Position numbers and translations under genes: made by a program | Source of the DNA: an uncultured bacterium | GTDB taxonomy: Bacteria > Hydrothermota > Tepidihabitantia > B3-TA06 > CAYQJV01 | NCBI GenBank assembly: GCA_964417925.1 | Contig: CAYQJV010000003.1 | Span: 13,941 to 77,940, forward strand | DNA length: 64,000 nucleotides | Direction of reading: 5' to 3' | The notes under the pieces: generated by a model | What the model was told of the DNA's origin: nothing | Database searches by the model: none | Seen by the model: only the letters and a program-made list of their open reading frames with translations | In this document: piece by piece, positions 1-64,000 of the stretch | Layout of the letters: each line of letters begins with the position of its first letter | Position numbering within the stretch: the first letter of the stretch is position 1

Positions 1-262
1 TGTTTTAAGATACTTTGATTTCCTTTTATTTTCAGATGAATTGGGGTATCGTAAACCCCACATAAAGGTATTTGAGGCACTGGTAGAGCTTTCACACACA
101 GAACCATCCTCCATACTTCACATAGGAGATAGATGTGACCTTGATGTTGTAGGAGCAAAAAATGCTGGATTTAAGACAGTATGGTATTCTAACAGTGATG
201 GAGAGTGTAAACTTTATGACTTTAGGGTAGATAAACTTAAAAAAATTTTGGAGGTATTATGA
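1..262 (+). CDS. HAD-superfamily hydrolase, 3' part (5' end lies outside the window)
   Basis: The frame is open from the window edge. HAD motif III/IV-like segments are present (SDELGYRKPHIKVFE; GDRCDLDVVGAKNAGFKTVWY). The ORF track starts only at TTG 41, but no in-frame stop precedes it. Confidence 0.5.
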   Translation, partial: VLRYFDFLLFSDELGYRKPHIKVFEALVELSHTEPSSILHIGDRCDLDVVGAKNAGFKTVWYSNSDGECKLYDFRVDKLKKILEVL

Positions 263-1311
263 AGATAGGTTTAATGACCATATGGAATGCTGCCTGTGGT
301 ATGTCAGTTCATGCTGAGCTTGTAGGAAGGGAATGGGTCAAAAAGGGGCATGAACTAAGAGTATTTGCTCCGATAGAACATCCTGATGCAAGGCCTGTGG
401 ACCAGCCCGATGAGGAGTATGTGGTAAGGCACTACATAGTAAAAAAGGTAAAACCATATACAAGGGAGGAGTTTTTTGATCCTACTCCTGTGCTTGATTA
501 CGATATGGATGTTTTTATGGTTGAAAATCTTGAAAGAATGCCTCTACTTGGATTAAAAGAGATTTTTCCAAGAATTAAAAAAAGGGCAAAGACGGTTCAG
601 ATGGTGCATGAAGGAGATCCATCCAAGGATCCCATGTTTTACTCTTTTGATTTTGATGCAATTGTATGCATGGATGAAAGATACAAGAGGTGGTTGTCTA
701 AATACTTTCCACAAGAAAAGATTCATATAATACCCCATCCCGCTCATCCATGGAAGGAAGGTGATAAAAAAGAAAAAAGAGAAAAACTCGGGTTACCTAC
801 AGATAAAAGAATAATAATTACCTATGGATGGAGACATGAATACATAGAACCCGTAATTATGCCTCTAAAAGAATTGAGTAAAGAATATTCTCTTATATTT
901 TTAATTCTTGCATCTGCGGTAAAAGATTTTACTCCATTGATGAAACTGAAGTATGAGTTTGAGTTTGTAGAGATAAGGATTGAATCTCCAGGAATTGAAA
1001 GGTTGTATGATTATCTCCATGCAGCGGATGTACTCCTGTTTTATAGGAAAAACCTTCCCTATTCATCTGTGATATCAAGTTCTGTTTATCTTACTCTTGG
1101 TTCTGGATGTCCTGTTCTTTTTAGTGATATAAACATGGTTGAAAAAAACAAAGAGGAGGTAATAAAGTACAAAACTCCTGAAGAGATGATAGAAAAAATA
1201 AAAAGCATTTTTGACAAAGGATATAACCCGTCTTATGCTAAAAAATTCGTTGAACAACATAGGGCAGATGTAATTGCAGAAAAATTTATCCAAGTTTTTG
1301 AAAATATGTAA
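259..1311 (+). CDS. Putative GT4-like glycosyltransferase (divergent)
   Basis: The N-terminus MKIGLMT...GMSVHAELVGREWVKKGHELRVF resembles a GT-B/GT4 N-terminal motif. The C-terminal region has a degenerate sugar-donor-binding-like segment. The start overlaps the preceding HAD stop. Confidence 0.35.
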   Translation: MKIGLMTIWNAACGMSVHAELVGREWVKKGHELRVFAPIEHPDARPVDQPDEEYVVRHYIVKKVKPYTREEFFDPTPVLDYDMDVFMVENLERMPLLGLKEIFPRIKKRAKTVQMVHEGDPSKDPMFYSFDFDAIVCMDERYKRWLSKYFPQEKIHIIPHPAHPWKEGDKKEKREKLGLPTDKRIIITYGWRHEYIEPVIMPLKELSKEYSLIFLILASAVKDFTPLMKLKYEFEFVEIRIESPGIERLYDYLHAADVLLFYRKNLPYSSVISSSVYLTLGSGCPVLFSDINMVEKNKEEVIKYKTPEEMIEKIKSIFDKGYNPSYAKKFVEQHRADVIAEKFIQVFENM

Positions 1312-1669
1312 GTGAGAGTGTTCGAAAAATCCTTATCGCTGGTATTTTCTATCGTGAAAAAATCACCCATGACCTTTATGTTTCTTATCACCATGCCTCT
1401 GAAAAACTTATTGAATAATATGTCATTATACCCTATATTCCTGGGCCATCCACTATCCAAACCCTTAAATTAAAAGATAACTTTCTGCAATAGTTTCTTA
1501 GAAAGTCTTTTAATTCGGGAAATGATATGTTGAGAGGAATGGGAGAGATGAAAATACCCATGAGGCTTTTCTAAAACTTCCCGATAGGCAATCCCCTTAA
1601 GACTTTAAAAAATATGCAAAAATTCCCCCAATGCAACTCTTATTTTTCGAACAGCCTTTTATTAGAAGG

Positions 1670-1697
1670 TTGACTTTTGTTTTAAAAAAGGTATACT
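1670..1697 (+). promoter_or_regulatory. Sigma70-like promoter TTGACT-16-TATACT, -10 ends 7 nt before ATG 1705 (leaderless-type)
   Basis: TTGACT at 1670-1675, 16-nt spacer, TATACT at 1692-1697. The ATG is at 1705 and there is no room for an SD. Confidence 0.4.
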
Positions 1698-1704
1698 AAA
1701 ATCT

Positions 1705-3579
1705 ATGAAAAAAATTTTGTTTTTCCTGCTGTTTATTTCTTTTTACCTTTTTCCGTATGAAAAAAGGATTTATGAGGTAAAGATGAGGGACGGGGTAAAA
1801 CTCCATACCAATGTTTATCTCCCTACAGACAAGAGTGATTTTCCTTTACCTGCAATTCTTGTTAGAACCCCTTATGGAGCAGATTTTTGGGATTTTCATT
1901 CCTCAGAGGTCTTCTGTATCACAGATACCCACAGATACATTCTGGTGGTACAGGATACACGAGGAAGATTTTTATCAGAAGGCATTGACTCTGTTTTCCT
2001 TGATGATGGATGGAGGGATGGGAAATGGGATGGATACGATGCAGTGGAATGGATTGCAGAACAGGAATGGTGCAATGGTAAAGTAGGAATGTGGGGAGGA
2101 TCGGCTTTAGGGATCACTCAGTACCTTGCTGCAGGGGCATGTCCTCCTCATCTTGTGTGCTGTTTCCCCATAGTTGCTTCTTGGAACATGTATGTAGACT
2201 GTACCTTTCCAGGAGGAGTGTTTAGAAAGTATGATGTAGAAGGATGGTTGGAGAAGCAGGGGAGTTATTACATGAAATATTACTTTGCAGAACATTCCCG
2301 TTATGATGAAGAGTGGCAGTACCTTGATGTTGGAACAAGAAAAGAACAGGTATCGGTGCCTATGTTCCATATTGGTGGATGGCATGATTTCTTTTTAACA
2401 GGTCCTCCCAAAGCATTTTCAGACCTTCAGTATTATGGGAAGGGAAAGGCGAGAGGGAATCAAAAACTTTTAATAGGTCCTTGGGTTCATTCTGTGGGAA
2501 CGAACAAGGCAGGAGAACTTACATATCCTTTAAATGCGAGGGTTGATTTTGATAGTCTTTTCTGGAGATGGTTTGATTACTGGTTAAAGGATTCTTTAAA
2601 CAATGGAATGGATGAATTTCCTACGGTTAGTTATTATTTGATGGGACCTGTAGATGAAGAAGGGAATTGGAACTATTGGAAAACTGCTGATACCTTTCCT
2701 CCTCAAGCTTTTGGGATGAAGTTCTATCTACATGGTGGAGGTAGACTGGATACATTGATGCCTGTAACAGAAGAAGAGCCCGATACCTTTGTTTATGACC
2801 CCAAAGATCCGGTCCCAACCCTTGGAGAAAACAACTTGATCTTAGAAAGGGGTCCGTATGACCAGACATCTCTGCTTTCCAGACCCGATGTTTTGGTCTT
2901 TTCAACCGATGTAATAGAAGAACCCATTGAAGTAACAGGCTATGTAAAGCTTTATCTTTTTGCATCTTCAAATAGACTGGATACAGATTTTACGTTAAAG
3001 TTGATGGATGAGTACCCTGATGGGAGAAACATGCTTATTCTTGATGGGATCTTAAGGGCAAGATACAGAAATGGATTTGACCATGAAGAGCTATTGACAC
3101 CAGGTGAGGTGTACGAATTTGTAATAGAACCAGGACCAACTGCCTATGTATTTGCACCAGGGCATAAAATAAAAATAGCAATAAGCTCTTCAAACTATCC
3201 AAAGTATGATATAAATCCAAATACTGGAGAGCCTTTTGGAAAAGAGACCGATACCCTTTCTGCAATAAATGTGGTATATCACGATGTAAATTACCCTTCC
3301 TATTTACTGCTTCCTGTAACCAATAGAGAGTTAGAAGGTGTTGAAGAGGTTGTGCTTTCCTCAACACAGGTTTTTTCAAAAAAAGGATTTATTTATAATC
3401 CTTTTTTAAAGAATGTGGATACAAAAATATACTCAGTTGGAGGAAGAAGAATAATGGAGAAGAGGCTTAAACCAGGGGATAAAATGAGTTTAAAAAACCT
3501 ACCTGTTGGAATCTACATTGCCCTGTTTGTAAGCGAAGGAAAAGTTTTAAAGAAAGAAAAAATAATAAAGGTGGAATGA
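1705..3579 (+). CDS. Secreted CocE/NonD-family (peptidase S15, X-Pro dipeptidyl-peptidase-like) hydrolase with T9SS-type C-terminal sorting domain
   Basis: N-terminal signal peptide MKKILFFLLFISF. The CocE/NonD hallmark LPAILVRTPYG and the GGSALG nucleophile elbow are present. The last ~80 aa (IYSVGGRRIMEKRLKPGDKMSLKNLPVGIYIALFVSEGKVLKKEKIIKV) match the Por secretion tail (T9SS CTD) pattern. Confidence 0.7.
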   Translation: MKKILFFLLFISFYLFPYEKRIYEVKMRDGVKLHTNVYLPTDKSDFPLPAILVRTPYGADFWDFHSSEVFCITDTHRYILVVQDTRGRFLSEGIDSVFLDDGWRDGKWDGYDAVEWIAEQEWCNGKVGMWGGSALGITQYLAAGACPPHLVCCFPIVASWNMYVDCTFPGGVFRKYDVEGWLEKQGSYYMKYYFAEHSRYDEEWQYLDVGTRKEQVSVPMFHIGGWHDFFLTGPPKAFSDLQYYGKGKARGNQKLLIGPWVHSVGTNKAGELTYPLNARVDFDSLFWRWFDYWLKDSLNNGMDEFPTVSYYLMGPVDEEGNWNYWKTADTFPPQAFGMKFYLHGGGRLDTLMPVTEEEPDTFVYDPKDPVPTLGENNLILERGPYDQTSLLSRPDVLVFSTDVIEEPIEVTGYVKLYLFASSNRLDTDFTLKLMDEYPDGRNMLILDGILRARYRNGFDHEELLTPGEVYEFVIEPGPTAYVFAPGHKIKIAISSSNYPKYDINPNTGEPFGKETDTLSAINVVYHDVNYPSYLLLPVTNRELEGVEEVVLSSTQVFSKKGFIYNPFLKNVDTKIYSVGGRRIMEKRLKPGDKMSLKNLPVGIYIALFVSEGKVLKKEKIIKVE

Positions 3580-4856
3580 TAAAGAGATACACAACTCCTG
3601 AAATGGAGAAAATATTTTCTGAGGAAAATAAATACATGAAATGGCTTCTGGTTGAAAAGGAAGTGGCAAGGGCACAGGAACAGGAAAAGATAATTCCTGA
3701 AGGGCTCTACAAATGTTTGGAAAAGGTAAAATCTGTTTCAGTGGATAGGGTAAAATTTTACGAAGAAAGAACAAACCATGAGATGACAGCATTTCTTGAA
3801 GCAGTATGGGAAAAAGTTCCTTGTGCAAAAAAATACCTACATTTTGGATTAACATCACAGGATGTAATGGATACTGCAAATGTCCTTATTGTAAGAGAAG
3901 CGGGAAAGGTGATTAAAAAAGTACTGAATAAACTTCTTGAAAAACTAAAAATGCTTTCTCTCCAATATAGAAATGTGGTATGCATTGGGAGAACTCATGG
4001 AAGGGCAGCAGAGCCTTACTCTCTTGGAGTCAGATTTCTATCATGGTTTTTGGAAGGTGAAAGAGTACAGAAAAGAATAGACAAGGCTTTAAAGAATTTT
4101 TCCTATGCAAAAATTAGAGGAGTTGTGGGTACTTATTCATTGATTCCTCCATCGGTTGAGGAAAAAGTATTAAAAAAACTTGGATTAAAAAGAGAGCCTG
4201 TTTCTACTCAGGTGATTCCAAGAGACAGATATATAGATCTGCTTCACTCAGTGGCAATGGCAGGAGTATGGCTTGAAAGAATTGCAGTGAACATAAGATT
4301 ATCCCAAATTGAGGAGGTTGATGAACTTCATGAGCCTTTTAAAGAAGGTCAAACTGGTTCTTCTGCAATGCCCCATAAAAAGAACCCTGTAATATGCGAG
4401 AGAATATCTGGTCTTGCAAGGGTATTGAGAGGATATCTTTTAGCATGTTATGAAAACAATGCCCTATGGTTTGAAAGGGATATATCCCATTCATCAGTTG
4501 AAAGAATAGTGATAAAAGATTCCTTTACCCTTCTTCACTACATGCTAAGGAAAATGGAGAAGATAATAGAGGGATTGAAGGTGAATAAAGATAAGATAGA
4601 TGAAAATCTTAAAAAAGCAGGGGATAAGATATTTTCTCAACTTCTTTTGTCAAAGCTGATACAGAAAGGGATGGATAGGGAAACAGCCTACAGGATTGTT
4701 CAGCAGAACTCTTTCTATCCTGATTTTAAAATAAGAGTCCAGAAAGATAGGGAAATAAGAAAATACCTTAAAAAAGATGAGATAAAAGAGATCTTTTCTT
4801 TAGAGAGGTTTTTGAAACATATTGATTATATCTACAAAAAAGCGGGGGTAGTATGA
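3576..4856 (+). CDS. purB: Adenylosuccinate lyase
   Basis: N-terminus MIKRYTTPEMEKIFSEENKY and the fumarate-lyase family signature ...SSAMPHKKNP... The start overlaps the upstream stop (ATGA). Confidence 0.9.
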   Translation: MIKRYTTPEMEKIFSEENKYMKWLLVEKEVARAQEQEKIIPEGLYKCLEKVKSVSVDRVKFYEERTNHEMTAFLEAVWEKVPCAKKYLHFGLTSQDVMDTANVLIVREAGKVIKKVLNKLLEKLKMLSLQYRNVVCIGRTHGRAAEPYSLGVRFLSWFLEGERVQKRIDKALKNFSYAKIRGVVGTYSLIPPSVEEKVLKKLGLKREPVSTQVIPRDRYIDLLHSVAMAGVWLERIAVNIRLSQIEEVDELHEPFKEGQTGSSAMPHKKNPVICERISGLARVLRGYLLACYENNALWFERDISHSSVERIVIKDSFTLLHYMLRKMEKIIEGLKVNKDKIDENLKKAGDKIFSQLLLSKLIQKGMDRETAYRIVQQNSFYPDFKIRVQKDREIRKYLKKDEIKEIFSLERFLKHIDYIYKKAGVV

Positions 4857-5551
4857 AAAAACAGCTTCTCTACGAAGGAAAAGCAAAGAGGATTTACAGT
4901 ACAGAGGAAGATGACCTTATCATCCAAGAGTTTAAAAACTCACTGACTGCCTTTAATGGGAAGAAAAAGGCAGAGATAGAAGAAAAAGGAGCGATAAACT
5001 GTGAGATATCTTCAAGACTTTTTTCTTATCTTGAAAAAAAAGGAATAAAAACTCACTTTGTAAAAAAACTCTCTCCAACTGAAATGCTTGTAAAAAAACT
5101 ACGTATGATTCCCTTAGAGGTTGTGGTGAGAAACCTTGTTACAGGTTCTTTGAAAAAAAGAACGGGTATGAAGGAGGGAGAGGAGCTTTCCAAACCTGTA
5201 ATTGAGTTTTATCTAAAAAACGATGAACTTGGTGATCCGATGTTGAACAAATACCATATACTTACAATGAACATCCTTGGTGAAGAAAGGATAGAGGAAA
5301 TCGTTACAAGAAGTTTTATAATAAATGAATATTTGAAAGAGTTTCTTTTTAAAAGAAATATACTGCTTGTTGATTTTAAACTTGAATATGGGTTTTATAA
5401 TGATGAACTCATGGTTGGGGATGAAATATCCCCTGATACCTGTAGATTTTGGGACAAGGATACAAAAGAAAGTTTGGATAAAGATGTTTTTAGATTTGAT
5501 AAAGGAGATGTGCTAACTGCCTATAGGAAGGTTTTGGAAAGAATAACTTAA
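4853..5551 (+). CDS. purC: Phosphoribosylaminoimidazole-succinocarboxamide synthase (SAICAR synthetase)
   Basis: MKKQLLYEGKAKRIY... is a typical PurC N-terminus. The gene is coupled to purB. Confidence 0.9.
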   Translation: MKKQLLYEGKAKRIYSTEEDDLIIQEFKNSLTAFNGKKKAEIEEKGAINCEISSRLFSYLEKKGIKTHFVKKLSPTEMLVKKLRMIPLEVVVRNLVTGSLKKRTGMKEGEELSKPVIEFYLKNDELGDPMLNKYHILTMNILGEERIEEIVTRSFIINEYLKEFLFKRNILLVDFKLEYGFYNDELMVGDEISPDTCRFWDKDTKESLDKDVFRFDKGDVLTAYRKVLERIT

Positions 5552-6580
5552 ATGGTAGAAATAGATGGTTCTTATGGAGAAGGAGGAGGACAGATCCTAC
5601 GCACTTCCCTTGCTCTTTCTGCAATTACTGGTAAGGGTTTCAGAATATACAATATAAGAAAAAAAAGGAAAATCCCAGGACTGCTTCCCCAACATCTTAC
5701 AGCAGTAAATGCAGCAAAAAAGATGACAGATGCAGAAACAAAAGGAGCAGAACTTTACTCTTCCGAACTCATGTTTGCCCCCAAGGGAATCAAAGGAGGT
5801 GTTTTTGAATTTGATGTAGCAGAAGAACGAAGAAGTGCAGGTTCTGTGACCCTGGTGTATCAAACGGTTTTCCCAATAGCATTGTTTGCAGATAAAAGAT
5901 GTAGAATAGTGGTGAAAGGTGGAACCCATGTTCCAATGAGTCCATTGTATGAATATTTTGATGAAGTTTTCCTTGAACTCCTTAAAAGGCTTTTTTCGGT
6001 AAATGTAAAGAGAAGGCTCATAAGGCATGGTTTTTATCCAAAAGGAGGGGGGAAGGTTGAAATTGAAGTAGAGCCTATTAAAAAGTTTAAACTCATAGAT
6101 GAAGATTTTACAAAGAGAAGGTCCCTAAAGAGCAAAAGAATAAAGATATGCATATCCTCTTTACCAGATCATGTGAAGGAGAGAGAAAAAAGAGTTTTAA
6201 AGAGTTGTATTCCAGAGCCAATAGAAATTGAAGAAATAAAACTTAATCTTGATCCTGGTAATTATATTTTTTTAAAACTTGAATTTGAAAATACTATAGC
6301 AGGATTTTCTTCGCTGGGGATGAAGGGAAAACCGGCAGAGAAGGTTGCAGAGGAGGTATGTAAGGCTTATAAAAGTTATATAAGTAAAGATGTCTTGTTT
6401 GATTCTCATCTTGCAGATCAGATTCTACTGTTTTTTTCTCTTTCTCAAAAAGATACAGTTTTTACAATTCAAGAACCTACCAAACACCTTTTAACAAATG
6501 CCTGGGTAATAGAGAAGTTTCTTAATGTTAAGATAAAAATAGAAAAGGATAGAGTATCTATTTATCATGGAAAAGAATAG
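5552..6580 (+). CDS. rtcA: RNA 3'-terminal phosphate cyclase
   Basis: [36 protein letters not shown] is the RtcA N-terminal signature. Confidence 0.85.
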
Positions 6581-7238
6581 AAACTACGAAATGCTTAAAA
6601 AAATTGCATTGGAAGGTGGGGCATGTTGTTTTAGGGTGGCAGATATAAGAAGAATAAAGTACAACTACCTCCTACCAAAGGAAGCTGTAGAACAGCTTGA
6701 CTATGGTATATCAATAGCTGTAAGGCTGTCCAGTTCTGTGCTTTCTACCATTGTAAATCATCCTACAAAGATATACTTCCATCACTACAGGACTGTGAAC
6801 TATGCCTTGGACCAGATTGCATTAAAGATAACCGACAAAATACAGAGATTGGGATATAAAGCTCTTCCAGTACCTGCTTCTCAAACCATAGACTGGGAGA
6901 ACCAGAAAGCAGATTTTTCCCATAAAAAGGTAGCGGTTCTTGCAGGGATAGGATGGCTTGGGAGAAACAACCTTGTGGTACATCCAAAGTATGGAGCTCA
7001 AATAAGACTTGTGACAGTGCTTACTGATATGCCTTTAAAGGTAGATTCACCTTTAAACATGAACTGCAGAAACTGTAGAAAATGTATTCAGGTATGTCCT
7101 GTTGGAGCAATTCATGAAACTCCCCAACAGTTTGAGCATCAAACTTGTTATGAGGCTCTCAAAAATTTTGTAAAAAAAGGTTATACTGGGCAATACATAT
7201 GTGGAATATGTGTGAGGGTATGTGACGGAAAGATTTAA
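6567..7238 (+). CDS. QueG-like (epoxyqueuosine reductase family) 4Fe-4S protein, short form
   Basis: AGIGWLGRNNLVVHPKYG is a QueG-like motif. It is followed by the ferredoxin-type motif CRNCRKCIQVCPVGAI and a second Cys cluster. At 223 aa it lacks the C-terminal part of canonical QueG. Confidence 0.5.
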   Translation: MEKNRNYEMLKKIALEGGACCFRVADIRRIKYNYLLPKEAVEQLDYGISIAVRLSSSVLSTIVNHPTKIYFHHYRTVNYALDQIALKITDKIQRLGYKALPVPASQTIDWENQKADFSHKKVAVLAGIGWLGRNNLVVHPKYGAQIRLVTVLTDMPLKVDSPLNMNCRNCRKCIQVCPVGAIHETPQQFEHQTCYEALKNFVKKGYTGQYICGICVRVCDGKI

Positions 7239-7240
7239 GC

Positions 7241-7951
7241 TTATTTCTTTACATACTTTCCACCATTTTCCTGAGCAAGGGTGGAAAGGAGATATTCATC
7301 TTGATCAGGCCCAAGTCCAATTGTATGTAAAACAACCTTTTTATCCTTGTTCCATTCTCTAACAGCCTCTATTATCCCTTGAGCATCTGTTACTGCTCCT
7401 TTATTTGCACCACCATCAGAGAGAAAGATGATAGCCTCTGGTTGATAGTTAAATGCTTCCTTTAGCGCATCGTATATGTTTGTTCCTTCCCATATTGCCT
7501 TAATTCCATTCACATATAGAACTGCCTGATTTCTATTTGAAGAATTTGCCTCAATCAAACTTCCTTTCCATTTCTTGACATCTCCACTAAATGTAAGGAT
7601 GTCAAACTTAACTCCGTCTTTCAAACCTTTAATTGCAGGTATTAACTGCCTTTTTGCCTCACCCAGTTTGGTTGCCTCTTGAGCAACCCTTTCTGAAAGT
7701 GTTTCTGCAATCTTTCCTGCTATACCTCCTCCTACTTTCTTTTCTATCAATTCTGCTGTTTTTTCTATTGCCTTTCCCTTGAGTTGTTCAGGAATGCTTC
7801 CTTCATCTTTGCCTTCCATACTTCCTGAGATATCAAGGACAAAAACCACACTTTTGTAAGGGGAGAGGTCTATTGAATAAAACTCCTCTGAGGTTTTTAA
7901 AAAATAGCAGGATACCAATGTAATAAATGCTGTTATTATTATTTTTCTCAC
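7241..7951 (-). CDS. von Willebrand factor A (VWA) domain lipoprotein
   Basis: Signal/lipobox ...ITLVSC. The MIDAS motif VVFVLDISGSMEG and downstream VWA segments (TNIYDALKEA; IIFLSDGGAN) are present. The start is GTG preceded by GGAGG. Confidence 0.7.
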   Translation of the reverse strand: MRKIIITAFITLVSCYFLKTSEEFYSIDLSPYKSVVFVLDISGSMEGKDEGSIPEQLKGKAIEKTAELIEKKVGGGIAGKIAETLSERVAQEATKLGEAKRQLIPAIKGLKDGVKFDILTFSGDVKKWKGSLIEANSSNRNQAVLYVNGIKAIWEGTNIYDALKEAFNYQPEAIIFLSDGGANKGAVTDAQGIIEAVREWNKDKKVVLHTIGLGPDQDEYLLSTLAQENGGKYVKK

Positions 7952-8068
7952 GTTACCTCCTTTCTTTTTTAATTTTATTTAACAAAAATAAAAAGTCAAA
8001 GTTAAGAAGAAGGTATGAAATTTTCTTGACAAATTAAAGTTTTTGATTAAATTTTATAAATGCAAAAC

Positions 8069-8144
<76 letters not shown>

Positions 8145-8172
8145 TTTTGTTTTATTTTTTTAATTCACCCCC

Positions 8173-8889
8173 ATGGAGACGCAATTGCATAATATTAAAG
8201 AACTTTTAAGAAATTTACAGGATGTTGATGAGGAAATAGTACGAATAGAAAATGATTTAATAGAGATTCCTGAGAAAATAAAAAAGTTAGAAGAAAAAAT
8301 AAAAGATGAAAATCAAAATCTTCAACAGGCAGAGGAGGGAATTAAAGATCTTAAAAAGAACGAGAAATTGAAAGAACTTTCTTTGCAAGAAACAGAGGAA
8401 AAAATTGCAAAACTATCTACTCAGCTTTATTCTGCAAAGACCAATGAAGAGTACAAGGCATTTTTACGAGAGATAGAATTTGCAAAACAGGAAAAGAGGA
8501 AAATAGAGGATGAGATACTGGAATTAATGGAGGAGATAGAAGAAAAAGAAAAGAAACTTCCGGAAGTAAAGAAAAAAATTGAGGAAAATATTAAAAAATT
8601 GAAAGATGAGAAGGAAAAAGAAAACAAAAGAATAAAGGAGTTAGAAGGAAAGATAAAAGAACTTACTGAAACACGTGGAAGAATTTTAAAAGAAATTCCA
8701 GAACAATATGTAAAAATATATGAGAAGATAAGAAAAAATAAAGAGGGTATAGCAGTTGCAAGGGTAACAGAGGATAACAGGTGTTCAGTATGTCTTAATC
8801 CTGTGCCCTTGCAAAAGGTAATAGAGATAAAGAATCAACAGAACAAACTTTTCTTCTGTGAATACTGCGGAAGAATCCTTATTGACTGA
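8173..8889 (+). CDS. COG1579-type coiled-coil protein with C-terminal C4 zinc ribbon
   Basis: Long K/E-rich coiled coil, then CSVCLNPVPLQ...FFCEYCGRILI. Proteins of this type are typically found next to RNase H, as here. Confidence 0.7.
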   Translation: METQLHNIKELLRNLQDVDEEIVRIENDLIEIPEKIKKLEEKIKDENQNLQQAEEGIKDLKKNEKLKELSLQETEEKIAKLSTQLYSAKTNEEYKAFLREIEFAKQEKRKIEDEILELMEEIEEKEKKLPEVKKKIEENIKKLKDEKEKENKRIKELEGKIKELTETRGRILKEIPEQYVKIYEKIRKNKEGIAVARVTEDNRCSVCLNPVPLQKVIEIKNQQNKLFFCEYCGRILID

Positions 8890-9274
8890 TACCTACGCAA
8901 TGATAGATGGTGCGAGTGCAGGTAATCCTGGGAAAGCGGGAATAGGAGGTTTTATAATGCAGAAATGCGTGGTGATTGATCTATGGAGTATTAAAATAGG
9001 TATTGCAACCAACAATGTTGCAGAATACAGGGCTCTGTATGAATGTCTTTTAAGGGCAAGAAAGCATGGGATAAAATCTCTTAAGATATTCACAGATAGT
9101 GAGCTTTTGGTAAAACAGGTAACTGGAGAATACCGAATAAAAGATGAAAAACTTAAAAAAATATATAAAAAGATTGAAGTTCTTAAAAGAGAGATTAATT
9201 TTACAATTATCTCTATAAAAAGGGAGGAAAATAGAATAGCAGATAAATTAGCAAGGCTTGCCATAAAAGAATAA
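8858..9274 (+). CDS. rnhA: Ribonuclease HI (RNase H family)
   Basis: MIDGASAGNPGKAGIGGF...NNVAEYRAL...TDSELLVKQVTGEY. The true start is probably the ATG at 8900 rather than 8858. Confidence 0.8.
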   Translation: MNTAEESLLTDTYAMIDGASAGNPGKAGIGGFIMQKCVVIDLWSIKIGIATNNVAEYRALYECLLRARKHGIKSLKIFTDSELLVKQVTGEYRIKDEKLKKIYKKIEVLKREINFTIISIKREENRIADKLARLAIKE

Positions 9275-10110
9275 TGTATAAATTTATTCCCCTTTTTGCT
9301 CTTTTATCAAGAATTTTAAGAAGAAAAGTAGGAGATTTTATTGTAAAGGCAATAGGAGTTATAGCTTGGCTTTTTTGTCCGAGAATGCGCAATGTAGTGA
9401 TAAAAAATCTATCCTATATAACAGATAAAGAGGTCAAAAAGAAGTCCTTTAAAGTTATCATAAACTATTTTACTGTGTTAAAAGATTTTTTTGATGTATG
9501 GTGGAGAAAACCAGAGGATATAATAAAGGATGTAGAAACACATGGAGAGGAAAACCTGTGGAGAGCTGTTAAAGAGAACAATGGAGCAGTAATAGTTACC
9601 TATCATATGGGGAATTACGAACTTTCTGCAATATACCTTACTTTGAGAGGTTTTCCTATAACCTCAGTTGTGGAGAAAGTTTCTTCTCCTGTTCATTATA
9701 CGATGTACAATAAACTAAGAACAAAGTTTGGTACAGAGCTTATAAGTACCGCTGAAACTGCAAGGATAGTGAATGCTGTGAAAAGGAAAAGAGTTCTTGC
9801 CCTAATCGCAGATAGAGATATAACAGGAACAGGGATTGTGGTAAACTTTTTTAAGGGAAAGAGAAAATTTCCTATCGGACCTGCATATCTTTCATTAAGA
9901 TTCAACATTCCTGTAATCACAGGATACTTTGTATTGGGAGGTAAAAAAAGATACATAGGATTCATAGACAAAAAAATTGAGTTTAAGCCCTCTGGAAATT
10001 TTAAAAAGGATGTAAAAAGATTGACTTTACTCATTGAGAAAAAAATGAACGGTTATCTTGAAAAGTTCCCTGAGCAGTGGTTTGTTTTTCAGGATGAATG
10101 GATGAACTGA
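9274..10110 (+). CDS. Lipid A biosynthesis acyltransferase, LpxL/HtrB family
   Basis: HX4-acidic acyltransferase motif YHMGNYE, and the overall LpxL-like length and architecture. This implies an LPS-containing outer membrane. Confidence 0.65.
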   Translation: MYKFIPLFALLSRILRRKVGDFIVKAIGVIAWLFCPRMRNVVIKNLSYITDKEVKKKSFKVIINYFTVLKDFFDVWWRKPEDIIKDVETHGEENLWRAVKENNGAVIVTYHMGNYELSAIYLTLRGFPITSVVEKVSSPVHYTMYNKLRTKFGTELISTAETARIVNAVKRKRVLALIADRDITGTGIVVNFFKGKRKFPIGPAYLSLRFNIPVITGYFVLGGKKRYIGFIDKKIEFKPSGNFKKDVKRLTLLIEKKMNGYLEKFPEQWFVFQDEWMN

Positions 10111-12953
10111 ATAAAAAAGGGATATTTTCTCTCTTCTACTTATGTGTTAAAGATAAACTTAAAAAAATTACTCCCTTTAAAAACACAATAAAAGTAAGGG
10201 ACTGTCCCAATAGTTCCTTTTCCTTTTTTCTCTTAGCGGTTGAAAAATATCTTTCCTCTCCTGTGGTGTATTGTGGTAAGGAGGATGAGATAATCCTTAT
10301 AGGAGAAGACCTAAGAGATATAGCCAGGGAAGTTTTTGTAGTGGGGGAGAGGGGTAAACTTTCGATGGTCTCCTGGTTCATTACCAGAAATAAAGGTATA
10401 CTTCTCTTAAACGAGGAACTGCTTGATGAGGGGATAAAGGTTGAAAAGCAAGGAGAGATATACTTGGAACCAGGAGTTAAAATGGAATTTGATTTTTTAA
10501 TTCAATGGCTTTCAGAACATGGATACGAAAATGAAGATATTGTAACAGAGGAAAGAGAGTTTGCAGTAAGAGGTGGAATAGTAGATGTTTATCCTCCTTT
10601 ATATAAAGCTCCTCTGAGGATTGAATTTGAAGGGGATGTTGTATCTTCCATAAGAAGTTTTGACCCTGTTACTCAGAGGTCTTGTAAAAAAGAAAATTTT
10701 GCAGAAATTCCTGTTGTATGTGTAGAGAAGGGAGATAGAACTGTGAAGGAATATCTTGAAGATTTTATAAAAATAAAAAAAGCAGATGAGGGGGTTTCGC
10801 TTGAACTTTACAATCCAGGTGTATTTATGGGAGATTTTGAAGCTATTGGGAAGTTTGCAGAAAAGAATAACCTATCCCTTTACTTTGTGGTTTCAGCAGA
10901 GGGGGCATCAACATACATAAAGAAAAAAATACCATCAGCAAAGGTAGTTGAGGAATTTTTATCCGGTGGTTTTGTGGATTATATCCATAAATATGCGGTG
11001 ATAACGGAAAAAGAACTCTTTGGGAGAACCAAGAAAAAAATACCAAAGGAGTTTAAAGGTTTAACTAAGGATGCACTTTACATGTTAAGGGAGGGGGATT
11101 ATGTGGTGCATATAGACTATGGGATAGGGATTTTCAAAGGAATAAAAAGAATAGATGGGAAAAAAGACTTCATTGAAATTCACTATGCTGAGGAGGATAA
11201 ACTGTTCGTTCCTGTTGAGCATATAGGGTTTATAGATAAATACATAGGGGCTACAGATAAACCTCCCAAACTTACAAGACTTGGTACCACATCCTGGATA
11301 AACACAAAACAAAGGATAAGGAAAAAGATATGGGAGTATGCTGAGAATCTTTTAAAATTATATGCAAAAAGAAAAATTGTAAAAGGACATGCTTTTGGGG
11401 AGCACAAAGAAGAGGCTGAATTTCTTTCCCTTTCCTTCCCTTATGAAGAGACGGCAGATCAACTTAAGGCAATAAAGGATGTAGAAAAAGATATGGAAAA
11501 GGAAAACCCAATGGAAAGAATAGTATGTGGGGACGTAGGGTATGGAAAAACAGAGGTGGCGGTGAGGGCATCTGCAAAAGCAGTGCTTGATGGAAAGCAG
11601 GTATGCATACTGGTTCCCACAACGATTCTTGCATTGCAACATTACCGAACATTTTTATCAAGACTTGCACCATTTCCATTTCGGATAGAGATGCTTTCAA
11701 GAATGGTGCCATCTAAGAAGAGGAGGGAAGTAATTTCAGGAATTGAGAGTGGAAAAGTAGATATTGTGATAGGGACCCATGTCCTTCTTTCTGATAAAAT
11801 AAAATTTAAAGATCTTGGGCTTTTAATAATAGATGAAGAGCATAGATTTGGAGTGAGACAGAAAGAAAGGATTAAGGAGTTAAAAGAAGATATAGATGTA
11901 CTTTATCTCACAGCAACCCCAATTCCAAGAACCCTCTACATGGCTCTCTCAGGGTTGAGAGATATTTCAATCATAACAACCCCTCCCCCTGGAAGAAAAG
12001 ATGTATACACCGAGATTACTTCATGGAATGAAGAGATAATAAAAGAATGGGTTTACAGAGAAAAGGCAAGAGGAGGGCTTGTGTTGTTTATACACAACCG
12101 AATAGAAACATTGCCTCGGGTTAAAAAAAGGCTTGAACAGATCCTTCCAGGAATAAAAATAAGAACTGCCCATGGTAGAATGCCTGAAAACGAACTTGCA
12201 GCAGTTTATGATGACTTCTGCAAAAAGAAGTTTGATATGCTTCTCTCTACTGCAATTGTGGAAGCAGGGATTGATATTCCTGATCTCAATACAATAATTG
12301 TTGATAGGGCTGATACTTTTGGTATCGCGGATCTACATCAGTTAAGAGGGAGAGTTGGAAGAGGTAACAAAAAAGCCTATGCCCTGTTTATAGTTCCCAA
12401 AAGATTAACCGAAGAGGCAAGGAAAAGGATAGCGACAATAAAGATATACTCCTATCTTGGTTCGGGTTTTCAGATTGCTTTAAGAGATATGGAGATAAGA
12501 GGAGCAGGAAACATTCTTGGAACAGAGCAGCACGGACATATTCAACAGATAGGTCTTTCTCTCTATATGAAATTGCTGGAAGAAGCAGTAAAAATACTCA
12601 AGGGAGAAGAGATAAAGAAAGAACCACGACTTGATATAGGGATAAAGGCATTTATTCCTGAATCCTATGTCAAAAGTTCAGAAGATAGAATATCTCTTTA
12701 CAAAAGGATGCTTTCTCTTGAGACACACAACGAAGTAGATGAAATAGAGGAAGAACTCAAGGATAGGTTTGGTCCAATACCTGAAGAGGTGAAGAATATC
12801 TTAAAAATAGCAAGGTTAAAGATAGAGGCTAAGAAAAAAGGGATAGAAAAAATTTATTTTAAGAATAACAGAATAAAAATCTTTACCCCCAAAAAAGTGA
12901 TAGAAAAGGAAGGAAGTTTTGAATCTCTATTATCTCTTGTAAAGAACTTATAG
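10098..12953 (+). CDS. mfd: Transcription-repair coupling factor
   Basis: Superfamily-2 helicase motifs GDVGYGKTEVA, IIDEEHRFGV, LSTAIVEAGIDIP, QLRGRVGR, and the C-terminal Mfd TRG/D7 region. It is a short form (951 aa), as also seen in other thermophile-like taxa. Confidence 0.85.
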   Translation: MDELNKKGIFSLFYLCVKDKLKKITPFKNTIKVRDCPNSSFSFFLLAVEKYLSSPVVYCGKEDEIILIGEDLRDIAREVFVVGERGKLSMVSWFITRNKGILLLNEELLDEGIKVEKQGEIYLEPGVKMEFDFLIQWLSEHGYENEDIVTEEREFAVRGGIVDVYPPLYKAPLRIEFEGDVVSSIRSFDPVTQRSCKKENFAEIPVVCVEKGDRTVKEYLEDFIKIKKADEGVSLELYNPGVFMGDFEAIGKFAEKNNLSLYFVVSAEGASTYIKKKIPSAKVVEEFLSGGFVDYIHKYAVITEKELFGRTKKKIPKEFKGLTKDALYMLREGDYVVHIDYGIGIFKGIKRIDGKKDFIEIHYAEEDKLFVPVEHIGFIDKYIGATDKPPKLTRLGTTSWINTKQRIRKKIWEYAENLLKLYAKRKIVKGHAFGEHKEEAEFLSLSFPYEETADQLKAIKDVEKDMEKENPMERIVCGDVGYGKTEVAVRASAKAVLDGKQVCILVPTTILALQHYRTFLSRLAPFPFRIEMLSRMVPSKKRREVISGIESGKVDIVIGTHVLLSDKIKFKDLGLLIIDEEHRFGVRQKERIKELKEDIDVLYLTATPIPRTLYMALSGLRDISIITTPPPGRKDVYTEITSWNEEIIKEWVYREKARGGLVLFIHNRIETLPRVKKRLEQILPGIKIRTAHGRMPENELAAVYDDFCKKKFDMLLSTAIVEAGIDIPDLNTIIVDRADTFGIADLHQLRGRVGRGNKKAYALFIVPKRLTEEARKRIATIKIYSYLGSGFQIALRDMEIRGAGNILGTEQHGHIQQIGLSLYMKLLEEAVKILKGEEIKKEPRLDIGIKAFIPESYVKSSEDRISLYKRMLSLETHNEVDEIEEELKDRFGPIPEEVKNILKIARLKIEAKKKGIEKIYFKNNRIKIFTPKKVIEKEGSFESLLSLVKNL

Positions 12954-12960
12954 GGTGCTT

Positions 12961-14223
12961 TTAAAAAATATATTTTCTGGGGTCTGTTATCCTTCCTTCA
13001 ATGCATGATGCTGCAACTGTTGCAGGAGAGGCAAGGAATATCTCTGCTTCCTTTGCTCCCATTCTTCCTTTGAAATTTCTATTGGATGTGGAAATCACAA
13101 CCTCTTCCTCTGCGAGAACCCCTTGATGGGCTCCAAGACATGGACCACAACCAGGATTTAAGATAATAGCTCCTGCATCAACCAAGGTTTTTAAAATTCC
13201 TTGCTCCATCGCATCTTTGTACACCTCCCAAGATGCAGGTAGGATCAAAAGTCTAACATCAGAGTGAACCTTCTTGCCCTTAAGAATCTCTGCAGCAACC
13301 TTCAGGTCCTCAAGTCTTCCATTTGTGCATGTGCCTATAAGGCCTTGATTTATCTTTTTCCCTTCCCATTCCTTTACTGGATACACATTATCCACAGTAT
13401 GGGGTACAGCAATTTGAGGTTCTAAGGATGATATATCAAACTCATATATATTTTCATACCTTGCATCAGGATCCGGGAGGATTATTTCATAATCCTTTTG
13501 TGCTCTGTGTTTTATCCATTCAATGGTCTTTTCATCCGGTGCAATAAATGCATTCTTTGCTCCCATTTCTGCTGCCATGTTGGAAAGGACCATTCTGGAA
13601 GAGATAGAAAACTCCTTCACTACATTTCCTGAAAACTCCACTGACTTATATGTTGCTCCATCTGATTTTAACCTCCCTATGATATGGAGTATAACATCCT
13701 TTGCATAAACTCCAGAAGGTAATTTACCCTTTATCTCTATCTTTATACTTTCAGGAACTCTGAGCCATATCTCATCAATTGCCCAGAGTGCTGCAACTTC
13801 ACTCCTTCCTATCCCTGCTGAAAATGCACCAAATGCTCCATAGGTGGTTGTATGAGAATCTGCTCCAAGGATCACAAGTCCAGGGAGTGCAAATCCTTTT
13901 TCAGATAGTACCTGATGGCATATTCCTCCTTGGCTATTTATGTCATAAAAGTTTTTTATACCGTTTTTCTTAACAAATTCTCTTATAATCTTGTGATTTC
14001 TTGCATAATCAATGGATGCAGGAGGAACTACATGGTCAAGCACAATAACAACCTTTGAAGGATCTTTAACCTTTTCTCCCCCCATCTTTGAAAATGTTAG
14101 AGAAATTGATGCAGTGTTGTCATGTGACATCACAAAATCAGGTGATATGTAAACAATATCACCTGATTTTACATCCTTTCCTGCCTTTTTTGAAAGTATC
14201 TTTTCTGCAAAAGTTTTGCCCAT
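12961..14223 (-). CDS. Aconitase-family dehydratase large subunit, LeuC/HACN (archaeal short) type
   Basis: MGKTFAEKIL N-terminus. Motifs GICHQV, GADSHTTT, GTCTNGR, GCGPCLG, SNRNFKGR. There is no LeuD-like small-subunit gene adjacent. Confidence 0.75.
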   Translation of the reverse strand: MGKTFAEKILSKKAGKDVKSGDIVYISPDFVMSHDNTASISLTFSKMGGEKVKDPSKVVIVLDHVVPPASIDYARNHKIIREFVKKNGIKNFYDINSQGGICHQVLSEKGFALPGLVILGADSHTTTYGAFGAFSAGIGRSEVAALWAIDEIWLRVPESIKIEIKGKLPSGVYAKDVILHIIGRLKSDGATYKSVEFSGNVVKEFSISSRMVLSNMAAEMGAKNAFIAPDEKTIEWIKHRAQKDYEIILPDPDARYENIYEFDISSLEPQIAVPHTVDNVYPVKEWEGKKINQGLIGTCTNGRLEDLKVAAEILKGKKVHSDVRLLILPASWEVYKDAMEQGILKTLVDAGAIILNPGCGPCLGAHQGVLAEEEVVISTSNRNFKGRMGAKEAEIFLASPATVAASCIEGRITDPRKYIF

Positions 14224-14225
14224 TT

Positions 14226-14804
14226 TTACCCCCTGAAAGGTTCAAAGTTGACAAAATCAGCATGATGAACTATTATTGCTTCAATTGTTCTTTTAACAAA
14301 CTCTCCTTCTTTTGAATGAGAAGATATAATGTGAATAACCTGAGCAGGAAGCCCTACCTTATAGGCTATTCCAGCTCCTGAGATGGGATGTCTTATCATC
14401 TCCCCGTTTTTGCTTTTTTTATAACTGTGTTCGTTCTTTTCGTATTCAAGTAATTTCCCTACATCATGTAATAAAGCTCCTGCGATAAGGTAGTCTCTGT
14501 TGATTTTTACTTTATCTTTATACATTTCTTCCAATACCTCTGCTATCTTTAATGCAGTCTTGGTAACAGCCTTTGTATGTTCTATCAAGCTGAAAGGAGC
14601 AGGTTTTATAAGAAGGGTAAATGGAATCTTTTCAAGCTCATCAGGGGTAAAACATGATTCCTCTATTGCGATCTTCCAGCATTCTATTACTTTTTCTTTT
14701 AACTCATTATCCTTTATTTCTTCTATCTCTGGGAAAAGAGATTTTATTCTTTCCTTTAATTTATTCATCATGTAGTTCTCCTGTGTATTTACAAGTTGTT
14801 GCAT
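14226..14804 (-). CDS. HD-domain phosphohydrolase
   Basis: HD motif AGALLHDVGK and a downstream HHADF. The annotated start overlaps the upstream gene, so the real start is probably an internal Met. Confidence 0.65.
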   Translation of the reverse strand: MQQLVNTQENYMMNKLKERIKSLFPEIEEIKDNELKEKVIECWKIAIEESCFTPDELEKIPFTLLIKPAPFSLIEHTKAVTKTALKIAEVLEEMYKDKVKINRDYLIAGALLHDVGKLLEYEKNEHSYKKSKNGEMIRHPISGAGIAYKVGLPAQVIHIISSHSKEGEFVKRTIEAIIVHHADFVNFEPFRG

Positions 14805-15534
14805 CTATCTTTCTCATGGGTTTTTGAGTTGTCTGTTCTTCATAAATATGAGCAACGAGTCCTGGAGTTCTTGCCATGATAAAAAATGCGTTACCTATTT
14901 CAGGTGGAAATCCAAGCTCACACAAAAGTGCTGCAATTGCTCCATCAACATTTACAGGAAGTTCCTTTCCTTTTAATTTTTTTATTGCATTCTTTATCAA
15001 CAGAGCTATTTTCACATAATCTCCGTAAAATCCCTGTTCTTCTGCAATTTTAAATAGTTTTTGGGTTCTGGGATCGTTGGTATGGTATCTATGTCCAAAA
15101 CCAAAAAGTTTTTCTTTTTTTTCAAGTTTTTCTTTTACGTACTCTTCTGTGGACTGCTCAAGAGATTTCTGTTCCTGTTGGCTCTTTCTTTTTATATCAA
15201 GATAATGTTTCATTGCACCTTCAATTGCTCCTCCATGATAGTTGTAGATTGCAAGTATTCCAGCAGCAAGCGAGGAATGCAGAGGGTTGCCTGTAGATGC
15301 AACGGTCCTTGCTGTAATGGTTGATGGAGGAGTAACTCCATGGTCAATTGAGGATAAGAGGATTGCATCAAGAATTTTCCGAATTCTTTCATCAGGAAGC
15401 TTACCAGTAAGGACAAGATATATTCCATCAACAAAACCGATTTCTCCCATTAATTTATCTATTCGGTATCCTCTAACATATATTTTATTCGGTTCAACTT
15501 TTGTGATTTTCGTTTCCCAGTAATGTTCGTTCAT
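14761..15534 (-). CDS. Short citrate-synthase-like protein (citryl-CoA lyase-like, catalytic domain only)
   Basis: Citrate synthase C-terminal domain signatures: SSIDHGVTPPSTITARTVASTGNPLHSSLAAGI, GFGHRYHTNDPR, FFIMARTPGLVAHIYEE. At 257 aa it has the length of CCL-type proteins. Confidence 0.7.
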   Translation of the reverse strand: MNEHYWETKITKVEPNKIYVRGYRIDKLMGEIGFVDGIYLVLTGKLPDERIRKILDAILLSSIDHGVTPPSTITARTVASTGNPLHSSLAAGILAIYNYHGGAIEGAMKHYLDIKRKSQQEQKSLEQSTEEYVKEKLEKKEKLFGFGHRYHTNDPRTQKLFKIAEEQGFYGDYVKIALLIKNAIKKLKGKELPVNVDGAIAALLCELGFPPEIGNAFFIMARTPGLVAHIYEEQTTQKPMRKIDATTCKYTGELHDE

Positions 15535-15543
15535 TTTCCCCCC

Positions 15544-16158
15544 TCATTTTTCAAGGACTTTTCTTATTTCAGAGAGAAGATGACTTGGACTTTTTATTGG
15601 GGATTCAATATTTTCCAAGATCTCCTCTGCAGATTTTGTCTTTATTGTTAATCCCTTTAATCTTTCATAAAGTGTATTTTTATCCACGGGAAAGTCAACT
15701 CCTTTTATTCTCCTCAGCACTTCAACACTCCAAGTAATTCCGAGACTTTCAGAAGCCTGTTGAAATGCGTGTATGAATACGGTTAAATTATCCCTTCCTT
15801 CTTTTATTTCTTTATAAGCAAGTTTTGCAAGCCCTCCTGCTGTGTGGGCTTTAATTGTTTTTTCCTGTAATTCTCCTTCTATTTTCTTCATTACAAGTTC
15901 TGGATCTGCTCTTAAGATATTCCTAACAGTCTGTCTTGTTAAACCAAGGAATTCTGCTATTTCATCTTCTGTTTTGTAGGACTCCTCAGAAAGGACAATT
16001 GCATAGGATGCCTCCATTAAACTTGTTATCCAGGTAAGATTTCGTAGTTCAATCAACTTTCTTGGTCCTCCCAGTAATTCAAGGGCTTTTAAAAAAACTC
16101 TTATTGCAGTTGCATCTACATCAAACTCCCTTATTTCTTCAGGTTTGATTACCGGCAT
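15544..16158 (-). CDS. Putative HTH-domain transcriptional regulator
   Basis: Probable helix-turn-helix DEIAEFLGLTRQTVRNILR. It is the first gene of the minus-strand CCL-like/HD/aconitase-like operon. The start is most likely the ATG at 16158 preceded by GGAGG. The ORF track extends to a GTG at 16164. Confidence 0.4.
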   Translation of the reverse strand: MPVIKPEEIREFDVDATAIRVFLKALELLGGPRKLIELRNLTWITSLMEASYAIVLSEESYKTEDEIAEFLGLTRQTVRNILRADPELVMKKIEGELQEKTIKAHTAGGLAKLAYKEIKEGRDNLTVFIHAFQQASESLGITWSVEVLRRIKGVDFPVDKNTLYERLKGLTIKTKSAEEILENIESPIKSPSHLLSEIRKVLEK

Positions 16159-16216
16159 CTTCACCTCCGTTTTTAAGTTATTATACTTTGCTGTATTCCT
16201 ATGTCAATATTCTTAT

Positions 16217-16244
16217 TTGACATAATACCTATGAGGGGTATAAT
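16217..16244 (+). promoter_or_regulatory. Consensus sigma70 promoter TTGACA-16-TATAAT for small ORF 16264
   Basis: TTGACA at 16217-16222, 16-nt spacer, TATAAT at 16239-16244. AGGAGGAGG SD at 16255-16263. The 7-bp inverted repeat ATGTCAA (16201-16207) / TTGACAT (16217-16223) overlaps the -35. Confidence 0.45.
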
Positions 16245-16263
16245 CTTAAAAATAGGAGGAGGT

Positions 16264-16485
16264 ATGGAAAAACTCAAGAGATACGGATGGGTGTTTGTGG
16301 TAGTTATGTTGGGAGTTGCAGGTGGTTATGCAATAGCCAGAGCAGAATGGGATTCTTCGGGTTCCTCTTCCTCTGACAGTTATACCCTTAAAAGAATAGA
16401 GAATCATCTTGAAAATATATCTGAAGAATTGAAAGAACTTAACCGTATTCTCAGAGATATAAAAGATGAGATTAACAATAGATAA
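16264..16485 (+). CDS. Small single-pass membrane protein with C-terminal coiled coil (FtsB/DivIC-like architecture)
   Basis: MEKLKRYGWVFVVVMLGVAGGYAIA (TM), a Ser-rich linker, then the heptad-like RIENHLENISEELKELNRILRDIKDEINNR. It has a strong SD and a perfect promoter. The ORF track starts at an upstream in-frame codon, 16201. Confidence 0.45.
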   Translation: MEKLKRYGWVFVVVMLGVAGGYAIARAEWDSSGSSSSDSYTLKRIENHLENISEELKELNRILRDIKDEINNR

Positions 16486-16504
16486 GTTTTCAAATATAGA
16501 AAAA

Positions 16505-16532
16505 TTGACTTAACAATATAAAGGCATATAAT
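16505..16532 (+). promoter_or_regulatory. Sigma70-like promoter TTGACT-16-TATAAT upstream of nrdJ (with SD AGGAGG at 16545-16550)
   Basis: TTGACT at 16505-16510, TATAAT at 16527-16532. The ATG is at 16562. Confidence 0.45.
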
Positions 16533-16561
16533 ATTTTATTCAGAAAGGAGGAATAAAAGGA

Positions 16562-18697
16562 ATGAAACACCCTGCAAAAATTAGAAAAAGAGATGGAAGG
16601 ATAGTGGATTTTGACCAAGAAAAAATAACAAATGCGATATTTAAGGCTGCAAAGGCTGTAGGTGGTTCAAATTATGAACTTGCAAGGGAACTTTCTCGTA
16701 AAGTTGTTGAAATATTGAATGAAAAATATGGTGAAGATGGTATCCCCTCTGTTGAAGAGGTTCAAGATATCGTTGAAAAGGTTTTGATTGAAGAGGGTCA
16801 TGCGAAGACTGCAAAGGCATATATTTTATACCGTAAGAAGAGGACAGAACTTAGAGAGGCAAAGCAGTTCTTTATAGGAGTTCCTGATGAACTTAAACTC
16901 TCTTTAAATGCTCTAAAGGTTCTTGAAAGGAGGTATTTGTTAAAGAATGAGAAGGGAGAAGTTATAGAGACTCCTGCTCAACTATTCAGAAGGGTTGCAA
17001 GGCACATTGCTTCTGCTGATTTGAACTACGACCCAAATGCAGATGTTAAAAAACTGGAGGATGAGTTCTATGAGATGATGGTTAACTTTGAATTTCTCCC
17101 CAACTCTCCAACTCTAATGAATGCTGGAACAGAGCTTGGTCAACTTGCTGCATGCTTTGTTATTCCTGTGGAGGACTCTCTTGAGGCTATTTTTGAAGCA
17201 GTTAAGTATGCTGCTCTTATTCATAAAACAGGAGGAGGGACAGGATTTTCCTTTTCAAGATTAAGACCAAAAAATGATGTGGTTAAAACCACAGGGGGAA
17301 TTGCTTCAGGTCCTGTATCCTTTATGAGGGTTTTTGATGTTGCAACCGATGTGATAAAACAAGGAGGGAGAAGAAGGGGAGCAAATATGGGGGTTCTGCG
17401 GGTTGACCATCCTGATATTTTAGAGTTTATAACTGCAAAGGAAAAGGAAGGGATGCTTACAAACTTCAATATATCGGTTGCTGTTACCGATGAATTTATG
17501 CATGCAGTTGAAAAGGATGAGAACTATCCTTTGAGAAATCCAAGAACAGGGGAGGTGGTGCAGAAGATAAGAGCAAGAGATGTTTTTAATCTTATTGTGA
17601 CAATGGCATGGAAAAATGGAGATCCGGGAATGATATTTATAGATAGAATAAATAGAGATAACCCTACCCCTGCTCTTGGAGAGATAGAGGCAACAAATCC
17701 ATGTGGAGAACAACCTTTACTTCCCTATGAAGCATGTAATCTTGGTTCCATAAACCTGTCAAAATTCGTAAATGGAGGAAAAATAGATTTTGAAAGGCTT
17801 GCAAAGGTTGTGCACAAGGCAGTGCACTTTCTTGATAATGTAATTGATAAAAGTAAGTATCCATTAAAAAAGATTGAAGAAATGGTAAAAGGGAACAGGA
17901 AGATAGGTCTTGGAGTAATGGGATTTGCAGATATGCTTTTAAAACTTGGGATTCCTTATGATTCTGAACAGGCACTTGAGACAGCTGAAAAGGTTATGCG
18001 TTTTATTAAAGAACAGGCAGAAAAGGCGACGATTGAACTTGCAAAAAAGAGAGGTCCTTTTCCAAACTTTGATAAAAGCGTTTACAAACAAAGAGGAGAA
18101 CCTGAGAGGAGAAATGCCACTTTAACTACCATTGCTCCGACAGGCTCTATAAGCATAATTGCCAATACCTCTTCAGGAATAGAGCCTTTGTTTGCGGTTG
18201 TGTTTATAAGAAATGTAATGGAAGGTACAGAACTATTGGAGGTAAATCCAGTTTTTGAACAGATTGCAAGAGAAAGGGGATTTTATTCTGAAAGGTTGAT
18301 GAGGGAAATAGCAAGGACAGGTTCGGTTCAGAAGATTAAAGGAGTTCCAGGTGATGTAAAAAGGATATTTGTGACGGCCCATGAGATTGCTCCTAAATGG
18401 CATGTTCTGATGCAGGCAGCGTTTCAACGCTATGTGGATAATGCAGTTTCAAAAACCGTTAATCTTCCATATCATGCTACTCCAATGGATGTAGCTGATG
18501 TGTTCTGGCTTGCTTACAGAACAGGATGTAAAGGAATAACTGTTTATAGGGATAGGAGTAAACCTACCCAGGTTCTTTATCGTGGAGAAGTGAAAAAGAA
18601 AGGTTCAGTGTATGATTCTTTTGCAGAATCCCTATCCGAGAAATATTTTTCGGTTGATTCAGAGTATGCAGGTGGATGTCCTACCTGCAGTCTTTAA
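16562..18697 (+). CDS. nrdJ: Class II (adenosylcobalamin-dependent) ribonucleotide reductase with N-terminal ATP-cone
   Basis: ATP-cone KIRKRDGRIVDFDQEKITNAI. Active-site region NPCGEQPL...EACNLGSINL. C-terminal tail ...GGCPTCSL typical of NrdJ. Confidence 0.9.
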   Translation: MKHPAKIRKRDGRIVDFDQEKITNAIFKAAKAVGGSNYELARELSRKVVEILNEKYGEDGIPSVEEVQDIVEKVLIEEGHAKTAKAYILYRKKRTELREAKQFFIGVPDELKLSLNALKVLERRYLLKNEKGEVIETPAQLFRRVARHIASADLNYDPNADVKKLEDEFYEMMVNFEFLPNSPTLMNAGTELGQLAACFVIPVEDSLEAIFEAVKYAALIHKTGGGTGFSFSRLRPKNDVVKTTGGIASGPVSFMRVFDVATDVIKQGGRRRGANMGVLRVDHPDILEFITAKEKEGMLTNFNISVAVTDEFMHAVEKDENYPLRNPRTGEVVQKIRARDVFNLIVTMAWKNGDPGMIFIDRINRDNPTPALGEIEATNPCGEQPLLPYEACNLGSINLSKFVNGGKIDFERLAKVVHKAVHFLDNVIDKSKYPLKKIEEMVKGNRKIGLGVMGFADMLLKLGIPYDSEQALETAEKVMRFIKEQAEKATIELAKKRGPFPNFDKSVYKQRGEPERRNATLTTIAPTGSISIIANTSSGIEPLFAVVFIRNVMEGTELLEVNPVFEQIARERGFYSERLMREIARTGSVQKIKGVPGDVKRIFVTAHEIAPKWHVLMQAAFQRYVDNAVSKTVNLPYHATPMDVADVFWLAYRTGCKGITVYRDRSKPTQVLYRGEVKKKGSVYDSFAESLSEKYFSVDSEYAGGCPTCSL

Positions 18698-18702
18698 AAA
18701 TA

Positions 18703-19997
18703 ATGGGTAAAAAAAAACAGTTGCCATCGTTGGAAGGCCAAATGTAGGAAAATCCACATTATTTAATAGAATTACAAGGAAAAAGATAGCAATTACTCTA
18801 AGAGAGCCGGGAATTACCAGAGATGTAATTGAAGAAGAGTGTGAGTGGCAAAACAAGAAGTTTTTACTTTTAGATACCGGAGGCTATATACCACAGCCAT
18901 CGGATTCCATTTCTGAAAAGGTAAAAAAACAGGTTTTTTATGCTTTACAAAGAGCAGACTTAGTGCTTTTTGTAGTAGATGCAAAGGAAGGAATTCATCC
19001 TCTGGATTTTGAAGTGGCAGAGATTTTGAGAAGGTCAAACAAAGAAGTTATCCTTGTAATAAACAAGATGGATGTGAAGACTGCTTCCTTCAATGTGTGG
19101 GAGTTTACAAGACTCGGTTTTGAAAAAGTTTATAAGGTTTCTGCTGAGCATGGAAAAGGAATAGGAGAGCTTTTGGATGAGATAACCAAAGATATAAAAG
19201 AAGAAAAAGAATTAAATGGAGATAGAATAAATGTGATAATTGTTGGAAGACCAAATGTAGGAAAGTCCACGCTCCTTAATGCATTGGTAAAAGAGGAAAG
19301 AGTTATTGTGGATAATACTCCAGGGACTACAAGGGACCCAGTTAAAGTAGAGAAGGATAAAGAAGGAGTTAAGTTTTCGCTCATAGACACTCCAGGGGTT
19401 AAAAAGAAAAGCAAGATAAAAGATATAGTAGAGTTTCTTTCTTCTAAGAGACTTGAAAAAAGGGTGATGGAAGCAGATGTAGCAGTGGTGGTAATAGATG
19501 CTCAAGAGGGACTCACACATCTTGAAAAGACCATTACCGGATGGTTGCTTGAAGAAGGGAAAGGAGTGATTGTAGTGGTAAATAAGTGTGATCTGTTAAA
19601 GAAAAGGGAAGTTCCTGAAATTGTTCAATATGTAAAAGCCTCTTTGCATTTTGCAAGAAACATTCCCGTAGTCCCAATTTCTGCATTAAAAGAAGAGGGA
19701 TTAGAGAAAATAGAAAATGAAGTTGTAGATGTAGCAAGAGAGAGGAAGAAAAAAATATCTGCTAAAACATTGGAAGAGGTATTTGAGAACATAATTTCTT
19801 CTCATCCTCCGCCAAGAGGAGCGATAATTAAAAGAATAGTGCAGGTTGGTATAGCACCACCGAGTTTTATTATGTTGTCTCCAAAACCTGAGAGAATAGA
19901 GCATTCTTATTTGAGGTACATAAAGAACAGATTATATGATTATTTTGGGTTTAAAGGGGTTGACATAAGAATAACAGTAAAAAGGAAAATAAAATAG
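18703..19997 (+). CDS. der: Ribosome-biogenesis GTPase Der/EngA (tandem GTPase + KH-like), reading frame interrupted in an A9 homopolymer near the start
   Basis: ATG 18703 (MGKKK) runs into a stop at 18745-18747. The -1 frame from 18711 encodes KKTVAIVGRPNVGKSTLFNR (G1) ...DTGG... plus a second GTPase domain (VIIVGRPNVGKSTLLN...DTPG...NKCD) and a KH-like C-terminus. One extra A, or a -1 slip in A9 (18709-18717), gives the canonical MGKKKTVAIVGRPNVGKS. Confidence 0.8.
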
Positions 19998-20005
19998 GGA
20001 GTTAT

Positions 20006-20033
20006 TTGACATTCATAATATTCTACATACAAT
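20006..20033 (+). promoter_or_regulatory. Sigma70-like promoter TTGACA-16-TACAAT, -10 ends 6 nt before folD ATG (leaderless-type)
   Basis: TTGACA at 20006-20011, TACAAT at 20028-20033, ATG at 20040. Confidence 0.4.
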
Positions 20034-20039
20034 TTTGGG

Positions 20040-20900
20040 ATGGAAACTTTAATCCTTGATGGAAGAAAGGCTTCTGAGGAAATAAGGATGGAACTTGTGA
20101 GGGAGGTGAAGGAGTTAAATAAAAAGGGAAAAACTCCGAAACTCGTGTTTATTACAGTAGGGGATAATCCAGCATCAAAAAGTTATGTAAGGGCAAAAGA
20201 AAGGGCTTGTGTAAAAGTTGGTATTGTTACAGAAAATAAAGAGTTTAAAGAAGATGTTGAGACAAAAGAGGTGGTAGACAAAATTAAAGAGTTGAATGAA
20301 AATGATGAGGTGGATGGGATAGTGGTACAGCTTCCTCTTCCTAAGAAGATCGATAAGGAACAGGTTTTAAATGCAATAAGTATAAATAAAGATGTTGATT
20401 GCTTAAATCCTCTAAATCTTGGCTATCTTATGATTAAAGAACCCATTTTTTATCCTAATACCCCAATGGCAATAATTGAACTTTTAAAATTTTATGGAAT
20501 AAAAATTGAAGGAAGTTACGTGGTGATCCTTGGTAGAGGTAAGACTGTAGGAGTTCCGCTTGTAAATATCTTACTAAAGAAAGGTCCTTATGGAAATGCT
20601 ACTGTTACGGTATGCCATACAAAAACCAGGAATTTAAAGGATATTACATCAAGTGCAGATATTCTTGTTTCTGCAATTGGTGTACCTGGTTTTGTAAAAG
20701 GTGATCTTATAAAGGAAAATGCAGTAATCGTAGATGTAGGGATAAATGTGATTGAAGGGAAGATTGTTGGAGATGTAGATGCTAACTCTGTAATAGGTAA
20801 AGCAAAAGCTCTTTCTCCAGTTCCGGGTGGAGTAGGGCCAATGACGGTGACGATGTTGTTAAAAAATGTGATAAAGGCTGCAAAGAGGAATGTTGCTTGA
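20040..20900 (+). CDS. folD: Bifunctional methylene-THF dehydrogenase / methenyl-THF cyclohydrolase
   Basis: ILDGRKASEEIR...LVFITVGDNPASKSYVRAK...GRGKTVGVP...PVPGGVGPMTV. Confidence 0.9.
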   Translation: METLILDGRKASEEIRMELVREVKELNKKGKTPKLVFITVGDNPASKSYVRAKERACVKVGIVTENKEFKEDVETKEVVDKIKELNENDEVDGIVVQLPLPKKIDKEQVLNAISINKDVDCLNPLNLGYLMIKEPIFYPNTPMAIIELLKFYGIKIEGSYVVILGRGKTVGVPLVNILLKKGPYGNATVTVCHTKTRNLKDITSSADILVSAIGVPGFVKGDLIKENAVIVDVGINVIEGKIVGDVDANSVIGKAKALSPVPGGVGPMTVTMLLKNVIKAAKRNVA

Positions 20901-21750
20901 AGAAATACTCAAAGAAAGGAAGAAAACAATAGATAAAAAAATAGATGAGTTTTTAAAAGAAAACGGAGGTAAACTTGTTGAGGCAATGAAGTATAGCGTA
21001 TTTGCTGGAGGAAAAAGATTAAGGCCATTGCTTGCTTGGTTATCCTATGAGGCATGCGGTGGAGGAAGCGAGGAGGATATTCTTCCCTTTGCCTGTGCAG
21101 TTGAACTCGCTCATACTGCGACCCTTATTCATGATGACCTTCCTAGTATGGATGATGATGATTTAAGAAGAGGAAAACCTGCAAGTCATAAAGTATTTGG
21201 TGAGGCAATGGCGATTCTTGCAGGAGATGCATTGATAATAGCTTCATTTGAACTTGCTCTTCTTTCAAAGGCACCGAAGGATAGGGTAGTGCGGTCAGCA
21301 AGATTGCTTTCCCAGGCTATAGGATTTAAGGGGGTTACAAAAGGACAGGAACTTGATCTTTTTACAGAGGATCTTAATCCAAGAGTTTTAAGAAAGGTGC
21401 ATTTGTATAAAACTGCTGTATTTATATCTGCATGTATGGAGGGGGGAGCTCTACTTGCAGGAGCAGAGGAGAAAAAAATTCTAATGATAAGAAAAGCAGG
21501 AACATTTATGGGTATGGCATTTCAAATACAGGATGATATACTTGATGCAGTTGGAAGTGAAGAAAAATTGGGAAAAAGAGTTAAAAAAGACCAAGGAAAG
21601 CCTACATATACTGCAATTTATGGAGTGGAAGGGGCAAAAAGGATAAGAGATGGTTACTGTAGAAGAGCTAAAAAACTGTTTGATGTCTTGGGTAGGGAAT
21701 GGGAAATATTTAAAGATATAACCGACTTTGTAGCAAGGAGGGAGTATTGA
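20890..21750 (+). CDS. Polyprenyl synthetase (FPP/GGPP synthase, IspA family)
   Basis: First Asp-rich motif LIHDDLPSMDDDDLRRGKP and second Asp-rich motif FQIQDDILD. Chain-length specificity (C15 vs C20) cannot be read from the sequence by eye. Confidence 0.85.
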   Translation: MLLEEILKERKKTIDKKIDEFLKENGGKLVEAMKYSVFAGGKRLRPLLAWLSYEACGGGSEEDILPFACAVELAHTATLIHDDLPSMDDDDLRRGKPASHKVFGEAMAILAGDALIIASFELALLSKAPKDRVVRSARLLSQAIGFKGVTKGQELDLFTEDLNPRVLRKVHLYKTAVFISACMEGGALLAGAEEKKILMIRKAGTFMGMAFQIQDDILDAVGSEEKLGKRVKKDQGKPTYTAIYGVEGAKRIRDGYCRRAKKLFDVLGREWEIFKDITDFVARREY

Positions 21751-23615
21751 GTATTCTTGAGAGGATAAATTCTCCTGCAGATTTAAAAAAATTGAAACTT
21801 GAAGAGCTTGAAAAACTTACCGGAGAGATAAGGAAAAGAATAATAGAGGTAACCGCAAAAAATGGAGGGCATGTAGCACCGAATCTTGGGGTGGTTGAAC
21901 TTACAATTGCATTACACTATGTGTTTAATGCGCCGCAAGACAAAATAATATGGGATGTAGGGCATCAGTGTTATACCCATAAACTTTTGACTGGCCGAAG
22001 GAAGGCTTTTGAAACTATAAGAAGAAAGGGAGGAATTTCAGGATTTCCCAAAAGAGAGGAGAGTGAATACGATGTTTTTGGAACAGGACATGCAGGAACA
22101 TCATTATCTGCTGCTTATGGAGTTGCAGTGGCACGGGATTTACTTAATGAGAACTACCGGGTAATTGCAGTAATAGGAGATGGTTCTTTGATTTCAGGAA
22201 TGGCACTTGAAGCATTAAACCATATAGGAGCTTCAGGAAAGGATATAATGATAATTCTTAATGACAATGGAATGTCCATTGCAAAAAACCCTGGAGCTAT
22301 TGCTCTTTACCTAAACAGAATAATAACCATGCCTTTTTATAAGAGATTAAGAGCTAAGGTATGGAATTTACTTGGTAAACTTCCTGCAGAAAAAAGGGAT
22401 AGAGCAAGGAGAGTCGCAAGAAAGATAGAGAAGAGAATGAAAGGATTACTTATTCCTGGGGTATGGTTTGAGGAGCTTGGTTTTCATTATTTTGGTCCTC
22501 TTGATGGACATGATTTAAAAGGACTTATATCCTTCTTTAAGAGAATTGAGGACATTCATGGTCCTTTATTGATACATGTGTTGACAAAGAAGGGATATGG
22601 ATTTGAAATTGCCCAGGAGAATCCTGAACTCTTCCATGGAGTTGGTCCTTTTGATTTGAAGTCTTTTGAAATAATAAAGAAGGGTAGTAAAAAGAGTTAT
22701 TCTTCTTTCTTTGGAGAGACTCTTGTTGAATTTGCAGAAAAAGATAAAAGGATAGTTACAATTACTGCTGGAATGTGTCTTGGCACAGGGCTTACGAAGT
22801 TTAGAGAAAGATTTCCCCAAAGGTTCTTTGATATGGGGATAACTGAGGAACACTGTGCTACCTTTGCAGCAGGACTTACCTTGAGGGGTTTGAAGCCGGT
22901 TTTTGCTATTTATTCTACATTTTTACAGAGAGCTTTTGACCAGGTGATACATGATATTGCATTGCAGAAACTTCCGGTTATTTTCTGTATAGATAGAGCA
23001 GGCATTGTAGGAGAGGATGGTCCAACTCATCATGGAACATTTGATATTTCATACTTAAGACTCATACCCAACATAGTGGTTTCTGCTCCAAAAGATGAAG
23101 ATGAATTAAAAGACCTTTTATATACTGCTTTAAACTATGATAAAGGACCTTTTGCATTGAGATATCCAAGAAGTTCTGTAGTCGGAGTTAAAGTAAAAAA
23201 GAGCCCCCAAAAAATTGAGATAGGCAAATGGGAAGTTCTGAAAAAAGGAAGAGATGTGTGTATTCTTGCTGTTGGATCAATGGTATATCCATCTCTTGAA
23301 GCAGCAGAGATTTTGAAAAGATGTGGCATCTCTGCTCAGGTGGTGAATGCAAGATTTATAAAGCCTCTGGATGAGGGAATGCTTGAGGTGATGGCGAGAA
23401 GATTTAAAAAATTGGTAACGGTTGAAGAAAATACCTTAGAAGGTGGTTTTGGAAGCGCAGTATTGGAATTTCTTGAGAAAAAGAAAATAAAGAAGGAGGT
23501 CTTAAGGATAGGTATACCCGATAAATTTATAGAGCATGGTTCAAGGAGTGAGTTACTTTCAGAAATTGGTTTAACAAAGGAGGGTATATCGGAAAAGATT
23601 AGAATGTTTTTATGA
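21747..23615 (+). CDS. dxs: 1-deoxy-D-xylulose-5-phosphate synthase
   Basis: TPP-binding region GHAGTSLSAA...IGDGSLISGMALEALNH, and the transketolase-like middle and C-terminal domains. 622 aa. Confidence 0.9.
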   Translation: MSILERINSPADLKKLKLEELEKLTGEIRKRIIEVTAKNGGHVAPNLGVVELTIALHYVFNAPQDKIIWDVGHQCYTHKLLTGRRKAFETIRRKGGISGFPKREESEYDVFGTGHAGTSLSAAYGVAVARDLLNENYRVIAVIGDGSLISGMALEALNHIGASGKDIMIILNDNGMSIAKNPGAIALYLNRIITMPFYKRLRAKVWNLLGKLPAEKRDRARRVARKIEKRMKGLLIPGVWFEELGFHYFGPLDGHDLKGLISFFKRIEDIHGPLLIHVLTKKGYGFEIAQENPELFHGVGPFDLKSFEIIKKGSKKSYSSFFGETLVEFAEKDKRIVTITAGMCLGTGLTKFRERFPQRFFDMGITEEHCATFAAGLTLRGLKPVFAIYSTFLQRAFDQVIHDIALQKLPVIFCIDRAGIVGEDGPTHHGTFDISYLRLIPNIVVSAPKDEDELKDLLYTALNYDKGPFALRYPRSSVVGVKVKKSPQKIEIGKWEVLKKGRDVCILAVGSMVYPSLEAAEILKRCGISAQVVNARFIKPLDEGMLEVMARRFKKLVTVEENTLEGGFGSAVLEFLEKKKIKKEVLRIGIPDKFIEHGSRSELLSEIGLTKEGISEKIRMFL

Positions 23616-26600
23616 TAAATCTATTCCTTTTATTTTTTATTACGCCGAATTTTTACTCTTACTTGTCTAAGGAGGTAAATATCAGCTATGACTATGGTAT
23701 CGTATTTGAAGAAAAGTGGATTGACTCGGTCTTTCTTGGTATAGAAAGTGTAAAGACCCTGTCTTCCTATCTTGCCCAAAAAACAAGAGAATCCATGGTA
23801 AAGAAGTTTCTATCCCAAACAAAGGAGAGGTTAAAAAAGGAGTCCCTTGGATCCTTGGTTATGGAAGGACTTATCCCTAAGATAGAGATACCGGGTTTTG
23901 AAGAAGAAACTTCTATAGATATCTCCGGATCCGATCAGATCACTGTGGGTATGGGAAGTACTAAATATGCAGAAGGGCAATCTGTATCAATTGAACCGGA
24001 AATGAAGCAGGATATAAAAGTAAAGGTACTTGGAACAATAGCAAGAAAGACCCAGGTAGAGATGGACTACAGTTCTCAGAGGGAGGTGCAGGCGGAAAAT
24101 ACAATAAGAATAACATATCAGGGGGATGAAGATGAGGTGACTGAATATATAAAGGCGGGAGATATATCTTTAACAATGCCAACCACTGTTATGACCGGAG
24201 GACTCCCCACCCATAAAGGACTTTTTGGATTCAGTGGTAAATGGAGGTTTGGCCCTTTAACTCTTTATGCAGTGGCTTCTAAGGAGGAGGCTACCTCTAC
24301 GACTCAAGAGTTTACTCAAGGAATAAATGTAGAGGAAAAAAAGGATTCAATATACGATTATCAATACGAAAAGGAAAGGTTTTTTACCATTCTCAATGAT
24401 TCTATAAAAAAATATCTGGGTGATGATACAATTATTACCGGAGTAGGTGTTTATGTATTTGATTACACAACCCCTGATAGGATTACAAAACCTGCTGTTG
24501 CAACTCCTTATGGAAATCTCTATCCTGAATATAAACCTTACGATTCCAGAGAAGAAATAACAAAAGGTAACTTCTATCCTCTTGTACGAAACGAAGAGTT
24601 TTACTTTCATGAGGGGACAGGAATAATTGAACTTACAAAATCCTTTTATGGAAACTACATTCTCGCGGTTGCATGTACTACCTCTACTGGAAGAAAACTT
24701 TTCAGCTATAATGGAGATACTTTAATCCTTCTTCTTGTATGGCCAGAGAATCCAGATTCATCTCTTATTACGTGGAAAAACGAACTAAGAAATGTTTATT
24801 CTGTTGGAGATGTTAACATTAAAAACTTAAAGATAACCATAGTGAGAATATCTCCAGGAGATGCTACAGAACTTGAGACCGAAGGTCCTGCTAAAGGAAA
24901 ATCTTTTGCAGAAATTCTTGGAATAGATGCTGACGGAGATGGAATGGTGGATGCAAAGTATATGGACCCCTCCAGGGGTCTTGTATGGTTTCCATATAGA
25001 GAACCGTTTAACCATTCTGACCTCTCGGTAAGAGATTCTTCTATTTATCTTACTCGGTATGTTTCGGATCCAAAATATAAAATAATTTTTTCCTATACAC
25101 GACCTCTACAGTATCAACTTCCGGTAGGAATAAAGGAAGGAACAGTAAGAATTTGGGTAAATGGTGAAGAACTTTCTGAGGATGAATTCAGTGTAAATTA
25201 TGCTACAGGAGTGGTTACCATAAAAAGACCTGTGCCAGCAGGTGCTGAGATAAAGATAACTGCTGAGCAGACTCCTTTCTTTATAAACCCCAGAGAAGGA
25301 TCAATAGCAGGAATAAGAGCAGAGACAAAACTTACAGAAGATGCTACGATTGGATGGACCTTTTTATATAGAAATGAGAAGGAAAGGGGAGTAATAAGAC
25401 CGACCATAGGATCAGAACCGTATAGTAGAGCAATAACTGCTCTTGATCTTAAAATAGATAAAGAACTCGGGGGAATTACAGAGTTTCTTGATAGACTCCC
25501 TCTTATAAGTACTGATGAACCATCTACGATAAATTTTGAGACCGATGTAGGTATTTCAATGCCAAATCCCAACACTATGGGGACAGCCTACATTGAAGAT
25601 TTTGAAGGAATTGAGGAGAGCGATGAGCTGGTAATAACTAAGAGATGGTATCCTCCAAGTATTCCTGTTTCCAAGGACTCTGCTATAGAGACATATTCAA
25701 GGAGAAGACCACAGATAGATGTGGTGACCATAAATAAAAGGGATGTGTTTGGTGAGGTTACAGGTGATGTGTTCCAGAATCTTCAGGATGTCTTAAGAAT
25801 TGTATATACTCCAGAAGATAGTACACGGTGGAGTGGAATAATGACTGCTCTTGTCGGAGGAGAGGTTTTCGATATCACAGATAAAGATAACTTGGAGTTT
25901 ATATTTAAAACAGATGCAAAAAAAGGTAGAATCTATATAGATTTTGGTTCAGATATAGATGAAGATATGCTTCGGCTGGATAAAGATGGAAATATAAGAG
26001 GATTGGATACCTTGGATACAGAGGATAAAAATGGAAATATGATGTTAAATTTAGGGGAAGATACAGGACTGGATGGTATTGCTGGAAAGGATGGTGAGGA
26101 GGTTGCAGGAGATGATGGAAATGATGATTATGATGAGAAAACAAATCTCATGGGTACTGAGGGGAATGGAATGCTTGATACCGAAGATATTGACCAGGAC
26201 TGGGGTTGGAATGGTGGGAGTTTTACAAGAAACGATTATTATGAGGTAATGATAGATCTGGAAAAAGAAAGTGAGTATATTGAGGAACTTGAAAATGGAT
26301 GGAAGCTTCTCAGGATACCTCTTTCTGATTCATCTGCTTATAAAAAATTCGGGAGTCCCCAGGCTAAACTTATTAATGAATTCAGAGTGTGGTTTGAAGG
26401 AATGGAGGGAGTTGACACGCTTTATATTTACTCTTTAAAGTTCCAAGGCACGGTGTGGAAAGGCCTATCGGTGTATAAAGAAGACACCACCTCTGAAGAG
26501 CCGGATACCACAGAGAAGGTCTCTATTGCCCCAGTGAATAGAGAAATTGACCCTGAGTATACTTCTCCTTTTAAGCTAAGAAAAGACATAAGTGGACAGT

Positions 26601-29053
26601 ATGAAATAGAAAATGCACTTGAACTTAAGTATGAAAATATAAAACCTGGACATGGAGTCAAAATATATCGCTACAGTACAGATCCTTTGGATCTTAGAGG
26701 CTATAAAAAGATTTCTATCTACATACATGGGGATGAAGAAAGCGCTCTTTTTTTCCTTAAAATAGGTACAGATTCGTTAAACTATTATGAATATAGAAAC
26801 AAAATCAACGCAGGCAAAAAAGTTGAATATGGAGAAGGGTGGAGAGAATTTGAAATTGATCTTGCCGGGTTTGCCTCAATAAAGAAAGATTCTATACAAT
26901 CCGATACTCTCAAATTCTATGGGGATCCAACTCTGGCTAATATTAGGTACCTATCCCTTGGAATTATAAATGGAGGAGAAGGAGAAATATCGGGTAAGGT
27001 ATGGTTTAACGATATTAGGGTGAAGGATCCGTGGAGGGAAAAAGGAGTATCTTTCACAGGAAGGTTGAAATTTAAACTCGCAGATGTGGGATTTACCACT
27101 GTTAACTTTTCAAGAAGTGATCCTAACTTTGTTTCCTTTTCAGATCCAACAGGAGTTAAGGCAGGTGGACTTACAAACAATCTTTCCGTGTTTACTCAAG
27201 CAAATATTGATAAACTTTTTCCAAAAAAGGCAGGTTTTAAAATACCATTGGGGATTACTTATACACGAAGGACCTCCACTCCCAAATTTTCACCTTATGT
27301 AAGTGACTATCGAATAGGTAAAAAAGAGGCAGAAGAATTTACTGAAACGAGTGATAATAAAGGATTTAAAATTTCTTTTTCAAAAAACAAAAAGTCTAAA
27401 AATAAATTTTTAAACTACACTATAGATGCATTAAACTTAAGTACAGAGGCTTCATTAAATCATAACTTAAGGAATGCTACTAAGAATCTTGATTCTACAA
27501 GAAGTTTTAATACTAAAGCATCCTACCGAATATCTCCTCAGTTGTTCATGAAGGTTAAAGGTCGGAAGATATACTTTATACCGAATAGTATATCCCTTAC
27601 TCTATCCCAAAACTATTCCTACTCCAGGAGTTGGTCAAGAGTTTCTCCTGATGAGTCTTTTGGTAAGCCAATTTATGCAGATGAAAGAAAGACCTTTGTT
27701 ATTTCTTCTTCGGCAACTCACTCCTTTATAGAAAGATTTCTTTCTTTTAGTGCTGTATTTTCAAATACAAGAGATTTAAAGGAACCAAATTATGTAAGAG
27801 GAATCAATATAGGAAGGGATGCAGGCAAAAATTTGAGACTTACGTACAGTATTTCAGGAGTGAACTTAAAAGATTTTGGGAGGCCTGGTGTTAGTGTTCA
27901 AACAGACTATCAAGAGAATCATTCTATAGATATACAGATAGACACTTTTGATACGCGAAATCTCAATAACTCCTTTAATCTAAATGCCTCCTGGCCTGGT
28001 ATAAATACAGGCGGAATTATTGAAAAAATTAAGTTTATTTTTCCTCAAAAGGATACAGTAGAAAAGAAAGGATCTCCTCGATGGTTGATTCATACCTTTG
28101 CTTCAATTTTGAAAAAAGTTAGACCTTTGGAGGTTTCCTATGGGTACTCTAAAAGTTCTTCCTATCAGTACTACCTTGGGGTTCCATCTACAAGATACAT
28201 ACTTGGGTTTGAAGATAGTATTCCTCTGTATGGAGAAGACAGCACAGTTCAGTATTTAGGTACGGGTTCAAGAAGAAGAGAGCATCGGCTATCTCTGGAG
28301 ACAGGGGCTACTGTAGGAGATATTAATCTAAATTTGAGAGCGAATAAAAATGCTTCCTTCACATTGAACTTTGGGCAGACGAACTTTTCTTATTCATATA
28401 TTCTTCCTTCTGTATCTCTGAATATTTACAACCTTTCAAAGCACATCAAGAAATTTCTTCCAACACTGCAGAATGCATCTTTAAACTCTTCTTTTGAAAG
28501 GAAAAAGACCTATAATGGAACCATAGAGTATCAAGATAATGGAGGGATGATCGCGGATACAAATGCAGTAACTGAAGAGATGAATTTCTCACCCCTTGTG
28601 TCTCTCTCAACCTATTGGAAGAGGAAGGTTACCCTCACTGCCCAGGTTACCCATCAAGATACAAGAACCATAAGGATTTTTGGAGAGCTTGGAACTACTG
28701 TTACACGTTACAAAAAAACCGATTATGAATTCTCTGCTGGATACTTATTTAGTGCTCCTTCAGGGCTTAAAATACCTTGGCTGAGAAATGTGAGGTTTAA
28801 AAATGACCTTAATCTCAATGCAACCTTTATGGTTTCAGAAATTAAAAATTCAAAGTATGATGAGTCCACAGGTGAAGAAGATGTGTTGATAGATGATATA
28901 GAAAAACAGCTTACTGTATCTGCATCTTACAACTTTTCAAATACCTTTACAGGAGGACTTAATTTTATTTACAAATCAAAACATTCTCGGGTGAATCCGA
29001 GGTATGATTATTCTCAGTATCGTCTTGATGTGGTAATTACTATAAAATTCTGA
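23612..29053 (+). CDS. Giant (1813 aa) secreted outer-membrane beta-barrel protein, SprA/Sov-like (candidate T9SS translocon)
   Basis: N-terminal signal sequence. Extreme length. The C-terminal third is rich in alternating S/T/N/Y/F beta-strand-like segments and ends in ...VITIKF with a terminal Phe (OMP signature). An internal Asp/Gly-rich segment is present. The context has a T9SS CTD cargo and a PorX-like regulator. The family assignment (SprA) is tentative. Confidence 0.4.
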   Translation: MINLFLLFFITPNFYSYLSKEVNISYDYGIVFEEKWIDSVFLGIESVKTLSSYLAQKTRESMVKKFLSQTKERLKKESLGSLVMEGLIPKIEIPGFEEETSIDISGSDQITVGMGSTKYAEGQSVSIEPEMKQDIKVKVLGTIARKTQVEMDYSSQREVQAENTIRITYQGDEDEVTEYIKAGDISLTMPTTVMTGGLPTHKGLFGFSGKWRFGPLTLYAVASKEEATSTTQEFTQGINVEEKKDSIYDYQYEKERFFTILNDSIKKYLGDDTIITGVGVYVFDYTTPDRITKPAVATPYGNLYPEYKPYDSREEITKGNFYPLVRNEEFYFHEGTGIIELTKSFYGNYILAVACTTSTGRKLFSYNGDTLILLLVWPENPDSSLITWKNELRNVYSVGDVNIKNLKITIVRISPGDATELETEGPAKGKSFAEILGIDADGDGMVDAKYMDPSRGLVWFPYREPFNHSDLSVRDSSIYLTRYVSDPKYKIIFSYTRPLQYQLPVGIKEGTVRIWVNGEELSEDEFSVNYATGVVTIKRPVPAGAEIKITAEQTPFFINPREGSIAGIRAETKLTEDATIGWTFLYRNEKERGVIRPTIGSEPYSRAITALDLKIDKELGGITEFLDRLPLISTDEPSTINFETDVGISMPNPNTMGTAYIEDFEGIEESDELVITKRWYPPSIPVSKDSAIETYSRRRPQIDVVTINKRDVFGEVTGDVFQNLQDVLRIVYTPEDSTRWSGIMTALVGGEVFDITDKDNLEFIFKTDAKKGRIYIDFGSDIDEDMLRLDKDGNIRGLDTLDTEDKNGNMMLNLGEDTGLDGIAGKDGEEVAGDDGNDDYDEKTNLMGTEGNGMLDTEDIDQDWGWNGGSFTRNDYYEVMIDLEKESEYIEELENGWKLLRIPLSDSSAYKKFGSPQAKLINEFRVWFEGMEGVDTLYIYSLKFQGTVWKGLSVYKEDTTSEEPDTTEKVSIAPVNREIDPEYTSPFKLRKDISGQYEIENALELKYENIKPGHGVKIYRYSTDPLDLRGYKKISIYIHGDEESALFFLKIGTDSLNYYEYRNKINAGKKVEYGEGWREFEIDLAGFASIKKDSIQSDTLKFYGDPTLANIRYLSLGIINGGEGEISGKVWFNDIRVKDPWREKGVSFTGRLKFKLADVGFTTVNFSRSDPNFVSFSDPTGVKAGGLTNNLSVFTQANIDKLFPKKAGFKIPLGITYTRRTSTPKFSPYVSDYRIGKKEAEEFTETSDNKGFKISFSKNKKSKNKFLNYTIDALNLSTEASLNHNLRNATKNLDSTRSFNTKASYRISPQLFMKVKGRKIYFIPNSISLTLSQNYSYSRSWSRVSPDESFGKPIYADERKTFVISSSATHSFIERFLSFSAVFSNTRDLKEPNYVRGINIGRDAGKNLRLTYSISGVNLKDFGRPGVSVQTDYQENHSIDIQIDTFDTRNLNNSFNLNASWPGINTGGIIEKIKFIFPQKDTVEKKGSPRWLIHTFASILKKVRPLEVSYGYSKSSSYQYYLGVPSTRYILGFEDSIPLYGEDSTVQYLGTGSRRREHRLSLETGATVGDINLNLRANKNASFTLNFGQTNFSYSYILPSVSLNIYNLSKHIKKFLPTLQNASLNSSFERKKTYNGTIEYQDNGGMIADTNAVTEEMNFSPLVSLSTYWKRKVTLTAQVTHQDTRTIRIFGELGTTVTRYKKTDYEFSAGYLFSAPSGLKIPWLRNVRFKNDLNLNATFMVSEIKNSKYDESTGEEDVLIDDIEKQLTVSASYNFSNTFTGGLNFIYKSKHSRVNPRYDYSQYRLDVVITIKF

Positions 29054-29406
29054 TGAATAGAAAGGAGAAAATAGTTCTGTATTTTCTTTGTGTTATTCTT
29101 CTTTTGGGAATTATAGGAGAGTATGTAAAAAAGTTAAAGGAGGAAAAAGAAATAGAAAGAATTAAATTATACATGGAAGAGAAAACCACAGAGGAAGATA
29201 TCTTTCCTGTAGAGATTAATACCGCTTCTTTTGAAGAGTTGGTAAAGATTCCAGGAATAGGTCCAGTAATTGCAAACAGGATAATTGAAGAAAGGAGAAA
29301 AAAACCTTTTGAAAACATAAAGGAACTTTTGAGGGTAAAAGGAATAGGAAAGAAAAAGTTGAATATTATCAAAAATTATGTTATAATAAAAAAATGGGAA
29401 GAATAA
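29053..29406 (+). CDS. comEA: ComEA-type helix-hairpin-helix DNA-binding protein
   Basis: N-terminal TM segment, then VEINTASFEELVKIPGIGPVIANRIIEER...LLRVKGIGKKKL (tandem HhH). Confidence 0.7.
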   Translation: MNRKEKIVLYFLCVILLLGIIGEYVKKLKEEKEIERIKLYMEEKTTEEDIFPVEINTASFEELVKIPGIGPVIANRIIEERRKKPFENIKELLRVKGIGKKKLNIIKNYVIIKKWEE

Positions 29407-29780
29407 TGGCTGTTGATTATGGAGAGAAGAGGATAGGAATAGCAATAACCGATAAAGAGAAGAGAATAGCATTTCCAAAAGAAATTGTGAACAAGGAAAA
29501 AGCAACTGAGAGAATAAAAGAAATAGTTGAAAAAGAGGATGTGGAGGAGATAGTGTTTGGTTATCCTATAAATCTTAAAGGTATGAAGACGCAAATAACG
29601 AAGAACGCAGAAAGGTTTTATGAAGAACTGAAAAAAGTAATTAAAATTCCGATTGTTCTGATGGATGAAAGATTGACCTCTAAAATTGCAGAAAGATTCA
29701 GGAGTAAAAAAAGAGTTCCCTTAGATGATGTTGCAGCTTCTATTTTGCTTTCAGACTATCTGAGGAGGAGATATTCTTAA
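29394..29780 (+). CDS. ruvX: Holliday-junction-resolvase-like RNase YqgF/RuvX
   Basis: MGRIMAVDYGEKRIGIAITD... and the conserved C-terminus ...LMDERLTS...A..ILLSDYL. Confidence 0.85.
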   Translation: MGRIMAVDYGEKRIGIAITDKEKRIAFPKEIVNKEKATERIKEIVEKEDVEEIVFGYPINLKGMKTQITKNAERFYEELKKVIKIPIVLMDERLTSKIAERFRSKKRVPLDDVAASILLSDYLRRRYS

Positions 29781-29790
29781 AGATTTAGTT

Positions 29791-30744
29791 TTGCTTACAG
29801 CTTTGTCTTTGTTTTTTATCTTTTATTTTGATGTATTTGAGAAAGAGGGAGAAGAAGAAATAAAAATAAGGATTGAAAAAAACCTTTCCGCAAAGAAAAT
29901 AGCAAAATATCTTAAGCAAAAAGGAGTGATAAAAAGAGAACTACTATTCCTTGTTTTTGCAAAAATAACAGGAAAAGAAGATGAAATAAAGGCAGGAGTT
30001 TATAGGCTGAAAAAAAATACAGCAGAGTTTAGGGTTTTATCTTGGGTTTCAAAGGGACGTTTTGAGGGAATAAGGGTGACAATACCAGAGGGATTAACAA
30101 GAGCTGAAATTGCTCATATTCTTTTTCAAAAAAACATTACAGATAGCATTGAATTTATTAGGAAAACAGAGGATAGAAAGTTACTTAGGAAATACAGAAT
30201 CCCTTTCTCCTCCTTCGAAGGTTTTTTATTTCCCGATACCTACATATTTTTTGAAGACACTCCAGCAGAAAGAGTTATTTCAAAAATGGTTGAGAGATTT
30301 TTTGAAGTTTATGAGGAGATAGGAGGGAAGATGGAGAATTTAGATACTGTAGTTATTCTTGCATCTATTGTAGAGAAAGAAGCATTCTTTGAAAGTGAGA
30401 AGCCAATAATTGCCTCTGTTTACTGGAATAGGCTTAAAAAACATATGCGTCTTGAAGCAGACGTTACCGTTCAATATGCTCTTGGAAAGCATAAGAAAAG
30501 ACTTACATATGCTGATTTGAGGATAAACTCTCCTTATAATACATATCTTCATCCAGGACTTCCTCCTGGACCAATATGCTCTCCTGGAGAAAAATCTCTT
30601 GAAAGCGTGATAAATCCAGCAAGAACAGATTATCTGTATTTTGTTGCAAAGGGTGATGGAAGTCATATTTTTTCAAAAACCTTAGCAGAACATGAAAGGA
30701 ATAGAAAAAAATTAAGAAAAAAAAGGAGAAGATATGGAATATAA
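29791..30744 (+). CDS. mltG: Endolytic murein transglycosylase MltG (YceG family)
   Basis: N-terminal TM segment. YceG-like motifs PEGLTRAEIAHIL, YNTYLHPGLPPGPICSPGEKSLESVINP. Confidence 0.8.
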   Translation: MLTALSLFFIFYFDVFEKEGEEEIKIRIEKNLSAKKIAKYLKQKGVIKRELLFLVFAKITGKEDEIKAGVYRLKKNTAEFRVLSWVSKGRFEGIRVTIPEGLTRAEIAHILFQKNITDSIEFIRKTEDRKLLRKYRIPFSSFEGFLFPDTYIFFEDTPAERVISKMVERFFEVYEEIGGKMENLDTVVILASIVEKEAFFESEKPIIASVYWNRLKKHMRLEADVTVQYALGKHKKRLTYADLRINSPYNTYLHPGLPPGPICSPGEKSLESVINPARTDYLYFVAKGDGSHIFSKTLAEHERNRKKLRKKRRRYGI

Positions 30745-31807
30745 AATTCTTGTAATAAATCCTGGAGGGGGATCAACAAAAATAGCCTATTATGAAGATG
30801 AAAATGAGATAAGAAAGGAAACCATAAGGCATTCCCCAGAGGAACTTTCAAAGTTCCCCAATACTCTTTCTCAGCTCCCATACAGGAAAAGGATGATAGA
30901 GGTAAAACTTGCTGAATGGGGGATAGAAATATCTTCCCTCTCTGCTGTGGTTGGAAGAGGTGCTCCTTTAAAACCCCTTGAAAGCGGAACATACATTGTT
31001 AATGATAAGATGGTTCAGGATATAAAAGAGGGAAGAGTTCAAGCAGATCACCCTTCAAATTTAGGGGCTTTACTTGCAAAGGAGTTTGCTGATCCATATG
31101 GCATTCCTGCATTTATTGTAGACCCTGTTTCTGTTGATGAGTTTATTCCTGAGTCAAGAATTTCAGGGTTACCTGAGATAGAAAGGAAGAGTCTTTCGCA
31201 TGCGTTAAATATAAAGATGGTTGCAAGAAAGGCAGCAGAAGAAATGGGCAAAAAATATGAAGAACTCAATATGGTAGTTGTTCACCTTGGGACTGGAATA
31301 TCAGTGGGAGCACACAGGAAAGGTAAACAAATAGATGTAAACAATGCAAATGATGGAGGTCCTTTTTCTCCCCAAAGAACAGGTTCCCTTCCTGTTACTC
31401 AGCTTGTAAAGTTATGCTATTCGGGTAGATACACTGAAAAGCAGATGATAGAAAAGCTTACAAAGAAAGGAGGACTTTTAGCGTATCTTGGAACAGATGA
31501 TATTTCCGAAGTTGAGAAAAGAATAGACAGTGGAGATGAGTATGCAAAGCTTATTTATTCGGCAATGATAATACAGATTGCAAAGGAGATAGGCGCAATG
31601 TCTGCGGTTCTTGAGGGTGATGTTGATTGTATTGTAATTACAGGTGGTATGGCTCATTCTGAAAGGGTAGTTAATGAGATAAAAAAGAAAATAAAATTTA
31701 TAACAAAAAAAATCTTTGTATACCCAGGGGAAAACGAACTTGAAGCACTTGCCCTTGGGGCTTTGAGAGTTCTAAGAAAAGAAGAGGAGGCAAAGAATTA
31801 TGAGTGA
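30734..31807 (+). CDS. buk: Butyrate/branched-chain acyl kinase (acetate/butyrate kinase family)
   Basis: MEYKILVINPGGGSTKIAYYEDENE...HLGTGISVGAH...ITGGMAHSE. Confidence 0.8.
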   Translation: MEYKILVINPGGGSTKIAYYEDENEIRKETIRHSPEELSKFPNTLSQLPYRKRMIEVKLAEWGIEISSLSAVVGRGAPLKPLESGTYIVNDKMVQDIKEGRVQADHPSNLGALLAKEFADPYGIPAFIVDPVSVDEFIPESRISGLPEIERKSLSHALNIKMVARKAAEEMGKKYEELNMVVVHLGTGISVGAHRKGKQIDVNNANDGGPFSPQRTGSLPVTQLVKLCYSGRYTEKQMIEKLTKKGGLLAYLGTDDISEVEKRIDSGDEYAKLIYSAMIIQIAKEIGAMSAVLEGDVDCIVITGGMAHSERVVNEIKKKIKFITKKIFVYPGENELEALALGALRVLRKEEEAKNYE

Positions 31808-33563
31808 AAATAAAAAAGCATTTCTTTCAGGTGATGAGGCAGTAGCAAGGGGAGCTTATGAAGCAGGAGTTAAAGTTGCTGCTGCCTATCCTGGAACACC
31901 AAGTACAGAGATTCTTGAAGCGATATCACAGTATAAAGATGTGATATACTGTGAATGGTCTACAAATGAGAAGGTAGCTCTTGAGGTGTGTATTGGAGCT
32001 TCAATGGCAGGCGCAAGAGCTTTGTATGCTTCAAAGCATGTGGGAGTTAATGTTGCAGCAGATCCCATGTTTTCTGCCGCCTATATAGGAGCCAGAGGTG
32101 GGCTTGTAATTGTTACAGCAGATGATCCAGGTCTCCATTCATCTCAGAATGAACAGGATAACAGATTTTATGGGCTTTGTGCAAAAATACCTGTGCTTTC
32201 TCCTTCAGATTCTCAAGAGTGCAAAGATTTTACAAAACTTGCCTTTGAAATATCAGAACAGTTTGATATTCCAGTTATTGTAAGATTGACAACCAGAACT
32301 GCCCATGCAAAGGGAATAGTTACCCTTGAAGAAAGAAAGGAAGTAAGGACAAAAGGTTATAAAAAAGATATAAAGAAAAACTTGATACTTCCTGCTTTTG
32401 CTAAACTAAGGCATTACTCTCTTGAAGAAAGGCTTGAAAGATTGAGGAAATTCAGTAATGAAATCTCTATAAACAGAATAGAAGAAGGTGAAGAAGATTT
32501 TGGAATAATTGCAGATGGGGTGGCATATTACTATGCCAAAGAGGTATTCCCTTCTGCATGGTTTTTGAAACTTGGAATGGTGTATCCTCTTCCGGATGAG
32601 CTTGTTAAGGAGTTCGCAAAGAAAGTGAAAAAAATATATGTGGTTGAAGAGGTTGACCCATTTATAGAGCTACAGGTTAAAGCACTTGGGATAGAAGTGA
32701 TTGGTAAAGAGGTTATCCCAAGGGTTGATGAGCTTTCTCCTGAAAAGGTGTATTTCGCCATTAAAGGTGAGGAACCAGAGAATGTTGAAATACCTGATAT
32801 TCCAAAAAGACCTCCTGCTCTATGTCCAGGATGTGGGCACAGAACGGTTTTTCACATTCTTTCAAAGATGAAGGTGGTGATTACTGGAGATATTGGGTGT
32901 TACACTCTCGGAGCATTACCTCCACTTTCTGCTATGGATACATGTGTTGATATGGGAGCAGCAATTACAGTTGGCCACGGTATTGAAAAGGTAATAAAGG
33001 ATGTAGATGGTGAAAGGAAAGTAGTGGCAGTAATAGGAGATTCAACTTTTTTCCATTCGGGAATAACAGGGCTTATTGATGTTGTGTACAACAAAGGAAC
33101 ATCTACCGTCATTATTCTTGATAACCGAATAACCGCAATGACAGGACATCAGGATCATCCAGGTACAGGTAAAACTTTGATGGGCGAGAAGACAAAAGAG
33201 ATAAAACTTGAAGATATATGTAAAGCCTGCGGGGTTGAGCATGTTTTTGTCGTTGATCCTTATGACTATAATGCGACAAAGAAGGCAATTCAAGAAGCAG
33301 TGGCACTTGATGAACCTTCATGCGTTATTGTGAGAAGGCCATGTACTCTTTATGCAAGGCTCTTTTATCCTCCCTATGAGGTTGATAAAGATAAATGTAT
33401 TGGTTGTAAAATATGTGTAACTCTTGGCTGTCCTGCAATATCTTTTGATTCAAAAGAAAAGAAGGCAGAGATAAATAAAATTCTATGCTCCGGATGTTCA
33501 ATATGTGCTCAGCTCTGTCCTACAGATGCAATTTATCAGACAAAAGGAGGAAAAGATGCATAA
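31800..33563 (+). CDS. iorA: Indolepyruvate:ferredoxin oxidoreductase alpha subunit
   Basis: FLSGDEAVARGAYEAGVKVAAAYPGTPSTEILE. TPP region GDIGCYTLGA...IGDSTFFHSG. C-terminal 2x[4Fe-4S] CIGCKICV...CSGCSICAQLCP. Confidence 0.85.
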   Translation: MSENKKAFLSGDEAVARGAYEAGVKVAAAYPGTPSTEILEAISQYKDVIYCEWSTNEKVALEVCIGASMAGARALYASKHVGVNVAADPMFSAAYIGARGGLVIVTADDPGLHSSQNEQDNRFYGLCAKIPVLSPSDSQECKDFTKLAFEISEQFDIPVIVRLTTRTAHAKGIVTLEERKEVRTKGYKKDIKKNLILPAFAKLRHYSLEERLERLRKFSNEISINRIEEGEEDFGIIADGVAYYYAKEVFPSAWFLKLGMVYPLPDELVKEFAKKVKKIYVVEEVDPFIELQVKALGIEVIGKEVIPRVDELSPEKVYFAIKGEEPENVEIPDIPKRPPALCPGCGHRTVFHILSKMKVVITGDIGCYTLGALPPLSAMDTCVDMGAAITVGHGIEKVIKDVDGERKVVAVIGDSTFFHSGITGLIDVVYNKGTSTVIILDNRITAMTGHQDHPGTGKTLMGEKTKEIKLEDICKACGVEHVFVVDPYDYNATKKAIQEAVALDEPSCVIVRRPCTLYARLFYPPYEVDKDKCIGCKICVTLGCPAISFDSKEKKAEINKILCSGCSICAQLCPTDAIYQTKGGKDA

Positions 33564-34140
33564 AAATACAAGTATTTTAATTGTAGGTGTAGGAGGGCAA
33601 GGTATTTTAAGACTCTCCGATATTCTGTGTGAGGTAGCAATGGGGAAAGGTTATGATGTTAAGAAGAGCGAAGTTCATGGTATGGCACAACGTGGGGGAA
33701 GTGTAAGTTCTCATGTGAGATTTGGAGAAAGAGTATACTCTCCTTTAATCCCAAAAGGAAAGGCGAACTTTTTGGTTGCTTTGGAACAACTTGAAGCTTT
33801 GAGATTTATTGAGTATCTTGACAGAGAAAATGGCTATCTTTTCTATGATCCCCTTGCAATTCCCCCTCCAGAGGTGTATACTGGGGAAAGAGACTATCCT
33901 TTAGTTGAAAAAAAGTTATTTGAGTTTGCCAAAAATGTGGTGAAAGTTCCATGTTTTGAAAAGGCCCTTGAACTTGGGAATGTAAGGGTTCAGAATGTTG
34001 TGATGCTTGGGGTGCTTTCAAAATACTTGAAGATTGAAGATGAATACTATATACACGCAATAAAAAAGGTATTTAAGGAGAAGTTTTGGGAGCTTAACAT
34101 AAAGGCGTTTGAGGAGGGAAAGAAACTTGCGGATAGATGA
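33556..34140 (+). CDS. iorB: Indolepyruvate:ferredoxin oxidoreductase beta subunit
   Basis: ILIVGVGGQGIL...HGMAQRGGSV. Start taken at ATG 33556 (GGAGG at 33546-33550), which overlaps the iorA stop. The ORF track begins at 33505. Confidence 0.8.
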   Translation: MHKNTSILIVGVGGQGILRLSDILCEVAMGKGYDVKKSEVHGMAQRGGSVSSHVRFGERVYSPLIPKGKANFLVALEQLEALRFIEYLDRENGYLFYDPLAIPPPEVYTGERDYPLVEKKLFEFAKNVVKVPCFEKALELGNVRVQNVVMLGVLSKYLKIEDEYYIHAIKKVFKEKFWELNIKAFEEGKKLADR

Positions 34141-35846
34141 AAAGAAGATGGGTATGTAAAGAGATAGATAAAAAGGAAATAGAGGATATTCAGAAAGAGT
34201 TAGGAATTCCTTATCTTCCTGCTTTAATTTTGTATTCAAGAGGTTTAAAGGATAAAGAAAAGATAGATATCTTTCTGCAAAAAAACTACTCCGTTCTGCT
34301 TGAACATCTACATTCTCCTTGGAAATTTTCAGATATGAAAAAAGCTGTGGCAAGACTTATTATTGCACGAGAAAAAAGAGAAAAAATACTTATTTACGGA
34401 GACTATGATGTAGATGGAATAACTGGAACTGCTTTACTTGTAAAGGTTTTAAGAAAACTTGGATTTTATGTTGATTTCTATATTCCCCATAGATTAAAGG
34501 AAGGTTATGGATTGTCAATAGATGGAGTAAAGTTTGCAAAAGAAAACGGGTTTTCTCTTATCGTTACAAATGATTGTGGAATTACAGCAGTAAAGGAGGT
34601 GGAGTTTGCTAATGAGAATAAAATAGATGTAATAATTCTTGATCACCATGAACCAAAAGATACTTTACCTCCTGCATATGCAATTCTCAATCCAAAACTC
34701 GATAAAAACTATCCTTTTAGGGAACTTGCAGGAGTAGGTGTTGCTTTAAAACTTTTATATGCCTTGATCGAAACAACAGGTTATAATCCAAAGAGTGTTT
34801 ATAATCATCTTGATATGGTTGCCCTTGGAACTATTGCAGATGTTGTTCCTCTTATTGATGAAAACAGAATAATTGCAAAGGTTGGTCTTGCTCTTTTAAG
34901 GAAGGGGAGAAATGAAAATTTGAGAATTCTTTCTATGGTGGCAGGGATAAAGCCAAGCAACATAACTCCTTATCATATTTCTTTTATTTTAGGACCAAGA
35001 TTGAATGCCTCCGGAAGAATTTCAGATGCTGTCAAAGGAGTTGAACTATTAATAAGCAAATCAAAAGATGAAATAATAAGACTTGCCCAAGAACTTGAAA
35101 AACTCAACCGAAGAAGAAAAAATATTGAGGATGAGGTTTTAAGAGATGCAAGAATAAAGGTGGAAAGAAAGTTGAAAGAATCTGCAAGATATGTAATAGT
35201 ACTTGGGAATGAAGGATGGCATGAAGGGGTTATTGGGATTGTTGCATCAAAAATTTCTGAAGAGTTTTACAGACCCGCAATTATACTTTCATTTAAGGAG
35301 GATGTAGCAAAAGGGTCTGCAAGAAGCATTCCAGATTTTTCAATATACGAAGCACTTAAATTCTGTGAGGAAGTTCTTCTATCTTTTGGAGGTCATGAAG
35401 GTGCAGCAGGAGTTTTACTTGAAAGAAATCTTGTAGATGAATTGGAAAGATTGCTTAACATCTATGCGTCAAAACTTCCCAAAGAAATTTTTGTGCCAAA
35501 ACTCAGGATAGATGCTTATGTTTCTTTAAAAGATGTAACAAAGGAAGCTTTTGACATTTTAAAAGATTTTTCTCCTTTTGGAGTTGGAAATCCAGAGCCG
35601 GTTTTTGCAATAAGGGGAGCAGAGGTGGTAGGCTATCCTAGGGTTATTAAAGAAAGACATCTAAAATTTACTGTAAGACAAGGAGACCACCATGTTCCTG
35701 CAATTCTTCCTGAGGGAGCAGAGCTTATAACAGAGATTGAAACAGGGAAAAAAGACCACCTTGACATAGCCTTTAAAGTAACCGAAGATAATTTTTGGGG
35801 GAAAAACACCCTTATCCTGCAGGTTGAAGACATACGTTTAAGATAA
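34137..35846 (+). CDS. recJ: Single-stranded-DNA-specific 5'-3' exonuclease RecJ
   Basis: DHH motifs LIYGDYDVDGITG, ILDHHEP. GGHEGAAG DHHA1 region. OB-fold C-terminus. Confidence 0.85.
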   Translation: MKRRWVCKEIDKKEIEDIQKELGIPYLPALILYSRGLKDKEKIDIFLQKNYSVLLEHLHSPWKFSDMKKAVARLIIAREKREKILIYGDYDVDGITGTALLVKVLRKLGFYVDFYIPHRLKEGYGLSIDGVKFAKENGFSLIVTNDCGITAVKEVEFANENKIDVIILDHHEPKDTLPPAYAILNPKLDKNYPFRELAGVGVALKLLYALIETTGYNPKSVYNHLDMVALGTIADVVPLIDENRIIAKVGLALLRKGRNENLRILSMVAGIKPSNITPYHISFILGPRLNASGRISDAVKGVELLISKSKDEIIRLAQELEKLNRRRKNIEDEVLRDARIKVERKLKESARYVIVLGNEGWHEGVIGIVASKISEEFYRPAIILSFKEDVAKGSARSIPDFSIYEALKFCEEVLLSFGGHEGAAGVLLERNLVDELERLLNIYASKLPKEIFVPKLRIDAYVSLKDVTKEAFDILKDFSPFGVGNPEPVFAIRGAEVVGYPRVIKERHLKFTVRQGDHHVPAILPEGAELITEIETGKKDHLDIAFKVTEDNFWGKNTLILQVEDIRLR

Positions 35847-35908
35847 GCTATAAAAATATAGAAATAAGATTTTACGGTAAAAAAGATGATGTTAAGTTAT
35901 GTAAAGAT

Positions 35909-36454
35909 GTGTGTGAAAAAGTTGCAGAGATGAATCAGAAACATACCGCAATGGTTATAGATGTAAAGAGTGAAGGTATATATGAGGCAGATGGTTTAAT
36001 AACAGATGAAAAGAATCTTGCTCTATGTGTAAGAGTTGCAGATTGCTATCCTGTTTTCCTTTTTTCCGAGGATGAGAAAATAAAAGGAGTCTTGCATGCT
36101 GGGTGGAGAGGGGTATACAGAGGAATTATTGAGAATGGAGTGAAACTTTTTAAAAAATTTACACAAAAAAGGATTTTTTATGCTGTAGGTCCTGGGATAT
36201 GTGGTAAATGTTATGAAGTGGGGAAAGAATTCCTTGATTATTTTAAAGATTATCCATATGTTTTTGAAAAAAAGAAAAACAAGTTATTTTTGCACCTTTT
36301 AAAGTTGATAGAGGAGAAGATGAAAAGGCTTGGGGTTGTTAGGTACAAGGTTTTAAAACTGTGTACTTTTGAAAATAAAGATTTTTATTCTTCCAGAAGA
36401 GGCGATAGAGAAAAAAGAAATATCTGCGTGATACTTCACAAGAAGAGTGAGTAA
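35909..36454 (+). CDS. pgeF: PgeF/YfiH-family (DUF152) purine nucleoside phosphorylase / peptidoglycan editing factor
   Basis: ADCYPVFLF and HAGWRG motifs, plus the C-terminal Cys-His region GPGICGKCYEVG. Confidence 0.7.
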   Translation: MCEKVAEMNQKHTAMVIDVKSEGIYEADGLITDEKNLALCVRVADCYPVFLFSEDEKIKGVLHAGWRGVYRGIIENGVKLFKKFTQKRIFYAVGPGICGKCYEVGKEFLDYFKDYPYVFEKKKNKLFLHLLKLIEEKMKRLGVVRYKVLKLCTFENKDFYSSRRGDREKRNICVILHKKSE

Positions 36455-36546
36455 AGGTAAAGAATGACGTTCAAATAATAAAGGTTATCAGTGATACATA
36501 AGGAAAATGGTGGTTCTGCAAATGTACTGTGATGTTCTGTGCTTCC

Positions 36547-36574
36547 TTGACAGTAACCAATAATAAGGTATAAT
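36547..36574 (+). promoter_or_regulatory. Sigma70-like promoter TTGACA-16-TATAAT upstream of NYN gene (40-nt leader with GGAGG)
   Basis: TTGACA at 36547-36552, TATAAT at 36569-36574, ATG at 36615. Confidence 0.4.
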
Positions 36575-36614
36575 TTTTTAACAAAAGTATTTAAATAGAT
36601 GATGGAGGTAAAGA

Positions 36615-37268
36615 ATGCAGAGAAAACAACGTACATGTATAATTCCTGTTTTTCAAAGAATAGCAATTTTTATTGATGGATGGAACTTTAAATATGCCAC
36701 ATACGATGCTTTTGGAATTCAAGTTGATTATAAAAAATTACTTGATTTTTTCTCAAAAGATGCTATTCTTATTCGTGCTTATTATTATACAGGTGAATGG
36801 GACGATACATCCATAGAGCATTATCTGAAGCTTACATCTCCTTCTGATCCTGAAGCCAAGAGGGCAGAACTTCTGCACCACAGAGAGGAACAGCAGAAGT
36901 TCTGGAGATTTTTAAGTAGAAATGGATACAGAGTGGTTAAGAAACCAATAAAAATAGTTAAAAATGTACAGGGTGATGTACAACTCAAGGCAGATCTTGA
37001 CCTTGAGATTGCAATTGATATGTTAAGTCTTGCTGATAAATGTGATAAAGAGATTCTCGTCTCAGGGGATGGGGATTTTACTCCTCTGGTATATGCAGTA
37101 GGAGAAAAAGGAGTTAGAGTTGCAGTAGTGAGTACTCAACATCCGGATGCGTACAAAAAGGCAAATTATAGGGCTTCGGATGATTTACTTGATGCTGCGG
37201 ATGAATTTATCCCTATTGAAAATATAAAAGATTTTATAAAAAGAGAAGATAAAAAAGAAATAATTTGA
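36615..37268 (+). CDS. NYN-domain (LabA-like, COG1432) protein
   Basis: IAIFIDGWNFKYA...ILIRAYYYTG...ILVSGDGDFTPLV is a typical NYN/PIN-like core. Confidence 0.7.
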   Translation: MQRKQRTCIIPVFQRIAIFIDGWNFKYATYDAFGIQVDYKKLLDFFSKDAILIRAYYYTGEWDDTSIEHYLKLTSPSDPEAKRAELLHHREEQQKFWRFLSRNGYRVVKKPIKIVKNVQGDVQLKADLDLEIAIDMLSLADKCDKEILVSGDGDFTPLVYAVGEKGVRVAVVSTQHPDAYKKANYRASDDLLDAADEFIPIENIKDFIKREDKKEII

Positions 37269-37293
37269 AAAATTATAACAAAAAGGAGGTATT

Positions 37294-38478
37294 ATGATCA
37301 TTTTTTGTGGCGTAATTGTTTTTATCTATCCACTGGCAAGTAACATAAGTCTTAGAGATTACAAAGTGCCTGTGAGTAGTGCGCGAAGTTCATTTGTTTC
37401 GGGAATGCTTTATCTACAGGATAGAGAGGATAGTATTCCCATTGGTGGTGTGGGGACCTTTGCCTTTGATTTTAATAAATTTTATTCTTCTTTGCCTTTT
37501 GCCTATGATATTACATTTCATTTGAGAACAGATGCTCAGTATCCTGAGCGTTTTGAAATAAATGATACAACAATGAGAGAGGATACCTTTAGCACCCATA
37601 GTGTATACACAGTGCAGTTAAGTGGGCAGATGAACAAATATCTCTTTAAAGGGAAGGATTTTTTTGGATTTACAAAACTGGATTATACTCAACAAACAGT
37701 GTATTACCAACCGGATATTGAAATCATAGGAGGTTTTGGAATAGGAAGATTTATAAATGCTACCCCTCTTGCAAGAGCAATAAGAATAGAAGAAGAGTTG
37801 AAAAAAGAGGGGGTGCTGGTTGGGGATATACCTTATGGGGTGCTATTAAAATTTGCAAAGCATCTTGCTCCTGAAGTTCAGAAGAAATACCAAGAGGAGT
37901 TTTATTACTGGGAAAGGGAATATTATGCAACACTTGAGGAGATCCTGAAATCATCGGGTGTATTGAAAAACCAGGAACTGGGAAGTACTGGTACCTTAGT
38001 TATAAATGATATAATGAATGAGTTTATAGCAGAAAGATATTACGGAACTGAGTTTGCCTTAGGGATAGGATACGAAATTTCAAATCCTGCTCAGTATGAT
38101 ACCATTCATGACGTGTTTATTGAGTTTGCAGAAAAATTCGCTACACCACTTGATATAAAATCTCAGTTTATTCAGTCCTTTTCCCTTCAGTTTCCATTTA
38201 CAGGAGGCAAACTTGGCAATGAACTTTCTTCAAGTTTTATGATTAAATTTTCTTATGAAGTGAGTAATAAAATAGATTTCGTAGGTGCTTACTATCTGAA
38301 TGCCACTATACAGAGGGAAGGAGGAAGAATTTACCATGAGCATGAAGGAGATATCACATTCATCTATACCATAATTAACAGACTTGACCTTACCAATACA
38401 ATCTCTGTGAGAAGGCCTTCTGGTATAGAGAGGTTCGATTGGGAGTTCAGGACCGAGTTAAAATACCGCATATTATAA
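37294..38478 (+). CDS. Hypothetical secreted/outer-membrane protein
   Basis: N-terminal hydrophobic signal-like segment. The C-terminal half is rich in amphipathic beta-like segments. No recognised motif. Confidence 0.3.
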   Translation: MIIFCGVIVFIYPLASNISLRDYKVPVSSARSSFVSGMLYLQDREDSIPIGGVGTFAFDFNKFYSSLPFAYDITFHLRTDAQYPERFEINDTTMREDTFSTHSVYTVQLSGQMNKYLFKGKDFFGFTKLDYTQQTVYYQPDIEIIGGFGIGRFINATPLARAIRIEEELKKEGVLVGDIPYGVLLKFAKHLAPEVQKKYQEEFYYWEREYYATLEEILKSSGVLKNQELGSTGTLVINDIMNEFIAERYYGTEFALGIGYEISNPAQYDTIHDVFIEFAEKFATPLDIKSQFIQSFSLQFPFTGGKLGNELSSSFMIKFSYEVSNKIDFVGAYYLNATIQREGGRIYHEHEGDITFIYTIINRLDLTNTISVRRPSGIERFDWEFRTELKYRIL

Positions 38479-39158
38479 GACATTTAGATTATTATCTTGA
38501 CTTTTTAAAAAAATTATGGAAGGAATATAGAGAACAGTTAATCGTTACTTTAACCATATGTGTGGTAATTCTTTTTACAAAGTATCACCCGATATACAGA
38601 GTTTTCCCACCCGATGTACCACGAATATTGATAAGAATGGTATATCAACCTTTACTTTTTTTGATAGGTCCTATTTTTACATTTATACTTATAGGAAAAG
38701 GATTTAGAGAGTTTGGGTTTATACCTAAGAAAATAAAATTCTGGTGGAGGGATTTTCTGCTGTTCTACTTTGTAATGCTGGTCCTTGTAATTTTAGTATG
38801 CAGAACCAGAACTTTTCAATATACCTATCCGCTTTTTAAACATGCTGAAAAAAGTTTTAAGCCTTTTATTATGTGGGAGATGGTGCATCTTTTTTACATG
38901 TTTGGCTGGGAATTTCTCTGGAGAGGTTATTTATTATTTTCCATTAGGAGAAAGGCAGGAGATGTAATTGCTGTTCTTATTCAGACGATTCCTTTTGCCC
39001 TGCTTCATGTAGGAAAGCCAGAATTGGAAGCATATGGCTCCATAATTGCAGGAATATTCCTCGGAGTTCTTGCAATAAAAAGCAATAGTTTTATTCCAGG
39101 GGCAATTCTTCATTTTTTAGTGGCTTTAACAATGGATGTGCTGGCTGTGATGTTTTAA
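38439..39158 (+). CDS. CPBP-family (CAAX protease-like) intramembrane metalloprotease
   Basis: Multi-TM protein with motif 1 GWEFLWRGYLL (EExxxR-like), motif 2 PFALLHV (FxxxH) and motif 3 HFLVAL. The start is uncertain because it overlaps the upstream ORF. Confidence 0.6.
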   Translation: MGVQDRVKIPHIIRHLDYYLDFLKKLWKEYREQLIVTLTICVVILFTKYHPIYRVFPPDVPRILIRMVYQPLLFLIGPIFTFILIGKGFREFGFIPKKIKFWWRDFLLFYFVMLVLVILVCRTRTFQYTYPLFKHAEKSFKPFIMWEMVHLFYMFGWEFLWRGYLLFSIRRKAGDVIAVLIQTIPFALLHVGKPELEAYGSIIAGIFLGVLAIKSNSFIPGAILHFLVALTMDVLAVMF

Positions 39159-39884
39159 ATGAGACTTAATAGATATCTGGCTATTTGTGGATTGGGAGCA
39201 AGGAGGAAGGTTGAGCAGTTTATAAAGGAAGGTAGAGTAAAGGTAAATGGAGTAGTTATAAGAGAACCATGGTACAGAGTAGGAGAAGATGAGAAAGTAG
39301 AGGTGGATGGAAAGGTGGTAACGCCCAAGGCTCCGGTTTATGTAATTTTAAATAAGCCTTCGGGCATTATTACTACAAAAAGTGATGAAAGAAATAGAAA
39401 AACGGTAATTTCTCTTTTACCTAAGAGATTCAAGTATCTTTTTCCAGTAGGTAGACTGGATAAGGACGTTACAGGTCTTGTCTTTTTAACAAATGATGGG
39501 GAAATTGCCCATAGATTAATGCATCCTCGGTTTGAAGTAGAAAAAGAATATATTGTAACTTTAAAAAGAAGAATTAATGACTATGCAGTGGAAAAAGCTA
39601 TAAAAGGTATAAAGATCAATGGAGATTTTTACAAAATAAAGAAACTGAAGATTATGAAAAGGACAAAGAAGCGGTCTATAGTGGATATTGTACTTACAGA
39701 AGGGAAAAAGAGGGAAATAAAGATTATTTTTAGAAATCTGGGTTATCCAGTCCTTTCTATAAAAAGAGTAAGAATAGGTTGTATTGCGATAGGAAGGATA
39801 AAGGAAGGGGAGTGGAGATATTTAACTTCCAAAGAGATAAAAAGATTAAAACAACTTGTTTATGGATATAAAAAAGGTAATTGA
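39159..39884 (+). CDS. RsuA/RluB-family pseudouridine synthase (S4 domain)
   Basis: S4 segment MRLNRYLAICGLGARRKVEQFIKEGRVKVNG and the catalytic motif VGRLDKDVTGLVFLTNDGE. Confidence 0.8.
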   Translation: MRLNRYLAICGLGARRKVEQFIKEGRVKVNGVVIREPWYRVGEDEKVEVDGKVVTPKAPVYVILNKPSGIITTKSDERNRKTVISLLPKRFKYLFPVGRLDKDVTGLVFLTNDGEIAHRLMHPRFEVEKEYIVTLKRRINDYAVEKAIKGIKINGDFYKIKKLKIMKRTKKRSIVDIVLTEGKKREIKIIFRNLGYPVLSIKRVRIGCIAIGRIKEGEWRYLTSKEIKRLKQLVYGYKKGN

Positions 39885-41268
39885 AAAAGCACGTATAGTT
39901 CAAAAAATATGGAGCGAGAAGCCAATAAAAGAAAGAACCTCATTCCTAAGAAGAATGCGAAAAGTAATGGAAAAGTGCTGTTCAGAAATAATCACAGCTA
40001 TACAGAAGGATACAGGTAAAGAAAAAACAGAGATTATTATTACAGAAATAATGTCTACCGATATGTTTATAGGGTGGAATATAAATAAAGCCGATAAAAT
40101 ACTTAGACCCAAAAAAGTGAAAACTCCATTTTGGTGTTTCTGGAAAAAATCATACATTTACTTTGAACCTATTGGAGTGATTGGGGTTATATCTCCATGG
40201 AACTTTCCATTTCATGCTTCCATCGTACCTTCTCTTGCTCCTCTTATTTGTGGAAACACAGTGATATTAAAGCCTTCAGAGTATACCCCAGAAACCACAA
40301 AAGTAATTAAAAAGATAATTGAAGAGGTAGGATTTCCTGAAGGGGTATTTAATGTAGTTGAAGGTGCTGAGAAGGAAGGAATAGAGATAGTAAGTAATGT
40401 GGATGGAGTAATGTTTACTGGAAGTACGGAAACAGGAAAGAAAGTAGCAGAAATTGCAGGAAAAAGGTTAATCCCATGTGTTCTTGAACTTGGGGGCAAG
40501 GATGCAATGTTGGTGTTGGAAGATGCTTTTCTTGAAAGAGCAGTAAATGCAGCAGTGTGGGGTGGGTTTTTAAATTCAGGCCAACTCTGTATATCCATTG
40601 AGATGGTGCTTTTACATGAAAAAATATACCAAAAATTCATGAGTATGTTATTAGAAAAGATTAAAAACATGGATGTAAAAATTAGAATCTTTGATAAGCA
40701 AAAAGATACTGTGTATTTTCATATCAGAGATGCATTAAGAAGGAAGGCTTCATTCCTTAAACCCTTAAAAGGGGACTTCCCTGCTATTATAGAAAATATC
40801 AACAAAAATATGATGATATTTAAAGAAGAAACTTTTGGTCCTGTTATTGCAGTAAGGAAGATAAAGACTGTAGAGGAAGGAATAGAATTTATAAACAGTT
40901 CAAGATATGGGCTTACTGCATCAATATGGACAAGGGATATAAAGAAGGCAGAAAATATTGCAAAAAAAGTAAAGGTAGGAAATGTAATGATAAATGATGT
41001 GATTACCATAATAAACAATCCATACCTTCCTTTTGGAGGGGTTAAAGAAAGCGGTATTGGAAGATATCATGCGGAGAATGGTTTTTACAGTTTCTGTAAT
41101 GTAAAATCGGTGATGGTGGATAAAGGATTCATGAAACGAGATTTCTATTGGTATCCTTATACAAGGAAGTTCAAATTATTTCTTGATTTATATTCTGGAT
41201 TTGTAGATAAAAATATTTTTAAAATGATAAAAAGCGTGTTGAAACTTCTGGTTAATAAATCATCTTAA
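39856..41268 (+). CDS. NAD(P)-dependent aldehyde dehydrogenase
   Basis: ALDH signatures ELGGKDAMLV (catalytic Glu) and FLNSGQLCISIE (catalytic Cys). GSTETG cofactor motif. Confidence 0.8.
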   Translation: MFMDIKKVIEKARIVQKIWSEKPIKERTSFLRRMRKVMEKCCSEIITAIQKDTGKEKTEIIITEIMSTDMFIGWNINKADKILRPKKVKTPFWCFWKKSYIYFEPIGVIGVISPWNFPFHASIVPSLAPLICGNTVILKPSEYTPETTKVIKKIIEEVGFPEGVFNVVEGAEKEGIEIVSNVDGVMFTGSTETGKKVAEIAGKRLIPCVLELGGKDAMLVLEDAFLERAVNAAVWGGFLNSGQLCISIEMVLLHEKIYQKFMSMLLEKIKNMDVKIRIFDKQKDTVYFHIRDALRRKASFLKPLKGDFPAIIENINKNMMIFKEETFGPVIAVRKIKTVEEGIEFINSSRYGLTASIWTRDIKKAENIAKKVKVGNVMINDVITIINNPYLPFGGVKESGIGRYHAENGFYSFCNVKSVMVDKGFMKRDFYWYPYTRKFKLFLDLYSGFVDKNIFKMIKSVLKLLVNKSS

Positions 41269-41636
41269 TGAGGTAATGCCTCCCACAATTTTGTAGAATA
41301 AACCTTTGATATGTACCTAATTGCTCCAAGATTTGTTCCACGTTTAGCAGCAATAAGTAGAAAAACCGATCCATCACCAATTAGTTTGGTAAGAAAGTGT
41401 CCTTGTTCTGTAGATAATAAATTGTCCACCATTTTCCCAAGTCTTGCATCTTCCACAGTAGCTATAATTCTTTTCATTACTGTGCTTAAATTGGCTGCTG
41501 CAAGTTCTGAATCCATATTCTCAGGATTTGGTGTATACTCAGATATTATAAGTCCATCTGAACTTACCAGTGAGACCGTTAAAATTCCATCAACCTGTTT
41601 CCCCATTTCTTCAAGAATATTTTTTATTTCCATCAT
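41265..41636 (-). CDS. Roadblock/LC7 (MglB-like) domain protein
   Basis: A ~120 aa protein with the GILTVSLVSSDGLIIS...GHFLTKLIGDGSVFLLIA pattern typical of the Roadblock/LC7 family. Confidence 0.65.
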   Translation of the reverse strand: MMEIKNILEEMGKQVDGILTVSLVSSDGLIISEYTPNPENMDSELAAANLSTVMKRIIATVEDARLGKMVDNLLSTEQGHFLTKLIGDGSVFLLIAAKRGTNLGAIRYISKVYSTKLWEALPH

Positions 41637-42676
41637 TTGCCCTCCTTATTTTTAAATTGAGAAAGCAACTTAAAGGCCTTTTGGGCATATAAGTTAAGTG
41701 GATCTATTTCAATACATTTTTTGAGGTATTCAAGAGCTTTCTTGGGATCCTTTTTAAAAAACTCTACTCCTTTTTTATACAGGAGTTCACATAATACAGA
41801 GTTTATAAGTCCATCGCTTTTTTTTAAGTTATGTGCCTTTTGCAGATCTGCAATTGCTTCGTCAATTTTGCCAAGTTTTTTATACAGAATTCCTCTATTG
41901 AGATAAAATTTGTAGTTATTGGGAGAAAGTTGTATAGCTTTTGTGTAATCGCTCAGGGCATCCTTGTATTTTTCAATTTTTTCATATGCCTTACCACGGT
42001 TGCTGTAAAATAAAGGATTTTCGGGATCAAATTTTATTGCATTGGTATAATCATCTATTGCTCTATCGTATTTCTTAATCTCAGAAAATAGCCTTCCTCT
42101 GTTGTTATAAGCAAGAGCATAAGTGGAATCCAAAGATAAGGCTTTGGTGTAATAAAATAAGGCTTTTTGCTTTTCTTGATTATATTCGTAACCCATTGCA
42201 AGGTTATGGGTTATTAAAGGATTAAGGGAGTCTATTTCATAAGCTTTCTTGAAGTAAATTAATGCACTATCATATTGTTCGGTCTTAAAATACACAATTC
42301 CAAGGTTATTGTAATACTCGGCATTTTCAGGAGAAAGTTCTATTGCGGTTTTAAAATCCAGTATTGCTGCAGCATAATTTTTAAGATTTAGATAGGCAGT
42401 TCCTCGGTTATAGTAATATATTGCCTTTTCAGGGGAAATAGCTATTGCTTTATTAAAATAATCTACCGCAGTGTTATAATCCCTTAAAGAGAAATAACAT
42501 AGTCCTAACCCATTATATGCTTCTGCGTTGTAAGGATTTTCTTTTAATACTTTATTAAATTCTTTTATCGCCTTTTCATAATTACCTGTAGTATAGTAGT
42601 TTTTTGCTTTTGAAAGGTAATACGATGCACATCCTAATAAAAGCAAGAAAATGGTGAAAAATTTTCTGTTATTCAT
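41633..42676 (-). CDS. Tetratricopeptide-repeat lipoprotein
   Basis: Signal peptide with lipobox LLGC. It contains 8 or more canonical 34-aa TPR units (AEAYNGLGLCYF..., AIYYYNRGTAY..., etc.). Confidence 0.7.
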   Translation of the reverse strand: MNNRKFFTIFLLLLGCASYYLSKAKNYYTTGNYEKAIKEFNKVLKENPYNAEAYNGLGLCYFSLRDYNTAVDYFNKAIAISPEKAIYYYNRGTAYLNLKNYAAAILDFKTAIELSPENAEYYNNLGIVYFKTEQYDSALIYFKKAYEIDSLNPLITHNLAMGYEYNQEKQKALFYYTKALSLDSTYALAYNNRGRLFSEIKKYDRAIDDYTNAIKFDPENPLFYSNRGKAYEKIEKYKDALSDYTKAIQLSPNNYKFYLNRGILYKKLGKIDEAIADLQKAHNLKKSDGLINSVLCELLYKKGVEFFKKDPKKALEYLKKCIEIDPLNLYAQKAFKLLSQFKNKEGK

Positions 42677-42683
42677 TATATTT

Positions 42684-42712
42684 AATTATCCTCTTAAAAA
42701 GTAAACTGTCAA
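42684..42712 (-). promoter_or_regulatory. Sigma70-like promoter (TTGACA-17-ATAATT on minus strand), -10 ends 7 nt before TPR start codon
   Basis: Plus strand: TGTCAA at 42707-42712 and AATTAT at 42684-42689. Start codon CAT at 42674-42676. Confidence 0.35.
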
Positions 42713-42844
42713 GTTTATTGATTTGATTCTGTTGGATGTATAATTAAAAATCATGGAGCTTTATGGAGGTAGCCCATTTTTAAAAAAGTATTAAAAGATT
42801 ATTTTCTTTTAGGTTCCATTTTAACATTTATTTTATTATCTTTT

Positions 42845-43292
42845 TTGTTCCCCTGTAAAATAAGAAAATATCCTGAATTTGTTGATTGGACAACAATGGT
42901 TATTTTAACTTCGCTCATTATAATTACTACAGGTTTAAAGGAAAGTGGATTCTTCCAGCATATTTCCGAGAATTTGGTTTTTGGATTTAAAAACGAAAGA
43001 AAGCTCGCTTTGGTGATGATAATAATTTCTGTGTTTTTTTCTATGTTTTTGACAAACGATATTACACTTTTTATTTTGATTCCCATTACCCTTGAAATGC
43101 AAAAAAGACTCAAAAATGATTTAAGAAAGTTAATAATTTTTGAAAACTATCGCAGTAAATGTTGGCTCTCTTTTAACTCCTGGAGGGAATCCACAAAATG
43201 TATTTATATGGCACAGATGGGATGTTCCTTTTGTTAAATTCATATGGAGAATGCTTCCAGCAGAATTGGTTTGTTTTGGGTACTCTTTATAA
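42845..43292 (+). pseudogene. Remnant of an ArsB/NhaD-superfamily (YbiR-like) anion permease; frameshifted and 3'-truncated
   Basis: The frame from 42845 gives a permease N-terminal TM hairpin (...FLTNDITLFILIPITLEM) and then diverges. The 43137-43292 frame gives IAVNVGSLLTPGGNPQNVFIW, the family hallmark. Only ~150 of the expected >400 aa are present, and 43293-43502 is non-coding. Confidence 0.55.
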
Positions 43293-43467
43293 TTGCTTTA
43301 TTTGAATTCAAAGATAATGCTTTATATTTACATGTTAAATTTTATAATCACAAAGTTAACAAACTATACCTCTTAAATTTTTTCTGCATTCAGTAAAAGA
43401 AAATCTACTTGAATTTTATATAACAGGCATTGTGCTTTCACAACTTATAAGTAATATCTCTTTTAAA

Positions 43468-43495
43468 TTGACTTTTTGAAATATTCTAAGATAAT
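43468..43495 (+). promoter_or_regulatory. Sigma70-like promoter TTGACT-16-GATAAT, -10 ends 7 nt before ATG 43503 (leaderless-type)
   Basis: TTGACT at 43468-43473, GATAAT at 43490-43495. Confidence 0.35.
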
Positions 43496-43502
43496 TTAAA
43501 TA

Positions 43503-43979
43503 ATGAAAAAAATAGTTTTTTCTGGATTTGTGGCGTTTATTTTCTGTTGTGGATATTCCACTCGGGCTTTACTGCCTCCTTATTTAAAATCCATCTATAT
43601 TTCTCAGCCTGTAAATAATACTACAAAACCTATGTTGGAGGAAGTACTCAAACGAAATCTTGAGATGAGTTTTATTAAAGATGGAAATCTAAAGGTAGTG
43701 GGATCTATTGATGAAGCTTCTCTCATATGTGAGACCACAATAAAAAATTATTCAAAGTCTCCTGTGGAGTATACTGTAGATCAATTTGTACGACACTGGA
43801 GAATTACCATTACAGTACATGTGAAATGTACTGACCAAATAAAAAACAGAATTTTTTGGGAAGGAGATGTTTCTTTTTGGGAAGATATTCAACGAATAGA
43901 GGATGAGGAAAAAGCTATAGATACTCTTTTTAAAAGGATTTCACAGGAGATTGTAGTAAAAACAGTTACCAATTGGTAG
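43503..43979 (+). CDS. Small lipoprotein (LptE-like size and architecture?)
   Basis: Signal peptide with ...FIFCCGYS lipobox-like Cys, followed by a ~130 aa beta-rich domain. The LptE assignment is speculative. Confidence 0.4.
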   Translation: MKKIVFSGFVAFIFCCGYSTRALLPPYLKSIYISQPVNNTTKPMLEEVLKRNLEMSFIKDGNLKVVGSIDEASLICETTIKNYSKSPVEYTVDQFVRHWRITITVHVKCTDQIKNRIFWEGDVSFWEDIQRIEDEEKAIDTLFKRISQEIVVKTVTNW

Positions 43980-43980
43980 A

Positions 43981-45282
43981 TTGATAGTTTCGGTTGAGAA
44001 GATTGTATACGGAGGCTATGCTCTTGCAAGACACAAGGGGAAAGTAATTTTCATAAAGAACGTACTTCCAGAGGAAAAGGTAAAAATAAAAATAGTCAAA
44101 GAAAAAAAGGACCATGCTTTTGCCGAGGTGGTGGATATAATAGAATCCTCCGTACATAGACAAGATCCAGAATGTCAACATTTTGGATTGTGTGGTGGAT
44201 GTGATTTTCAGTATGTATCGTATGAATATGAGATGTTTTTAAAAAAAGAGATGCTTGAGGAACTTTTAAAAAGGGAAAAGATAGATGTTGAGATTAAGGA
44301 AGTTGTGGTTTCAAAATCTCATAAAGGATATAGAAATAAAAGTGAACTTCCTGTAAAGGGAGGTAAAAGAGTAAGAATAGGTTTTTTTGAAAGTAAAAGT
44401 CATAGAGTTGTAAATATTAAAGAGTGTACAGTGCATCCAAGATTTTTTAACGAGATTATAGAGGTGTTGAGAGGGAAAATAGAAAGGACAAAGGTATCCA
44501 TATACGATGAGAATACAGGAAGAGGAGATTTAAGGTACATCATACTGCGAACAAACCCTGCAAAAGATGTACTTATTGGATTTGTTTCTAAGTCCGGTAG
44601 TCTTTCCCATGAGGCCTGGAAAGGAGTAGAAAAGAGATTTAAAAATATCAAAGGAATTCTGGTAAATTACAATCCATTTTCTGGTTCAAAAATAACCGGC
44701 GATAGGATAAAAAATGTTTATGGTAGAGATTTCTTGAAATACCGGATCAATGGGAAGACATTTATAGTAAGTTTTCTTTCGTTCTTTCAGACAAATTCCT
44801 ATCAATTGGAGAATATGGTGGGGCTAATAAAAGATCTTCTATCCCCTGAAAAAAACGATAGAATAGGTGATTTATATTCAGGGGTTGGATTGTTTGGAAT
44901 ATCCTTGGCAGAGGATGTGAAGCATGTGGTTTTGATAGAGCAAGCATCAAGCTCAGTAGAGGATGCAAGAAAAAATATTGAAATTAATCAGTTGGTAAAT
45001 ATAGAGGTAGTAAAAGGAGATGCATCCTGGATAAGAGAGTTTGAAGGTATAAATAAACTGATAGTGGACCCCCCAAGGAAAGGGATGTCTGATGAGGTGA
45101 TAAAAGCAATACTGCATTTAAGCCCTGAGAGGATAGCTTATGTATCGTGTAATCCAGCCACTTTTGCAAGAGATATTAAAAAACTGGAAGAAAAATACAG
45201 GCTTCAATATGTTGTTCTTATAGATATGTTTCCCAGAACATACCATATGGAGGTTGTTGGTTTACTTTTAAAAAATGATTAA
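43981..45282 (+). CDS. rlmD: 23S rRNA (uracil-C5)-methyltransferase RlmD/RumA family (TRAM + 4Fe-4S + MTase)
   Basis: TRAM segment IVYGGYALARHKGKVIFIKNVLPEEKVKIKI. Cys cluster CQHFGLCGGCDFQ. SAM motif DLYSGVGLFG. Catalytic DPPRKG and C-terminal Cys (VSCNP). Confidence 0.8.
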   Translation: MIVSVEKIVYGGYALARHKGKVIFIKNVLPEEKVKIKIVKEKKDHAFAEVVDIIESSVHRQDPECQHFGLCGGCDFQYVSYEYEMFLKKEMLEELLKREKIDVEIKEVVVSKSHKGYRNKSELPVKGGKRVRIGFFESKSHRVVNIKECTVHPRFFNEIIEVLRGKIERTKVSIYDENTGRGDLRYIILRTNPAKDVLIGFVSKSGSLSHEAWKGVEKRFKNIKGILVNYNPFSGSKITGDRIKNVYGRDFLKYRINGKTFIVSFLSFFQTNSYQLENMVGLIKDLLSPEKNDRIGDLYSGVGLFGISLAEDVKHVVLIEQASSSVEDARKNIEINQLVNIEVVKGDASWIREFEGINKLIVDPPRKGMSDEVIKAILHLSPERIAYVSCNPATFARDIKKLEEKYRLQYVVLIDMFPRTYHMEVVGLLLKND

Positions 45283-46684
45283 GATAAAAAATTCAAAGAT
45301 ATGGGGTGAAAAAGGCTATGAACATACAAGTATTATTATTGAACACGAAAGGATAATATCTGTAGATGTAGATATAAAAGAAGCAGATTTTGAAAATGTA
45401 TACGTACTGCCCGGTTTTATAGATTCACATATTCATCTTGTGGAATACGGAGAGACTTTTGTATTCCCATCTCTTGACGAGGTAGAATCAAAAGAGCATG
45501 CGATGGAACTTCTTTTTGAGGGCCTTGGGATCGCAAGATATACAGGCTTTTTATACGCCTTTGGAATAGATCCAGAGAAAGCAAAGATAACTTCTGAAGA
45601 TTTGGATAAAGTATCAAAAAAGGTTCCTGTAATTGTTCGAAGGATAGATGGACATTCTGCATATCTCAACCATAAGGCAATGGAATTTTTAAAAGTAGTG
45701 CCTCAGCCTGTATATAAAGGAGAGGAAAACAAGTATATAGTAGAGAAAGTAGAAAGAGCTGTACCTTGGGAAGTAAAAGAAGAAGGGATACTTAAAGCAC
45801 AGAATAAATTGTTAAAATACGGTATAACCCATGTGGTTTCAATGACCCAAGAATATGATTGCGAAGGTCTTTTGAAATTAAAGGATAAACTCATAATTGA
45901 CGTGACGGTGTTTTGTCAAACTGAAGATGTGAAGATGGTAAAACGGCTTGGACTACCAAGAATAGGAGGATGTTTACTCATAGACGGATCTTTTGGTTCC
46001 CATACTGCAGCAATTTCATTTCCCTATAACGATAAAAAACAAACAAAAGGAGTGCTCTACTACACTGAGGAAGAGTTAAAGAGACTCGTTAAAAAATTCG
46101 CTCAAAACAATTTACAGATGACATTCCATGCTATAGGAGATAAAGCAATCTCTATGTTACTATGTGCCTATGAAGAGGTAATAGAGAGAGAAAATACACA
46201 GAGGCATAGAATAGAGCATGCTGAGCTCTTGAACAATCATATGATAGAAAAAATCAAAGAACTTGATATAATTATATCAGCTCAGCCAGGATTTGAGTAT
46301 TATTGGGGAGGTAAAGGTAATCTCTACGAAAAAAGATTAGGGATGAGGTATATTTTAACAAATCCTTTCAAGGAGATTTTGGAAAAAAATATCAAATTGT
46401 GCTTTGGGTCGGATGCTCCTATTACTGATCCAGCTCCTTTCTATGTATTTCAAGGAAGTATACGTCATCCAAATTCAATTCACAGGATAAGATTTGAACA
46501 AGCAATAAGATGCTACACAATTAACGGAGCATATGCAGTGTTTGAAGAAAAGAATAAAGGAAGTATAGAAAAAGGAAAAATTGCAGATATAATTCTCTTT
46601 GATAAGGATCCATCCAAGAATTACAACCTTAACCCCTGTGCAGTGATCAAAGAAGGTAGAATAGTTGCTCAATATTGTGATTAG
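45275..46684 (+). CDS. Metal-dependent amidohydrolase (amidohydrolase-3 / COG1574-like)
   Basis: N-terminal metal-binding DSHIHL, plus internal HAIGD and C-terminal GSDAP motifs typical of the amidohydrolase superfamily. Confidence 0.65.
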   Translation: MIKIKNSKIWGEKGYEHTSIIIEHERIISVDVDIKEADFENVYVLPGFIDSHIHLVEYGETFVFPSLDEVESKEHAMELLFEGLGIARYTGFLYAFGIDPEKAKITSEDLDKVSKKVPVIVRRIDGHSAYLNHKAMEFLKVVPQPVYKGEENKYIVEKVERAVPWEVKEEGILKAQNKLLKYGITHVVSMTQEYDCEGLLKLKDKLIIDVTVFCQTEDVKMVKRLGLPRIGGCLLIDGSFGSHTAAISFPYNDKKQTKGVLYYTEEELKRLVKKFAQNNLQMTFHAIGDKAISMLLCAYEEVIERENTQRHRIEHAELLNNHMIEKIKELDIIISAQPGFEYYWGGKGNLYEKRLGMRYILTNPFKEILEKNIKLCFGSDAPITDPAPFYVFQGSIRHPNSIHRIRFEQAIRCYTINGAYAVFEEKNKGSIEKGKIADIILFDKDPSKNYNLNPCAVIKEGRIVAQYCD

Positions 46685-46744
46685 ATATTTCCATAAATCA
46701 AATTTTGGAATATGATTTTCTACAAATTTTAAAGAGGTATAGAA

Positions 46745-46772
46745 TTGACAAAACTTGAAAATTGGGTAATAT
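46745..46772 (+). promoter_or_regulatory. Sigma70-like promoter TTGACA-16-TAATAT, -10 ends 6 nt before ATG 46779 (leaderless-type)
   Basis: TTGACA at 46745-46750, TAATAT at 46767-46772. Confidence 0.4.
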
Positions 46773-46778
46773 TTTTAG

Positions 46779-47963
46779 ATGGAGTTGTTTAAAAAGTGTG
46801 AAGATTTTTATCCTGTTGTGGAGAGGGCTTACAGGGAGAATTATTATCCTTATTTTATTCCAATAGATTCCCAGCCGGACCACAATGTTGTGATTTCTGG
46901 TAAGAGGATGATAATGCTTGGTTCAAATAACTATCTTGGCCTTACTTCTGATCCCAGAGTAAAAAAAGCAGCGATAGAGGCTGTAGAGAAGTACGGTACA
47001 GGTTGTACAGGCTCCAGATTTCTGAATGGTACGCTTGATATCCATGTGAAGTTGGAAAGGGAGCTTGCTGAGTTTTTTGAAAAGGATGATTGTATTGTTT
47101 TTTCCACTGGATATCAGGCAAATCTTGGAGTAATTTCTGCTCTTGTTCAGAAAGGCGATTATGTAATTACTGACAAATTGGATCATGCCTCAATAATTGA
47201 TGGATGTAGGTTATCTTTTGGAGAAATGGTGAGGTTTGTCCATAATGATATGGAGAGTCTTGAGAATGTATTGAAGAAGCTTCCTAAGGAAGCAGGAAAG
47301 TTGATAGTGGTAGATGGGATATTTTCAATGGATGGTGATATTGCAAAACTTCCTGAAATAGTTTCTCTTGCAAAAAAATATGGAGCAAGGGTGATGGTGG
47401 ATGATGCCCATGCTGTTGGAGTTCTGGGTGAGAGAGGGGCAGGCACAGCAGAGTATTTCGGTATGCTTTCTCAGGTAGATTTAATAATGGGAACATTCAG
47501 TAAATCATTTGCATCTCTTGGGGGGTTTGTGGTGGGGGAGAAAAAGGTAATAACCTATATAAGGCATCATGCAAGATCCCTTATATTTTCTGCGAGTATG
47601 CCTCCTTCTGCAGTAGCAACTGCGAGAAAGGCACTTGAGATAATAAAAAATGAGCCTGAAAGGAGGAAAAAGTTGTGGAAAAATACAGAGAAGATGCTCA
47701 AGGGATTTAAAAGCATTGGTTTTGATACAGGAACTGCAGAAACACCGGTTATCCCTATAATAATAGGGGATGATATGCTTACCATAAGGTTTTGGAAAGA
47801 ACTTTTTGAAAATGGAGTTTTTGTAAATCCAGTTCTTCCTCCTGCAGTACCGCCTAAGAAATCTCTTTTAAGAACCAGTTATATGGCAACCCATGAGGAG
47901 GAGGAACTGGATGAGGCACTTTCAATTTTTGAGAAAATTGGTAAAAAACTGGGGATAGTATGA
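46779..47963 (+). CDS. PLP-dependent alpha-oxoamine synthase (serine palmitoyltransferase / Kbl / BioF family)
   Basis: LGSNNYLGL. The PLP-lysine segment [14 protein letters not shown] and [15 protein letters not shown] are present. No bioA/bioD or tdh gene nearby. It is translationally coupled (ATGA) to a GNAT-like acyltransferase. Confidence 0.8.
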
Positions 47964-49069
47964 TAGAGATAGAAGAGGTTAAAGAAAAAGATATAACTAA
48001 GTTTATAAAGTTTGCGTGGAAGATTTATAAAAATGATAAAAATTGGGTACCTCCGTTGATTTCAGAGCAAAAAGAAATCTTATCTTTGAAGAAGAATCCG
48101 TTTTTTGAACATGCAGAGGGGATTTACTTTATGGCTTATAAAAATGGAGAACCTGTAGGTAGAATTGCAGGTTTTGTAGACAGAAATCATATTGAATTTC
48201 ATCAAGAAAATGCAGGATTCTTTGGATTTTTTGAATGTATCAATGATTTTGAAGTTGCCCGCGTATTGTTTGATTCGGTGAAGAATTGGCTTAAGGGAAA
48301 GGGAATGGAAATAATGAGAGGTCCTATGAATCCTTCTACAAACGATGAGTGTGCTTTCTTACTTGAGGGATATGATTCTCCACCTGTTATAATGATGACC
48401 TATAATCCTCCGTATTATCATGATCTTGTAAAACGTTATGGGATGAGAAAGGCAAAGGATCTGTATGCATATTACCACTGGACACACAGACCGTTACCTG
48501 AGAAGTTAATGAGAATAGTGGAGAAGTTGAAGAATAAAAAGGAAATTCAGGTAAGGCCTATCACACCTGAAACACTGGAAGAAGATATAAAAAAGATCAA
48601 AATCATATATAACTCAGCTTGGGCAAAGAACTGGGGATTTGTTCCTATGACAGAGCATGAGTTTGATGTAATGGTGGAGAAATTGAAACAGATATATATT
48701 CCAGAACTTGCATTACTTGCAGAAATAGATGGAGAACCTGCAGGTGTTAGTGTTACCATTCCTGATTATAATCAGGTGCTTATACATTTGAATGGAAGAT
48801 TAACTCCTTGGGCTATTATTAAGTTCTTTTATTATAAGAGAAAGGTAGATCAATTAAGACTTTTAATATTAGGGGTAAGGCCTGAATTTCAAAAAACAGG
48901 GGTGGATGCATTGTTATATTATCATACCTTTGAAAATGCAAAAAAGTTGGGTTACAAAGGAGGAGAAATTTCATGGATTCTTGAAGATAACTATATGATC
49001 ATAAGACCTATTGAGATGTTTGGGGCAAAGTTATATAAGAAGTATAGAATATATGAGATTGATATCTAA
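47960..49069 (+). CDS. Tandem-GNAT-fold N-acyltransferase (candidate ceramide/aminolipid N-acyltransferase)
   Basis: The C-terminal half has GNAT motif [18 protein letters not shown]. The N-terminal half has a GNAT-like beta-alpha pattern. The start overlaps the stop of the AOS gene. Confidence 0.45.
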
Positions 49070-50803
49070 TCAACAAAAACAGGATTTTTGAATTAAAAAC
49101 CATATATAAGATATTAAAAAAGAAAGTACGAGGTTCCCATCAATTAAAGTTTCAAATAAAACATCTCTATAGAATATAGAGAATTTTTCTTTTATTGTAA
49201 ATACAAGAATGTAAAGAAAAAGATTAAAGGAAAGGAAGATAGAAAGGGAGGGAGTAAAATTTTTAAAATAAGCTAAAGTCATTATCCCTAAGGATAGAGA
49301 TAAAACTACTACTCCAAGAATTTTTGTTTTAGTTTCTCCGATAAGTACAGGGATACTTTCAATTCCGGTTACTAAATCTCCTTGTAAGTCTCTTAAACTG
49401 TATATAAGAGATCTGCAAAAAGCCATTGTAAATGCAAATAAAAATACTACTAATGTATTTGGGGAGATACTTTTTCCAGTAGAAAACATGTTTAAAAAAA
49501 CAAGCATCAATGCCCATGCAGTAGCAAGAAATATGTCTTTGGAGCCTGGAATATCTGCGAAACTTTTGTATTTAAAAGGAAGGAATTTGAATCTATACAA
49601 TATTCCAAGAAGGGAAAGCAAAAGCACTGCTCCAAAGGTCTTCCAAGAAAGAAACCATGAGACTGCAAGGGAAGATGAGACACCAAGAATACCAAGGATG
49701 ATGAGCAATTTTCTGTGTTTTCTATAAAAATCACTTCTTGCTGGGTAGTTTATATCAAGTGTCTTTGGATCTGTGAGATGATTTAAAAGATGCATTGCAA
49801 ATATGTAGGAAGCTGCTATCCATTCAAAAGCAAGAGATGGCTCTATTCCTAAGAGTCTTGAGCATGCATAGCATAGAGAGGCAGCACTAAAAGCTACGTA
49901 TAAGTGACTTCTTATAAAAAATCTCCATAACCATAGGATAAATTTTTTAATGCTTTTTCCCTGAACTTGGAGCTCTTCAAGTTTATAAACTACTCTTTGT
50001 ATAAGCCAATCCGGAGTTGATGCTCCAGCAGTTACTCCAATTTTTTTAAATTTTTTTATATCTGTTGGGAGTTCTTTTTCTCTTTCAATGTGGAAGGCGA
50101 TTTTCCCTTCTTCTCTTATTATTTCTGCAAGTCTTCTTGTATTTGCACTATTTTTCCCTCCTACCACAATTACTGCATCACATATTTTTGCAAGTTTTCT
50201 TGCTTCCTCCTGTCTTTCATCGGTTTCTTCACAGATTGTGTCATAAAGTTCAACATTTTTTCTACTTTTTACAAGTTTCTTTATTTTTTCAAATCTTCTA
50301 CGATTTTGCGTAGTTTGAACTACTATACATAATTTTTTTTCTTTTTTCTTTTTTATAATTTTTTCAAATTCTTTTTCATTCTCCGCAATCTCTGCTCTAT
50401 TTTTAGCATATCCCATCAATCCCTTTACTTCTGAATGAGTCTTATCCCCTATTATTATTACTTCTTTTCCTTCTTTGATACATTTTTTTACAATCATCTG
50501 AACTCTATACACTTTTGGACAGGTAGCATCAATTATTTTTACCTTTTTTCTTTGAAGTTTTTTTCTTTCTTCAGGAGAAATGCCATGAGCTCTTATTATT
50601 ACTCTTGATAAAGGAGGGATTTCTTCTATATTTTTTATTGTTTTTACGCCCCTCTGTTTTAAGAATTCTACCATTTGGGGATTATGTATGAGGTCTCCAT
50701 AAGAGACTATTTTTTCGTTCTTTATTAATTCTTTAAAAACAATCTGAATCGCTCTTCTTACACCGAAACAAAACCCTTTCTTTTTTGCTATTATTATCTG
50801 CAA
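49070..50803 (-). CDS. ispH: Fusion protein: 4-hydroxy-3-methylbut-2-enyl diphosphate reductase (IspH/LytB) + UbiA-superfamily membrane prenyltransferase
   Basis: The N-terminal ~285 aa is a complete IspH with the three cluster Cys (GFCFGV, DATCPKV, DTICEETDERQ), VVQTTQ and GVTAGASTP. The C-terminal ~290 aa is polytopic, with the first Asp-rich motif variant NHLTDPKTLD and a canonical second motif YSLRDLQGDLVTGIESIPVLIG. It is a single uninterrupted ORF. Confidence 0.7.
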   Translation of the reverse strand: MQIIIAKKKGFCFGVRRAIQIVFKELIKNEKIVSYGDLIHNPQMVEFLKQRGVKTIKNIEEIPPLSRVIIRAHGISPEERKKLQRKKVKIIDATCPKVYRVQMIVKKCIKEGKEVIIIGDKTHSEVKGLMGYAKNRAEIAENEKEFEKIIKKKKEKKLCIVVQTTQNRRRFEKIKKLVKSRKNVELYDTICEETDERQEEARKLAKICDAVIVVGGKNSANTRRLAEIIREEGKIAFHIEREKELPTDIKKFKKIGVTAGASTPDWLIQRVVYKLEELQVQGKSIKKFILWLWRFFIRSHLYVAFSAASLCYACSRLLGIEPSLAFEWIAASYIFAMHLLNHLTDPKTLDINYPARSDFYRKHRKLLIILGILGVSSSLAVSWFLSWKTFGAVLLLSLLGILYRFKFLPFKYKSFADIPGSKDIFLATAWALMLVFLNMFSTGKSISPNTLVVFLFAFTMAFCRSLIYSLRDLQGDLVTGIESIPVLIGETKTKILGVVVLSLSLGIMTLAYFKNFTPSLSIFLSFNLFLYILVFTIKEKFSIFYRDVLFETLIDGNLVLSFLISYIWFLIQKSCFC

Positions 50804-50807
50804 ATGT

Positions 50808-52238
50808 TTAGTTTTCCCTGGATTTTTTTCTGTCTTGCTCTATGGATAGAAGTTCCTCTTCGGTTACATAAGTGGGATAATTTCCAGAAAAACAAGCGGT
50901 GCAGAATGTTATATCTTTATCACCCCTAACTCCTTCCACCATTTTCTCAAAGTCTTGATAGATTAATGCGTCTGCCCCTATCTTTTCCTTTATTTCATTT
51001 TCAGAGTACTGCTTTGCTATGAATTCTTCTCTTGTTGCCATATCTATGCCGTATACGCATGGATATCTCAAAGGTGCAGAATAGACCCCGTAGTATACTT
51101 CCTTAGCTCCTGCATTTCTTACCATCTTGATTATTTCCTTGGATGTATTTCCTCTTACAATAGAATCATCTATAAGAAGGACTCTTTTATTTTTTATCTC
51201 TGTTATTACAGGATTTAATTTTTGTTTTACCGAAACCCTTCTTATTTTTTGATTCGGCATTATGAAGGTTCTTGCAATATAACGATTTCTTATCAATCCT
51301 TCAGAGAGTTCTACTCCAAGTTCCTTTGCAAGAGCTATAGCCGCAGGTCTTGCTGTGTCTGGTACAGCAATTACAACATCTGGTTTTATCTTCATTTTTT
51401 TACATTTTTCTGCAAGCAGTTTGCCGAGTCTCTTTCTCGCTTCAAGTACTCCTATTCCCTCAAGTATAGAATCCGGCCTTGCAAAATATACCCATTCAAA
51501 TATACAGTGTGTTGGAGGAGTAGATACCAATCTTTCTGAAATTACTTCTAAATCTTCATTTACCCATACAACTTCACCTGGTTTTACATCTCTTACTGTT
51601 TCAAACCCCAAAAAATCAAAAACTACGGTTTCTGAGGCAAAGGCAATGGACGAGTTTTTTTTACCCATTACAAGAGGTCTTATCCCCAATGGGTCCCTCC
51701 ACGCTACGAGTCCTTTTCCTGCTATGAGTGAAATCACAGAATATGCTCCTTTTACCCTTTTTATTACCTCCATTACTCCTTTTTTGATAGTGTCAAAACT
51801 GAACTCTCTATCTTCCATTCCTTCGGCAAATACATTTAGAATCACTTCTACGTCGCTTGTTGAATTGATATATCTTTGGTTTTTTTCAAAAAGTTCTTTC
51901 TTTAATGAATAAAAGTTAATCACATTTCCGTTGTGTACCATTGCAATTCCAAATGGGTGATTTATGTAGAAAGGTTGAGCATCTTCCGGAGATCCTCTTC
52001 CTATGGTAGGATATCTAACCTGTCCAATACCTATATTCCCCTTTAATCGTGAAAGATTTTTTTCGTTAAACACATTAAGAACTAAACCTATTCCCTTTTT
52101 CAAATGGAACATTTCATCATAAGTTACTATTCCTGCTGCATCTTGACCTCTGTGTTGTAGCATTAAAAGTCCTTGAAAGAGGTCGTATCCCACATTCTCG
52201 GTTTTTTCTTTATTAATTATTCCTAAAATTCCACACAT
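50808..52238 (-). CDS. purF: Amidophosphoribosyltransferase
   Basis: MCGILGI N-terminal nucleophile Cys. Gln-amidotransferase type II domain. PRTase motif VLLIDDSIVRGNTS. C-terminal Cys cluster. Confidence 0.9.
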   Translation of the reverse strand: MCGILGIINKEKTENVGYDLFQGLLMLQHRGQDAAGIVTYDEMFHLKKGIGLVLNVFNEKNLSRLKGNIGIGQVRYPTIGRGSPEDAQPFYINHPFGIAMVHNGNVINFYSLKKELFEKNQRYINSTSDVEVILNVFAEGMEDREFSFDTIKKGVMEVIKRVKGAYSVISLIAGKGLVAWRDPLGIRPLVMGKKNSSIAFASETVVFDFLGFETVRDVKPGEVVWVNEDLEVISERLVSTPPTHCIFEWVYFARPDSILEGIGVLEARKRLGKLLAEKCKKMKIKPDVVIAVPDTARPAAIALAKELGVELSEGLIRNRYIARTFIMPNQKIRRVSVKQKLNPVITEIKNKRVLLIDDSIVRGNTSKEIIKMVRNAGAKEVYYGVYSAPLRYPCVYGIDMATREEFIAKQYSENEIKEKIGADALIYQDFEKMVEGVRGDKDITFCTACFSGNYPTYVTEEELLSIEQDRKKSREN

Positions 52239-52961
52239 TTAATCACCCATTTCAAAAAACTTGGTGTAAAGAGTTCTTAAATTTAAAGCATTTTTCTCCT
52301 CTTCAAGAGCTTTTTTAAACAACTGAAGTTTGTGAATAATATCTTCTTTAAAGATGTGTTCCTTATTATTTAATTCATTGATAGCAAAAGATACCCCTGA
52401 AATCCACTGTTTCTTTACCTCTTCATTCTTTAACAGTACTTCAAAAGTACTGTCACTTAACATCCAGTTTTTGTTTATCTTTTCTAATACATAAAAATGA
52501 GGTAAGAAAGGAGATGCTATACCATAACACCCAAGGTTATCATGTCTCCAAGTGAGAATAATGTATCTGTTTTTATATATTCCTGAGTATCCATCAACAT
52601 TGAAATCCATGTATTCTCCATCCAAATATATTACAAGTCTTCCATAGGAATGGATTCCTGTTCCACTGCATACAGTTTTTACTATCACTATATTTTTAAG
52701 TCTCCCATTTACAAGAAGTTTATCTGTTAACATTTGAGGAAATAGATTTTCCATGATCTCTCCGTATCCATCAGTAAAAATGGTTATTTTTTCTCCTTCA
52801 TCTTCAATTATCAGGGAATATTCAAATGTTTTAAAGAACTCATCTTCTTCCATATGAAGGATCTCCATCTTTACAGTTTCAGGGATTCCATCTTCATCAA
52901 TATCAGTTGATACCTGCCATCCAGCAATAGATATGAAAACGTATATTATCATAGTTATCAT
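52239..52961 (-). CDS. Hypothetical protein with N-terminal signal anchor
   Basis: MITMIIYVFISIAGW hydrophobic start. No recognised motif. It sits directly upstream of purF and the ispH-ubiA fusion in the same operon. Confidence 0.3.
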   Translation of the reverse strand: MITMIIYVFISIAGWQVSTDIDEDGIPETVKMEILHMEEDEFFKTFEYSLIIEDEGEKITIFTDGYGEIMENLFPQMLTDKLLVNGRLKNIVIVKTVCSGTGIHSYGRLVIYLDGEYMDFNVDGYSGIYKNRYIILTWRHDNLGCYGIASPFLPHFYVLEKINKNWMLSDSTFEVLLKNEEVKKQWISGVSFAINELNNKEHIFKEDIIHKLQLFKKALEEEKNALNLRTLYTKFFEMGD

Positions 52962-52966
52962 AAATA

Positions 52967-52995
52967 ATATTACGCAGGTTATAATTTAAGTCAAT
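52967..52995 (-). promoter_or_regulatory. Sigma70-like promoter (TTGACT-17-TAATAT on minus strand), -10 ends 5 nt before start codon 52961
   Basis: Plus strand: AGTCAA at 52990-52995 and ATATTA at 52967-52972. Confidence 0.35.
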
Positions 52996-52999
52996 TCTT

Positions 53000-53046
53000 A
53001 AAAATAAAAAACCCTGGGCGAAGGAGGGGAGAACCTTCGCCCAGGG
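53000..53046 (-). terminator. Rho-independent terminator (13-bp GC-rich perfect stem + T-tract) ending the long minus-strand gene array
   Basis: CCCTGGGCGAAGG (53012-53024), loop AGGGGAGAA, CCTTCGCCCAGGG (53034-53046). On the minus strand it is followed by TTTTTTATTTTT (53000-53011). It lies 119 nt downstream of the PorX-like gene stop. Confidence 0.6.
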
Positions 53047-53164
53047 AGGGAGGGGTGTTGTCTATAGAGCGCGATGGTAAATTATAAACAAAAAAATTTT
53101 CTTGTCAATATTTTTGGTAAGATACATAGAAAATTGACATACGAGTTCAGTAAATCTCTGAAAA

Positions 53165-54691
53165 TCATTTGGGTGTAAATTTTCCAAAAGGAAGGATCAT
53201 TTCATCAGGAGATATTCCACCATGTTGATAAGTAAACTTATATTCTATTTCGTACTCTTTTGGTTTTGTTGGATATATAAAGTAATAGTTTTCCTTTGCT
53301 ATTGCAAACCTCATTCCTCGTTGAGGAACTGGCAGGAAAAATTCAGATGGGTTGTGTAAAATAATGCATCCTTTTTTATTTGCTTTCAAAGAATTTCCAT
53401 ATTTGTATCTTAGATTACGCGAGATTATTCTGCCTCCATGGATTATTAAGGGTTTTTTGACTTTTATAAAACCGTGATCTGTGGTTAGAAAAACAATATG
53501 TTCTGTTTTTTTCAATTTTTCTATAAAGGGCGGAAATATTGAATTGATAAACCATGTTCTGGTTATATCAAGTAAAGCATATTCATTTCTAAAAACTTCT
53601 TCTGCAATATGTTTCTTTGTAACAGAGTGGATCAATACATCAAGGAAATTTACAACCATTATTTTTATTCTGTTTGGAGAATTCACATACTCCTCGAATA
53701 TCTTTTCATGAACATCTGTTCTTGTTATCTTCTTAAAAAGAAAGTCTTCTTTCAATCCTTCTTTTTCAAGGTAAAATTTAAATAGCAAATCTTCGTATCT
53801 GTTTTGTCCTTCTTCGTTCCATATCCAGTACTCGGGATAATTTTTTACAATGTCGGAGGGCATCATACCTGAAAATATCGCATTTCTTGCATATGGTGTT
53901 GCAGAGGGTAAAATTGAAATATAGTAGTTTGTCTTGGTTTCAAAATTTTCTTTCCAAAATGGAAGAATAGTAAAGTATTGGTCAAGTCTCATTGAATCAA
54001 ATAATAAGAAGACTATCTTTTGTTTTTTTTCTTTTAATAATGGGAATATAAATTTTTTGAAAAGATGAGTAGATGTTGGAATGGTACTATTGAGAATTAG
54101 TTTTCTGTACTCCTTTTCTACAAACTTCCCAAAGCCCGTCATTGCTTCCTCAGAAAACTCTTCCTCTATCTCTTTCAGAGATCTTTCTCCAAATCTTTTG
54201 AATCTCAATCTCCATCTTGTGATTATTTTATGATATTCTATCCAATTATCCCATGTATCTGGTAAGGGCAAGTTTCTTATTTCTTCTGCAAAACTTTTTG
54301 CTATGTTTCTTTTTACAAGTTCCTTTCTTTCAAGTAAGCGTTTTATAGATGCTAAAAATTGTGAAGGTGTAAAGGGTTTTATAACGAAGTCATCTGCAAG
54401 TTTTCCATAAGCTTCATCTATAAGTTCTTCATCCTCAAGCTTTGTAACGATGGCTACCATTATATCTTCGTTACTCTTTTTTAGATTTTCTAAGGTCTCT
54501 ATCCCATCTATTCCTGGCATCATTTCATCCACCAGTACAAGATCATAGTCCTTCCTTCTTGCCATTTCAATTCCATCAGGTCCGTTTGTAGCAGTATCAA
54601 CTTCGTATCCTTTTTCACAAAGTATATAAATATAAGGTTTTAAGTGTTCTATTTCATCATCTATCCATAGAATTCTCATCTTTCTATCCAT
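53165..54691 (-). CDS. Response regulator with CheY-like receiver + C-terminal PglZ (alkaline-phosphatase-like) domain; PorX-like
   Basis: Receiver ILWIDDEIEHL...DLVLVDEMMPGIDG. C-terminal PglZ-type signatures including ...FLTTDHGF... Confidence 0.6.
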   Translation of the reverse strand: MDRKMRILWIDDEIEHLKPYIYILCEKGYEVDTATNGPDGIEMARRKDYDLVLVDEMMPGIDGIETLENLKKSNEDIMVAIVTKLEDEELIDEAYGKLADDFVIKPFTPSQFLASIKRLLERKELVKRNIAKSFAEEIRNLPLPDTWDNWIEYHKIITRWRLRFKRFGERSLKEIEEEFSEEAMTGFGKFVEKEYRKLILNSTIPTSTHLFKKFIFPLLKEKKQKIVFLLFDSMRLDQYFTILPFWKENFETKTNYYISILPSATPYARNAIFSGMMPSDIVKNYPEYWIWNEEGQNRYEDLLFKFYLEKEGLKEDFLFKKITRTDVHEKIFEEYVNSPNRIKIMVVNFLDVLIHSVTKKHIAEEVFRNEYALLDITRTWFINSIFPPFIEKLKKTEHIVFLTTDHGFIKVKKPLIIHGGRIISRNLRYKYGNSLKANKKGCIILHNPSEFFLPVPQRGMRFAIAKENYYFIYPTKPKEYEIEYKFTYQHGGISPDEMILPFGKFTPK

Positions 54692-55743
54692 ACAGGCATC
54701 CCTGGAATTATGTAGTTGATGAGTTCAAGTAAATCTTGGTTCTTTAATCTTATACATCCCTCTGTTGCTCTTTTACCTATAGAAGATGGGTCATGGGTTC
54801 CATGAATTCCTATTCCTTTCCACGTTTTACCAGAATACGTAGCATCCGCTCCAGTATAAAGTCTGATAAAATATGGGCCATAGGCTCCTTTTATTGGGCC
54901 CAATGTGTCATCGGGAAAGTCATGGACCCAGTTTTTTGAATTTTCTATTTTTATTACATAAAAACATCCTTCAGGAGTTCTGTAATCTCCAATCCTTTTT
55001 TTATCCCCTGGATTTTTACCAATAGCTACTGAATAAACCTTTACGGTATCATACCCTTTTAAAAGATAAAGTTTGAATTCGCTTTTTTTAATGAGAATTC
55101 CATACTTTGTATTTTTTTTGGCAAGCATATCTTTCCCCACAATTATTATGATGTCCTTCAACCCATTTATTTGTTTTAATATGCCCTTTTTTAAAAATCT
55201 TTTTATACTTTCTGCAAGATTTTTCTCTTTCTTCCCATGATATATCACAGTAAAGAAAAATGTATCCTTGGAAGCTTTCTCTGGGGTAAGGCATGAAAGC
55301 CCTAAGTAGTTTGTCAATCTATATGTAACTCTTCTTGCCAATCCTGGCTTAGGAGCGCCATTTAAGACAAAGACTTTTCTTACCAAAGAATCTGCGTTAT
55401 AGTTAATGCTTTGAATTCCTATTTTTATAAAGATTGTGTCATTTTTTATCTTGGTCCATTTGAATCCGCCAAGAATTTCTTTAAGACTATCTTTTTTGTA
55501 TAATCTATGTGCAAAAATTTCTGTTTCTATTCTTATCTTTTCCTTGGAAGGTTGCTCAACTACCAGAAATCCAGTTTTTTTTAATCTTTCTTTAATTTTT
55601 TTAAAAGCACTTTCAAGCCCTCTTTTTTTAATATATTTCTCACATGAATTTTCTACTACGATTACTATGGGCTCTTTTGGTTTACACAGAACTATACTAA
55701 ATATCCACAGTATTTTGAGGTATTTTGCCATTATATACTTCAA
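54676..55743 (-). CDS. Secreted L,D-transpeptidase (YkuD domain)
   Basis: Signal sequence, and the C-terminal catalytic motif IGIHGTHDPSSIGKRATEGCIRL. Confidence 0.65.
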   Translation of the reverse strand: MKYIMAKYLKILWIFSIVLCKPKEPIVIVVENSCEKYIKKRGLESAFKKIKERLKKTGFLVVEQPSKEKIRIETEIFAHRLYKKDSLKEILGGFKWTKIKNDTIFIKIGIQSINYNADSLVRKVFVLNGAPKPGLARRVTYRLTNYLGLSCLTPEKASKDTFFFTVIYHGKKEKNLAESIKRFLKKGILKQINGLKDIIIIVGKDMLAKKNTKYGILIKKSEFKLYLLKGYDTVKVYSVAIGKNPGDKKRIGDYRTPEGCFYVIKIENSKNWVHDFPDDTLGPIKGAYGPYFIRLYTGADATYSGKTWKGIGIHGTHDPSSIGKRATEGCIRLKNQDLLELINYIIPGMPVWIER

Positions 55744-56653
55744 CTATGCTTTTTGCAGCCATTTCTGCCATTTTTTCTCTTGTTTGGTAGGTAGCACTAC
55801 CTATGTGTGGTAAAAGCACAACTTGGGGGAGTTTTATTAATTCAGGATGGATTTTCGGTTCATTTTCATATACATCAAGTCCTGCTCCAAAAAGTTTTTT
55901 CTGTTTTAATGCCTTTACCAGTTCTTCTTCATCAATTACAGCTCCTCTTGAGGTATTTACAAGTATTGCATCTTCTTTCATTAAAGAAAATTCCTCTTTG
56001 CCGATGAGATGGTAGGTTTCTTTTGTAAGTGGTACATGCAAAGATATAAAATCAGCTTCTCTTAACAAATCACGAAGAGATTTCTTCTTTGCATGTAATC
56101 TGTCCTCCAGGACTTGATTATTTTTCCTTGAGAAGTAAAGTACTTTCATTTCAAATCCCTTTGATTTTAATCCAAATGCTGTTCCTATCCTTCCTGCTCC
56201 AATTATCCCAAGTGTTTTTCCGTATATTTCCTTTCCTAAAAAAAGCATGGGATCCCATCCTTTAAATCTTCCTTCTCTAACAAATTTGTCTGCTTCAATT
56301 ATTCTCCTTGCTACTGCGAATAACAATGCCCAAGCAAGTTCAGCAGTAGCATGGGTTAAGACATCAGGAGTATTGGTGACGATGATTCCCTTTTTAATTG
56401 CATACTCTACATCAATATTATCTATCCCTACTGCATAGTTTGCAATAACTTTCAAATTCTTTGCGCTATCAATTACTTCTCTGTCAATTCTATCCGTTAA
56501 AAGGCATAGAATACCAAATACGTCCTTTATATTTTTGATTATTTCTTCTTTGCCGATAGGTTCATCCTTTTCCCATATTTTTACTTCAAAATGCTTTTTT
56601 AAAATTTCGATTGCATTTTCTGGTATTTTTCTTGTTATGAATACTTTTTTCAT
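55697..56653 (-). CDS. D-isomer-specific 2-hydroxyacid dehydrogenase (glyoxylate/hydroxypyruvate reductase type)
   Basis: NAD motif GIIGAGRIGTA. Catalytic region ...NTSRGAVID...LAGAGLDV...PHIGSAT. Confidence 0.75.
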   Translation of the reverse strand: MKKVFITRKIPENAIEILKKHFEVKIWEKDEPIGKEEIIKNIKDVFGILCLLTDRIDREVIDSAKNLKVIANYAVGIDNIDVEYAIKKGIIVTNTPDVLTHATAELAWALLFAVARRIIEADKFVREGRFKGWDPMLFLGKEIYGKTLGIIGAGRIGTAFGLKSKGFEMKVLYFSRKNNQVLEDRLHAKKKSLRDLLREADFISLHVPLTKETYHLIGKEEFSLMKEDAILVNTSRGAVIDEEELVKALKQKKLFGAGLDVYENEPKIHPELIKLPQVVLLPHIGSATYQTREKMAEMAAKSIVEVYNGKIPQNTVDI

Positions 56654-57666
56654 AGAATTCTTTTTGGTAAAAGATTTATTGCCTCAAGTCCTTTCTCAGT
56701 TATTATTCTTCCTCTGGCAGTTCTTTTTAGGAAGCCCATCTTCACGAGATAAGGTTCATACACCTCTTCTATTGTTTTTGGGTCTTCCTCCATTGCAGCT
56801 GCAATAGTTTTTATTCCCACAGGTCCCCCTTTGAACTTTTCAGCAATCAGTTTTAGAAGTTCTTCATCCCTTTTATCTAAGCCATATTCATTTATTCCCA
56901 GTTTCTCAAGTGCATAAAGTACAGTATCAAGTTCTATTTCGTCTTTACCATCTACTTCTGCGAAATCTCTTATTCTTCTTAAAAGTCTATTTGCAATTCT
57001 TGGTGTTCCTCTCGCACGTTTTGCAATTTCCTTTGACGCCTTATCAGTGATCTTAATCCCAAGAATTTTGGCAGACCTTTTAACTACGAGTTCTAACTCC
57101 TCAGGAGAATAATAGTCTATGTGAAGTATTATTCCAAATCTTGCTCTTAGAGGCGGTGTGAGCATCCCAAACCTTGTTGTTGCTCCAATAAGTGTGAATT
57201 TTGCTATGTTTATTTTTTCTGTTCTGGCTCCTGGCCCCTTATCAATTAAAATATCTATACAGAAATCTTCAAGAGCAGAGTAAAGATATTCTTCCACTGT
57301 CCTACTGGTTCTATGTATTTCATCTACAAAAAGTACGTCTCCTTCTTTCAAATTGGTAAGTATTCCTACAAGATCAACAGGTCTTTCAAGAACAGGTCCA
57401 GAGGTGGTTTTTATATCTACCCCAAGTTCATTAGCAATTATATGGGCAAGTGTAGTTTTTCCAAGCCCCTGGGGTCCGTAGAAAAGAATGTGATCCAAAG
57501 ATTCTTTCCTTTTTTTTGCTGCGTCAATAAATACTCTTAAATTTTCTTTTAGATTTTTCTGCCCAATAAACTCTTCAAGAGTTTTTGGCCTCAATGTAAG
57601 ATCAAGTTTTTCGTCTTCTGAAGTTCTTATTCTTTCATAAATACTTGTATCAATTCTAAGACCCAT
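56650..57666 (-). CDS. ruvB: Holliday junction branch-migration ATPase RuvB
   Basis: Walker A GPQGLGKTTLA and DEIHR. Confidence 0.9.
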   Translation of the reverse strand: MGLRIDTSIYERIRTSEDEKLDLTLRPKTLEEFIGQKNLKENLRVFIDAAKKRKESLDHILFYGPQGLGKTTLAHIIANELGVDIKTTSGPVLERPVDLVGILTNLKEGDVLFVDEIHRTSRTVEEYLYSALEDFCIDILIDKGPGARTEKINIAKFTLIGATTRFGMLTPPLRARFGIILHIDYYSPEELELVVKRSAKILGIKITDKASKEIAKRARGTPRIANRLLRRIRDFAEVDGKDEIELDTVLYALEKLGINEYGLDKRDEELLKLIAEKFKGGPVGIKTIAAAMEEDPKTIEEVYEPYLVKMGFLKRTARGRIITEKGLEAINLLPKRIL

Positions 57667-58204
57667 TTTTTAATGCCTCTTTTATTATCTCTGCAAGACT
57701 TTTTTGGTCTATGTTGCTTATTTTTTCTACTCTTCTTCTTGCTTCGTTTGATGAAACTCCTAAGGAAACAAGAGCTTTTATGGCGTCTTCTTTTTTTGTG
57801 TTTCTTACCTTAGGATGAAGAGTTTCTTTAAGTTCAAAGATTATTTTCATTGCCTTTTTTTTGCCAATTCCAGGAGTTGATTTTAAAAGGTCTATTCTTT
57901 CTTCTTTTATACTTTTTTCAATCTCCTCCGGAGTATATCTGGAGAGAAGATTTAAAGCAGCGGTTTCTCCTACTTTAGGTACTGAGACTATTTTTTTAAA
58001 AATTTCTCTTTCTTTATTGCTTAAAAATCCATAAAGTTTTACCTCTTTTTCTTTAAAGATGGTATGTATGAAAAGCTCTGCCTCACCTTCAATCTGTTGG
58101 CTTACAGAAAGAGGTACGTTTATTTCAAAACCGATACCCCCTGTAAGTAACACTATCTTTGTTGGACTTTTTTCTACTATCTTTCCTTTAATTCTATCTA
58201 TCAT
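57656..58204 (-). CDS. ruvA: Holliday junction DNA helicase RuvA
   Basis: MIDRIKGKIVEK...GIGFEINVP. HhH region VPKVGETAALNLL / TPGIGKKKAMKI. Confidence 0.85.
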   Translation of the reverse strand: MIDRIKGKIVEKSPTKIVLLTGGIGFEINVPLSVSQQIEGEAELFIHTIFKEKEVKLYGFLSNKEREIFKKIVSVPKVGETAALNLLSRYTPEEIEKSIKEERIDLLKSTPGIGKKKAMKIIFELKETLHPKVRNTKKEDAIKALVSLGVSSNEARRRVEKISNIDQKSLAEIIKEALKNGS

Positions 58205-58208
58205 TATT

Positions 58209-58667
58209 TTATAATTCTTTATAAGCAGTATATGCAGCTGCTATGGCATCTGCTTCATCATCATGGAGTTTACTATTCTCTATTTTTAAAAGTTTTTTTA
58301 CCATGTATCTTATCTGTTTTTTTGAAGCTCTTCCATTTCCTGTAACCGCAAGTTTTATTTTGGCAGGAGTATATTCTTTAACCTCTATATTCTTCTTTGA
58401 AAGTAGATACAAAATCGCCCCCCTTAACTGGGCAGATAGAATAATACTTCGTGCAGAAACTTTTCTAAAAAACAGGGATTCAATGGCACATATCTGTGGT
58501 TTCTCTCTTCGGATTATTTTTGCCAGTTTTTCTGTTATATCTTTTATTCTTTTTTCTATCTTTTCAGAAGAGTTTCCTTTAATAAAACCATGAACTTTTA
58601 ATTTTCCTTTTTCTATTATTCCGTAACCTGTTCTTACAAGACCAGGGTCTATACCCAGTATCTTCAC
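58209..58667 (-). CDS. ruvC: Crossover junction endodeoxyribonuclease RuvC
   Basis: [18 protein letters not shown]. The conserved acidic residues and the C-terminal ...[11 protein letters not shown] are present. Confidence 0.85.
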
Positions 58668-59419
58668 ACGGCTTCAGATACAGTTTTCATTACTTCTTCG
58701 GGAATATCAAAGTTTGCATAAACATTTTGAACTTCATCAAGTTCATCCAGAGCCTCAAGGAGTTTAAGTAATTTTTCGGCTTCTTTTCCTGTTACCGTAA
58801 CAGTGGATTGAGGAATCATTGTAAGTTCTGCATGTTCTACTTCTATTCCTTTTTCCTCAAACGCTTTTTTCACACGTATAAAATCTTCTGGAAGAGTTCT
58901 AATCTCGTAGGAATTACCTTCTTTTTTCACATCCTCGGCTCCTGCTTCCAGAGCTATTGAAAGAATAGTATCTTCGTCGTATTTTTCGGCAGAAATCATT
59001 ATAACTCCTTTAGGTTTGAACTGCCAAGCTACGCATCCAGAAGACCCTAAGTTTCCTCCATACTTTGAGAAAATGTGCCTTATTTCTCCTGTAGTTCTAT
59101 TTTTGTTATCTGTAAGCGTTTTTACAAAAATTGCTACCCCTCCTGGACCATATCCTTCGTATTCAACCTCTTCATAGGTAACTCCTGGAAGTTCTCCTGT
59201 TCCTTTTTTTATTGCCCTTTCAATGTTTTCTGCTGGCATATTAACAGATTTTGCCTTTTCAATGGCTGCTCTTAAACGAATGTTCTTTTCAGGGTCACCA
59301 CCACCGAGCCTTGCAGCAGTAATGATTTCTCTTGCTATCTTTGAGAAAATTCTTCCGCGTATTTGATCCATCTTTGCCTTTTTATGCTTTATCTGAGCCC
59401 ATTTGGAATGACCTGCCAT
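58664..59419 (-). CDS. yebC: YebC/PmpR-family transcriptional regulator
   Basis: [15 protein letters not shown]...[12 protein letters not shown] signature. It is the first gene of the yebC-ruvCAB unit. Confidence 0.85.
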
Positions 59420-59441
59420 ATTACCTCCCTTTGTCTAACTT

Positions 59442-59921
59442 TTATCTTTTCTTTCCGTAAACAATGGTGATCATTGTACTTTTCTTTTCTCTGGTTATAG
59501 TAACCATGAAGCCTTCTTTTTCTTTCTTTAAGGTAAGCATTATTCCCTTATCTTTTTCTCCTGCTCCTTCAACTTCCATTATTTTCTTCCATCCTTTATT
59601 GGTTAGATTTTCGTAATACCTTTTCACCGCATAAAAACTGGCATTTGTTTCCATTATCACCGTATGTCCTTTACCCATTATTGAAAACTTACCTTTTACC
59701 TTTGCGCCTGGATATATGAGTTCTCTTGGGAAATCAGCAGGTAGATTCACGCTTTCACCAATGTCAATATCTGCCTTTTCTCCAGTTTCTTTTTCTATCT
59801 GTTTTTCAATTGTTTTTTCAACTATTCTTTTACCAATTGGTGCACATGGTGCACAAGGTGCGCATTTTAAAAAAACCCCCAGTGTTGCAAGAATTATTAT
59901 AAAAGTTAATATTTTTTTCAT
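59442..59921 (-). CDS. Small secreted/lipoprotein with CAPCAPCAP tripeptide repeat after the signal sequence
   Basis: MKKILTFIIILATLGVFLKCAPCAPCAPIGK... The repeat is encoded by 3 tandem 9-bp units at 59839-59865. Confidence 0.4.
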   Translation of the reverse strand: MKKILTFIIILATLGVFLKCAPCAPCAPIGKRIVEKTIEKQIEKETGEKADIDIGESVNLPADFPRELIYPGAKVKGKFSIMGKGHTVIMETNASFYAVKRYYENLTNKGWKKIMEVEGAGEKDKGIMLTLKKEKEGFMVTITREKKSTMITIVYGKKR

Positions 59922-60475
59922 AACACCTCCTTGTATTGTTTTGGTCCTTCAACAAACAAATTACCTCCGTAACAGTCAATTGCTACAATGGCAGGGAGGT
60001 CCTCAACAACAAGTTTTCTTATTGCCTCCGGACCAAGGTCTTCATAAGCTACTATCTCTACTTTCTTAACTGCTTTTGCTACCAGAGCTGCTGCTCCTCC
60101 TACCACCACAAAATATACTGCTTTATGTTTAACCATGGATTCTATCACTTCCTTTCCTCTTGGACCCTTGCCTATCATTCCTTTAAGCCCTGCAGAAAGC
60201 AATGCAGGGGTATATGGATCCATCCTTATGCTTGTGGTGGGACCAGCAGGTCCTATAGGATATCCTGGTTTTGCAGGGGCAGGGCCAACATAATATATTA
60301 CTTTACCTCTTATATCAAAAGGAAGAGATTCTCCCTTTTTTAAAATTTCCACAAGCCTTTTATGAGCTGCATCTCTTGCTGTATATACTTCACCAGAAAT
60401 TAAAACTCGTTCACCTGCTTTTAGAGAAAGCACAGTATCTTCTGTAAGTGGGGTTGTTATTTTTTTTCTTTCCAT
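59918..60475 (-). CDS. Fe-S hydro-lyase beta subunit (class I fumarate hydratase / L(+)-tartrate dehydratase beta type)
   Basis: 185 aa with the ...GEVYTARDAAHKRL...GKVIYYVGPAP...VVVGGAAALVA... pattern of FumB/TtdB-type beta subunits. No alpha-subunit gene adjacent. Confidence 0.7.
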   Translation of the reverse strand: MERKKITTPLTEDTVLSLKAGERVLISGEVYTARDAAHKRLVEILKKGESLPFDIRGKVIYYVGPAPAKPGYPIGPAGPTTSIRMDPYTPALLSAGLKGMIGKGPRGKEVIESMVKHKAVYFVVVGGAAALVAKAVKKVEIVAYEDLGPEAIRKLVVEDLPAIVAIDCYGGNLFVEGPKQYKEVL

Positions 60476-60530
60476 TGCACCTCCTTCATTTTAAGGATAA
60501 TCTTAATCTTCATCAAGTCAACAATACAAC

Positions 60531-61253
60531 TTAAAACCTTTCAAAAATTCTGTCAATATCTTGAATTATCTTTTCATTTTTTTCAAATGCATTTCCTATT
60601 ACTAAGAAATCTGTCCCTGCTTTTATCAGTTTTCCGATTTCCATTATGTCTTTTATTCCTCCACCTACCATTACTTTTACATTAAGTTTTTTCTTTATCC
60701 TTTCTATCATTCTCTCTGGGACCGGTTTTTTAGCACCACTTCCTGCATCAAGATAAACAAGCTTTAAACCTATATAGTATCCTGCAAGAACATGGGCAAA
60801 AAGGATATCTGGTTTATCTCTGGGAATAGGTCGTGTATTACTCATAAACTCTACACTGGTCTGTTTTCCAGATTCAATTAGAAGATAACCTGTAGGAATT
60901 GCTTCAATGCCATAATGATAAATAAGAGGAGCTGCTTTTACCTGTTCTCCTATTAAAAATTCAGGGTTTCTTCCACTTAAAAGAATCATGAATAAAATTG
61001 CATCTGCATATCTGGATACTTGGTGGGACCCTCCTGGGAAGATTATTACAGGTTTATCTGTATTTTCCTTTATCGTTTTTACAAATTCGTCAAATTCAGG
61101 ATTAAGCAGGAGACTTGTGCCTACCAGAATACCAAGTGCTTTGGATTTAGTTATTGTTTTTACCATGTTCTTCAATCTTTTTCTTTCTATTCTATCAGGA
61201 TCAAGCAATACAAAGAAACCAGGTGCCTTTTTTTCTATCTTTTCCCAAACCAT
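60531..61253 (-). CDS. GGGPS/PcrB-family prenyl-glyceryl-phosphate synthase ((hepta/geranylgeranyl)glyceryl phosphate synthase)
   Basis: FVLLDPDR, ILVGTS, YLDAGSG and VMVGGGIKD...FLVIGNAFE align with PcrB/GGGPS hallmarks (FKLDPNK, IIGGS, YLEYSG, YGGGIKD...IVVGNA). Confidence 0.75.
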   Translation of the reverse strand: MVWEKIEKKAPGFFVLLDPDRIERKRLKNMVKTITKSKALGILVGTSLLLNPEFDEFVKTIKENTDKPVIIFPGGSHQVSRYADAILFMILLSGRNPEFLIGEQVKAAPLIYHYGIEAIPTGYLLIESGKQTSVEFMSNTRPIPRDKPDILFAHVLAGYYIGLKLVYLDAGSGAKKPVPERMIERIKKKLNVKVMVGGGIKDIMEIGKLIKAGTDFLVIGNAFEKNEKIIQDIDRIFERF

Positions 61254-62521
61254 GGTGGTTTACTTTTTTTTATCATTTTTGACATTTTATTTATCATGTT
61301 AAGCTCCTGTAAGAGTACATTCACATCATGGGGGGTAGTTCCACTTCCCCTTGCTATCCTTGCTCTTCTTGAGCCGTCTATTATTCCTGGGTTTCTTCTT
61401 TCCTCTGGAGTCATTGAAAGTATGATAGCCTCTTTTTTCTTCAATTCATCTTCATCTATTTCATGTTGTTTTAATCCAGGGATCATCCCTGCGATTTTTG
61501 AAAATCCTCCCATTTTTTTAAATGTTCTTATCTGTACTAAAAGGTCTTCAAAATCAATTTTTCCTTCAAGAAATTTTTTTTGTGTTTTTTTCCTTAATTC
61601 TTCAGTAGTTATTTTCTCTACTTCTTCTGCTATGCTTAATACGTCTGGTTCACCCATTACTCTCACTGCAATCCTTGTAGGATCGAAATGCTCAAGCATA
61701 TCTATTCTTTCGCCTGTCCCTATAAAAAATACGGGTTTTTCAGTAACACTTTTAAAAGAAAGTATCACTCCTCCTCTTGGATCTCCATCCATTTTTGTGA
61801 CTACCCCTCCATCTATTCCAATCCTTTTGCTAAATTCTTCTGCCTGTCTTAGTGCATCTTGACCTGTCAAACCATCTATCACAAGTAGTGTATATTCTGG
61901 TTTTGTCTTATCTTTTATCAATTTGAGTTCTTCCATCATCTCCTCATCTATGTGCAATCTTCCTGCAGAGTCTATTATTACTACTCCATTGCCCTTTGTT
62001 TTAGCCTGTTTTATTGCTTCAAGGCATGTATTTAAATTATTTTCTTTCTGTGCAAAAAAATCTGCTCCTGCTCTTCTTGCTAAGAGTTGTAACTGTTTTG
62101 CAGCAGCAGGCCTTTTTGTATCTGCAGGCACAAGTAAAGGTTTCCTATTCCTCCATAGAAAGGCAAGTTTTGCAGCTGTAGTTGTTTTTCCTGTGCCTTG
62201 AAGTCCAACGAGAAGTATCACAGAAGGCATGTTTTTGAATTCAATCTTTACTGGTTTTTCACCGAGAAACTTTACAAGTTCTTCATAAACTATCTTCATT
62301 ACCTGTTTGCCAGGAGAAAGGGCAGATGTTACTTCTGTGTTTTCTATTTTCTTCTTTATTTTTTCTGTAAGATTTTTCGCAACTTGATAATGAACATCTG
62401 CTTCCAGTAATGTTCTTCTTAGATCCCGTATAAAACTTTCTATTTCCTTATTAGATAGTTTCCCAAACCCTGTTATTTTTCTTTTAAGTTTTTGAAAAGA
62501 ATCTTGAATTAAGTCAAACAT
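61235..62521 (-). CDS. ffh: Signal recognition particle protein Ffh (SRP54)
   Basis: NG domain with GLQGTGKTTTAAKLA, DTAGR-like (IIDSAGRLHIDEEMM), and the C-terminal Met-rich M domain. Confidence 0.85.
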   Translation of the reverse strand: MFDLIQDSFQKLKRKITGFGKLSNKEIESFIRDLRRTLLEADVHYQVAKNLTEKIKKKIENTEVTSALSPGKQVMKIVYEELVKFLGEKPVKIEFKNMPSVILLVGLQGTGKTTTAAKLAFLWRNRKPLLVPADTKRPAAAKQLQLLARRAGADFFAQKENNLNTCLEAIKQAKTKGNGVVIIDSAGRLHIDEEMMEELKLIKDKTKPEYTLLVIDGLTGQDALRQAEEFSKRIGIDGGVVTKMDGDPRGGVILSFKSVTEKPVFFIGTGERIDMLEHFDPTRIAVRVMGEPDVLSIAEEVEKITTEELRKKTQKKFLEGKIDFEDLLVQIRTFKKMGGFSKIAGMIPGLKQHEIDEDELKKKEAIILSMTPEERRNPGIIDGSRRARIARGSGTTPHDVNVLLQELNMINKMSKMIKKSKPPWFGKR

Positions 62522-63149
62522 TTTTTATTTTTTCAACCACTTCTTTATAGTTATTGCTTTTGAATATTGCAGATCCTACTACCACCACATCTACTCCTAC
62601 ATCTTTTAGGTATTTTGCATTTTTAGGATTTATCCCTCCATCTGCAGAGATTACAAAATTTCTTTTACTGTGTTTTTTTGAAAATTCTTCTATTTTTTTT
62701 AATACAGAAGGAATAAGAGATTGTCCTCCAAATCCAGGATAAACGGTCATGAAAAGAACTTCCTCTACATAGGGGAGGAAGTGTTCTACCATTTCTACTG
62801 GAGTATCTGGATTTAATGCTATTCCAGCTGGGATACCTTTACCTTGTAGAGATTTTGCAAGATCTTCTGAATAATGAGTTTCTACATGGTAAATCACAGC
62901 ATCTGCGCCATTTTTTATAAATTCCTCTGCATATTTTGAAGGGTTTTCTATCATTAAATGCACTCTTACAGGAAGTGATGTGACCTTCCTTACTGCAGAG
63001 GTAATTGGTATACCAAAACTTATATTTGGGACGAAGTGGCCATCCATAACATCCAGGTGGAATCCATCAACTCCTGCTTCTTCTGCTTTTTTAATTTCAG
63101 TAGATAAGATTGAAAAATCACAGTTAAGGATAGATGCAAATATTTTCAT
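62514..63149 (-). CDS. rpe: Ribulose-phosphate 3-epimerase
   Basis: MKIFASILNCDFSIL...GVDGFHLDVMDGHFVPNISFG. Confidence 0.9.
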   Translation of the reverse strand: MKIFASILNCDFSILSTEIKKAEEAGVDGFHLDVMDGHFVPNISFGIPITSAVRKVTSLPVRVHLMIENPSKYAEEFIKNGADAVIYHVETHYSEDLAKSLQGKGIPAGIALNPDTPVEMVEHFLPYVEEVLFMTVYPGFGGQSLIPSVLKKIEEFSKKHSKRNFVISADGGINPKNAKYLKDVGVDVVVVGSAIFKSNNYKEVVEKIKNV

Positions 63150-63886
63150 GGTTCTTTTCCTACTATTAGATGTACTGTATCGCCTTTCTTAATTTTAGCT
63201 CCTGCCTTAGGAGTTTGAATTATCACAATTCCTCCTTGTCCTTCTATTTCAATCTCTTTTATACTACCTATTACCAATGAATCTTTTTCAAGAATTTTTT
63301 TGGCTTTCTCTATATCCAGTCCTTCTAAGAGAGGCATTATGATGGTTGCAGTGGTATCAGATACTGATACTGAAAGTATAAGAGGGGTATTGGGAGGTAC
63401 GTATATTTCAGGCTTTGGTTTCATCGCAACAACTCTTCCCTCTTCTATGGTATCTATTTGCACACTGTCAATTCTTGCTATTCTGAATCCTCTTTTTTCT
63501 GCTATCTTTTGTGCTTGTTCAATTCTTAATCCGAGAAGATAGGGAACTCTTATTCTTTCCTTTCCTTTACTTATTGTTAAAAAGATGTTTCTTCCCTTTT
63601 TAACTACTGTTCCAGGTTTAGGTTTCTGGGCAATTACGGTTCCCTTAGGATTTTTAGGATCCGGAAGTTCCTCATACACGATAGGTTTTAAACTTAACTC
63701 TTTTAACCTTTCTTCTGCTTTTCTTATCTGCATTCCAATAACAGATGGTACTTCAACAGTTTCTCCTTGTCTTGTTACTATGGGCATTATGATGTAGTTT
63801 CCTATTATAATACCAAGAAAAAGAAATACAATTATTCCAGTAATACTTGATAAAATATATAGGGTTATTCGTGTTCCTTTGTTCAT
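63146..63886 (-). CDS. Membrane-anchored PASTA-domain protein (three PASTA repeats, no kinase/PBP domain in this ORF)
   Basis: N-terminal TM, then three ~65 aa repeats of the PASTA pattern (VPSVIGMQIRKAEERL...; VPYLLGLRIEQAQKIA...; MPLLEGLDIEKAKKIL...). Confidence 0.7.
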   Translation of the reverse strand: MNKGTRITLYILSSITGIIVFLFLGIIIGNYIIMPIVTRQGETVEVPSVIGMQIRKAEERLKELSLKPIVYEELPDPKNPKGTVIAQKPKPGTVVKKGRNIFLTISKGKERIRVPYLLGLRIEQAQKIAEKRGFRIARIDSVQIDTIEEGRVVAMKPKPEIYVPPNTPLILSVSVSDTTATIIMPLLEGLDIEKAKKILEKDSLVIGSIKEIEIEGQGGIVIIQTPKAGAKIKKGDTVHLIVGKEP

Positions 63887-64000
63887 TCTATCACCGTAGC
63901 TACAATAAGATTTACCTTTGTACCTTTTTTCACTTCAGTTCCAGGTTTAGGAGATTGAGAAATTACTACACCTTTGTAATATTCGGTGCTTATTCTATAT
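63886..64000 (-). CDS. 3' end of an upstream PASTA-domain-containing gene (partial, continues beyond window)
   Basis: The minus-strand frame reads ...YKGVVISQSPKPGTEVKKGTKVNLIVATVIE*, a PASTA-like C-terminus. The upstream gene is probably a PASTA kinase or PBP. Confidence 0.4.

Follow-up and report, generated by a model that had tools for sequence, protein, structure and literature searches.

Promoters abutting the start codon and predicted leaderless transcripts in an uncultured, WOR-3-like hot-spring bacterium

The window analyzed here is a 64,000-nucleotide stretch of DNA with 59 genes, from an uncultured hot-spring organism represented by metagenome assemblies only. The genome is present in samples SRR15988952 and SRR21418557, and its 76% relative in sediment of Great Boiling Spring. 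At six gene starts of the window, direct reading of the sequence reveals the same arrangement, in which TTGAC(A/T) and a -10 hexamer stand 16 nt apart and a further 5-8 nt lead to an ATG; these are the six promoter-abutting starts listed in an earlier note, and all of them are present. Site 1 (plus strand, 1670-1707) consists of TTGACT at 1670-1675, 16 nt, TATACT at 1692-1697, 7 nt, and ATG at 1705. It heads a six-gene unit, the first gene of which encodes a secreted S15 (X-Pro dipeptidyl) peptidase with a Pfam S15 domain from residue 29, preceded by a signal-like N-terminus. Site 2 (plus strand, 20006-20042; TTGACA 20006-20011, 16 nt, TACAAT 20028-20033, 6 nt, ATG 20040) stands at the head of folD-ispA-dxs-sprA and further genes, and site 3 (plus strand, 43468-43505; TTGACT 43468-43473, 16 nt, GATAAT 43490-43495, 7 nt, ATG 43503) at the head of lptE-rlmD-amidohydrolase, where the lptE product is a lipoprotein with MKKIVFSGFVAFIFCCG as its N-terminal signal/lipobox sequence. 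Site 4 (plus strand, 46745-46781; TTGACA 46745-46750, 16 nt, TAATAT 46767-46772, 6 nt, ATG 46779) opens a two-gene cassette of a kbl/bioF-like aminotransferase and a GNAT-like protein. The remaining two lie on the minus strand. Site 5 (42674-42712; TTGACA 42712-42707, 16 nt, GATAAT 42690-42685, 8 nt, ATG 42676) precedes a two-gene unit of a TPR lipoprotein, which carries a lipobox in its N-terminus MNNRKFFTIFLLLLGC, and a Roadblock/LC7 protein. Site 6 (52959-52994; TTGACT 52994-52989, 16 nt, TAATAT 52972-52967, 5 nt, ATG 52961) precedes a 240-aa membrane protein followed by purF and ispH, and is the poorest promoter match of the six (9 of 12 positions).

Direct reading also refines the description given in the earlier note. 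Its TAnnAT consensus for the -10 fits the other sites but not TATACT (one site) or GATAAT (two sites); its spacer of 16 or 17 nt narrows to 16 nt at all six; and its gap of 5-7 nt between the -10 and the start codon falls one short at the upper end, as the gaps are 5, 6, 6, 7, 7, and 8 nt. Most of its coordinates stand, but the -35 of site 6 begins at 52994 and the -10 of site 5 ends at 42685. Sigma-70 (housekeeping) promoters are recognized by TTGACA and TATAAT, 17 +/- 1 bp apart and enriched upstream of genes, and this is what we found here, the 16-nt spacer being the shortest in that range. The same motif (TTGACA-16-TAAATT, plus strand, 8026-8053) drives a tRNA-Val gene (8069-8144), and we therefore regard it as a general housekeeping promoter. 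Rfam scans of the whole window, of 52900-53200, and of 1300-1710 returned no match except this tRNA-Val.

With a GC content of 35% in the genome and 30% in intergenic DNA, promoter-like strings could arise by coincidence, and loose matches (at least 9 of 12 positions) were not enriched in the first 20 kb (44 observed vs 57 in shuffles). Strict matches, however, were strongly enriched: 10 sites matched at 11 or more of the 12 positions, compared with 2.3 +/- 1.4 in dinucleotide shuffles, and four matched at all 12, compared with 0.08. TTGACW is 9.7-fold and TATAAT 4.9-fold denser in intergenic DNA, which makes up 4% of the window, and the distance from intergenic TTGACW to the -10 is 16 nt in 14 cases, against 0-3 cases at each other length from 12 to 21 nt. 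Across both strands of the window, the full arrangement (TTGACW, 16 or 17 nt, a -10, 5-8 nt, ATG) occurs at only 7 of 2248 ATG trinucleotides, of which six are the gene starts described above and one, at 8060, falls at the tRNA-Val promoter (P < 1e-8). Under a binomial model with the window background, six or more hits among 59 gene starts have a probability of 3e-13. An intergenic Markov null predicts 2.3e-4 per site, and six or more occurrences among about 20 operon heads then have a probability of 6e-18; according to the null model chosen, the P value spans 1e-6 to 1e-18. The earlier note had named motifs no commoner than expected by chance as the outcome that would overturn its reading, and this is not what the counts show. 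The strict-match enrichment, the Markov null, the spacer histogram, and the conservation of the arrangement in relatives (see below) refute chance as an explanation, and we give it practically no weight.

The six ATGs all open long reading frames. None is preceded by another start codon within its open reading frame, and an in-frame stop lies 1-14 codons upstream of each (a single codon upstream at site 4). Signal or lipoprotein peptides support the starts at 1705, 43503, and 42676, while those of folD and the kbl-like gene are supported by domain or homologue alignment, the latter having an N-terminus, MxLFxKC, that is common to its homologues. Were the true ATG or GTG starts further downstream, the promoters would be ordinary ones, with short leaders that merely look like coding sequence. 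Two sites offer such a codon: at site 1, codon 27 is also an ATG and follows a GAGGT at a distance of 5 nt (Shine-Dalgarno [SD] dG -7.0), and site 6 has a second ATG at codon 4, so that translation of the membrane protein may begin at either codon 1 or codon 4. Starting at codon 27 would presumably cost the S15 peptidase conserved N-terminal sequence, and later starts would strip three of the proteins of a signal peptide or lipobox. In FolD the Pfam domain starts as early as residue 6, most of 80 loci homologous to the kbl-like gene align with its N-terminus from residue 1 on, and the downstream alternatives at the remaining sites have no convincing SD. We consider mis-called starts very improbable.

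The claim that these six starts have no SD is borne out by the duplex energies with the anti-SD, which range from +1.8 to -5.8 kcal/mol (+1.8 for folD, -0.4 for lptE, and -4.0 for site 1), compared with -8.9 to -15.3 kcal/mol for 17 other genes; the anti-SD was deduced from the GGAGG(T) consensus, in a window that holds no 16S rRNA gene. A strong GGAGG(T) lies upstream of at least 17 of the 59 genes. Two short purine tracts were considered and rejected as SDs. The GGG upstream of the folD ATG is replaced by ttttatc, aaaaag, or atact in relatives, and the AAGAGG upstream of the site 5 ATG was discarded because it sits within the promoter spacer, upstream of both the -10 and the expected transcription start.

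Six other protein-coding genes of the window have promoters of the same kind that are separated from the start codon by a leader. On the minus strand, these are a VWA-domain protein (7949-7999; TTGACT-16-TAAAAT, a 20-nt leader with AGGAGGT, GTG start), the gene starting at ATG 16158 (16156-16207; a 12/12 promoter, TTGACA-16-TATAAT, and a leader with GGAGGTG), and a gene with a fumarase C-terminal domain (60473-60521; TTGACT-16-TATCCT, an 18-nt leader with AGGAGGTG, ATG start). On the plus strand, they are the open reading frame with ATG 16264 (16217-16266; a 12/12 promoter and a 19-nt leader with AGGAGGAGGT), nrdJ (16505-16564; TTGACT-16-TATAAT, a 29-nt leader with AGGAGG, ATG start), and an NYN-domain gene (36547-36617; a 12/12 promoter, a 40-nt leader with GGAGGT, ATG start). 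The promoter, leader, and GGAGG reported earlier for nrdJ, the NYN gene, the 16264 frame, and the VWA gene can thus be seen at each of them. In all six, GGAGG(T) lies 5-9 nt upstream of the start, as it does in the flanking contigs of the same genome, where leaders reach about 60 nt. The distances between the -10 and the start codon are consequently bimodal, at 5-8 nt without an SD in six genes and 14-40 nt with a strong GGAGG in the other six, a set in which two start codons were curated. The idea of a mixed strategy agrees with these counts: the promoter abuts the start in 6 of the 12 TTGACW promoters of protein genes in the window, and in 8 of about 17-18 recognizable promoters when the flanks are included (64 kb plus about 11 kb). 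The same pattern is found in another approximately 100 kb of sequence from relatives.

We believe, with a probability of roughly 0.8, that the six genes are expressed as leaderless transcripts from abutting sigma-70/sigma-A promoters, the 5' ends being predicted. RNA polymerase would recognize the -35 TTGAC(A/T) and a TAnnnT-like -10, 16 bp apart, and would initiate 6-9 nt past the -10, which is at, or 1-2 nt from, the A of the ATG; this position is assumed from the usual distance downstream of a -10. In all six cases, the predicted initiation point would fall on the earliest start codon of an operon's leading gene, giving an mRNA with a 5'-terminal AUG and no SD, and the ribosome and initiator tRNA would bind this AUG directly by the leaderless pathway. 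The 8-nt gap of site 5 may entail either a leader of 1-2 nt or a long discriminator. Both modes of initiation would then coexist in one organism, with some 40-50% of the recognizable promoters being leaderless. The exact transcription start and the mechanism of translation at the six sites are what we infer from the arrangement of motifs, and the reading put forward in the earlier note gains good in silico support from the start codons, the absence of SDs, the bimodal distances, and the conservation.

An alternative is that leadered mRNAs, from upstream promoters or read-through, dominate at these genes, that translation starts without an SD through an A/U-rich unstructured leader, S1, or coupling, and that the adjacent motifs are minor or inactive. 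Many internal operon genes of the window also have no SD, and leadered mRNAs here must therefore be able to initiate translation independently of an SD. The gene der ends only 42 nt before folD on the same strand, and leadered folD transcripts produced by read-through may coexist with leaderless ones. There is also a 12/12 promoter 119 nt upstream of site 6, but a strong intrinsic terminator (53046-53004) directly upstream of site 6 separates the two and would block read-through into the membrane protein gene. Sites 3 and 5 point away from each other across nothing but a decayed pseudogene, and no same-strand gene lies upstream of either. Finally, a coupling of 5-8 nt that is improbable by chance and has been kept over deep divergence is not expected of an inactive motif. 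For these reasons we think it unlikely that leadered mRNAs account for the six sites, and we retain start-abutting promoters as the better explanation. A seventh leaderless site is possible at ruvX (plus strand, 29359-29396; TTGAAT-17-TATAAT-6 nt-ATG). Its candidate promoter is embedded in the comEA-like gene upstream, at the 3' end, and although the arrangement recurs in the relative L103, coding constraint alone could explain this.

Of the six genes, only folD and the kbl-like gene could draw on evidence from relatives. Five diverged relatives, one of them a MAG labelled candidate division WOR-3, have kept the folD arrangement, which is seen in loci L103/L107/L021, L022, L108, and L109, in lineages whose SprA is only about 32% identical to that of the window and whose GC content runs from 35% to 51%. 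When the five lineages were aligned, the GC-51% WOR-3 MAG among them, the invariant promoter and start columns were TTGAC, TAnAAT, and ATG, and the sole other invariant column was a single T in the coding region; the spacer and discriminator sequences drift while the arrangement stays. In L022, the gap is 12 nt, which implies a 5'-UTR of about 5 nt there rather than zero. For the kbl-like gene, the closest relative (L023, 70% identical) has TTGACT-16-TAAAAT-5-ATG and is likewise leaderless in arrangement, while an SD is present in about three quarters of the 28 distant homologues that were listed directly and judged by eye. Further cases occur in the relatives and in flanking contigs of the same genome at other genes, namely fabD (12/12 promoter, 5 nt) and a DUF2520 gene in L103, two more in L023, thiC in L108 (12/12 promoter, 7 nt), and a metallo-beta-lactamase-fold gene and an ECF sigma factor with a GTG start in L110. 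When the other leaderless genes and their neighbors were searched against the fetched loci by tblastn, the GNAT-like protein paired with the kbl-like gene was the sole match; no orthologues of the S15 peptidase, the TPR lipoprotein, LptE, or the membrane protein were found in these loci. A search for LptE homologues yielded four proteins only, of which the one with genomic context, in L105 (28% identity), lies in another gene order with no leaderless lptE, and a search of genome contigs with RlmD gave only matches of 25-32% identity from unrelated genomes and no usable relatives.

Leaderless expression as such is already well described, and the pattern matches the "group C" class of GeneMarkS-2 and the "TA-led" class: the -10 lies 5-8 nt upstream of first-in-operon starts, the SD is absent there, and other genes have a ribosome-binding site (RBS). 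In group C genomes, such as those of Mycobacterium tuberculosis and Deinococcus deserti, the -10 (Pribnow) box of 25-50% of operons is found 6-8 nt ahead of the start codon and the remaining genes have an RBS, a dual start model, and the group is concentrated in the Actinobacteria and Deinococcus-Thermus (PMC6028130). The window is alike in both the distance of the Pribnow box at first-in-operon genes and the dual start model. Leaderless promoters of Actinobacteria and Deinococcus-Thermus mostly have a TAnnnT -10 alone with a poorly conserved -35, whereas the leaderless promoters here all add a TTGAC(A/T) that is nearly perfect and always 16 nt away from the -10, in an AT-rich genome of a WOR-3-like lineage with type IX secretion genes. 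TA-led genes were defined by a TANNNT from about 12 nt upstream, read as a start-abutting promoter, in a survey that scanned 20 nt upstream, left out the -35, and predates any WOR-3 genome (Zheng et al. 2011; PMC3160421). They accounted for 21-32% of genes in two of five Aquificae genomes and were seen in 1 of 37 Bacteroidetes/Chlorobi genomes (2.4%) (PMC3160421). Both those Aquificae and our organism are thermophiles with a TAtaaT-like signal. Leaderless mRNAs are also familiar from E. coli systems, where in lambda cI (from PRM) and Tn1721 tetR the sigma-70 +1 is the A of the AUG and initiation requires this AUG to be 5'-terminal but needs no SD. Such mRNAs are single exceptions there, in a genome dominated by SDs, whereas here about half of the promoters are involved and they serve housekeeping genes (folD, lptE, and the purF operon). 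What is new is the combination of a WOR-3-like lineage with a type IX secretion system, a full -35 consensus, and a rigid 16-nt spacer; our literature search on leaderless transcription in WOR-3 found no papers.

The Bacteroidota share type IX secretion genes with the window (SprA and PorX here), and the lineages are possibly related. Their signals are promoters with -33 TTTG and -7 TAnnTTTG, with a weak or absent SD ("group B"); in contrast, the window uses canonical TTGACA/TATAAT promoters and a strong GGAGG SD. TAnnTTTG is 3.8-fold denser in intergenic DNA, less than TATAAT or TTGACW, and AT-richness alone would fit this density count. Among FCB-group genomes, 89.9% belong to group B, with a non-SD RBS (PMC6028130). 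Neither a non-SD RBS nor a genome-wide lack of SDs describes this window, in which at least 17 of 59 genes have a strong GGAGG(T) upstream.

The nearest named homologues and the gene order place the organism with WOR-3, as far as sequence comparison can tell. The best named matches of SprA are from candidate division WOR-3 (33-35% identity), Stahlbacteria, and Hydrothermales, and a ten-gene synteny, folD-ispA-dxs-sprA-comEA-ruvX-yceG-ackA-por, is common to the window and the WOR-3 MAG JAFGSK010000003. The presence of type IX secretion genes suggests an affinity with the FCB group. The conservation at folD, the 40-50% share of leaderless promoters, and the full TTGACA/TAnnnT consensus with its rigid 16-bp spacer lead us to propose, at about even odds, that leaderless expression is an ancient, phylum-wide trait of WOR-3 and not a quirk of one genome. 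The Bacteroidota, the best-known FCB members, have given up the canonical promoter as well as the SD. If the phylum-wide reading is true, WOR-3 preserves or has re-invented a dual SD-plus-leaderless system, and it would be a useful outgroup for studying the change of transcription and translation signals in the FCB superphylum. A dual model that covers leaderless promoters as well as SDs is advisable when genes and starts are predicted in MAGs of this lineage; start finders based on the SD only would tend to displace these starts, and the promoter position can fix them. While these genes reveal no new mechanism, they add an AT-rich, thermophilic, uncultured, type IX-bearing lineage to the bacteria with frequent leaderless expression, among which Actinobacteria and Deinococcus-Thermus dominate, and the deeply conserved leaderless state of folD is relevant to the question of an ancestral or a repeatedly gained origin of leaderless initiation.

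Reading the sequence directly, we found one layout at all six promoter-ATG pairs, namely TTGAC(A/T) and a -10 hexamer with exactly 16 nt between them, then 5-8 nt and the ATG. The pairs belong to an S15 peptidase gene (site 1, ATG 1705), folD (site 2, ATG 20040), lptE (site 3, ATG 43503), a kbl/bioF-like aminotransferase gene (site 4, ATG 46779) and, on the minus strand, genes for a TPR lipoprotein (site 5, ATG 42676) and a 240-aa membrane protein (site 6, ATG 52961). The -10 hexamers (TATACT, TACAAT, GATAAT, TAATAT, GATAAT and TAATAT, in site order) share A as their second base and T as their sixth. An earlier note had claimed near-consensus -35 and -10 elements close to the start codon in at least six genes, which all six sites bear out, and its coordinates hold to within one base. 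Its finer details need adjustment: the spacing is indeed close, with a range of 5-8 rather than 5-7 nt, half of the boxes are literally TAnnAT and half are not, and the spacer, given as 16 or 17 nt, is exactly 16 nt throughout.

Each of the six ATGs is the first possible start codon of its long ORF, with an in-frame stop 1-14 codons upstream. The Pfam domain of FolD starts at residue 6, the kbl/bioF-like homologues in metagenome loci have MD(L/V/I)FxKC from residue 1, a comparison that the window's own start fits, and the N-termini of LptE and the TPR protein are lipoprotein signal peptides (…IFCCG and …LLLGC). In the S15 peptidase a signal-like segment precedes the domain, which begins at residue 29; this start is ambiguous, as there is an alternative ATG at codon 27 with GAGGT before it, and so is that of the site 6 protein, with a second ATG at codon 4. 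Elsewhere in the window, a YfiH/Cu-oxidase_4 family ORF (35909-36454, plus) has a GTG start and aligns to Pfam only from profile position 44; it looks N-terminally truncated, and its called start or the frame upstream of it may be in error. The der (engA) frame (region 18703-18720, plus) has no start codon before 18963. The expected Der N-terminus KKTVAIVGRPNVGKS is open upstream, out of frame with ATG 18703 across an A9 run (18709-18717), and one added A in this run gives MGKKKTVAIVGRPNVGKS, matching a relative's Der. Possible causes of the break are an assembly error in the homopolymer, slippage during transcription or a -1 frameshift on A-AAA-AAA; a Logan assembly (L020) has the same 344-aa Der call. 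A CT398-like zinc-ribbon gene (8145-8175, plus) starts 28 nt past tRNA-Val, with neither a Shine-Dalgarno (SD) sequence (…ttcacccccATG) nor a recognisable promoter ahead of ATG 8173; it may share the transcript of the tRNA, or have its start elsewhere.

When every intergenic TTGACW promoter in the window was listed with its downstream sequence, two classes emerged, and the gap between their distances is empty. In the leaderless class, the six sites, the -10 ends 5, 6, 6, 7, 7 or 8 nt before the start and there is no SD. In the leadered class the distance is 14-40 nt and a strong GGAGG(T) is present; it comprises the VWA gene (7951), 16158, 16264, nrdJ (16562), the NYN gene (36615) and a fumarase-domain gene (60475), where for 16158 and 16264 the ATG seen behind an SD was taken in place of the longest-ORF start. 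Predicted anti-SD pairing is +1.8 to -5.8 kcal/mol at the six leaderless starts versus -8.9 to -15.3 kcal/mol at seventeen other genes. Both the lack of an SD at the close-promoter genes and the normal leaders of nrdJ, the NYN gene, 16264 and the VWA gene were thus correctly called in the earlier note. The GGAGG(T) consensus implies that the host's anti-SD is normal; there is no 16S gene within the window. Same-organism contigs past the window add two leaderless genes, encoding a metallo-beta-lactamase-fold protein (6-nt gap) and, from a GTG start, an ECF sigma factor (5-nt gap), as well as four or five SD-led genes. The mixed strategy with frequent leaderless promoters that had been proposed stands, at about 8 of the 17-18 recognisable promoters in window and flanks.

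Several other promoter features were observed. The textbook spacer is 17 nt, but the one from TTGACW to the -10 has exactly 16 nt in nearly all cases, both in the window and in loci L023, L103 and L107-L110; the window's intergenic hits number 14 at 16 nt, 3 at 17 nt and 1 at 18 nt. Two promoters matching the hexamers at 12/12 lie back to back on opposite strands (16180-16244), their -35 hexamers (16207-16202, minus; 16217-16222, plus) 9 nt apart, and head divergent SD-led genes of no assigned function (starts 16158, minus, and 16264, plus). In a flank of this genome (L110, 6464-6552, minus), a TetR-family gene has a ~60-nt leader holding the palindrome AACCGACTGAATGGTCGGT, likely an operator, and lies opposite the divergent 12/12 promoter of a radical-SAM gene.

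Chance occurrence was assessed at several levels of stringency. At the sequence's 35% GC, loose promoter matches (at least 9/12) show no enrichment. Matches of at least 11/12 number 10 against 2.3 +/- 1.4 in 100 dinucleotide shuffles, and those of 12/12 number 4 against 0.08. TTGACW is 9.7 times as dense in the window's 2.6 kb of intergenic DNA as in coding DNA, and its intergenic pairs with a -10 include 14 with a 16-nt spacer versus 0-3 at each other length from 12 to 21. The key test against chance is position relative to the ATG. A TTGACW-16/17-(-10) ending 5-8 nt upstream occurs at only 7 of the 2248 ATG trinucleotides on both strands, and six of these are the claimed gene starts, while the remaining one is at the tRNA-Val promoter. 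The binomial P is 3e-13 for 59 gene starts against the window background, 6e-18 for 20 operon heads under a first-order Markov model of intergenic DNA, and 1e-6 to 1e-8 with the looser 9/12 criterion. Run within the window, the check for chance motifs that the earlier note had named places strict matches and the ATG-abutting position far above the null models.

The organism is known only from metagenomes, and we found folD relatives through FolD and SprA homologues. The window's folD has TTGACA-16-TACAAT-6-ATG, as does L109, and L103, L107 and L021 (FolD 76%; L021 from Great Boiling Spring sediment) have TTGACT-16-TACAAT-7-ATG. L022 (FolD 60%) has TTGACA-16-TACAAT-12-ATG, and L108 (‘candidate division WOR-3 bacterium’, GC 51%) TTGACA-16-TAAAAT-5-ATG. 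Among promoter and start columns, TTGAC, TA.AAT and ATG never vary, and the sole further invariant column is a single T in the coding region, so that the conservation of promoter and ATG is, as judged from the alignment, a functional footprint. A GGG before the window's folD ATG, considered as a mini-SD, was ruled out by this alignment, in which the spacer and the bases ahead of the ATG are all variable. The closest relative of the kbl-like gene (L023, 70%) has TTGACT-16-TAAAAT-5-ATG, while roughly three quarters of 28 homologues, read by eye, have a GAGG- or GGAG-type SD instead, which argues that the leaderless trait tracks lineage and not gene family. The kbl-like gene of a GC-rich locus (L028) is independently leaderless-like. 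Other leaderless genes in the relatives are fabD (12/12 promoter, 5-nt gap) and a DUF2520 gene in L103, two further genes in L023, and thiC in L108. The thiC gene is usually preceded by a TPP riboswitch leader; in the WOR-3 MAG locus L108 (3018-3053, minus) its 12/12 promoter ends 7 nt before the ATG, leaving no room for one. The kbl/bioF-like gene also forms a two-gene cassette with the next gene, encoding a 369-aa GNAT-like protein (46779-49069), and some 50 metagenome loci (L023-L101) have both. In about 40 of these diverse contigs the two genes are direct neighbours, and in the others a few kb at most separate them, with 43-57% identity for the second gene. This points to a conserved pathway, perhaps one of N-acyl amino-acid or lipid synthesis.

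In the mechanism we propose, the housekeeping RNA polymerase holoenzyme would bind the -35 and -10 and initiate 6-9 nt past the -10. At gaps of 5-8 nt, transcription would begin on the A of the ATG, and the mRNA, starting with AUG, would be translated by the leaderless route. Leaderless translation is established in E. coli model mRNAs, mycobacteria and Deinococcus. We put the probability that most of the six mRNAs have leaders of 0-2 nt at about 0.8, and the leaderless interpretation is supported in silico. A strong terminator lies directly ahead of site 6, and between the divergent sites 3 and 5 there is only a decayed transporter gene, which makes the abutting promoters the apparent natural source of these three transcripts. 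The folD gene may in addition have leadered transcripts, through read-through from der. The decayed CitMHS-type gene (42753-43300, plus) is truncated and in at least three frames, matching Pfam profile positions 36-124 and 128-169, and a TATAAT ends 8 nt upstream of its first ATG (42753). An element upstream of site 6 (53108-53004, minus) consists of a 12/12 promoter (TTGACA-16-TATAAT; 53108-53081) and, after it, a ~70-nt transcript whose 3' end is a terminator, a GC-rich hairpin of 13 bp (dG -27.8, z -5.4) with a U-run. GGAGG SDs have complements in this transcript both in the unpaired 5' part (CACCCCUCCCUCCCU) and in the loop (UUCUCCCCUCC), so that it is a candidate small RNA for pairing with ribosome-binding sites; no Rfam family matches it (best E 0.25). 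The intergenic stretch 1312-1669 is long for a 96%-coding window (393 nt from 1312 to ATG 1705) and has no Rfam match or obvious ORF.

Among the proteins encoded in the window are SprA and PorX, both of type IX secretion, and LptE. The best named SprA matches are to candidate division WOR-3, Stahlbacteria and Hydrothermales, and the gene order folD-ispA-dxs-sprA-comEA-ruvX-yceG-ackA-por is common to the window and a WOR-3 MAG; on these matches and this synteny, we assign the organism to WOR-3, a candidate phylum rich in thermophiles, or to its neighbourhood. In the papers searched, we found none linking WOR-3 with leaderless genes. In GeneMarkS-2, the defining mark of group C genomes is a Pribnow box that lies 6-8 nt from the start of an operon's first gene, exactly the pattern seen here, with 25-50% of operons affected and an RBS for other genes; they occur mainly in Actinobacteria and Deinococcus-Thermus, and of the FCB-group genomes 89.9% fall into group B, whose RBS is non-SD (PMC6028130). 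The ‘TA-led’ genes of Zheng et al. (2011), in which TANNNT starts about 12 nt upstream of the start, are of the same kind, and make up 21-32% of genes in 2 of 5 Aquificae genomes but occur in just one Bacteroidetes/Chlorobi genome of 37 (PMC3160421). Given this match, our finding is a fresh lineage for an already known leaderless class, with a full -35 consensus, a rigid 16-nt spacer, strong SDs in the leadered class and type IX secretion genes as peculiarities of its own.

Follow-up and report, generated by a model that had tools for sequence, protein, structure and literature searches.

The four-gene operon described here is a reduced version of a gene cluster that is widespread among anaerobic microbes yet unstudied, and that probably makes or splits citrate. 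It lies on the minus strand of a stretch of 64,000 nucleotides (the window) and encodes, tightly packed, an HTH protein, a citryl-CoA lyase (CCL) of 257 aa, an HD protein of 181 aa and a LeuC-type Fe-S dehydratase of 420 aa (AcnL). The first-pass annotation had described an orphan arrangement that maps to no pathway; CCL, HD protein and large subunit instead recur across phyla as the conserved core of a larger cluster. The operon is read here, with a probability of about 0.6, as part of a citrate-node module with likely flow toward 2-oxoglutarate, its partners encoded elsewhere and the HD protein as accessory. The HD protein is linked to citrate genes across many phyla, and this linkage is the real lead, the operon itself being ordinary in its parts. 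The host is probably an anaerobic, peptide-fermenting, WOR-3-like bacterium.

Operon Structure

The features of the operon, in the order of transcription, are as follows.

16180..16207, minus strand: promoter-like site, TTGACA-16-TATAAT, 12/12 consensus
15544-16164, minus strand: HTH protein ORF, 206 aa
14761-15534, minus strand: CCL ORF, 257 aa
14226-14804, minus strand: HD ORF, longest form
14226..14771, minus strand: HD gene, likely true form, ATG at 14771, 181 aa
12961-14223, minus strand: AcnL ORF, 420 aa

The HTH stop and the CCL start are 9 nt apart, the CCL end overlaps the HD start by 11 nt, as in loci L003 and L090, and 2 nt separate the HD stop from the AcnL start. Downstream, AcnL faces a convergent mfd gene, with 7 nt between the two stops. 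The most likely HD start is ATG 14771, with GGAG 7 nt upstream, and the resulting 181-aa form agrees with an independent gene call in L001 and with homologue length. ATG at 16158 is the probable start of the HTH gene, giving 204 aa. The putative promoter, a match to the sigma-70 consensus, precedes the start of the HTH gene by 16-22 nt; a second 12/12 promoter-like site lies back-to-back with it on the plus strand (16217-16244). The same four-gene stretch was recovered in independent assemblies of two sequencing runs and is therefore not an assembly artefact.

The first-pass annotation was right about the four packed, co-directional minus-strand genes, since all four ORFs are present, and its family assignments are borne out by profile scores. 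The motifs that it quoted were found (GFGHRYHTNDPR, HGVTPPSTITARTVASTG), as were the Fe-S cysteines in GTCTNG and PGCGPCLG.

Proteins of the Operon

Citryl-CoA lyase aligns with no more than the C-terminal half of the Pfam profile Citrate_synt (positions 162-355 of 357) and exceeds the cut-offs of the NCBIfam citryl-CoA lyase model NF004869 (280 bits vs 212) and of NF004866 (262 vs 245). Over 242 positions it shares 49.6% identity with structure 6HXP, the CCL of Hydrogenobacter thermophilus (PMC13147460). The proposed citryl-CoA-lyase architecture is thus upheld, the protein being a full-length short enzyme with the citrate synthase catalytic domain only; a fragment or pseudogene of full-length citrate synthase is ruled out by the CCL profile scores and the 6HXP match. 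YHGGA, GFGHRY and NVDG are presumably the counterparts of His274, His320 and Asp375 of pig citrate synthase, and the arginines of DPR, MAR and MRK, which we take to be the oxaloacetate/citrate-binding residues of citrate synthase, each align with Arg or Lys in the H. thermophilus enzyme. Some CCL relatives (63-68% identity) sit after metK-ahcY without HD and without citryl-CoA synthetase (CCS).

The HD protein matches PF01966 at 58 bits and carries a ligand set typical of a two-metal site. Judged from its sequence, it is an HD/HDIG metal-dependent hydrolase. Its subfamily, whose members are about 177 aa long and accompany citrate-node genes, is uncharacterised: searches turned up neither a curated model nor a closely related solved structure, nor any publication on it. 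As a best guess, the protein would be a phosphohydrolase whose substrate is a cofactor or effector of the citrate node, of nucleotide or CoA type.

AcnL matches Aconitase PF00330 over its full length (367 bits) and NF001614 at 590 bits (cut-off 385), and stays below the cut-offs of the LeuC equivalog TIGR02083 (507 vs 611) and of HacA_Meth (521 vs 550). The large subunits encoded after HD in other phyla, here named 'type B' for adjoining HD in citrate clusters, share 55-81% identity with it, whereas the second, 'type A' copies share 34-43%. AcnL is as near to the isopropylmalate isomerase large subunit of Methanocaldococcus jannaschii (4KP1, 50.5%) as to some type B relatives. By these matches AcnL is classed as an archaeal-type LeuC/HacA-family [4Fe-4S] dehydratase large subunit of type B.

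The HTH protein contains the TIGR03879 'near-KaiC' regulatory domain (120 bits vs cut-off 65), its Pfam HTH matches being weak. Its family is highly conserved: homologues with 65-76% identity occur across WOR-3, Hydrothermae, Thermotogae and Thermodesulfatator, where a PF06745 KaiC-like ATPase normally directly precedes them; no KaiC-like gene is present in the 64-kb window. The HTH protein is first in the operon, yet it is no conserved partner of CCL, HD and AcnL, and neither of the nearest related loci, L007 and L093, has it. The suggestion of a dedicated regulator is therefore not supported, and the gene may be co-transcribed here through a local accident of gene order.

With tblastn queries from related clusters, no small subunit, CCS (both subunits), Iso_dh, CitE or CitF was found in the 64-kb window, in line with the earlier remark that no LeuD is nearby. 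The module is thus incomplete as seen there, CCS, CitF, small subunit and Iso_dh being absent. Neither 2-oxoglutarate synthase nor fumarate reductase was identified within the window. The window also encodes an indolepyruvate-type 2-oxoacid:ferredoxin oxidoreductase, an aminotransferase, an aldehyde dehydrogenase and an SprA-like type IX secretion protein.

Related Clusters

Linkage of the HD protein was scored in loci chosen by HD similarity alone, with a citrate-node gene within 10 kb as the criterion. Such a gene was present in 35 of 44 loci, and in 22 of the 25 having at least 3 kb on both flanks. None occurred in 123 control loci (1.56 Mb) bearing more distant HD relatives. At L011, L022 and L088 the HD gene stands without any citrate gene nearby. 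None of the retrieved rTCA papers links CCL or CCS to an HD protein.

The CCL-HD-large subunit core occurs in Acidobacteriota, Chloroflexota, Planctomycetota, Synergistota, Thermoplasmatota and Heimdallarchaeota; most carriers are anaerobes that degrade protein. In its full form the cluster reads CCSβ-CCSα-CCL-HD-AcnL-AcnS-IsoDH, and a second LeuCD-like pair is frequently present. This order is intact in L004, where CCL, HD and AcnL are 57%, 49% and 66% identical to those of the window, and in a 3.3-Mb genome contig (L087); loci of Anaerolineales, Planctomycetales and Heimdallarchaeota have the same genes, differently ordered. The closest relatives are L007, with CCL-HD-AcnL followed by convergent mfd as in the window, and L093, with HD-AcnL. 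Adjacency of HD and AcnL extends to 15 further loci of bacterial and archaeal phyla; no leuA-type gene was seen among the annotated neighbours of the HD-AcnL loci, and tblastn detected in them no leuB-type gene other than the Iso_dh of the cluster.

CitD-CitE-CitF stands in place of CCS/CCL beside HD-Acn-IsoDH in Synergistaceae (L014), Marinimicrobia (L010) and a metagenome locus (L098), and L105 has the order HD-CitF-CCL-Acn. In L019 and L103, HD is accompanied by CitDEF and DASS-type (CitMHS-like) transporters. L014 has upstream an aminotransferase and a gene of the FAA_hydrolase family, which includes oxaloacetate decarboxylases. The CCS beta subunit of related loci carries the ATP-citrate-lyase citrate-binding domain PF16114, and in L004 it is extended at the C terminus by a ferredoxin-like tail bearing two Cys clusters. 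The cluster Iso_dh proteins reach no curated equivalog cut-off; their best matches are homoisocitrate dehydrogenase models (AksF2_Meth, 354 bits, below cut-off). The fused Acn forms of L010 and L018 exceed the cut-off of TIGR00139 'homoaconitase' (849 and 774 vs 530), and in their specificity loop (GKYTY) they are similar to type B. None of the loci examined showed lysine-pathway (LysW/X/Y/Z-type) genes.

Proposed Function and Alternatives

Since CitDEF, sometimes with citrate-type transporters, replaces CCS/CCL in other lineages, the substrate shared among the clusters is most likely citrate; the citrate-type tricarboxylate proposed earlier is likewise judged likely. CCL would interconvert citryl-CoA with acetyl-CoA and oxaloacetate. 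AcnL would provide the Fe-S large subunit to a LeuCD-type aconitase of two subunits, which interconverts citrate and isocitrate. Its small subunit would have to come from a gene elsewhere, since in this family it is the small subunit that bears the GSSRE motif, presumably with the catalytic serine of aconitase. The HD protein would be a conserved accessory metallo-hydrolase of the module. The intact module of other genomes adds CCS (or CitDEF for CCS/CCL), the small subunit and Iso_dh, and would therefore link acetyl-CoA and oxaloacetate to 2-oxoglutarate via citrate. The likely flow is from acetyl-CoA and oxaloacetate through citryl-CoA, citrate and isocitrate to 2-oxoglutarate, for glutamate-family biosynthesis, the step from citryl-CoA to citrate being made by a CCS or CitF-like CoA-transferase encoded elsewhere.

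The same enzymes may run in the opposite direction, from 2-oxoglutarate (from glutamate) through isocitrate and citrate to acetyl-CoA (or acetate) and oxaloacetate, either in a redox-neutral glutamate fermentation or as the citrate-cleaving arm of a reductive TCA cycle in autotrophs. CitDEF works physiologically as a cleavage enzyme, and the CitDEF loci with transporters argue for cleavage over synthesis. The upstream genes of L014, the protein-degrading habit of most carriers, and the aminotransferase and 2-oxoacid:ferredoxin oxidoreductase of the window point the same way, and CCS/CCL is the known citrate-cleaving system of the rTCA cycle (PMC13147460). However, reductive carboxylation of 2-oxoglutarate is uphill by about +12 kJ/mol (PMC13147460), the CCS route costs a fermenter one ATP, the window has no identified 2-oxoglutarate synthase, fumarate reductase or CCS, and such a glutamate route was found described in no paper; the cleavage direction is thus regarded as rather unlikely.

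The substrate might also be homocitrate or another homologue, with CCL-like and CCS/CitF-like enzymes making or splitting homocitryl-CoA (acetyl-CoA plus 2-oxoglutarate), LeuCD-type pairs acting as homoaconitase and Iso_dh as homoisocitrate dehydrogenase, which would link 2-oxoglutarate and 2-oxoadipate. The best Iso_dh matches, the fused Acn forms with their loop and the near-cut-off HacA_Meth score of AcnL agree with this reading. It is nevertheless improbable: CCL exceeds the curated CCL cut-offs and its putative substrate arginines are matched in the H. thermophilus enzyme, ordinary CitD/E/F, citrate-type transporters and PF16114 occur in the same clusters, LysW/X/Y/Z-type genes are lacking at the loci examined, and every Iso_dh equivalog score is below cut-off. 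That the genes share no pathway at all, AcnL being the housekeeping LeuC (with leuD and leuB elsewhere), CCL a stand-alone short citrate synthase or relic, HD an unrelated housekeeping hydrolase and the packing only genome compaction, would fit the missing partners in the window, the identity of AcnL to a proven isopropylmalate/citramalate isomerase and the CCL relatives found alone in unrelated contexts; large and small subunit genes are likewise apart in M. jannaschii, presumably so given their distant locus numbers (MJ0499/MJ1277, MJ1003/MJ1271). This is highly improbable in view of a TIGR02083 score well under cut-off, the conserved HD/citrate synteny, the recurrent HD-AcnL adjacency with no leuA-type gene among the annotated neighbours and no leuB-type tblastn match other than the cluster Iso_dh, the empty control loci and the recurrent CCL/HD overlap.

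Comparison with Known Systems

Among the closest known systems is the HD domain of the 3'-5' exoribonuclease YhaM (9H3F). The window protein differs in being an HD domain alone, and its gene neighbourhood is metabolic, not RNA-related.

The isopropylmalate/citramalate isomerase (MJ0499/MJ1277; 4KP1, 3VBA) and homoaconitase (MJ1003/MJ1271; 4KP2, 2PKP) of M. jannaschii have fold, length and Fe-S ligands in common with AcnL (431 and 399 bits, respectively), and their small subunits align over the full length with those of related clusters, GSSRE motif included. AcnL differs in falling below both curated equivalog cut-offs, and the window has no small subunit. The type B small-subunit specificity loop, FPGKYTYT, is unlike all three solved small subunits compared (PARYLVYT in the isomerase MJ1277, PGPYLRTT in the homoaconitase MJ1271 and PGRYNLT in Pyrococcus LeuD), and the cluster genes lie beside citrate-cleaving enzymes, not leuA/leuB or aks.

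Two-enzyme citrate cleavage by citryl-CoA synthetase (CcsAB) and citryl-CoA lyase (Ccl) was reportedly described in H. thermophilus by Aoshima et al. in 2004 (cited in PMC13147460). The full cluster joins this system to a LeuCD-type aconitase and a dehydrogenase. The CCL of the window is likewise short and restricted to the C-terminal domain, and in related loci CCL directly follows SucCD-like CCS subunits with the citrate-binding domain. The window differs in having no CCS, the L004 CCS beta differs by its ferredoxin-like tail, CCL is translationally coupled to the HD protein, the neighbouring aconitase is LeuCD-type and not AcnA/AcnB, and most of the present carriers live as anaerobic heterotrophs and not as autotrophs of the Aquificota.

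Bacterial citrate lyase loci combine citCDEFXG with genes for a citrate transporter and oxaloacetate decarboxylase (E. coli, Klebsiella, lactic acid bacteria), and to our knowledge an HD gene is no part of them. Several lineages have the HD subfamily directly beside CitD/CitE/CitF and DASS-type transporters, and citC, citX and citG are absent among the annotated neighbours in all five HD-plus-CitDEF loci examined; the window has CCL in place of CitDEF.

Operons of citrate synthase, aconitase and isocitrate dehydrogenase supply 2-oxoglutarate in anaerobes and Bacillus, and the full cluster spans the same three steps from acetyl-CoA and oxaloacetate. It differs in one or two LeuCD-type pairs for aconitase, in a dehydrogenase below every curated equivalog cut-off, in the added HD protein, and in CCL plus CCS for citrate synthase, a replacement that could conserve thioester energy as ATP.

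Operon structure and surrounding genes

The first-pass annotation placed four minus-strand ORFs here with no small dehydratase subunit nearby, and ORF calling, Pfam and NCBIfam searches and tblastn confirm this observation in full. The same four-gene stretch was assembled from two separate sequencing runs.

Features of the operon and its promoter-like sites
12961-14223, minus strand: large subunit of a LeuCD-type Fe-S dehydratase (AcnL), 420 aa; Pfam Aconitase, full length, 367 bits
14226-14804, minus strand: HD-domain gene (HD), longest ORF; Pfam HD domain, 58 bits
14761-15534, minus strand: putative citryl-CoA lyase (CCL), 257 aa; Pfam Citrate_synt, C-terminal half (profile 162-355 of 357)
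15544-16164, minus strand: HTH gene; Pfam HTH matches weak only
16207..16180, minus strand: sigma-70 consensus TTGACA-16-TATAAT, 12/12; promoter-like site for the operon
16217..16244, plus strand: second sigma-70 consensus, 12/12, back-to-back with the operon's site

For the HD gene, the most likely start is the ATG at 14771, which gives 181 aa and fits both the length of homologues and an independent gene call; from this start the gene overlaps the end of CCL by 11 nt. For the HTH gene, the probable true start is the ATG at 16158, behind GGAGGTG. The HTH stop lies 9 nt from the CCL start, the HD stop 2 nt from the AcnL start, and the convergent mfd gene has its stop 7 nt from the end of AcnL, with no intrinsic terminator predicted 3' of AcnL. 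Rfam and tRNA scans of the window returned one tRNA-Val only, and no riboswitch near the operon. The plus-strand consensus site faces a small predicted membrane protein (likely Met start near 16264) and a class II-type ribonucleotide reductase gene. The operon forms a minus-strand island (window 12000-16000) among genes that otherwise lie on the plus strand for 49 kb. Both skews, GC and AT, change sign at the operon and once more after about 50 kb, tracking the coding strand; these changes reflect purine loading of the coding strand and are not evidence of a replication landmark.

Elsewhere in the window, the start of der (engA) is apparently frameshifted (18703-18720): after ATG-GGT at 18703-18708 come nine A (18709-17), GRPNVGKS, the G1 motif, lies in a different frame with no ATG, GTG or TTG start before it, and one extra A would bring the ATG into the Der frame. 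A homopolymer assembly error is the probable cause, or possibly a real slippery start. Unusually, one 577-aa ORF (49070-50803) joins LytB/IspH (residues 3-275), the enzyme that ends the MEP pathway, to a membrane prenyltransferase domain of the UbiA type (residues 310-534). Another fusion, of 508 aa (53165-54691), pairs a response-regulator receiver domain with PglZ. An acetate/butyrate-kinase-like gene followed by an indolepyruvate-type 2-oxoacid:ferredoxin oxidoreductase (30734-34140; alpha subunit with POR_N, TPP and Fer4 domains, beta subunit with POR domain) fits amino-acid fermentation.

The HTH protein

The HTH family assignment holds, with a score of 120.4 against the TIGR03879 'near-KaiC' regulatory domain (cut-off 65.1). 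Members are 65-76% identical across WOR-3, Hydrothermae, Caldipriscus, Thermotogae, Thermodesulfatator and others, and the family is more conserved than the adjoining operon enzymes. In four loci, representing two homologues (L173-L176, 71-75% identity), the gene directly follows a PF06745 KaiC-like ATPase; none was found by tblastn in the window. The HTH gene is absent from the loci of two close relatives, L007 and L093. The protein had been read as a dedicated pathway regulator. This was rejected for want of comparative support, the KaiC-like ATPase being the usual partner and the gene missing from the nearest relatives' loci, and the HTH gene is probably co-transcribed with the operon here.

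A 1813-aa ORF at 23612-29053 matches SprA_N (type IX secretion/gliding). This points to the FCB superphylum and fits the WOR-3/Hydrothermae names of the HTH homologues; these names and the SprA-like gene are the signs of a probable WOR-3/Hydrothermae affinity.

The three enzyme genes

The remaining genes had been described as a short CCL-like protein with the catalytic domain of citrate synthase only, an HD hydrolase, and a LeuC-type large subunit with Fe-S motifs and no adjoining LeuD, and each of these descriptions is borne out by the profile matches, alignments and tblastn searches.

The 257-aa protein passes three NCBIfam models of citryl-CoA lyase (EC 4.1.3.34): NF004869 (280.2, cut-off 212), NF004866 (261.6, cut-off 245) and NF004868 (204.5, cut-off 193). 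It is 49.6% identical to the Hydrogenobacter thermophilus CCL structure 6HXP (identified as such in PMC13147460), its residues 3-252 aligning to residues 2-246 of the 268-aa chain with the catalytic motifs kept. The sequence contains YHGGA, GFGHRY, NVDG, DPR and MAR. In 6HXP all but MAR are aligned to identical residues, and MAR has its Arg opposite an Arg in GRV. These motifs we take to be the catalytic His/His/Asp and the citrate/oxaloacetate-binding arginines, by pig citrate synthase numbering. A fragment or pseudogene of citrate synthase was checked for and is ruled out by the full-length match to the CCL models and 6HXP; the gene 5' of CCL encodes the unrelated HTH protein. Among candidates scored, 7134 relatives were found at E <= 1e-10. 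A second context for stand-alone short citrate-synthase-like enzymes occurs in loci L091 and L092 (7577-10768), where CCL relatives at 63-68% identity directly follow metK and ahcY with no HD, citryl-CoA synthetase (CCS) or aconitase nearby.

AcnL scores above cut-off with NF001614 (590.5, cut-off 385), TIGR02086 (578.7, cut-off 410) and TIGR01343 (573.6, cut-off 386), which assigns it by profile to the aconitase/isopropylmalate dehydratase/homoaconitase large-subunit subfamily. It falls below the cut-offs of the archaeal-type LEU2 equivalog TIGR02083 (506.8, cut-off 610.65) and methanogen homoaconitase NF040615 HacA_Meth (521.4, cut-off 550). Its Fe-S cysteines, one in GTCTNG and two in PGCGPCLG, all align with those of 4KP1. 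The paired small (swivel) subunit (AcnS) is presumably the source of the catalytic Ser. It adjoins the large subunit in most other phyla and is absent beside AcnL in L007, L093, L089 and the window.

The HD protein matches PF01966 (58.5, cut-off 22) and TIGR00277 (57, cut-off 27.6) and represents a well-conserved family of about 177 aa, with 2742 clusters at E <= 1e-5. In an alignment of 34 sequences, no variation occurs at H65, D103, H128, H152 or D172, at least 90% of the sequences keep H102 and H170, and K106 is invariant or nearly so. This predicted ligand set matches the pattern of six ligands seen in two-metal HD enzymes, and together with the HDxGK motif it suggests a phosphohydrolase. 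Fold comparison likewise gave an HD phosphohydrolase-like fold, nearest to the HD domain of YhaM, and nothing further on function; the protein belongs to no characterised HD subfamily (YhaM, YqeK, YfbR, PgpH, HD-GYP, PhnZ and so on). Two roles were set aside. The protein is not a plausible stand-in for the small subunit, the HD fold being all-helical and the small subunit being kept in most clusters, nor a citryl-thioester hydrolase, as a thioesterase would waste ATP beside CCS and inactivate citrate lyase (CitDEF).

The window was searched by tblastn with queries drawn from a related cluster that has the full gene set (CCS beta, CCS alpha, small subunit and an isocitrate/isopropylmalate-dehydrogenase-family protein, Iso_dh) and with CitE, CitF, a second LeuCD-like pair (type A) and the KaiC-like ATPase. 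Matches in the 64-kb window were limited to CCL, HD and AcnL, and none was found for the small subunit, CCS, Iso_dh, CitE/F or the type A pair.

Related gene clusters

Gene order in related loci
L004 (Acidobacteria/Aminicenantes-type): CCSβ (516 aa, ATP-grasp + citrate-binding domain)-CCSα (301 aa)-CCL-HD-AcnL (418 aa)-AcnS (168 aa)-Iso_dh (374 aa)
L087 (3.3-Mb genome contig): the same seven genes as L004, then a second LeuCD-like pair
L003: CCSβ-CCSα-CCL-HD only
L007: CCL-HD-AcnL, then convergent mfd, as in the window; no small subunit, no HTH gene
L093 (metagenome relative): obg-HEAT-HD-AcnL, then two L-serine dehydratase subunits; no small subunit
L014 (Synergistaceae): GntR-HD-AcnLS-AcnLS-Iso_dh-CitD-CitE-CitF; aminotransferase and FAA_hydrolase-family gene upstream
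L010 (Marinimicrobia): CitD/E-CitF-HD-fused Acn ... Iso_dh
L098: CitD/E-CitF-HD-AcnLS-Iso_dh-AcnLS
L019 (Veillonellaceae), L103: HD with CitDEF and DASS-type (CitMHS-like) transporters
L105, 9941-14558: HD-CitF-CCL-fused Acn; no CitD or CitE

The arrangement had been called an orphan that could not be mapped to a pathway. This did not survive comparison: CCL-HD-AcnL recurs in L004, L087 and L007, with CCS, AcnS and Iso_dh in L004 and L087. The window operon looks orphaned as a result of a trimmed cluster, not of a new pathway. Its CCL, HD and AcnL are 57%, 49% and 66% identical to those of L004, and 72%, 61% and 81% identical to those of L007, among the matches listed the genome collection's nearest relative at species level. 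CCS lies directly upstream of CCL in L003, L004, L012 and L087. CitDEF takes the place of CCS/CCL where the latter is absent (L014, L010, L098, L019, L103). Genes citC, citX and citG are normally part of citrate lyase loci; none was among the annotated neighbours in these five loci with HD and CitD/E/F. The L105 order suggests a citrate:acetyl-CoA CoA-transferase and CCL acting as an ATP-independent citrate-cleaving pair.

In L004 (5530-7080), the C-terminal tail of CCS beta carries two Cys clusters (CKRCEEKPCIAEC and CIECLACEIAC) and looks like a 2x[4Fe-4S] ferredoxin domain, which is not known as a feature of Hydrogenobacter CCS. Most of the complete clusters (L012, L014, L016, L017, L020, L021, L087, L098, L107, L109) contain two different LeuCD-like pairs, type A and type B, the latter being the kind that adjoins HD and includes the window AcnL. 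The pairs are 34-43% identical to each other, with distinct small-subunit loops, and in L010, L017 and L018 one pair is fused into a single protein of 600-656 aa. They might divide the two half-reactions of aconitase.

Linkage of the HD gene to citrate-node genes

Genome and metagenome collections were scanned with patterns from the HD alignment alone, and genes within 10 kb of each match were examined; the loci counted are samples among the matches listed, non-redundant full-length HD relatives. A citrate-node gene lay within 10 kb in 35 of the 44 loci, and in 22/25 of those with at least 3 kb on both flanks. The control, more distant HD relatives among the matches listed, gave 0/123 loci (1.56 Mb). 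Over the 44 listed loci, AcnL was found in 26, Iso_dh in 18, CCL in 11 and CitE/F in 11; the immediate neighbour of HD among the listed matches was AcnL in 18 loci, CCL in 8, Iso_dh in 8 and CitF in 6. Carriers among the matches listed include Vulcanimicrobiota, Anaerolineae, Marinimicrobia, Synergistaceae, Acidobacteriota, Planctomycetota, Veillonellaceae, Methanomicrobia, Thermoplasmatota and Heimdallarchaeota.

Citrate itself is the only thing common to all HD contexts. Full-text literature searches found no paper in which an HD protein is tied to clusters of CCL, CCS, citrate lyase or aconitase, and none describing LeuCD-type aconitases. With a probability of roughly 0.3, the ~177-aa HD protein may be an unrecognised, functionally required component of citrate metabolism in anaerobic Bacteria and Archaea, the clusters it marks representing an unstudied route in which the work of citrate synthase and aconitase is done by CCL together with CCS (or CitF) and by one or two LeuCD-type 'half-aconitases'. 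The HD protein might then perform a new enzymatic step or serve upkeep or regulation of the citrate node, for example, CoA or nucleotide cofactor processing, oxaloacetate removal or servicing of the Fe-S dehydratase.

Substrate and direction of flow

Family membership, operon structure and synteny are direct observations; the reactions assigned to them would be as follows. CCL would interconvert citryl-CoA with acetyl-CoA and oxaloacetate, AcnL with a small subunit encoded elsewhere would interconvert citrate and isocitrate, and a CCS or CitF-like enzyme and Iso_dh, also encoded elsewhere, would complete the link to 2-oxoglutarate. The strongest argument for citrate as the shared metabolite is that two citrate-cleaving systems of different mechanism, CCS/CCL and CitDEF, occupy the same place beside HD, Acn and Iso_dh. 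Some features speak against citrate and leave a homocitrate-type substrate a low probability: the cluster Iso_dh proteins score best against homoisocitrate dehydrogenase models, though below every equivalog cut-off, and the fused Acn of L010 and L018 exceed the cut-off of TIGR00139 'homoaconitase'. The small-subunit specificity loops of the clusters read FPGKYTYT (type B) and FHNRYLAIT (type A); the solved small subunits have PARYLVYT in the isomerase, PGPYLRTT in homoaconitase and PGRYNLT in Pyrococcus LeuD. On the evidence of the window, it is improbable that AcnL is simply the housekeeping LeuC. Its 50.5% identity to the Methanocaldococcus jannaschii isopropylmalate/citramalate isomerase (4KP1) is a caveat on substrate, and a leucine-pathway context is lacking in the window, where tblastn found no leuB-type Iso_dh or small-subunit gene; the neighbours are HD and CCL in the window, and HD in L007 and L093.

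With citrate as substrate, the biosynthetic direction, towards 2-oxoglutarate and glutamate, is favoured because it is thermodynamically easy and mirrors citrate synthase-aconitase-IDH operons. CCS running in reverse could conserve the citryl-CoA thioester as ATP; the ATP-citrate lyase of Desulfobacter postgatei is said to have been found by Möller and colleagues in 1987 to run in reverse with ATP conserved. Flow in the cleaving direction is a serious rival, and would make the route a redox-neutral conversion of glutamate to acetyl-CoA and oxaloacetate. The CitDEF/transporter loci argue for it, as does a peptide-fermenting lifestyle, the window holding an indolepyruvate-type oxidoreductase, an aminotransferase and an aldehyde dehydrogenase. 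The CCS/CCL version of the reductive TCA cycle (rTCA) would call for CCS, 2-oxoglutarate:ferredoxin oxidoreductase and fumarate reductase beside CCL; the window has no CCS, and its sole 2-oxoacid:ferredoxin oxidoreductase (31800-34140) has the indolepyruvate-type architecture.

Significance and comparison with known systems

The HD-citrate lead is of greater interest than the operon as such. The linkage (35/44 loci against 0/123, among the matches listed) is as strong as for many named pathway genes, while annotation of the protein stops at 'HD domain', and a defined role would mean a further component in one of metabolism's best-studied areas. On CCL/CCS matches, 'rTCA carbon fixation' is scored in many uncultured anaerobes, including Aminicenantes and other Acidobacteriota, Anaerolineae, Marinimicrobia, Synergistota, WOR-3, Thermoplasmatota and Heimdallarchaeota; such calls mislead if the clusters are a heterotroph's citrate node. 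The clusters also hold two putative enzyme types in central metabolism, LeuCD-type aconitases and an Iso_dh claimed by no curated model.

All genes of the operon come from known families, and their chemistry follows the known CCS/CCL citrate cleavage plus aconitase; nothing here is categorically new. What sets this variant apart is an HD partner that is conserved and translationally coupled, along with the LeuCD-type aconitases, often in two copies, and the trimmed cluster of this lineage.

Follow-up and report, generated by a model that had tools for sequence, protein, structure and literature searches.

A one-base frameshift in an A9 tract at the start of der, probably compensated by slippage, in an uncultivated bacterium

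As encoded in the DNA of an uncultivated bacterium, the gene der (engA) is frameshifted at a run of nine A's. The position of this run, exactly where the Der reading frame loses its start, is more than chance. The DNA analyzed is a stretch of 64 kb, which is referred to as a whole as the window. We consider it probable that a real and recent deletion of one base occurred in an A10 tract and that it is compensated by transcriptional slippage, by a −1 ribosomal slip on the heptamer A_AAA_AAA, or by both, with the net outcome that der would be expressed at a reduced level and not lost.

The initiation codon of der is the ATG at 18703-18705 (+ strand), which has no Shine-Dalgarno sequence and is probably coupled translationally to the upstream gene nrdJ. 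It is followed by the A9 homopolymer at 18709-18717 (+), the proposed slippage site, which is flanked by T18708 and C18718 and is T9 in the template; no other run of nine or more A or T occurs in the 64-kb window. From ATG 18703, the zero frame reads ATG GGT AAA AAA AAA CAG TTG CCA TCG TTG GAA GGC CAA ATG TAG, a dead-end ORF of 14 codons (MGKKKQLPSLEGQM*; 18703-18747, +) closed by TAG 18745-18747. Upstream, the Der frame is closed by TAA 18708-18710 (+), whose last two bases are also the first two of A9. After this TAA, the −1 frame opens inside A9, reads KKTVAIVGRPNVGKSTLFNR... and is free of stops over the 429 codons to TAG 19995-19997 (der coding frame 18711-19997, +; 428 sense codons plus the stop). 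ATG 18703 thus stands in the +1 register relative to the Der frame. When the length of the run was modeled, A7, A10 and A13 gave full-length proteins of 430, 431 and 432 aa, respectively, and A6, A8, A9, A11 and A12 gave peptides of 13-21 aa. The frame break coincides with an A homopolymer of 9 nt, as in genes rescued by slippage. Furthermore, an X_XXY_YYZ heptamer, as at programmed −1 sites, is present in the zero-frame register: A_AAA_AAA at 18711-18717 (+), in the correct phase for a tandem −1 slip of the ribosome, after which the next codon would be ACA (Thr).

The earliest ATG, GTG or TTG in the Der frame is GTG 18963, well beyond the first P-loop, and the frame therefore has no canonical alternative start; as encoded, der is not an uninterrupted ORF with a start codon ahead of the P-loop of the first G domain (GD1). 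Two other ways of entering the frame were considered and rejected. Initiation at ATC 18726, the only near-cognate codon between TAA 18708 and GTG 18963, would delete beta-strand 1 and has no ribosome-binding site, and readthrough from a 32-codon ORF in the Der frame (18612-18710), which ends at TAA 18708-18710, is unsupported. The initial annotation had described der as out of frame at A9, with an ORF from ATG 18703 that soon stops, and had seen no in-frame start with a ribosome-binding site ahead of the G1 motif. Its coordinates and readings all proved exact, and our own search for an alternative start or ribosome-binding site also found none.

The protein restored by one additional A is a complete Der. 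The A10 version (431 aa) scores 473.5 bits against the NCBIfam equivalog TIGR03594 (ribosome biogenesis GTPase Der), for which the curated cut-off is 306.7 bits, and its residues 6-427 are aligned with profile positions 2-432 of 432. It has two tandem G domains, each with the motifs G1-G4 (GRPNVGKS at 11, TRD at 39, DTGG at 58 and NKMD at 121 in GD1; GRPNVGKS at 182, TRD at 210, DTPG at 229 and NKCD at 294 in GD2), and a C-terminal KH-like domain. The restored N-terminus, MGKKKTVAIVGRPNVGKS, places the P-loop glycine at position 11, within the family range of 8-11. Beyond the break at A9, the der frame contains no further stops, indels or loss of motifs. Because the match to TIGR03594 extends from end to end, the motifs of both G domains are complete and the KH-like domain is present, der carries a single lesion. 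These results agree with the earlier proposals that one more A or a −1 slip yields a canonical Der start and that the gene is probably functional, the latter being favored by an ORF that is otherwise intact. The peptides TVAIVGRPNVGK and, at the N-terminus, (M)GKKKTVAIVGRPNVGK would mark the full-length protein.

Gene callers report for der only a product of 344 aa that starts from GTG 18963 and has no first P-loop; the Pfam domains on record for this truncated product are two copies of PF01926 and one of PF14714 (KH_dom-like). This call could be taken to mean that A9 is real and der unrescued, so that the gene is dead or N-terminally truncated and in early decay, or that a second copy or some other factor substitutes for it. 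A second der may lie elsewhere in the genome, as the 64-kb window alone was examined, and a multi-frameshift, truncated permease pseudogene in the window (42745-43400) indicates that decay does occur in this genome. However, the 344-aa product would miss the P-loop, G2 and G3 of GD1, and the ORF has exactly one lesion with no other degeneration. Der is essential in the bacteria tested, and an uncompensated null allele should therefore not dominate in two sequencing runs, as the A9 allele does. We thus regard an unrescued dead allele as very improbable.

The reproducibility of A9 was examined in further assemblies. The same A9 is present in per-run assemblies of two runs, on contigs L001 (SRR15988952, 6458 bp) and L009 (SRR15988951, 2456 bp), both of which are 100% identical to the window; they show one clone in two sequencing runs and are no evidence of conservation in evolution. 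Contigs from both runs, L001/L008 (SRR15988952) and L009 (SRR15988951), encode exact copies of the 344-aa product and of the neighboring folD product. Among 5.8 billion clustered proteins, the only close match to the der product is the 344-aa call, a singleton cluster from 3 contigs, and neither an in-frame 431-aa version nor any other trace of an A10 allele was found in the collection. No publications naming SRR15988951 or SRR15988952 were found.

These observations bear on the view that A9 is a sequencing or assembly artefact, with a true tract of A10, a gene in frame and one A lost in the consensus. Homopolymers of 9-10 bases are the commonest place for consensus indel errors, the der tract exceeds all others in the window in length, and one added A gives a perfect Der; moreover, the three assemblies may share libraries, and L001 and L009 show 100% identity with the window, so that a systematic read bias would recur in all of them. 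On the other hand, two different runs, each assembled separately, both give A9, the kilobase-long per-run contigs that match the window exactly would argue for accurate reads, and no A10 allele has been assembled anywhere in the protein collection. The other homopolymers of the window also speak against an artefact. All 18 eight-base runs of A or T are A8 on the sense strand and lie within long intact ORFs, which makes a general homopolymer error problem unlikely, and none of the 92 A7 or T7 runs breaks an ORF. The reproduced A9 together with the 18 in-frame A8 runs shifts weight away from assembly error, and we consider an artefact unlikely, though less so than the other alternatives. Five overlapping pairs of adjacent ORFs were also considered as genes split by homopolymer errors, and they were rejected as such since they are separate complete genes by Pfam.

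The gene packing of the window is otherwise tight, and it is interrupted only at der and at one decayed permease remnant. The latter (42745-43400, +) is of the CitMHS/ArsB type. Its ORF at 42845-43237 matches only positions 36-124 of the 336 in PF03600; homology goes on in a second frame ('IAVNVGSLLTPGGNPQN', 43140-43292) and then apparently returns to the first. With at least 2-3 frameshifts, the C-terminal half gone and no run of seven or more at the breaks, it represents a true pseudogene in decay, and apart from der no further broken gene was seen in the 64 kb. As an example of inactivating frameshifts in this genome, it counts against rescue of der.

It is also conceivable that the tract is a hypermutable contingency locus, in which replication slippage mixes cells with A9 (low or off) and A10 (on) and the assemblies show the majority allele. 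Phase-variable genes classically have a homopolymer of 9-10 nt within their 5′ coding region. Runs of this kind are hypermutable (PMC1088944). Against this, the consensus of both runs is A9 and no A10 allele is on record, as far as an assembly consensus, in which minority alleles are invisible, can tell; der is a housekeeping gene and not a surface or restriction-modification gene, and its off state would be lethal without slippage. We regard a contingency locus as the least probable of the readings considered.

Long runs of A are treated in a distinctive way in this genome. The window has a G+C content of 35%, and 68% of its lysine codons are AAA. A7 runs are over-represented (56 observed vs 23 expected), and AAA-AAA pairs occur at the expected rate (141 observed vs 133 expected). 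Runs of nine or more show the opposite trend: 1 was observed vs 11.3 expected under a first-order Markov model, and a count of 1 or fewer was obtained in 0 of 200 simulations. Similarly, Lys-Lys-Lys is written as AAA-AAA-AAA in none of 22 triplets in 57 ORFs, vs 6.9 expected, a result with a chance of ~2.5e-4 under the codon usage. The same signature of run avoidance was used by Baranov et al. to infer the run length that is prone to slippage, which is nine in many genomes (PMC1088944). The counts imply that the genome treats A9 as harmful, with the der tract as the sole exception in the window. If A9 has been purged elsewhere in the window, it should be slippery enough here to be counterselected, and hence slippery enough to provide an in-frame der product. 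Several genes start with ATG AAA AAA..., with A6-A8 after the start codon and MKK N-termini (starts at 1705, 4853, 43503, 59442 and 59918). A-rich 5′ ends of coding sequences are a general tendency of this genome, and the der tract is its most extreme case.

To compare the length of the A-tract at orthologous loci, a check proposed in the initial annotation, we searched for der homologs. The closest orthologs, with 61-62% identity, are L002 (a MAG), L011 (a JGI metagenome with contig names that start with 'GBSed') and L012 (a hydrothermal vent metagenome), followed by L010 at 50% and L013 at 45%. No der proteins between 62% and 100% identity were found in the protein search of the collections, the best match in a scan of genome contigs was 61%, and a metagenome DNA pattern allowing A7-A11 at the tract returned 0 matches. 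The relatives all have an ordinary in-frame ATG (MKTKIAIVG, MKGKVAILG, MKTVSIVG), and their A-runs at the der start are interrupted, as in ATGAAAACAAAAATA; an AAG-interrupted form of the window tract would be AAAAAGAAA. Their der begins 0-9 nt past the nrdJ stop and likewise has no Shine-Dalgarno sequence. The gene nrdJ lies directly upstream of der in L002, L010 and L011, and a different gene lies there in L013 (45%).

The ATG of the relatives is aligned with TAA 18708-18710, so the restored Der of the window has a two-residue N-terminal extension. An ancestral start at this TAA was considered and rejected, because a change from ATG to TAA or the origin of the upstream ATGGG needs several changes, and the loss of a single base from A10 is by far the more economical account. 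The relatives at 45-62% identity all have der in frame, which marks the frameshift as lineage-specific and not as a conserved programmed feature; the slippery heptamer is absent from these orthologs, and the pair of frames is not conserved. Nothing in these alignments shows that the der frameshift is conserved, programmed or under selection. The ordinary starts and interrupted A-runs of the nearest relatives (61-62%, 50% and 45%) also count against rescue.

The transcriptional context of der was then considered. The B12-dependent ribonucleotide reductase gene nrdJ (16562-18697, +; 711 aa; 777 bits on TIGR02504 and 1022 bits on NF006417) ends with TAA 18695-18697, 5 nt before the der ATG; an exact look-up of the NrdJ protein found no record. 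Ahead of nrdJ lies a sigma-70-like promoter, TTGACT-16-TATAAT (16505-16532, +), which agrees with the consensus at 11 of 12 positions, a consensus match only, and which likely drives a nrdJ-der transcript. The gene folD has a sigma-70-like site of its own (11/12, 20006-20033), and no comparable site was found directly upstream of der. As no such site precedes der, which has no Shine-Dalgarno sequence and a gap of only 5 nt to nrdJ, the gene is probably co-transcribed and translationally coupled with nrdJ, as judged from these consensus matches.

Several other features lie upstream of nrdJ. Two perfect sigma-70 consensus promoters (TTGACA-16-TATAAT, 12/12) point in opposite directions within one short intergenic region (16180-16244, both strands). 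Since GGAGGAGG and ATG 16265 come after the promoter on the + strand, a small gene there probably starts at 16265 and not at 16201, the start of the longest ORF; its protein from this ATG has 73 aa, and a membrane anchor and a coiled coil are predicted in it. On the − strand, 15544-16164 encodes a 206-aa protein with a TIGR03879 'near_KaiC' probable regulatory domain (120 bits), and no kaiC was identified beside it among the ORFs examined. A citryl-CoA lyase (14761-15534, −; NF004869, 280 bits) lies near a large subunit of the aconitase/isopropylmalate-dehydratase family (12961-14223, −), with an HDIG-domain protein between them; the citryl-CoA lyase and aconitase-family genes (12961-15534) belong to the types that serve in the reductive TCA cycle. 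Downstream of der, a very large ORF of 1813 aa (23612-29053, +) follows dxs directly, with a 4-nt overlap with the dxs stop.

The steps of rescue would be as follows. The ancestral tract would have been an in-frame A10 encoding Lys-Lys-Lys-Thr at the 5′ end of der, from which one A was lost in the genomic DNA of the population. RNA polymerase would stutter on the T9 template and add one A (or four, or remove two) in a fraction of the nrdJ-der transcripts. Also, or instead, ribosomes from ATG 18703 would slip back by one base on A_AAA_AAA. Both routes would lead to the identical protein of 431 aa, MGKKKTVAIVGRPNVGKS..., and events without slippage would give the 14-residue peptide. Both the occurrence of slippage and a sufficient yield of Der from it are inferred.

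Decoding of a real A9 may also take place chiefly by −1 ribosomal frameshifting on A_AAA_AAA (18711-18717) and not by slippage of RNA polymerase. The heptamer is in the proper zero-frame register, and a slip followed by ACA would give MGKKKTVAIVG. However, no downstream stem-loop, pseudoknot or other stimulating RNA structure was found: the fold of 18690-18800 has −15.2 kcal/mol (z = −0.75), 44 of 200 shuffled sequences fold as well, and an Rfam search of the window returned tRNA-Val only. A Shine-Dalgarno-like stimulator (a GGAGG-like element) upstream of the tract is lacking as well. Heptamers without stimulation usually shift only at a low level, and the documented bacterial cases with runs of nine or more are transcriptional. 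In favor of the ribosome, A-rich heptamers of the form X_XXZ_ZZN are established as sites of −1 shifts (PMC4066793), and sliding of ribosomes on A runs has been reported (PMC5009743). Because neither a downstream structure nor an upstream stimulator is present, we rank the ribosomal route second, after the transcriptional one, and consider it distinctly unlikely to be the chief route; both give the same protein and are inseparable by sequence analysis.

Compensation of a recent deletion by slippage, the reading that we prefer, can be compared with several known systems. Blochmannia and Buchnera retain essential genes, dnaX, dnaG and pth among others, that are frameshifted at poly(A) tracts, with ~30% full-length transcripts (PMC3017870). 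The der case resembles these in a single-base indel in an A run of at least nine, in a housekeeping gene that is otherwise intact and in many cases essential, and in an AT-rich genome. By analogy, the frame of der would be restored by A's added to or removed from the mRNA, and a reduced amount of full-length product would be expected. It differs in that the host is uncultivated and not an insect endosymbiont, with its nearest relatives found in metagenomes of hydrothermal sediment and vents, and in that the der site lies at codons 3-5, so that the failed product is merely a 14-residue peptide. Unlike some endosymbiont cases, which are conserved across strains or species, the der case is known from the DNA sequence of one clone.

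In Thermus thermophilus, dnaX contains an A9 run, and transcripts that have slipped account for ~50% of the dnaX product (PMC1088944). The run in der has the same length on the sense strand. In Thermus dnaX, however, the templated length is in frame and slippage makes a second useful product, gamma, whereas the templated length in der is the out-of-frame one, and the product made without slippage seems to be of no use; in contrast to Thermus dnaX, there is no evidence of programming at the der A9. In Citrobacter rodentium, an interrupted tssM is restored by extra A's at an A11 poly(A) run (PMC4256274). As in tssM of Citrobacter rodentium and Yersinia, a prematurely interrupted gene in the window may yield its full-length product through extra A's at a poly(A) run. 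The tssM case differs from der in that the run is an A11 and lies far into the gene, that its two length variants are both functional, that their ratio matters and that the feature is conserved in a second genus. With programmed −1 frameshifting of the dnaX and IS type (A_AAA_AAG or A_AAA_AAA), the der site shares a slippery Lys-Lys heptamer in the correct register, and it differs from this type in lacking a downstream structure, an upstream Shine-Dalgarno-like stimulator and conservation.

A stronger proposal is that the frameshift is no tolerated accident but a maintained throttle, in which der, coupled to and transcribed together with the abundant nrdJ, would be made only from slipped transcripts or ribosomes, setting a low ratio of Der to NrdJ that may depend on temperature or nucleotide pools via polymerase slippage. 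We consider this highly doubtful. If true, it would mean that slippage is programmed into the start of the gene for a ribosome-assembly GTPase that is universally essential, in a host whose presumed lifestyle is free-living and thermophilic.

Taken as a recent deletion rescued by slippage, the der frameshift is a plausible further instance, in an unusual host, of a known phenomenon whose biology is already well described, and it implies no new mechanism. For annotation, the gene should be flagged as der, poly(A)-frameshifted and possibly rescued, and should not be scored as 'missing' in estimates of MAG completeness or essential-gene content. If the A9 is real, it would represent a slippage-compensated frameshift in an essential gene outside the insect endosymbionts, in which the phenomenon is best documented, and it would lie in a genome whose genes are otherwise purged of A9 runs.
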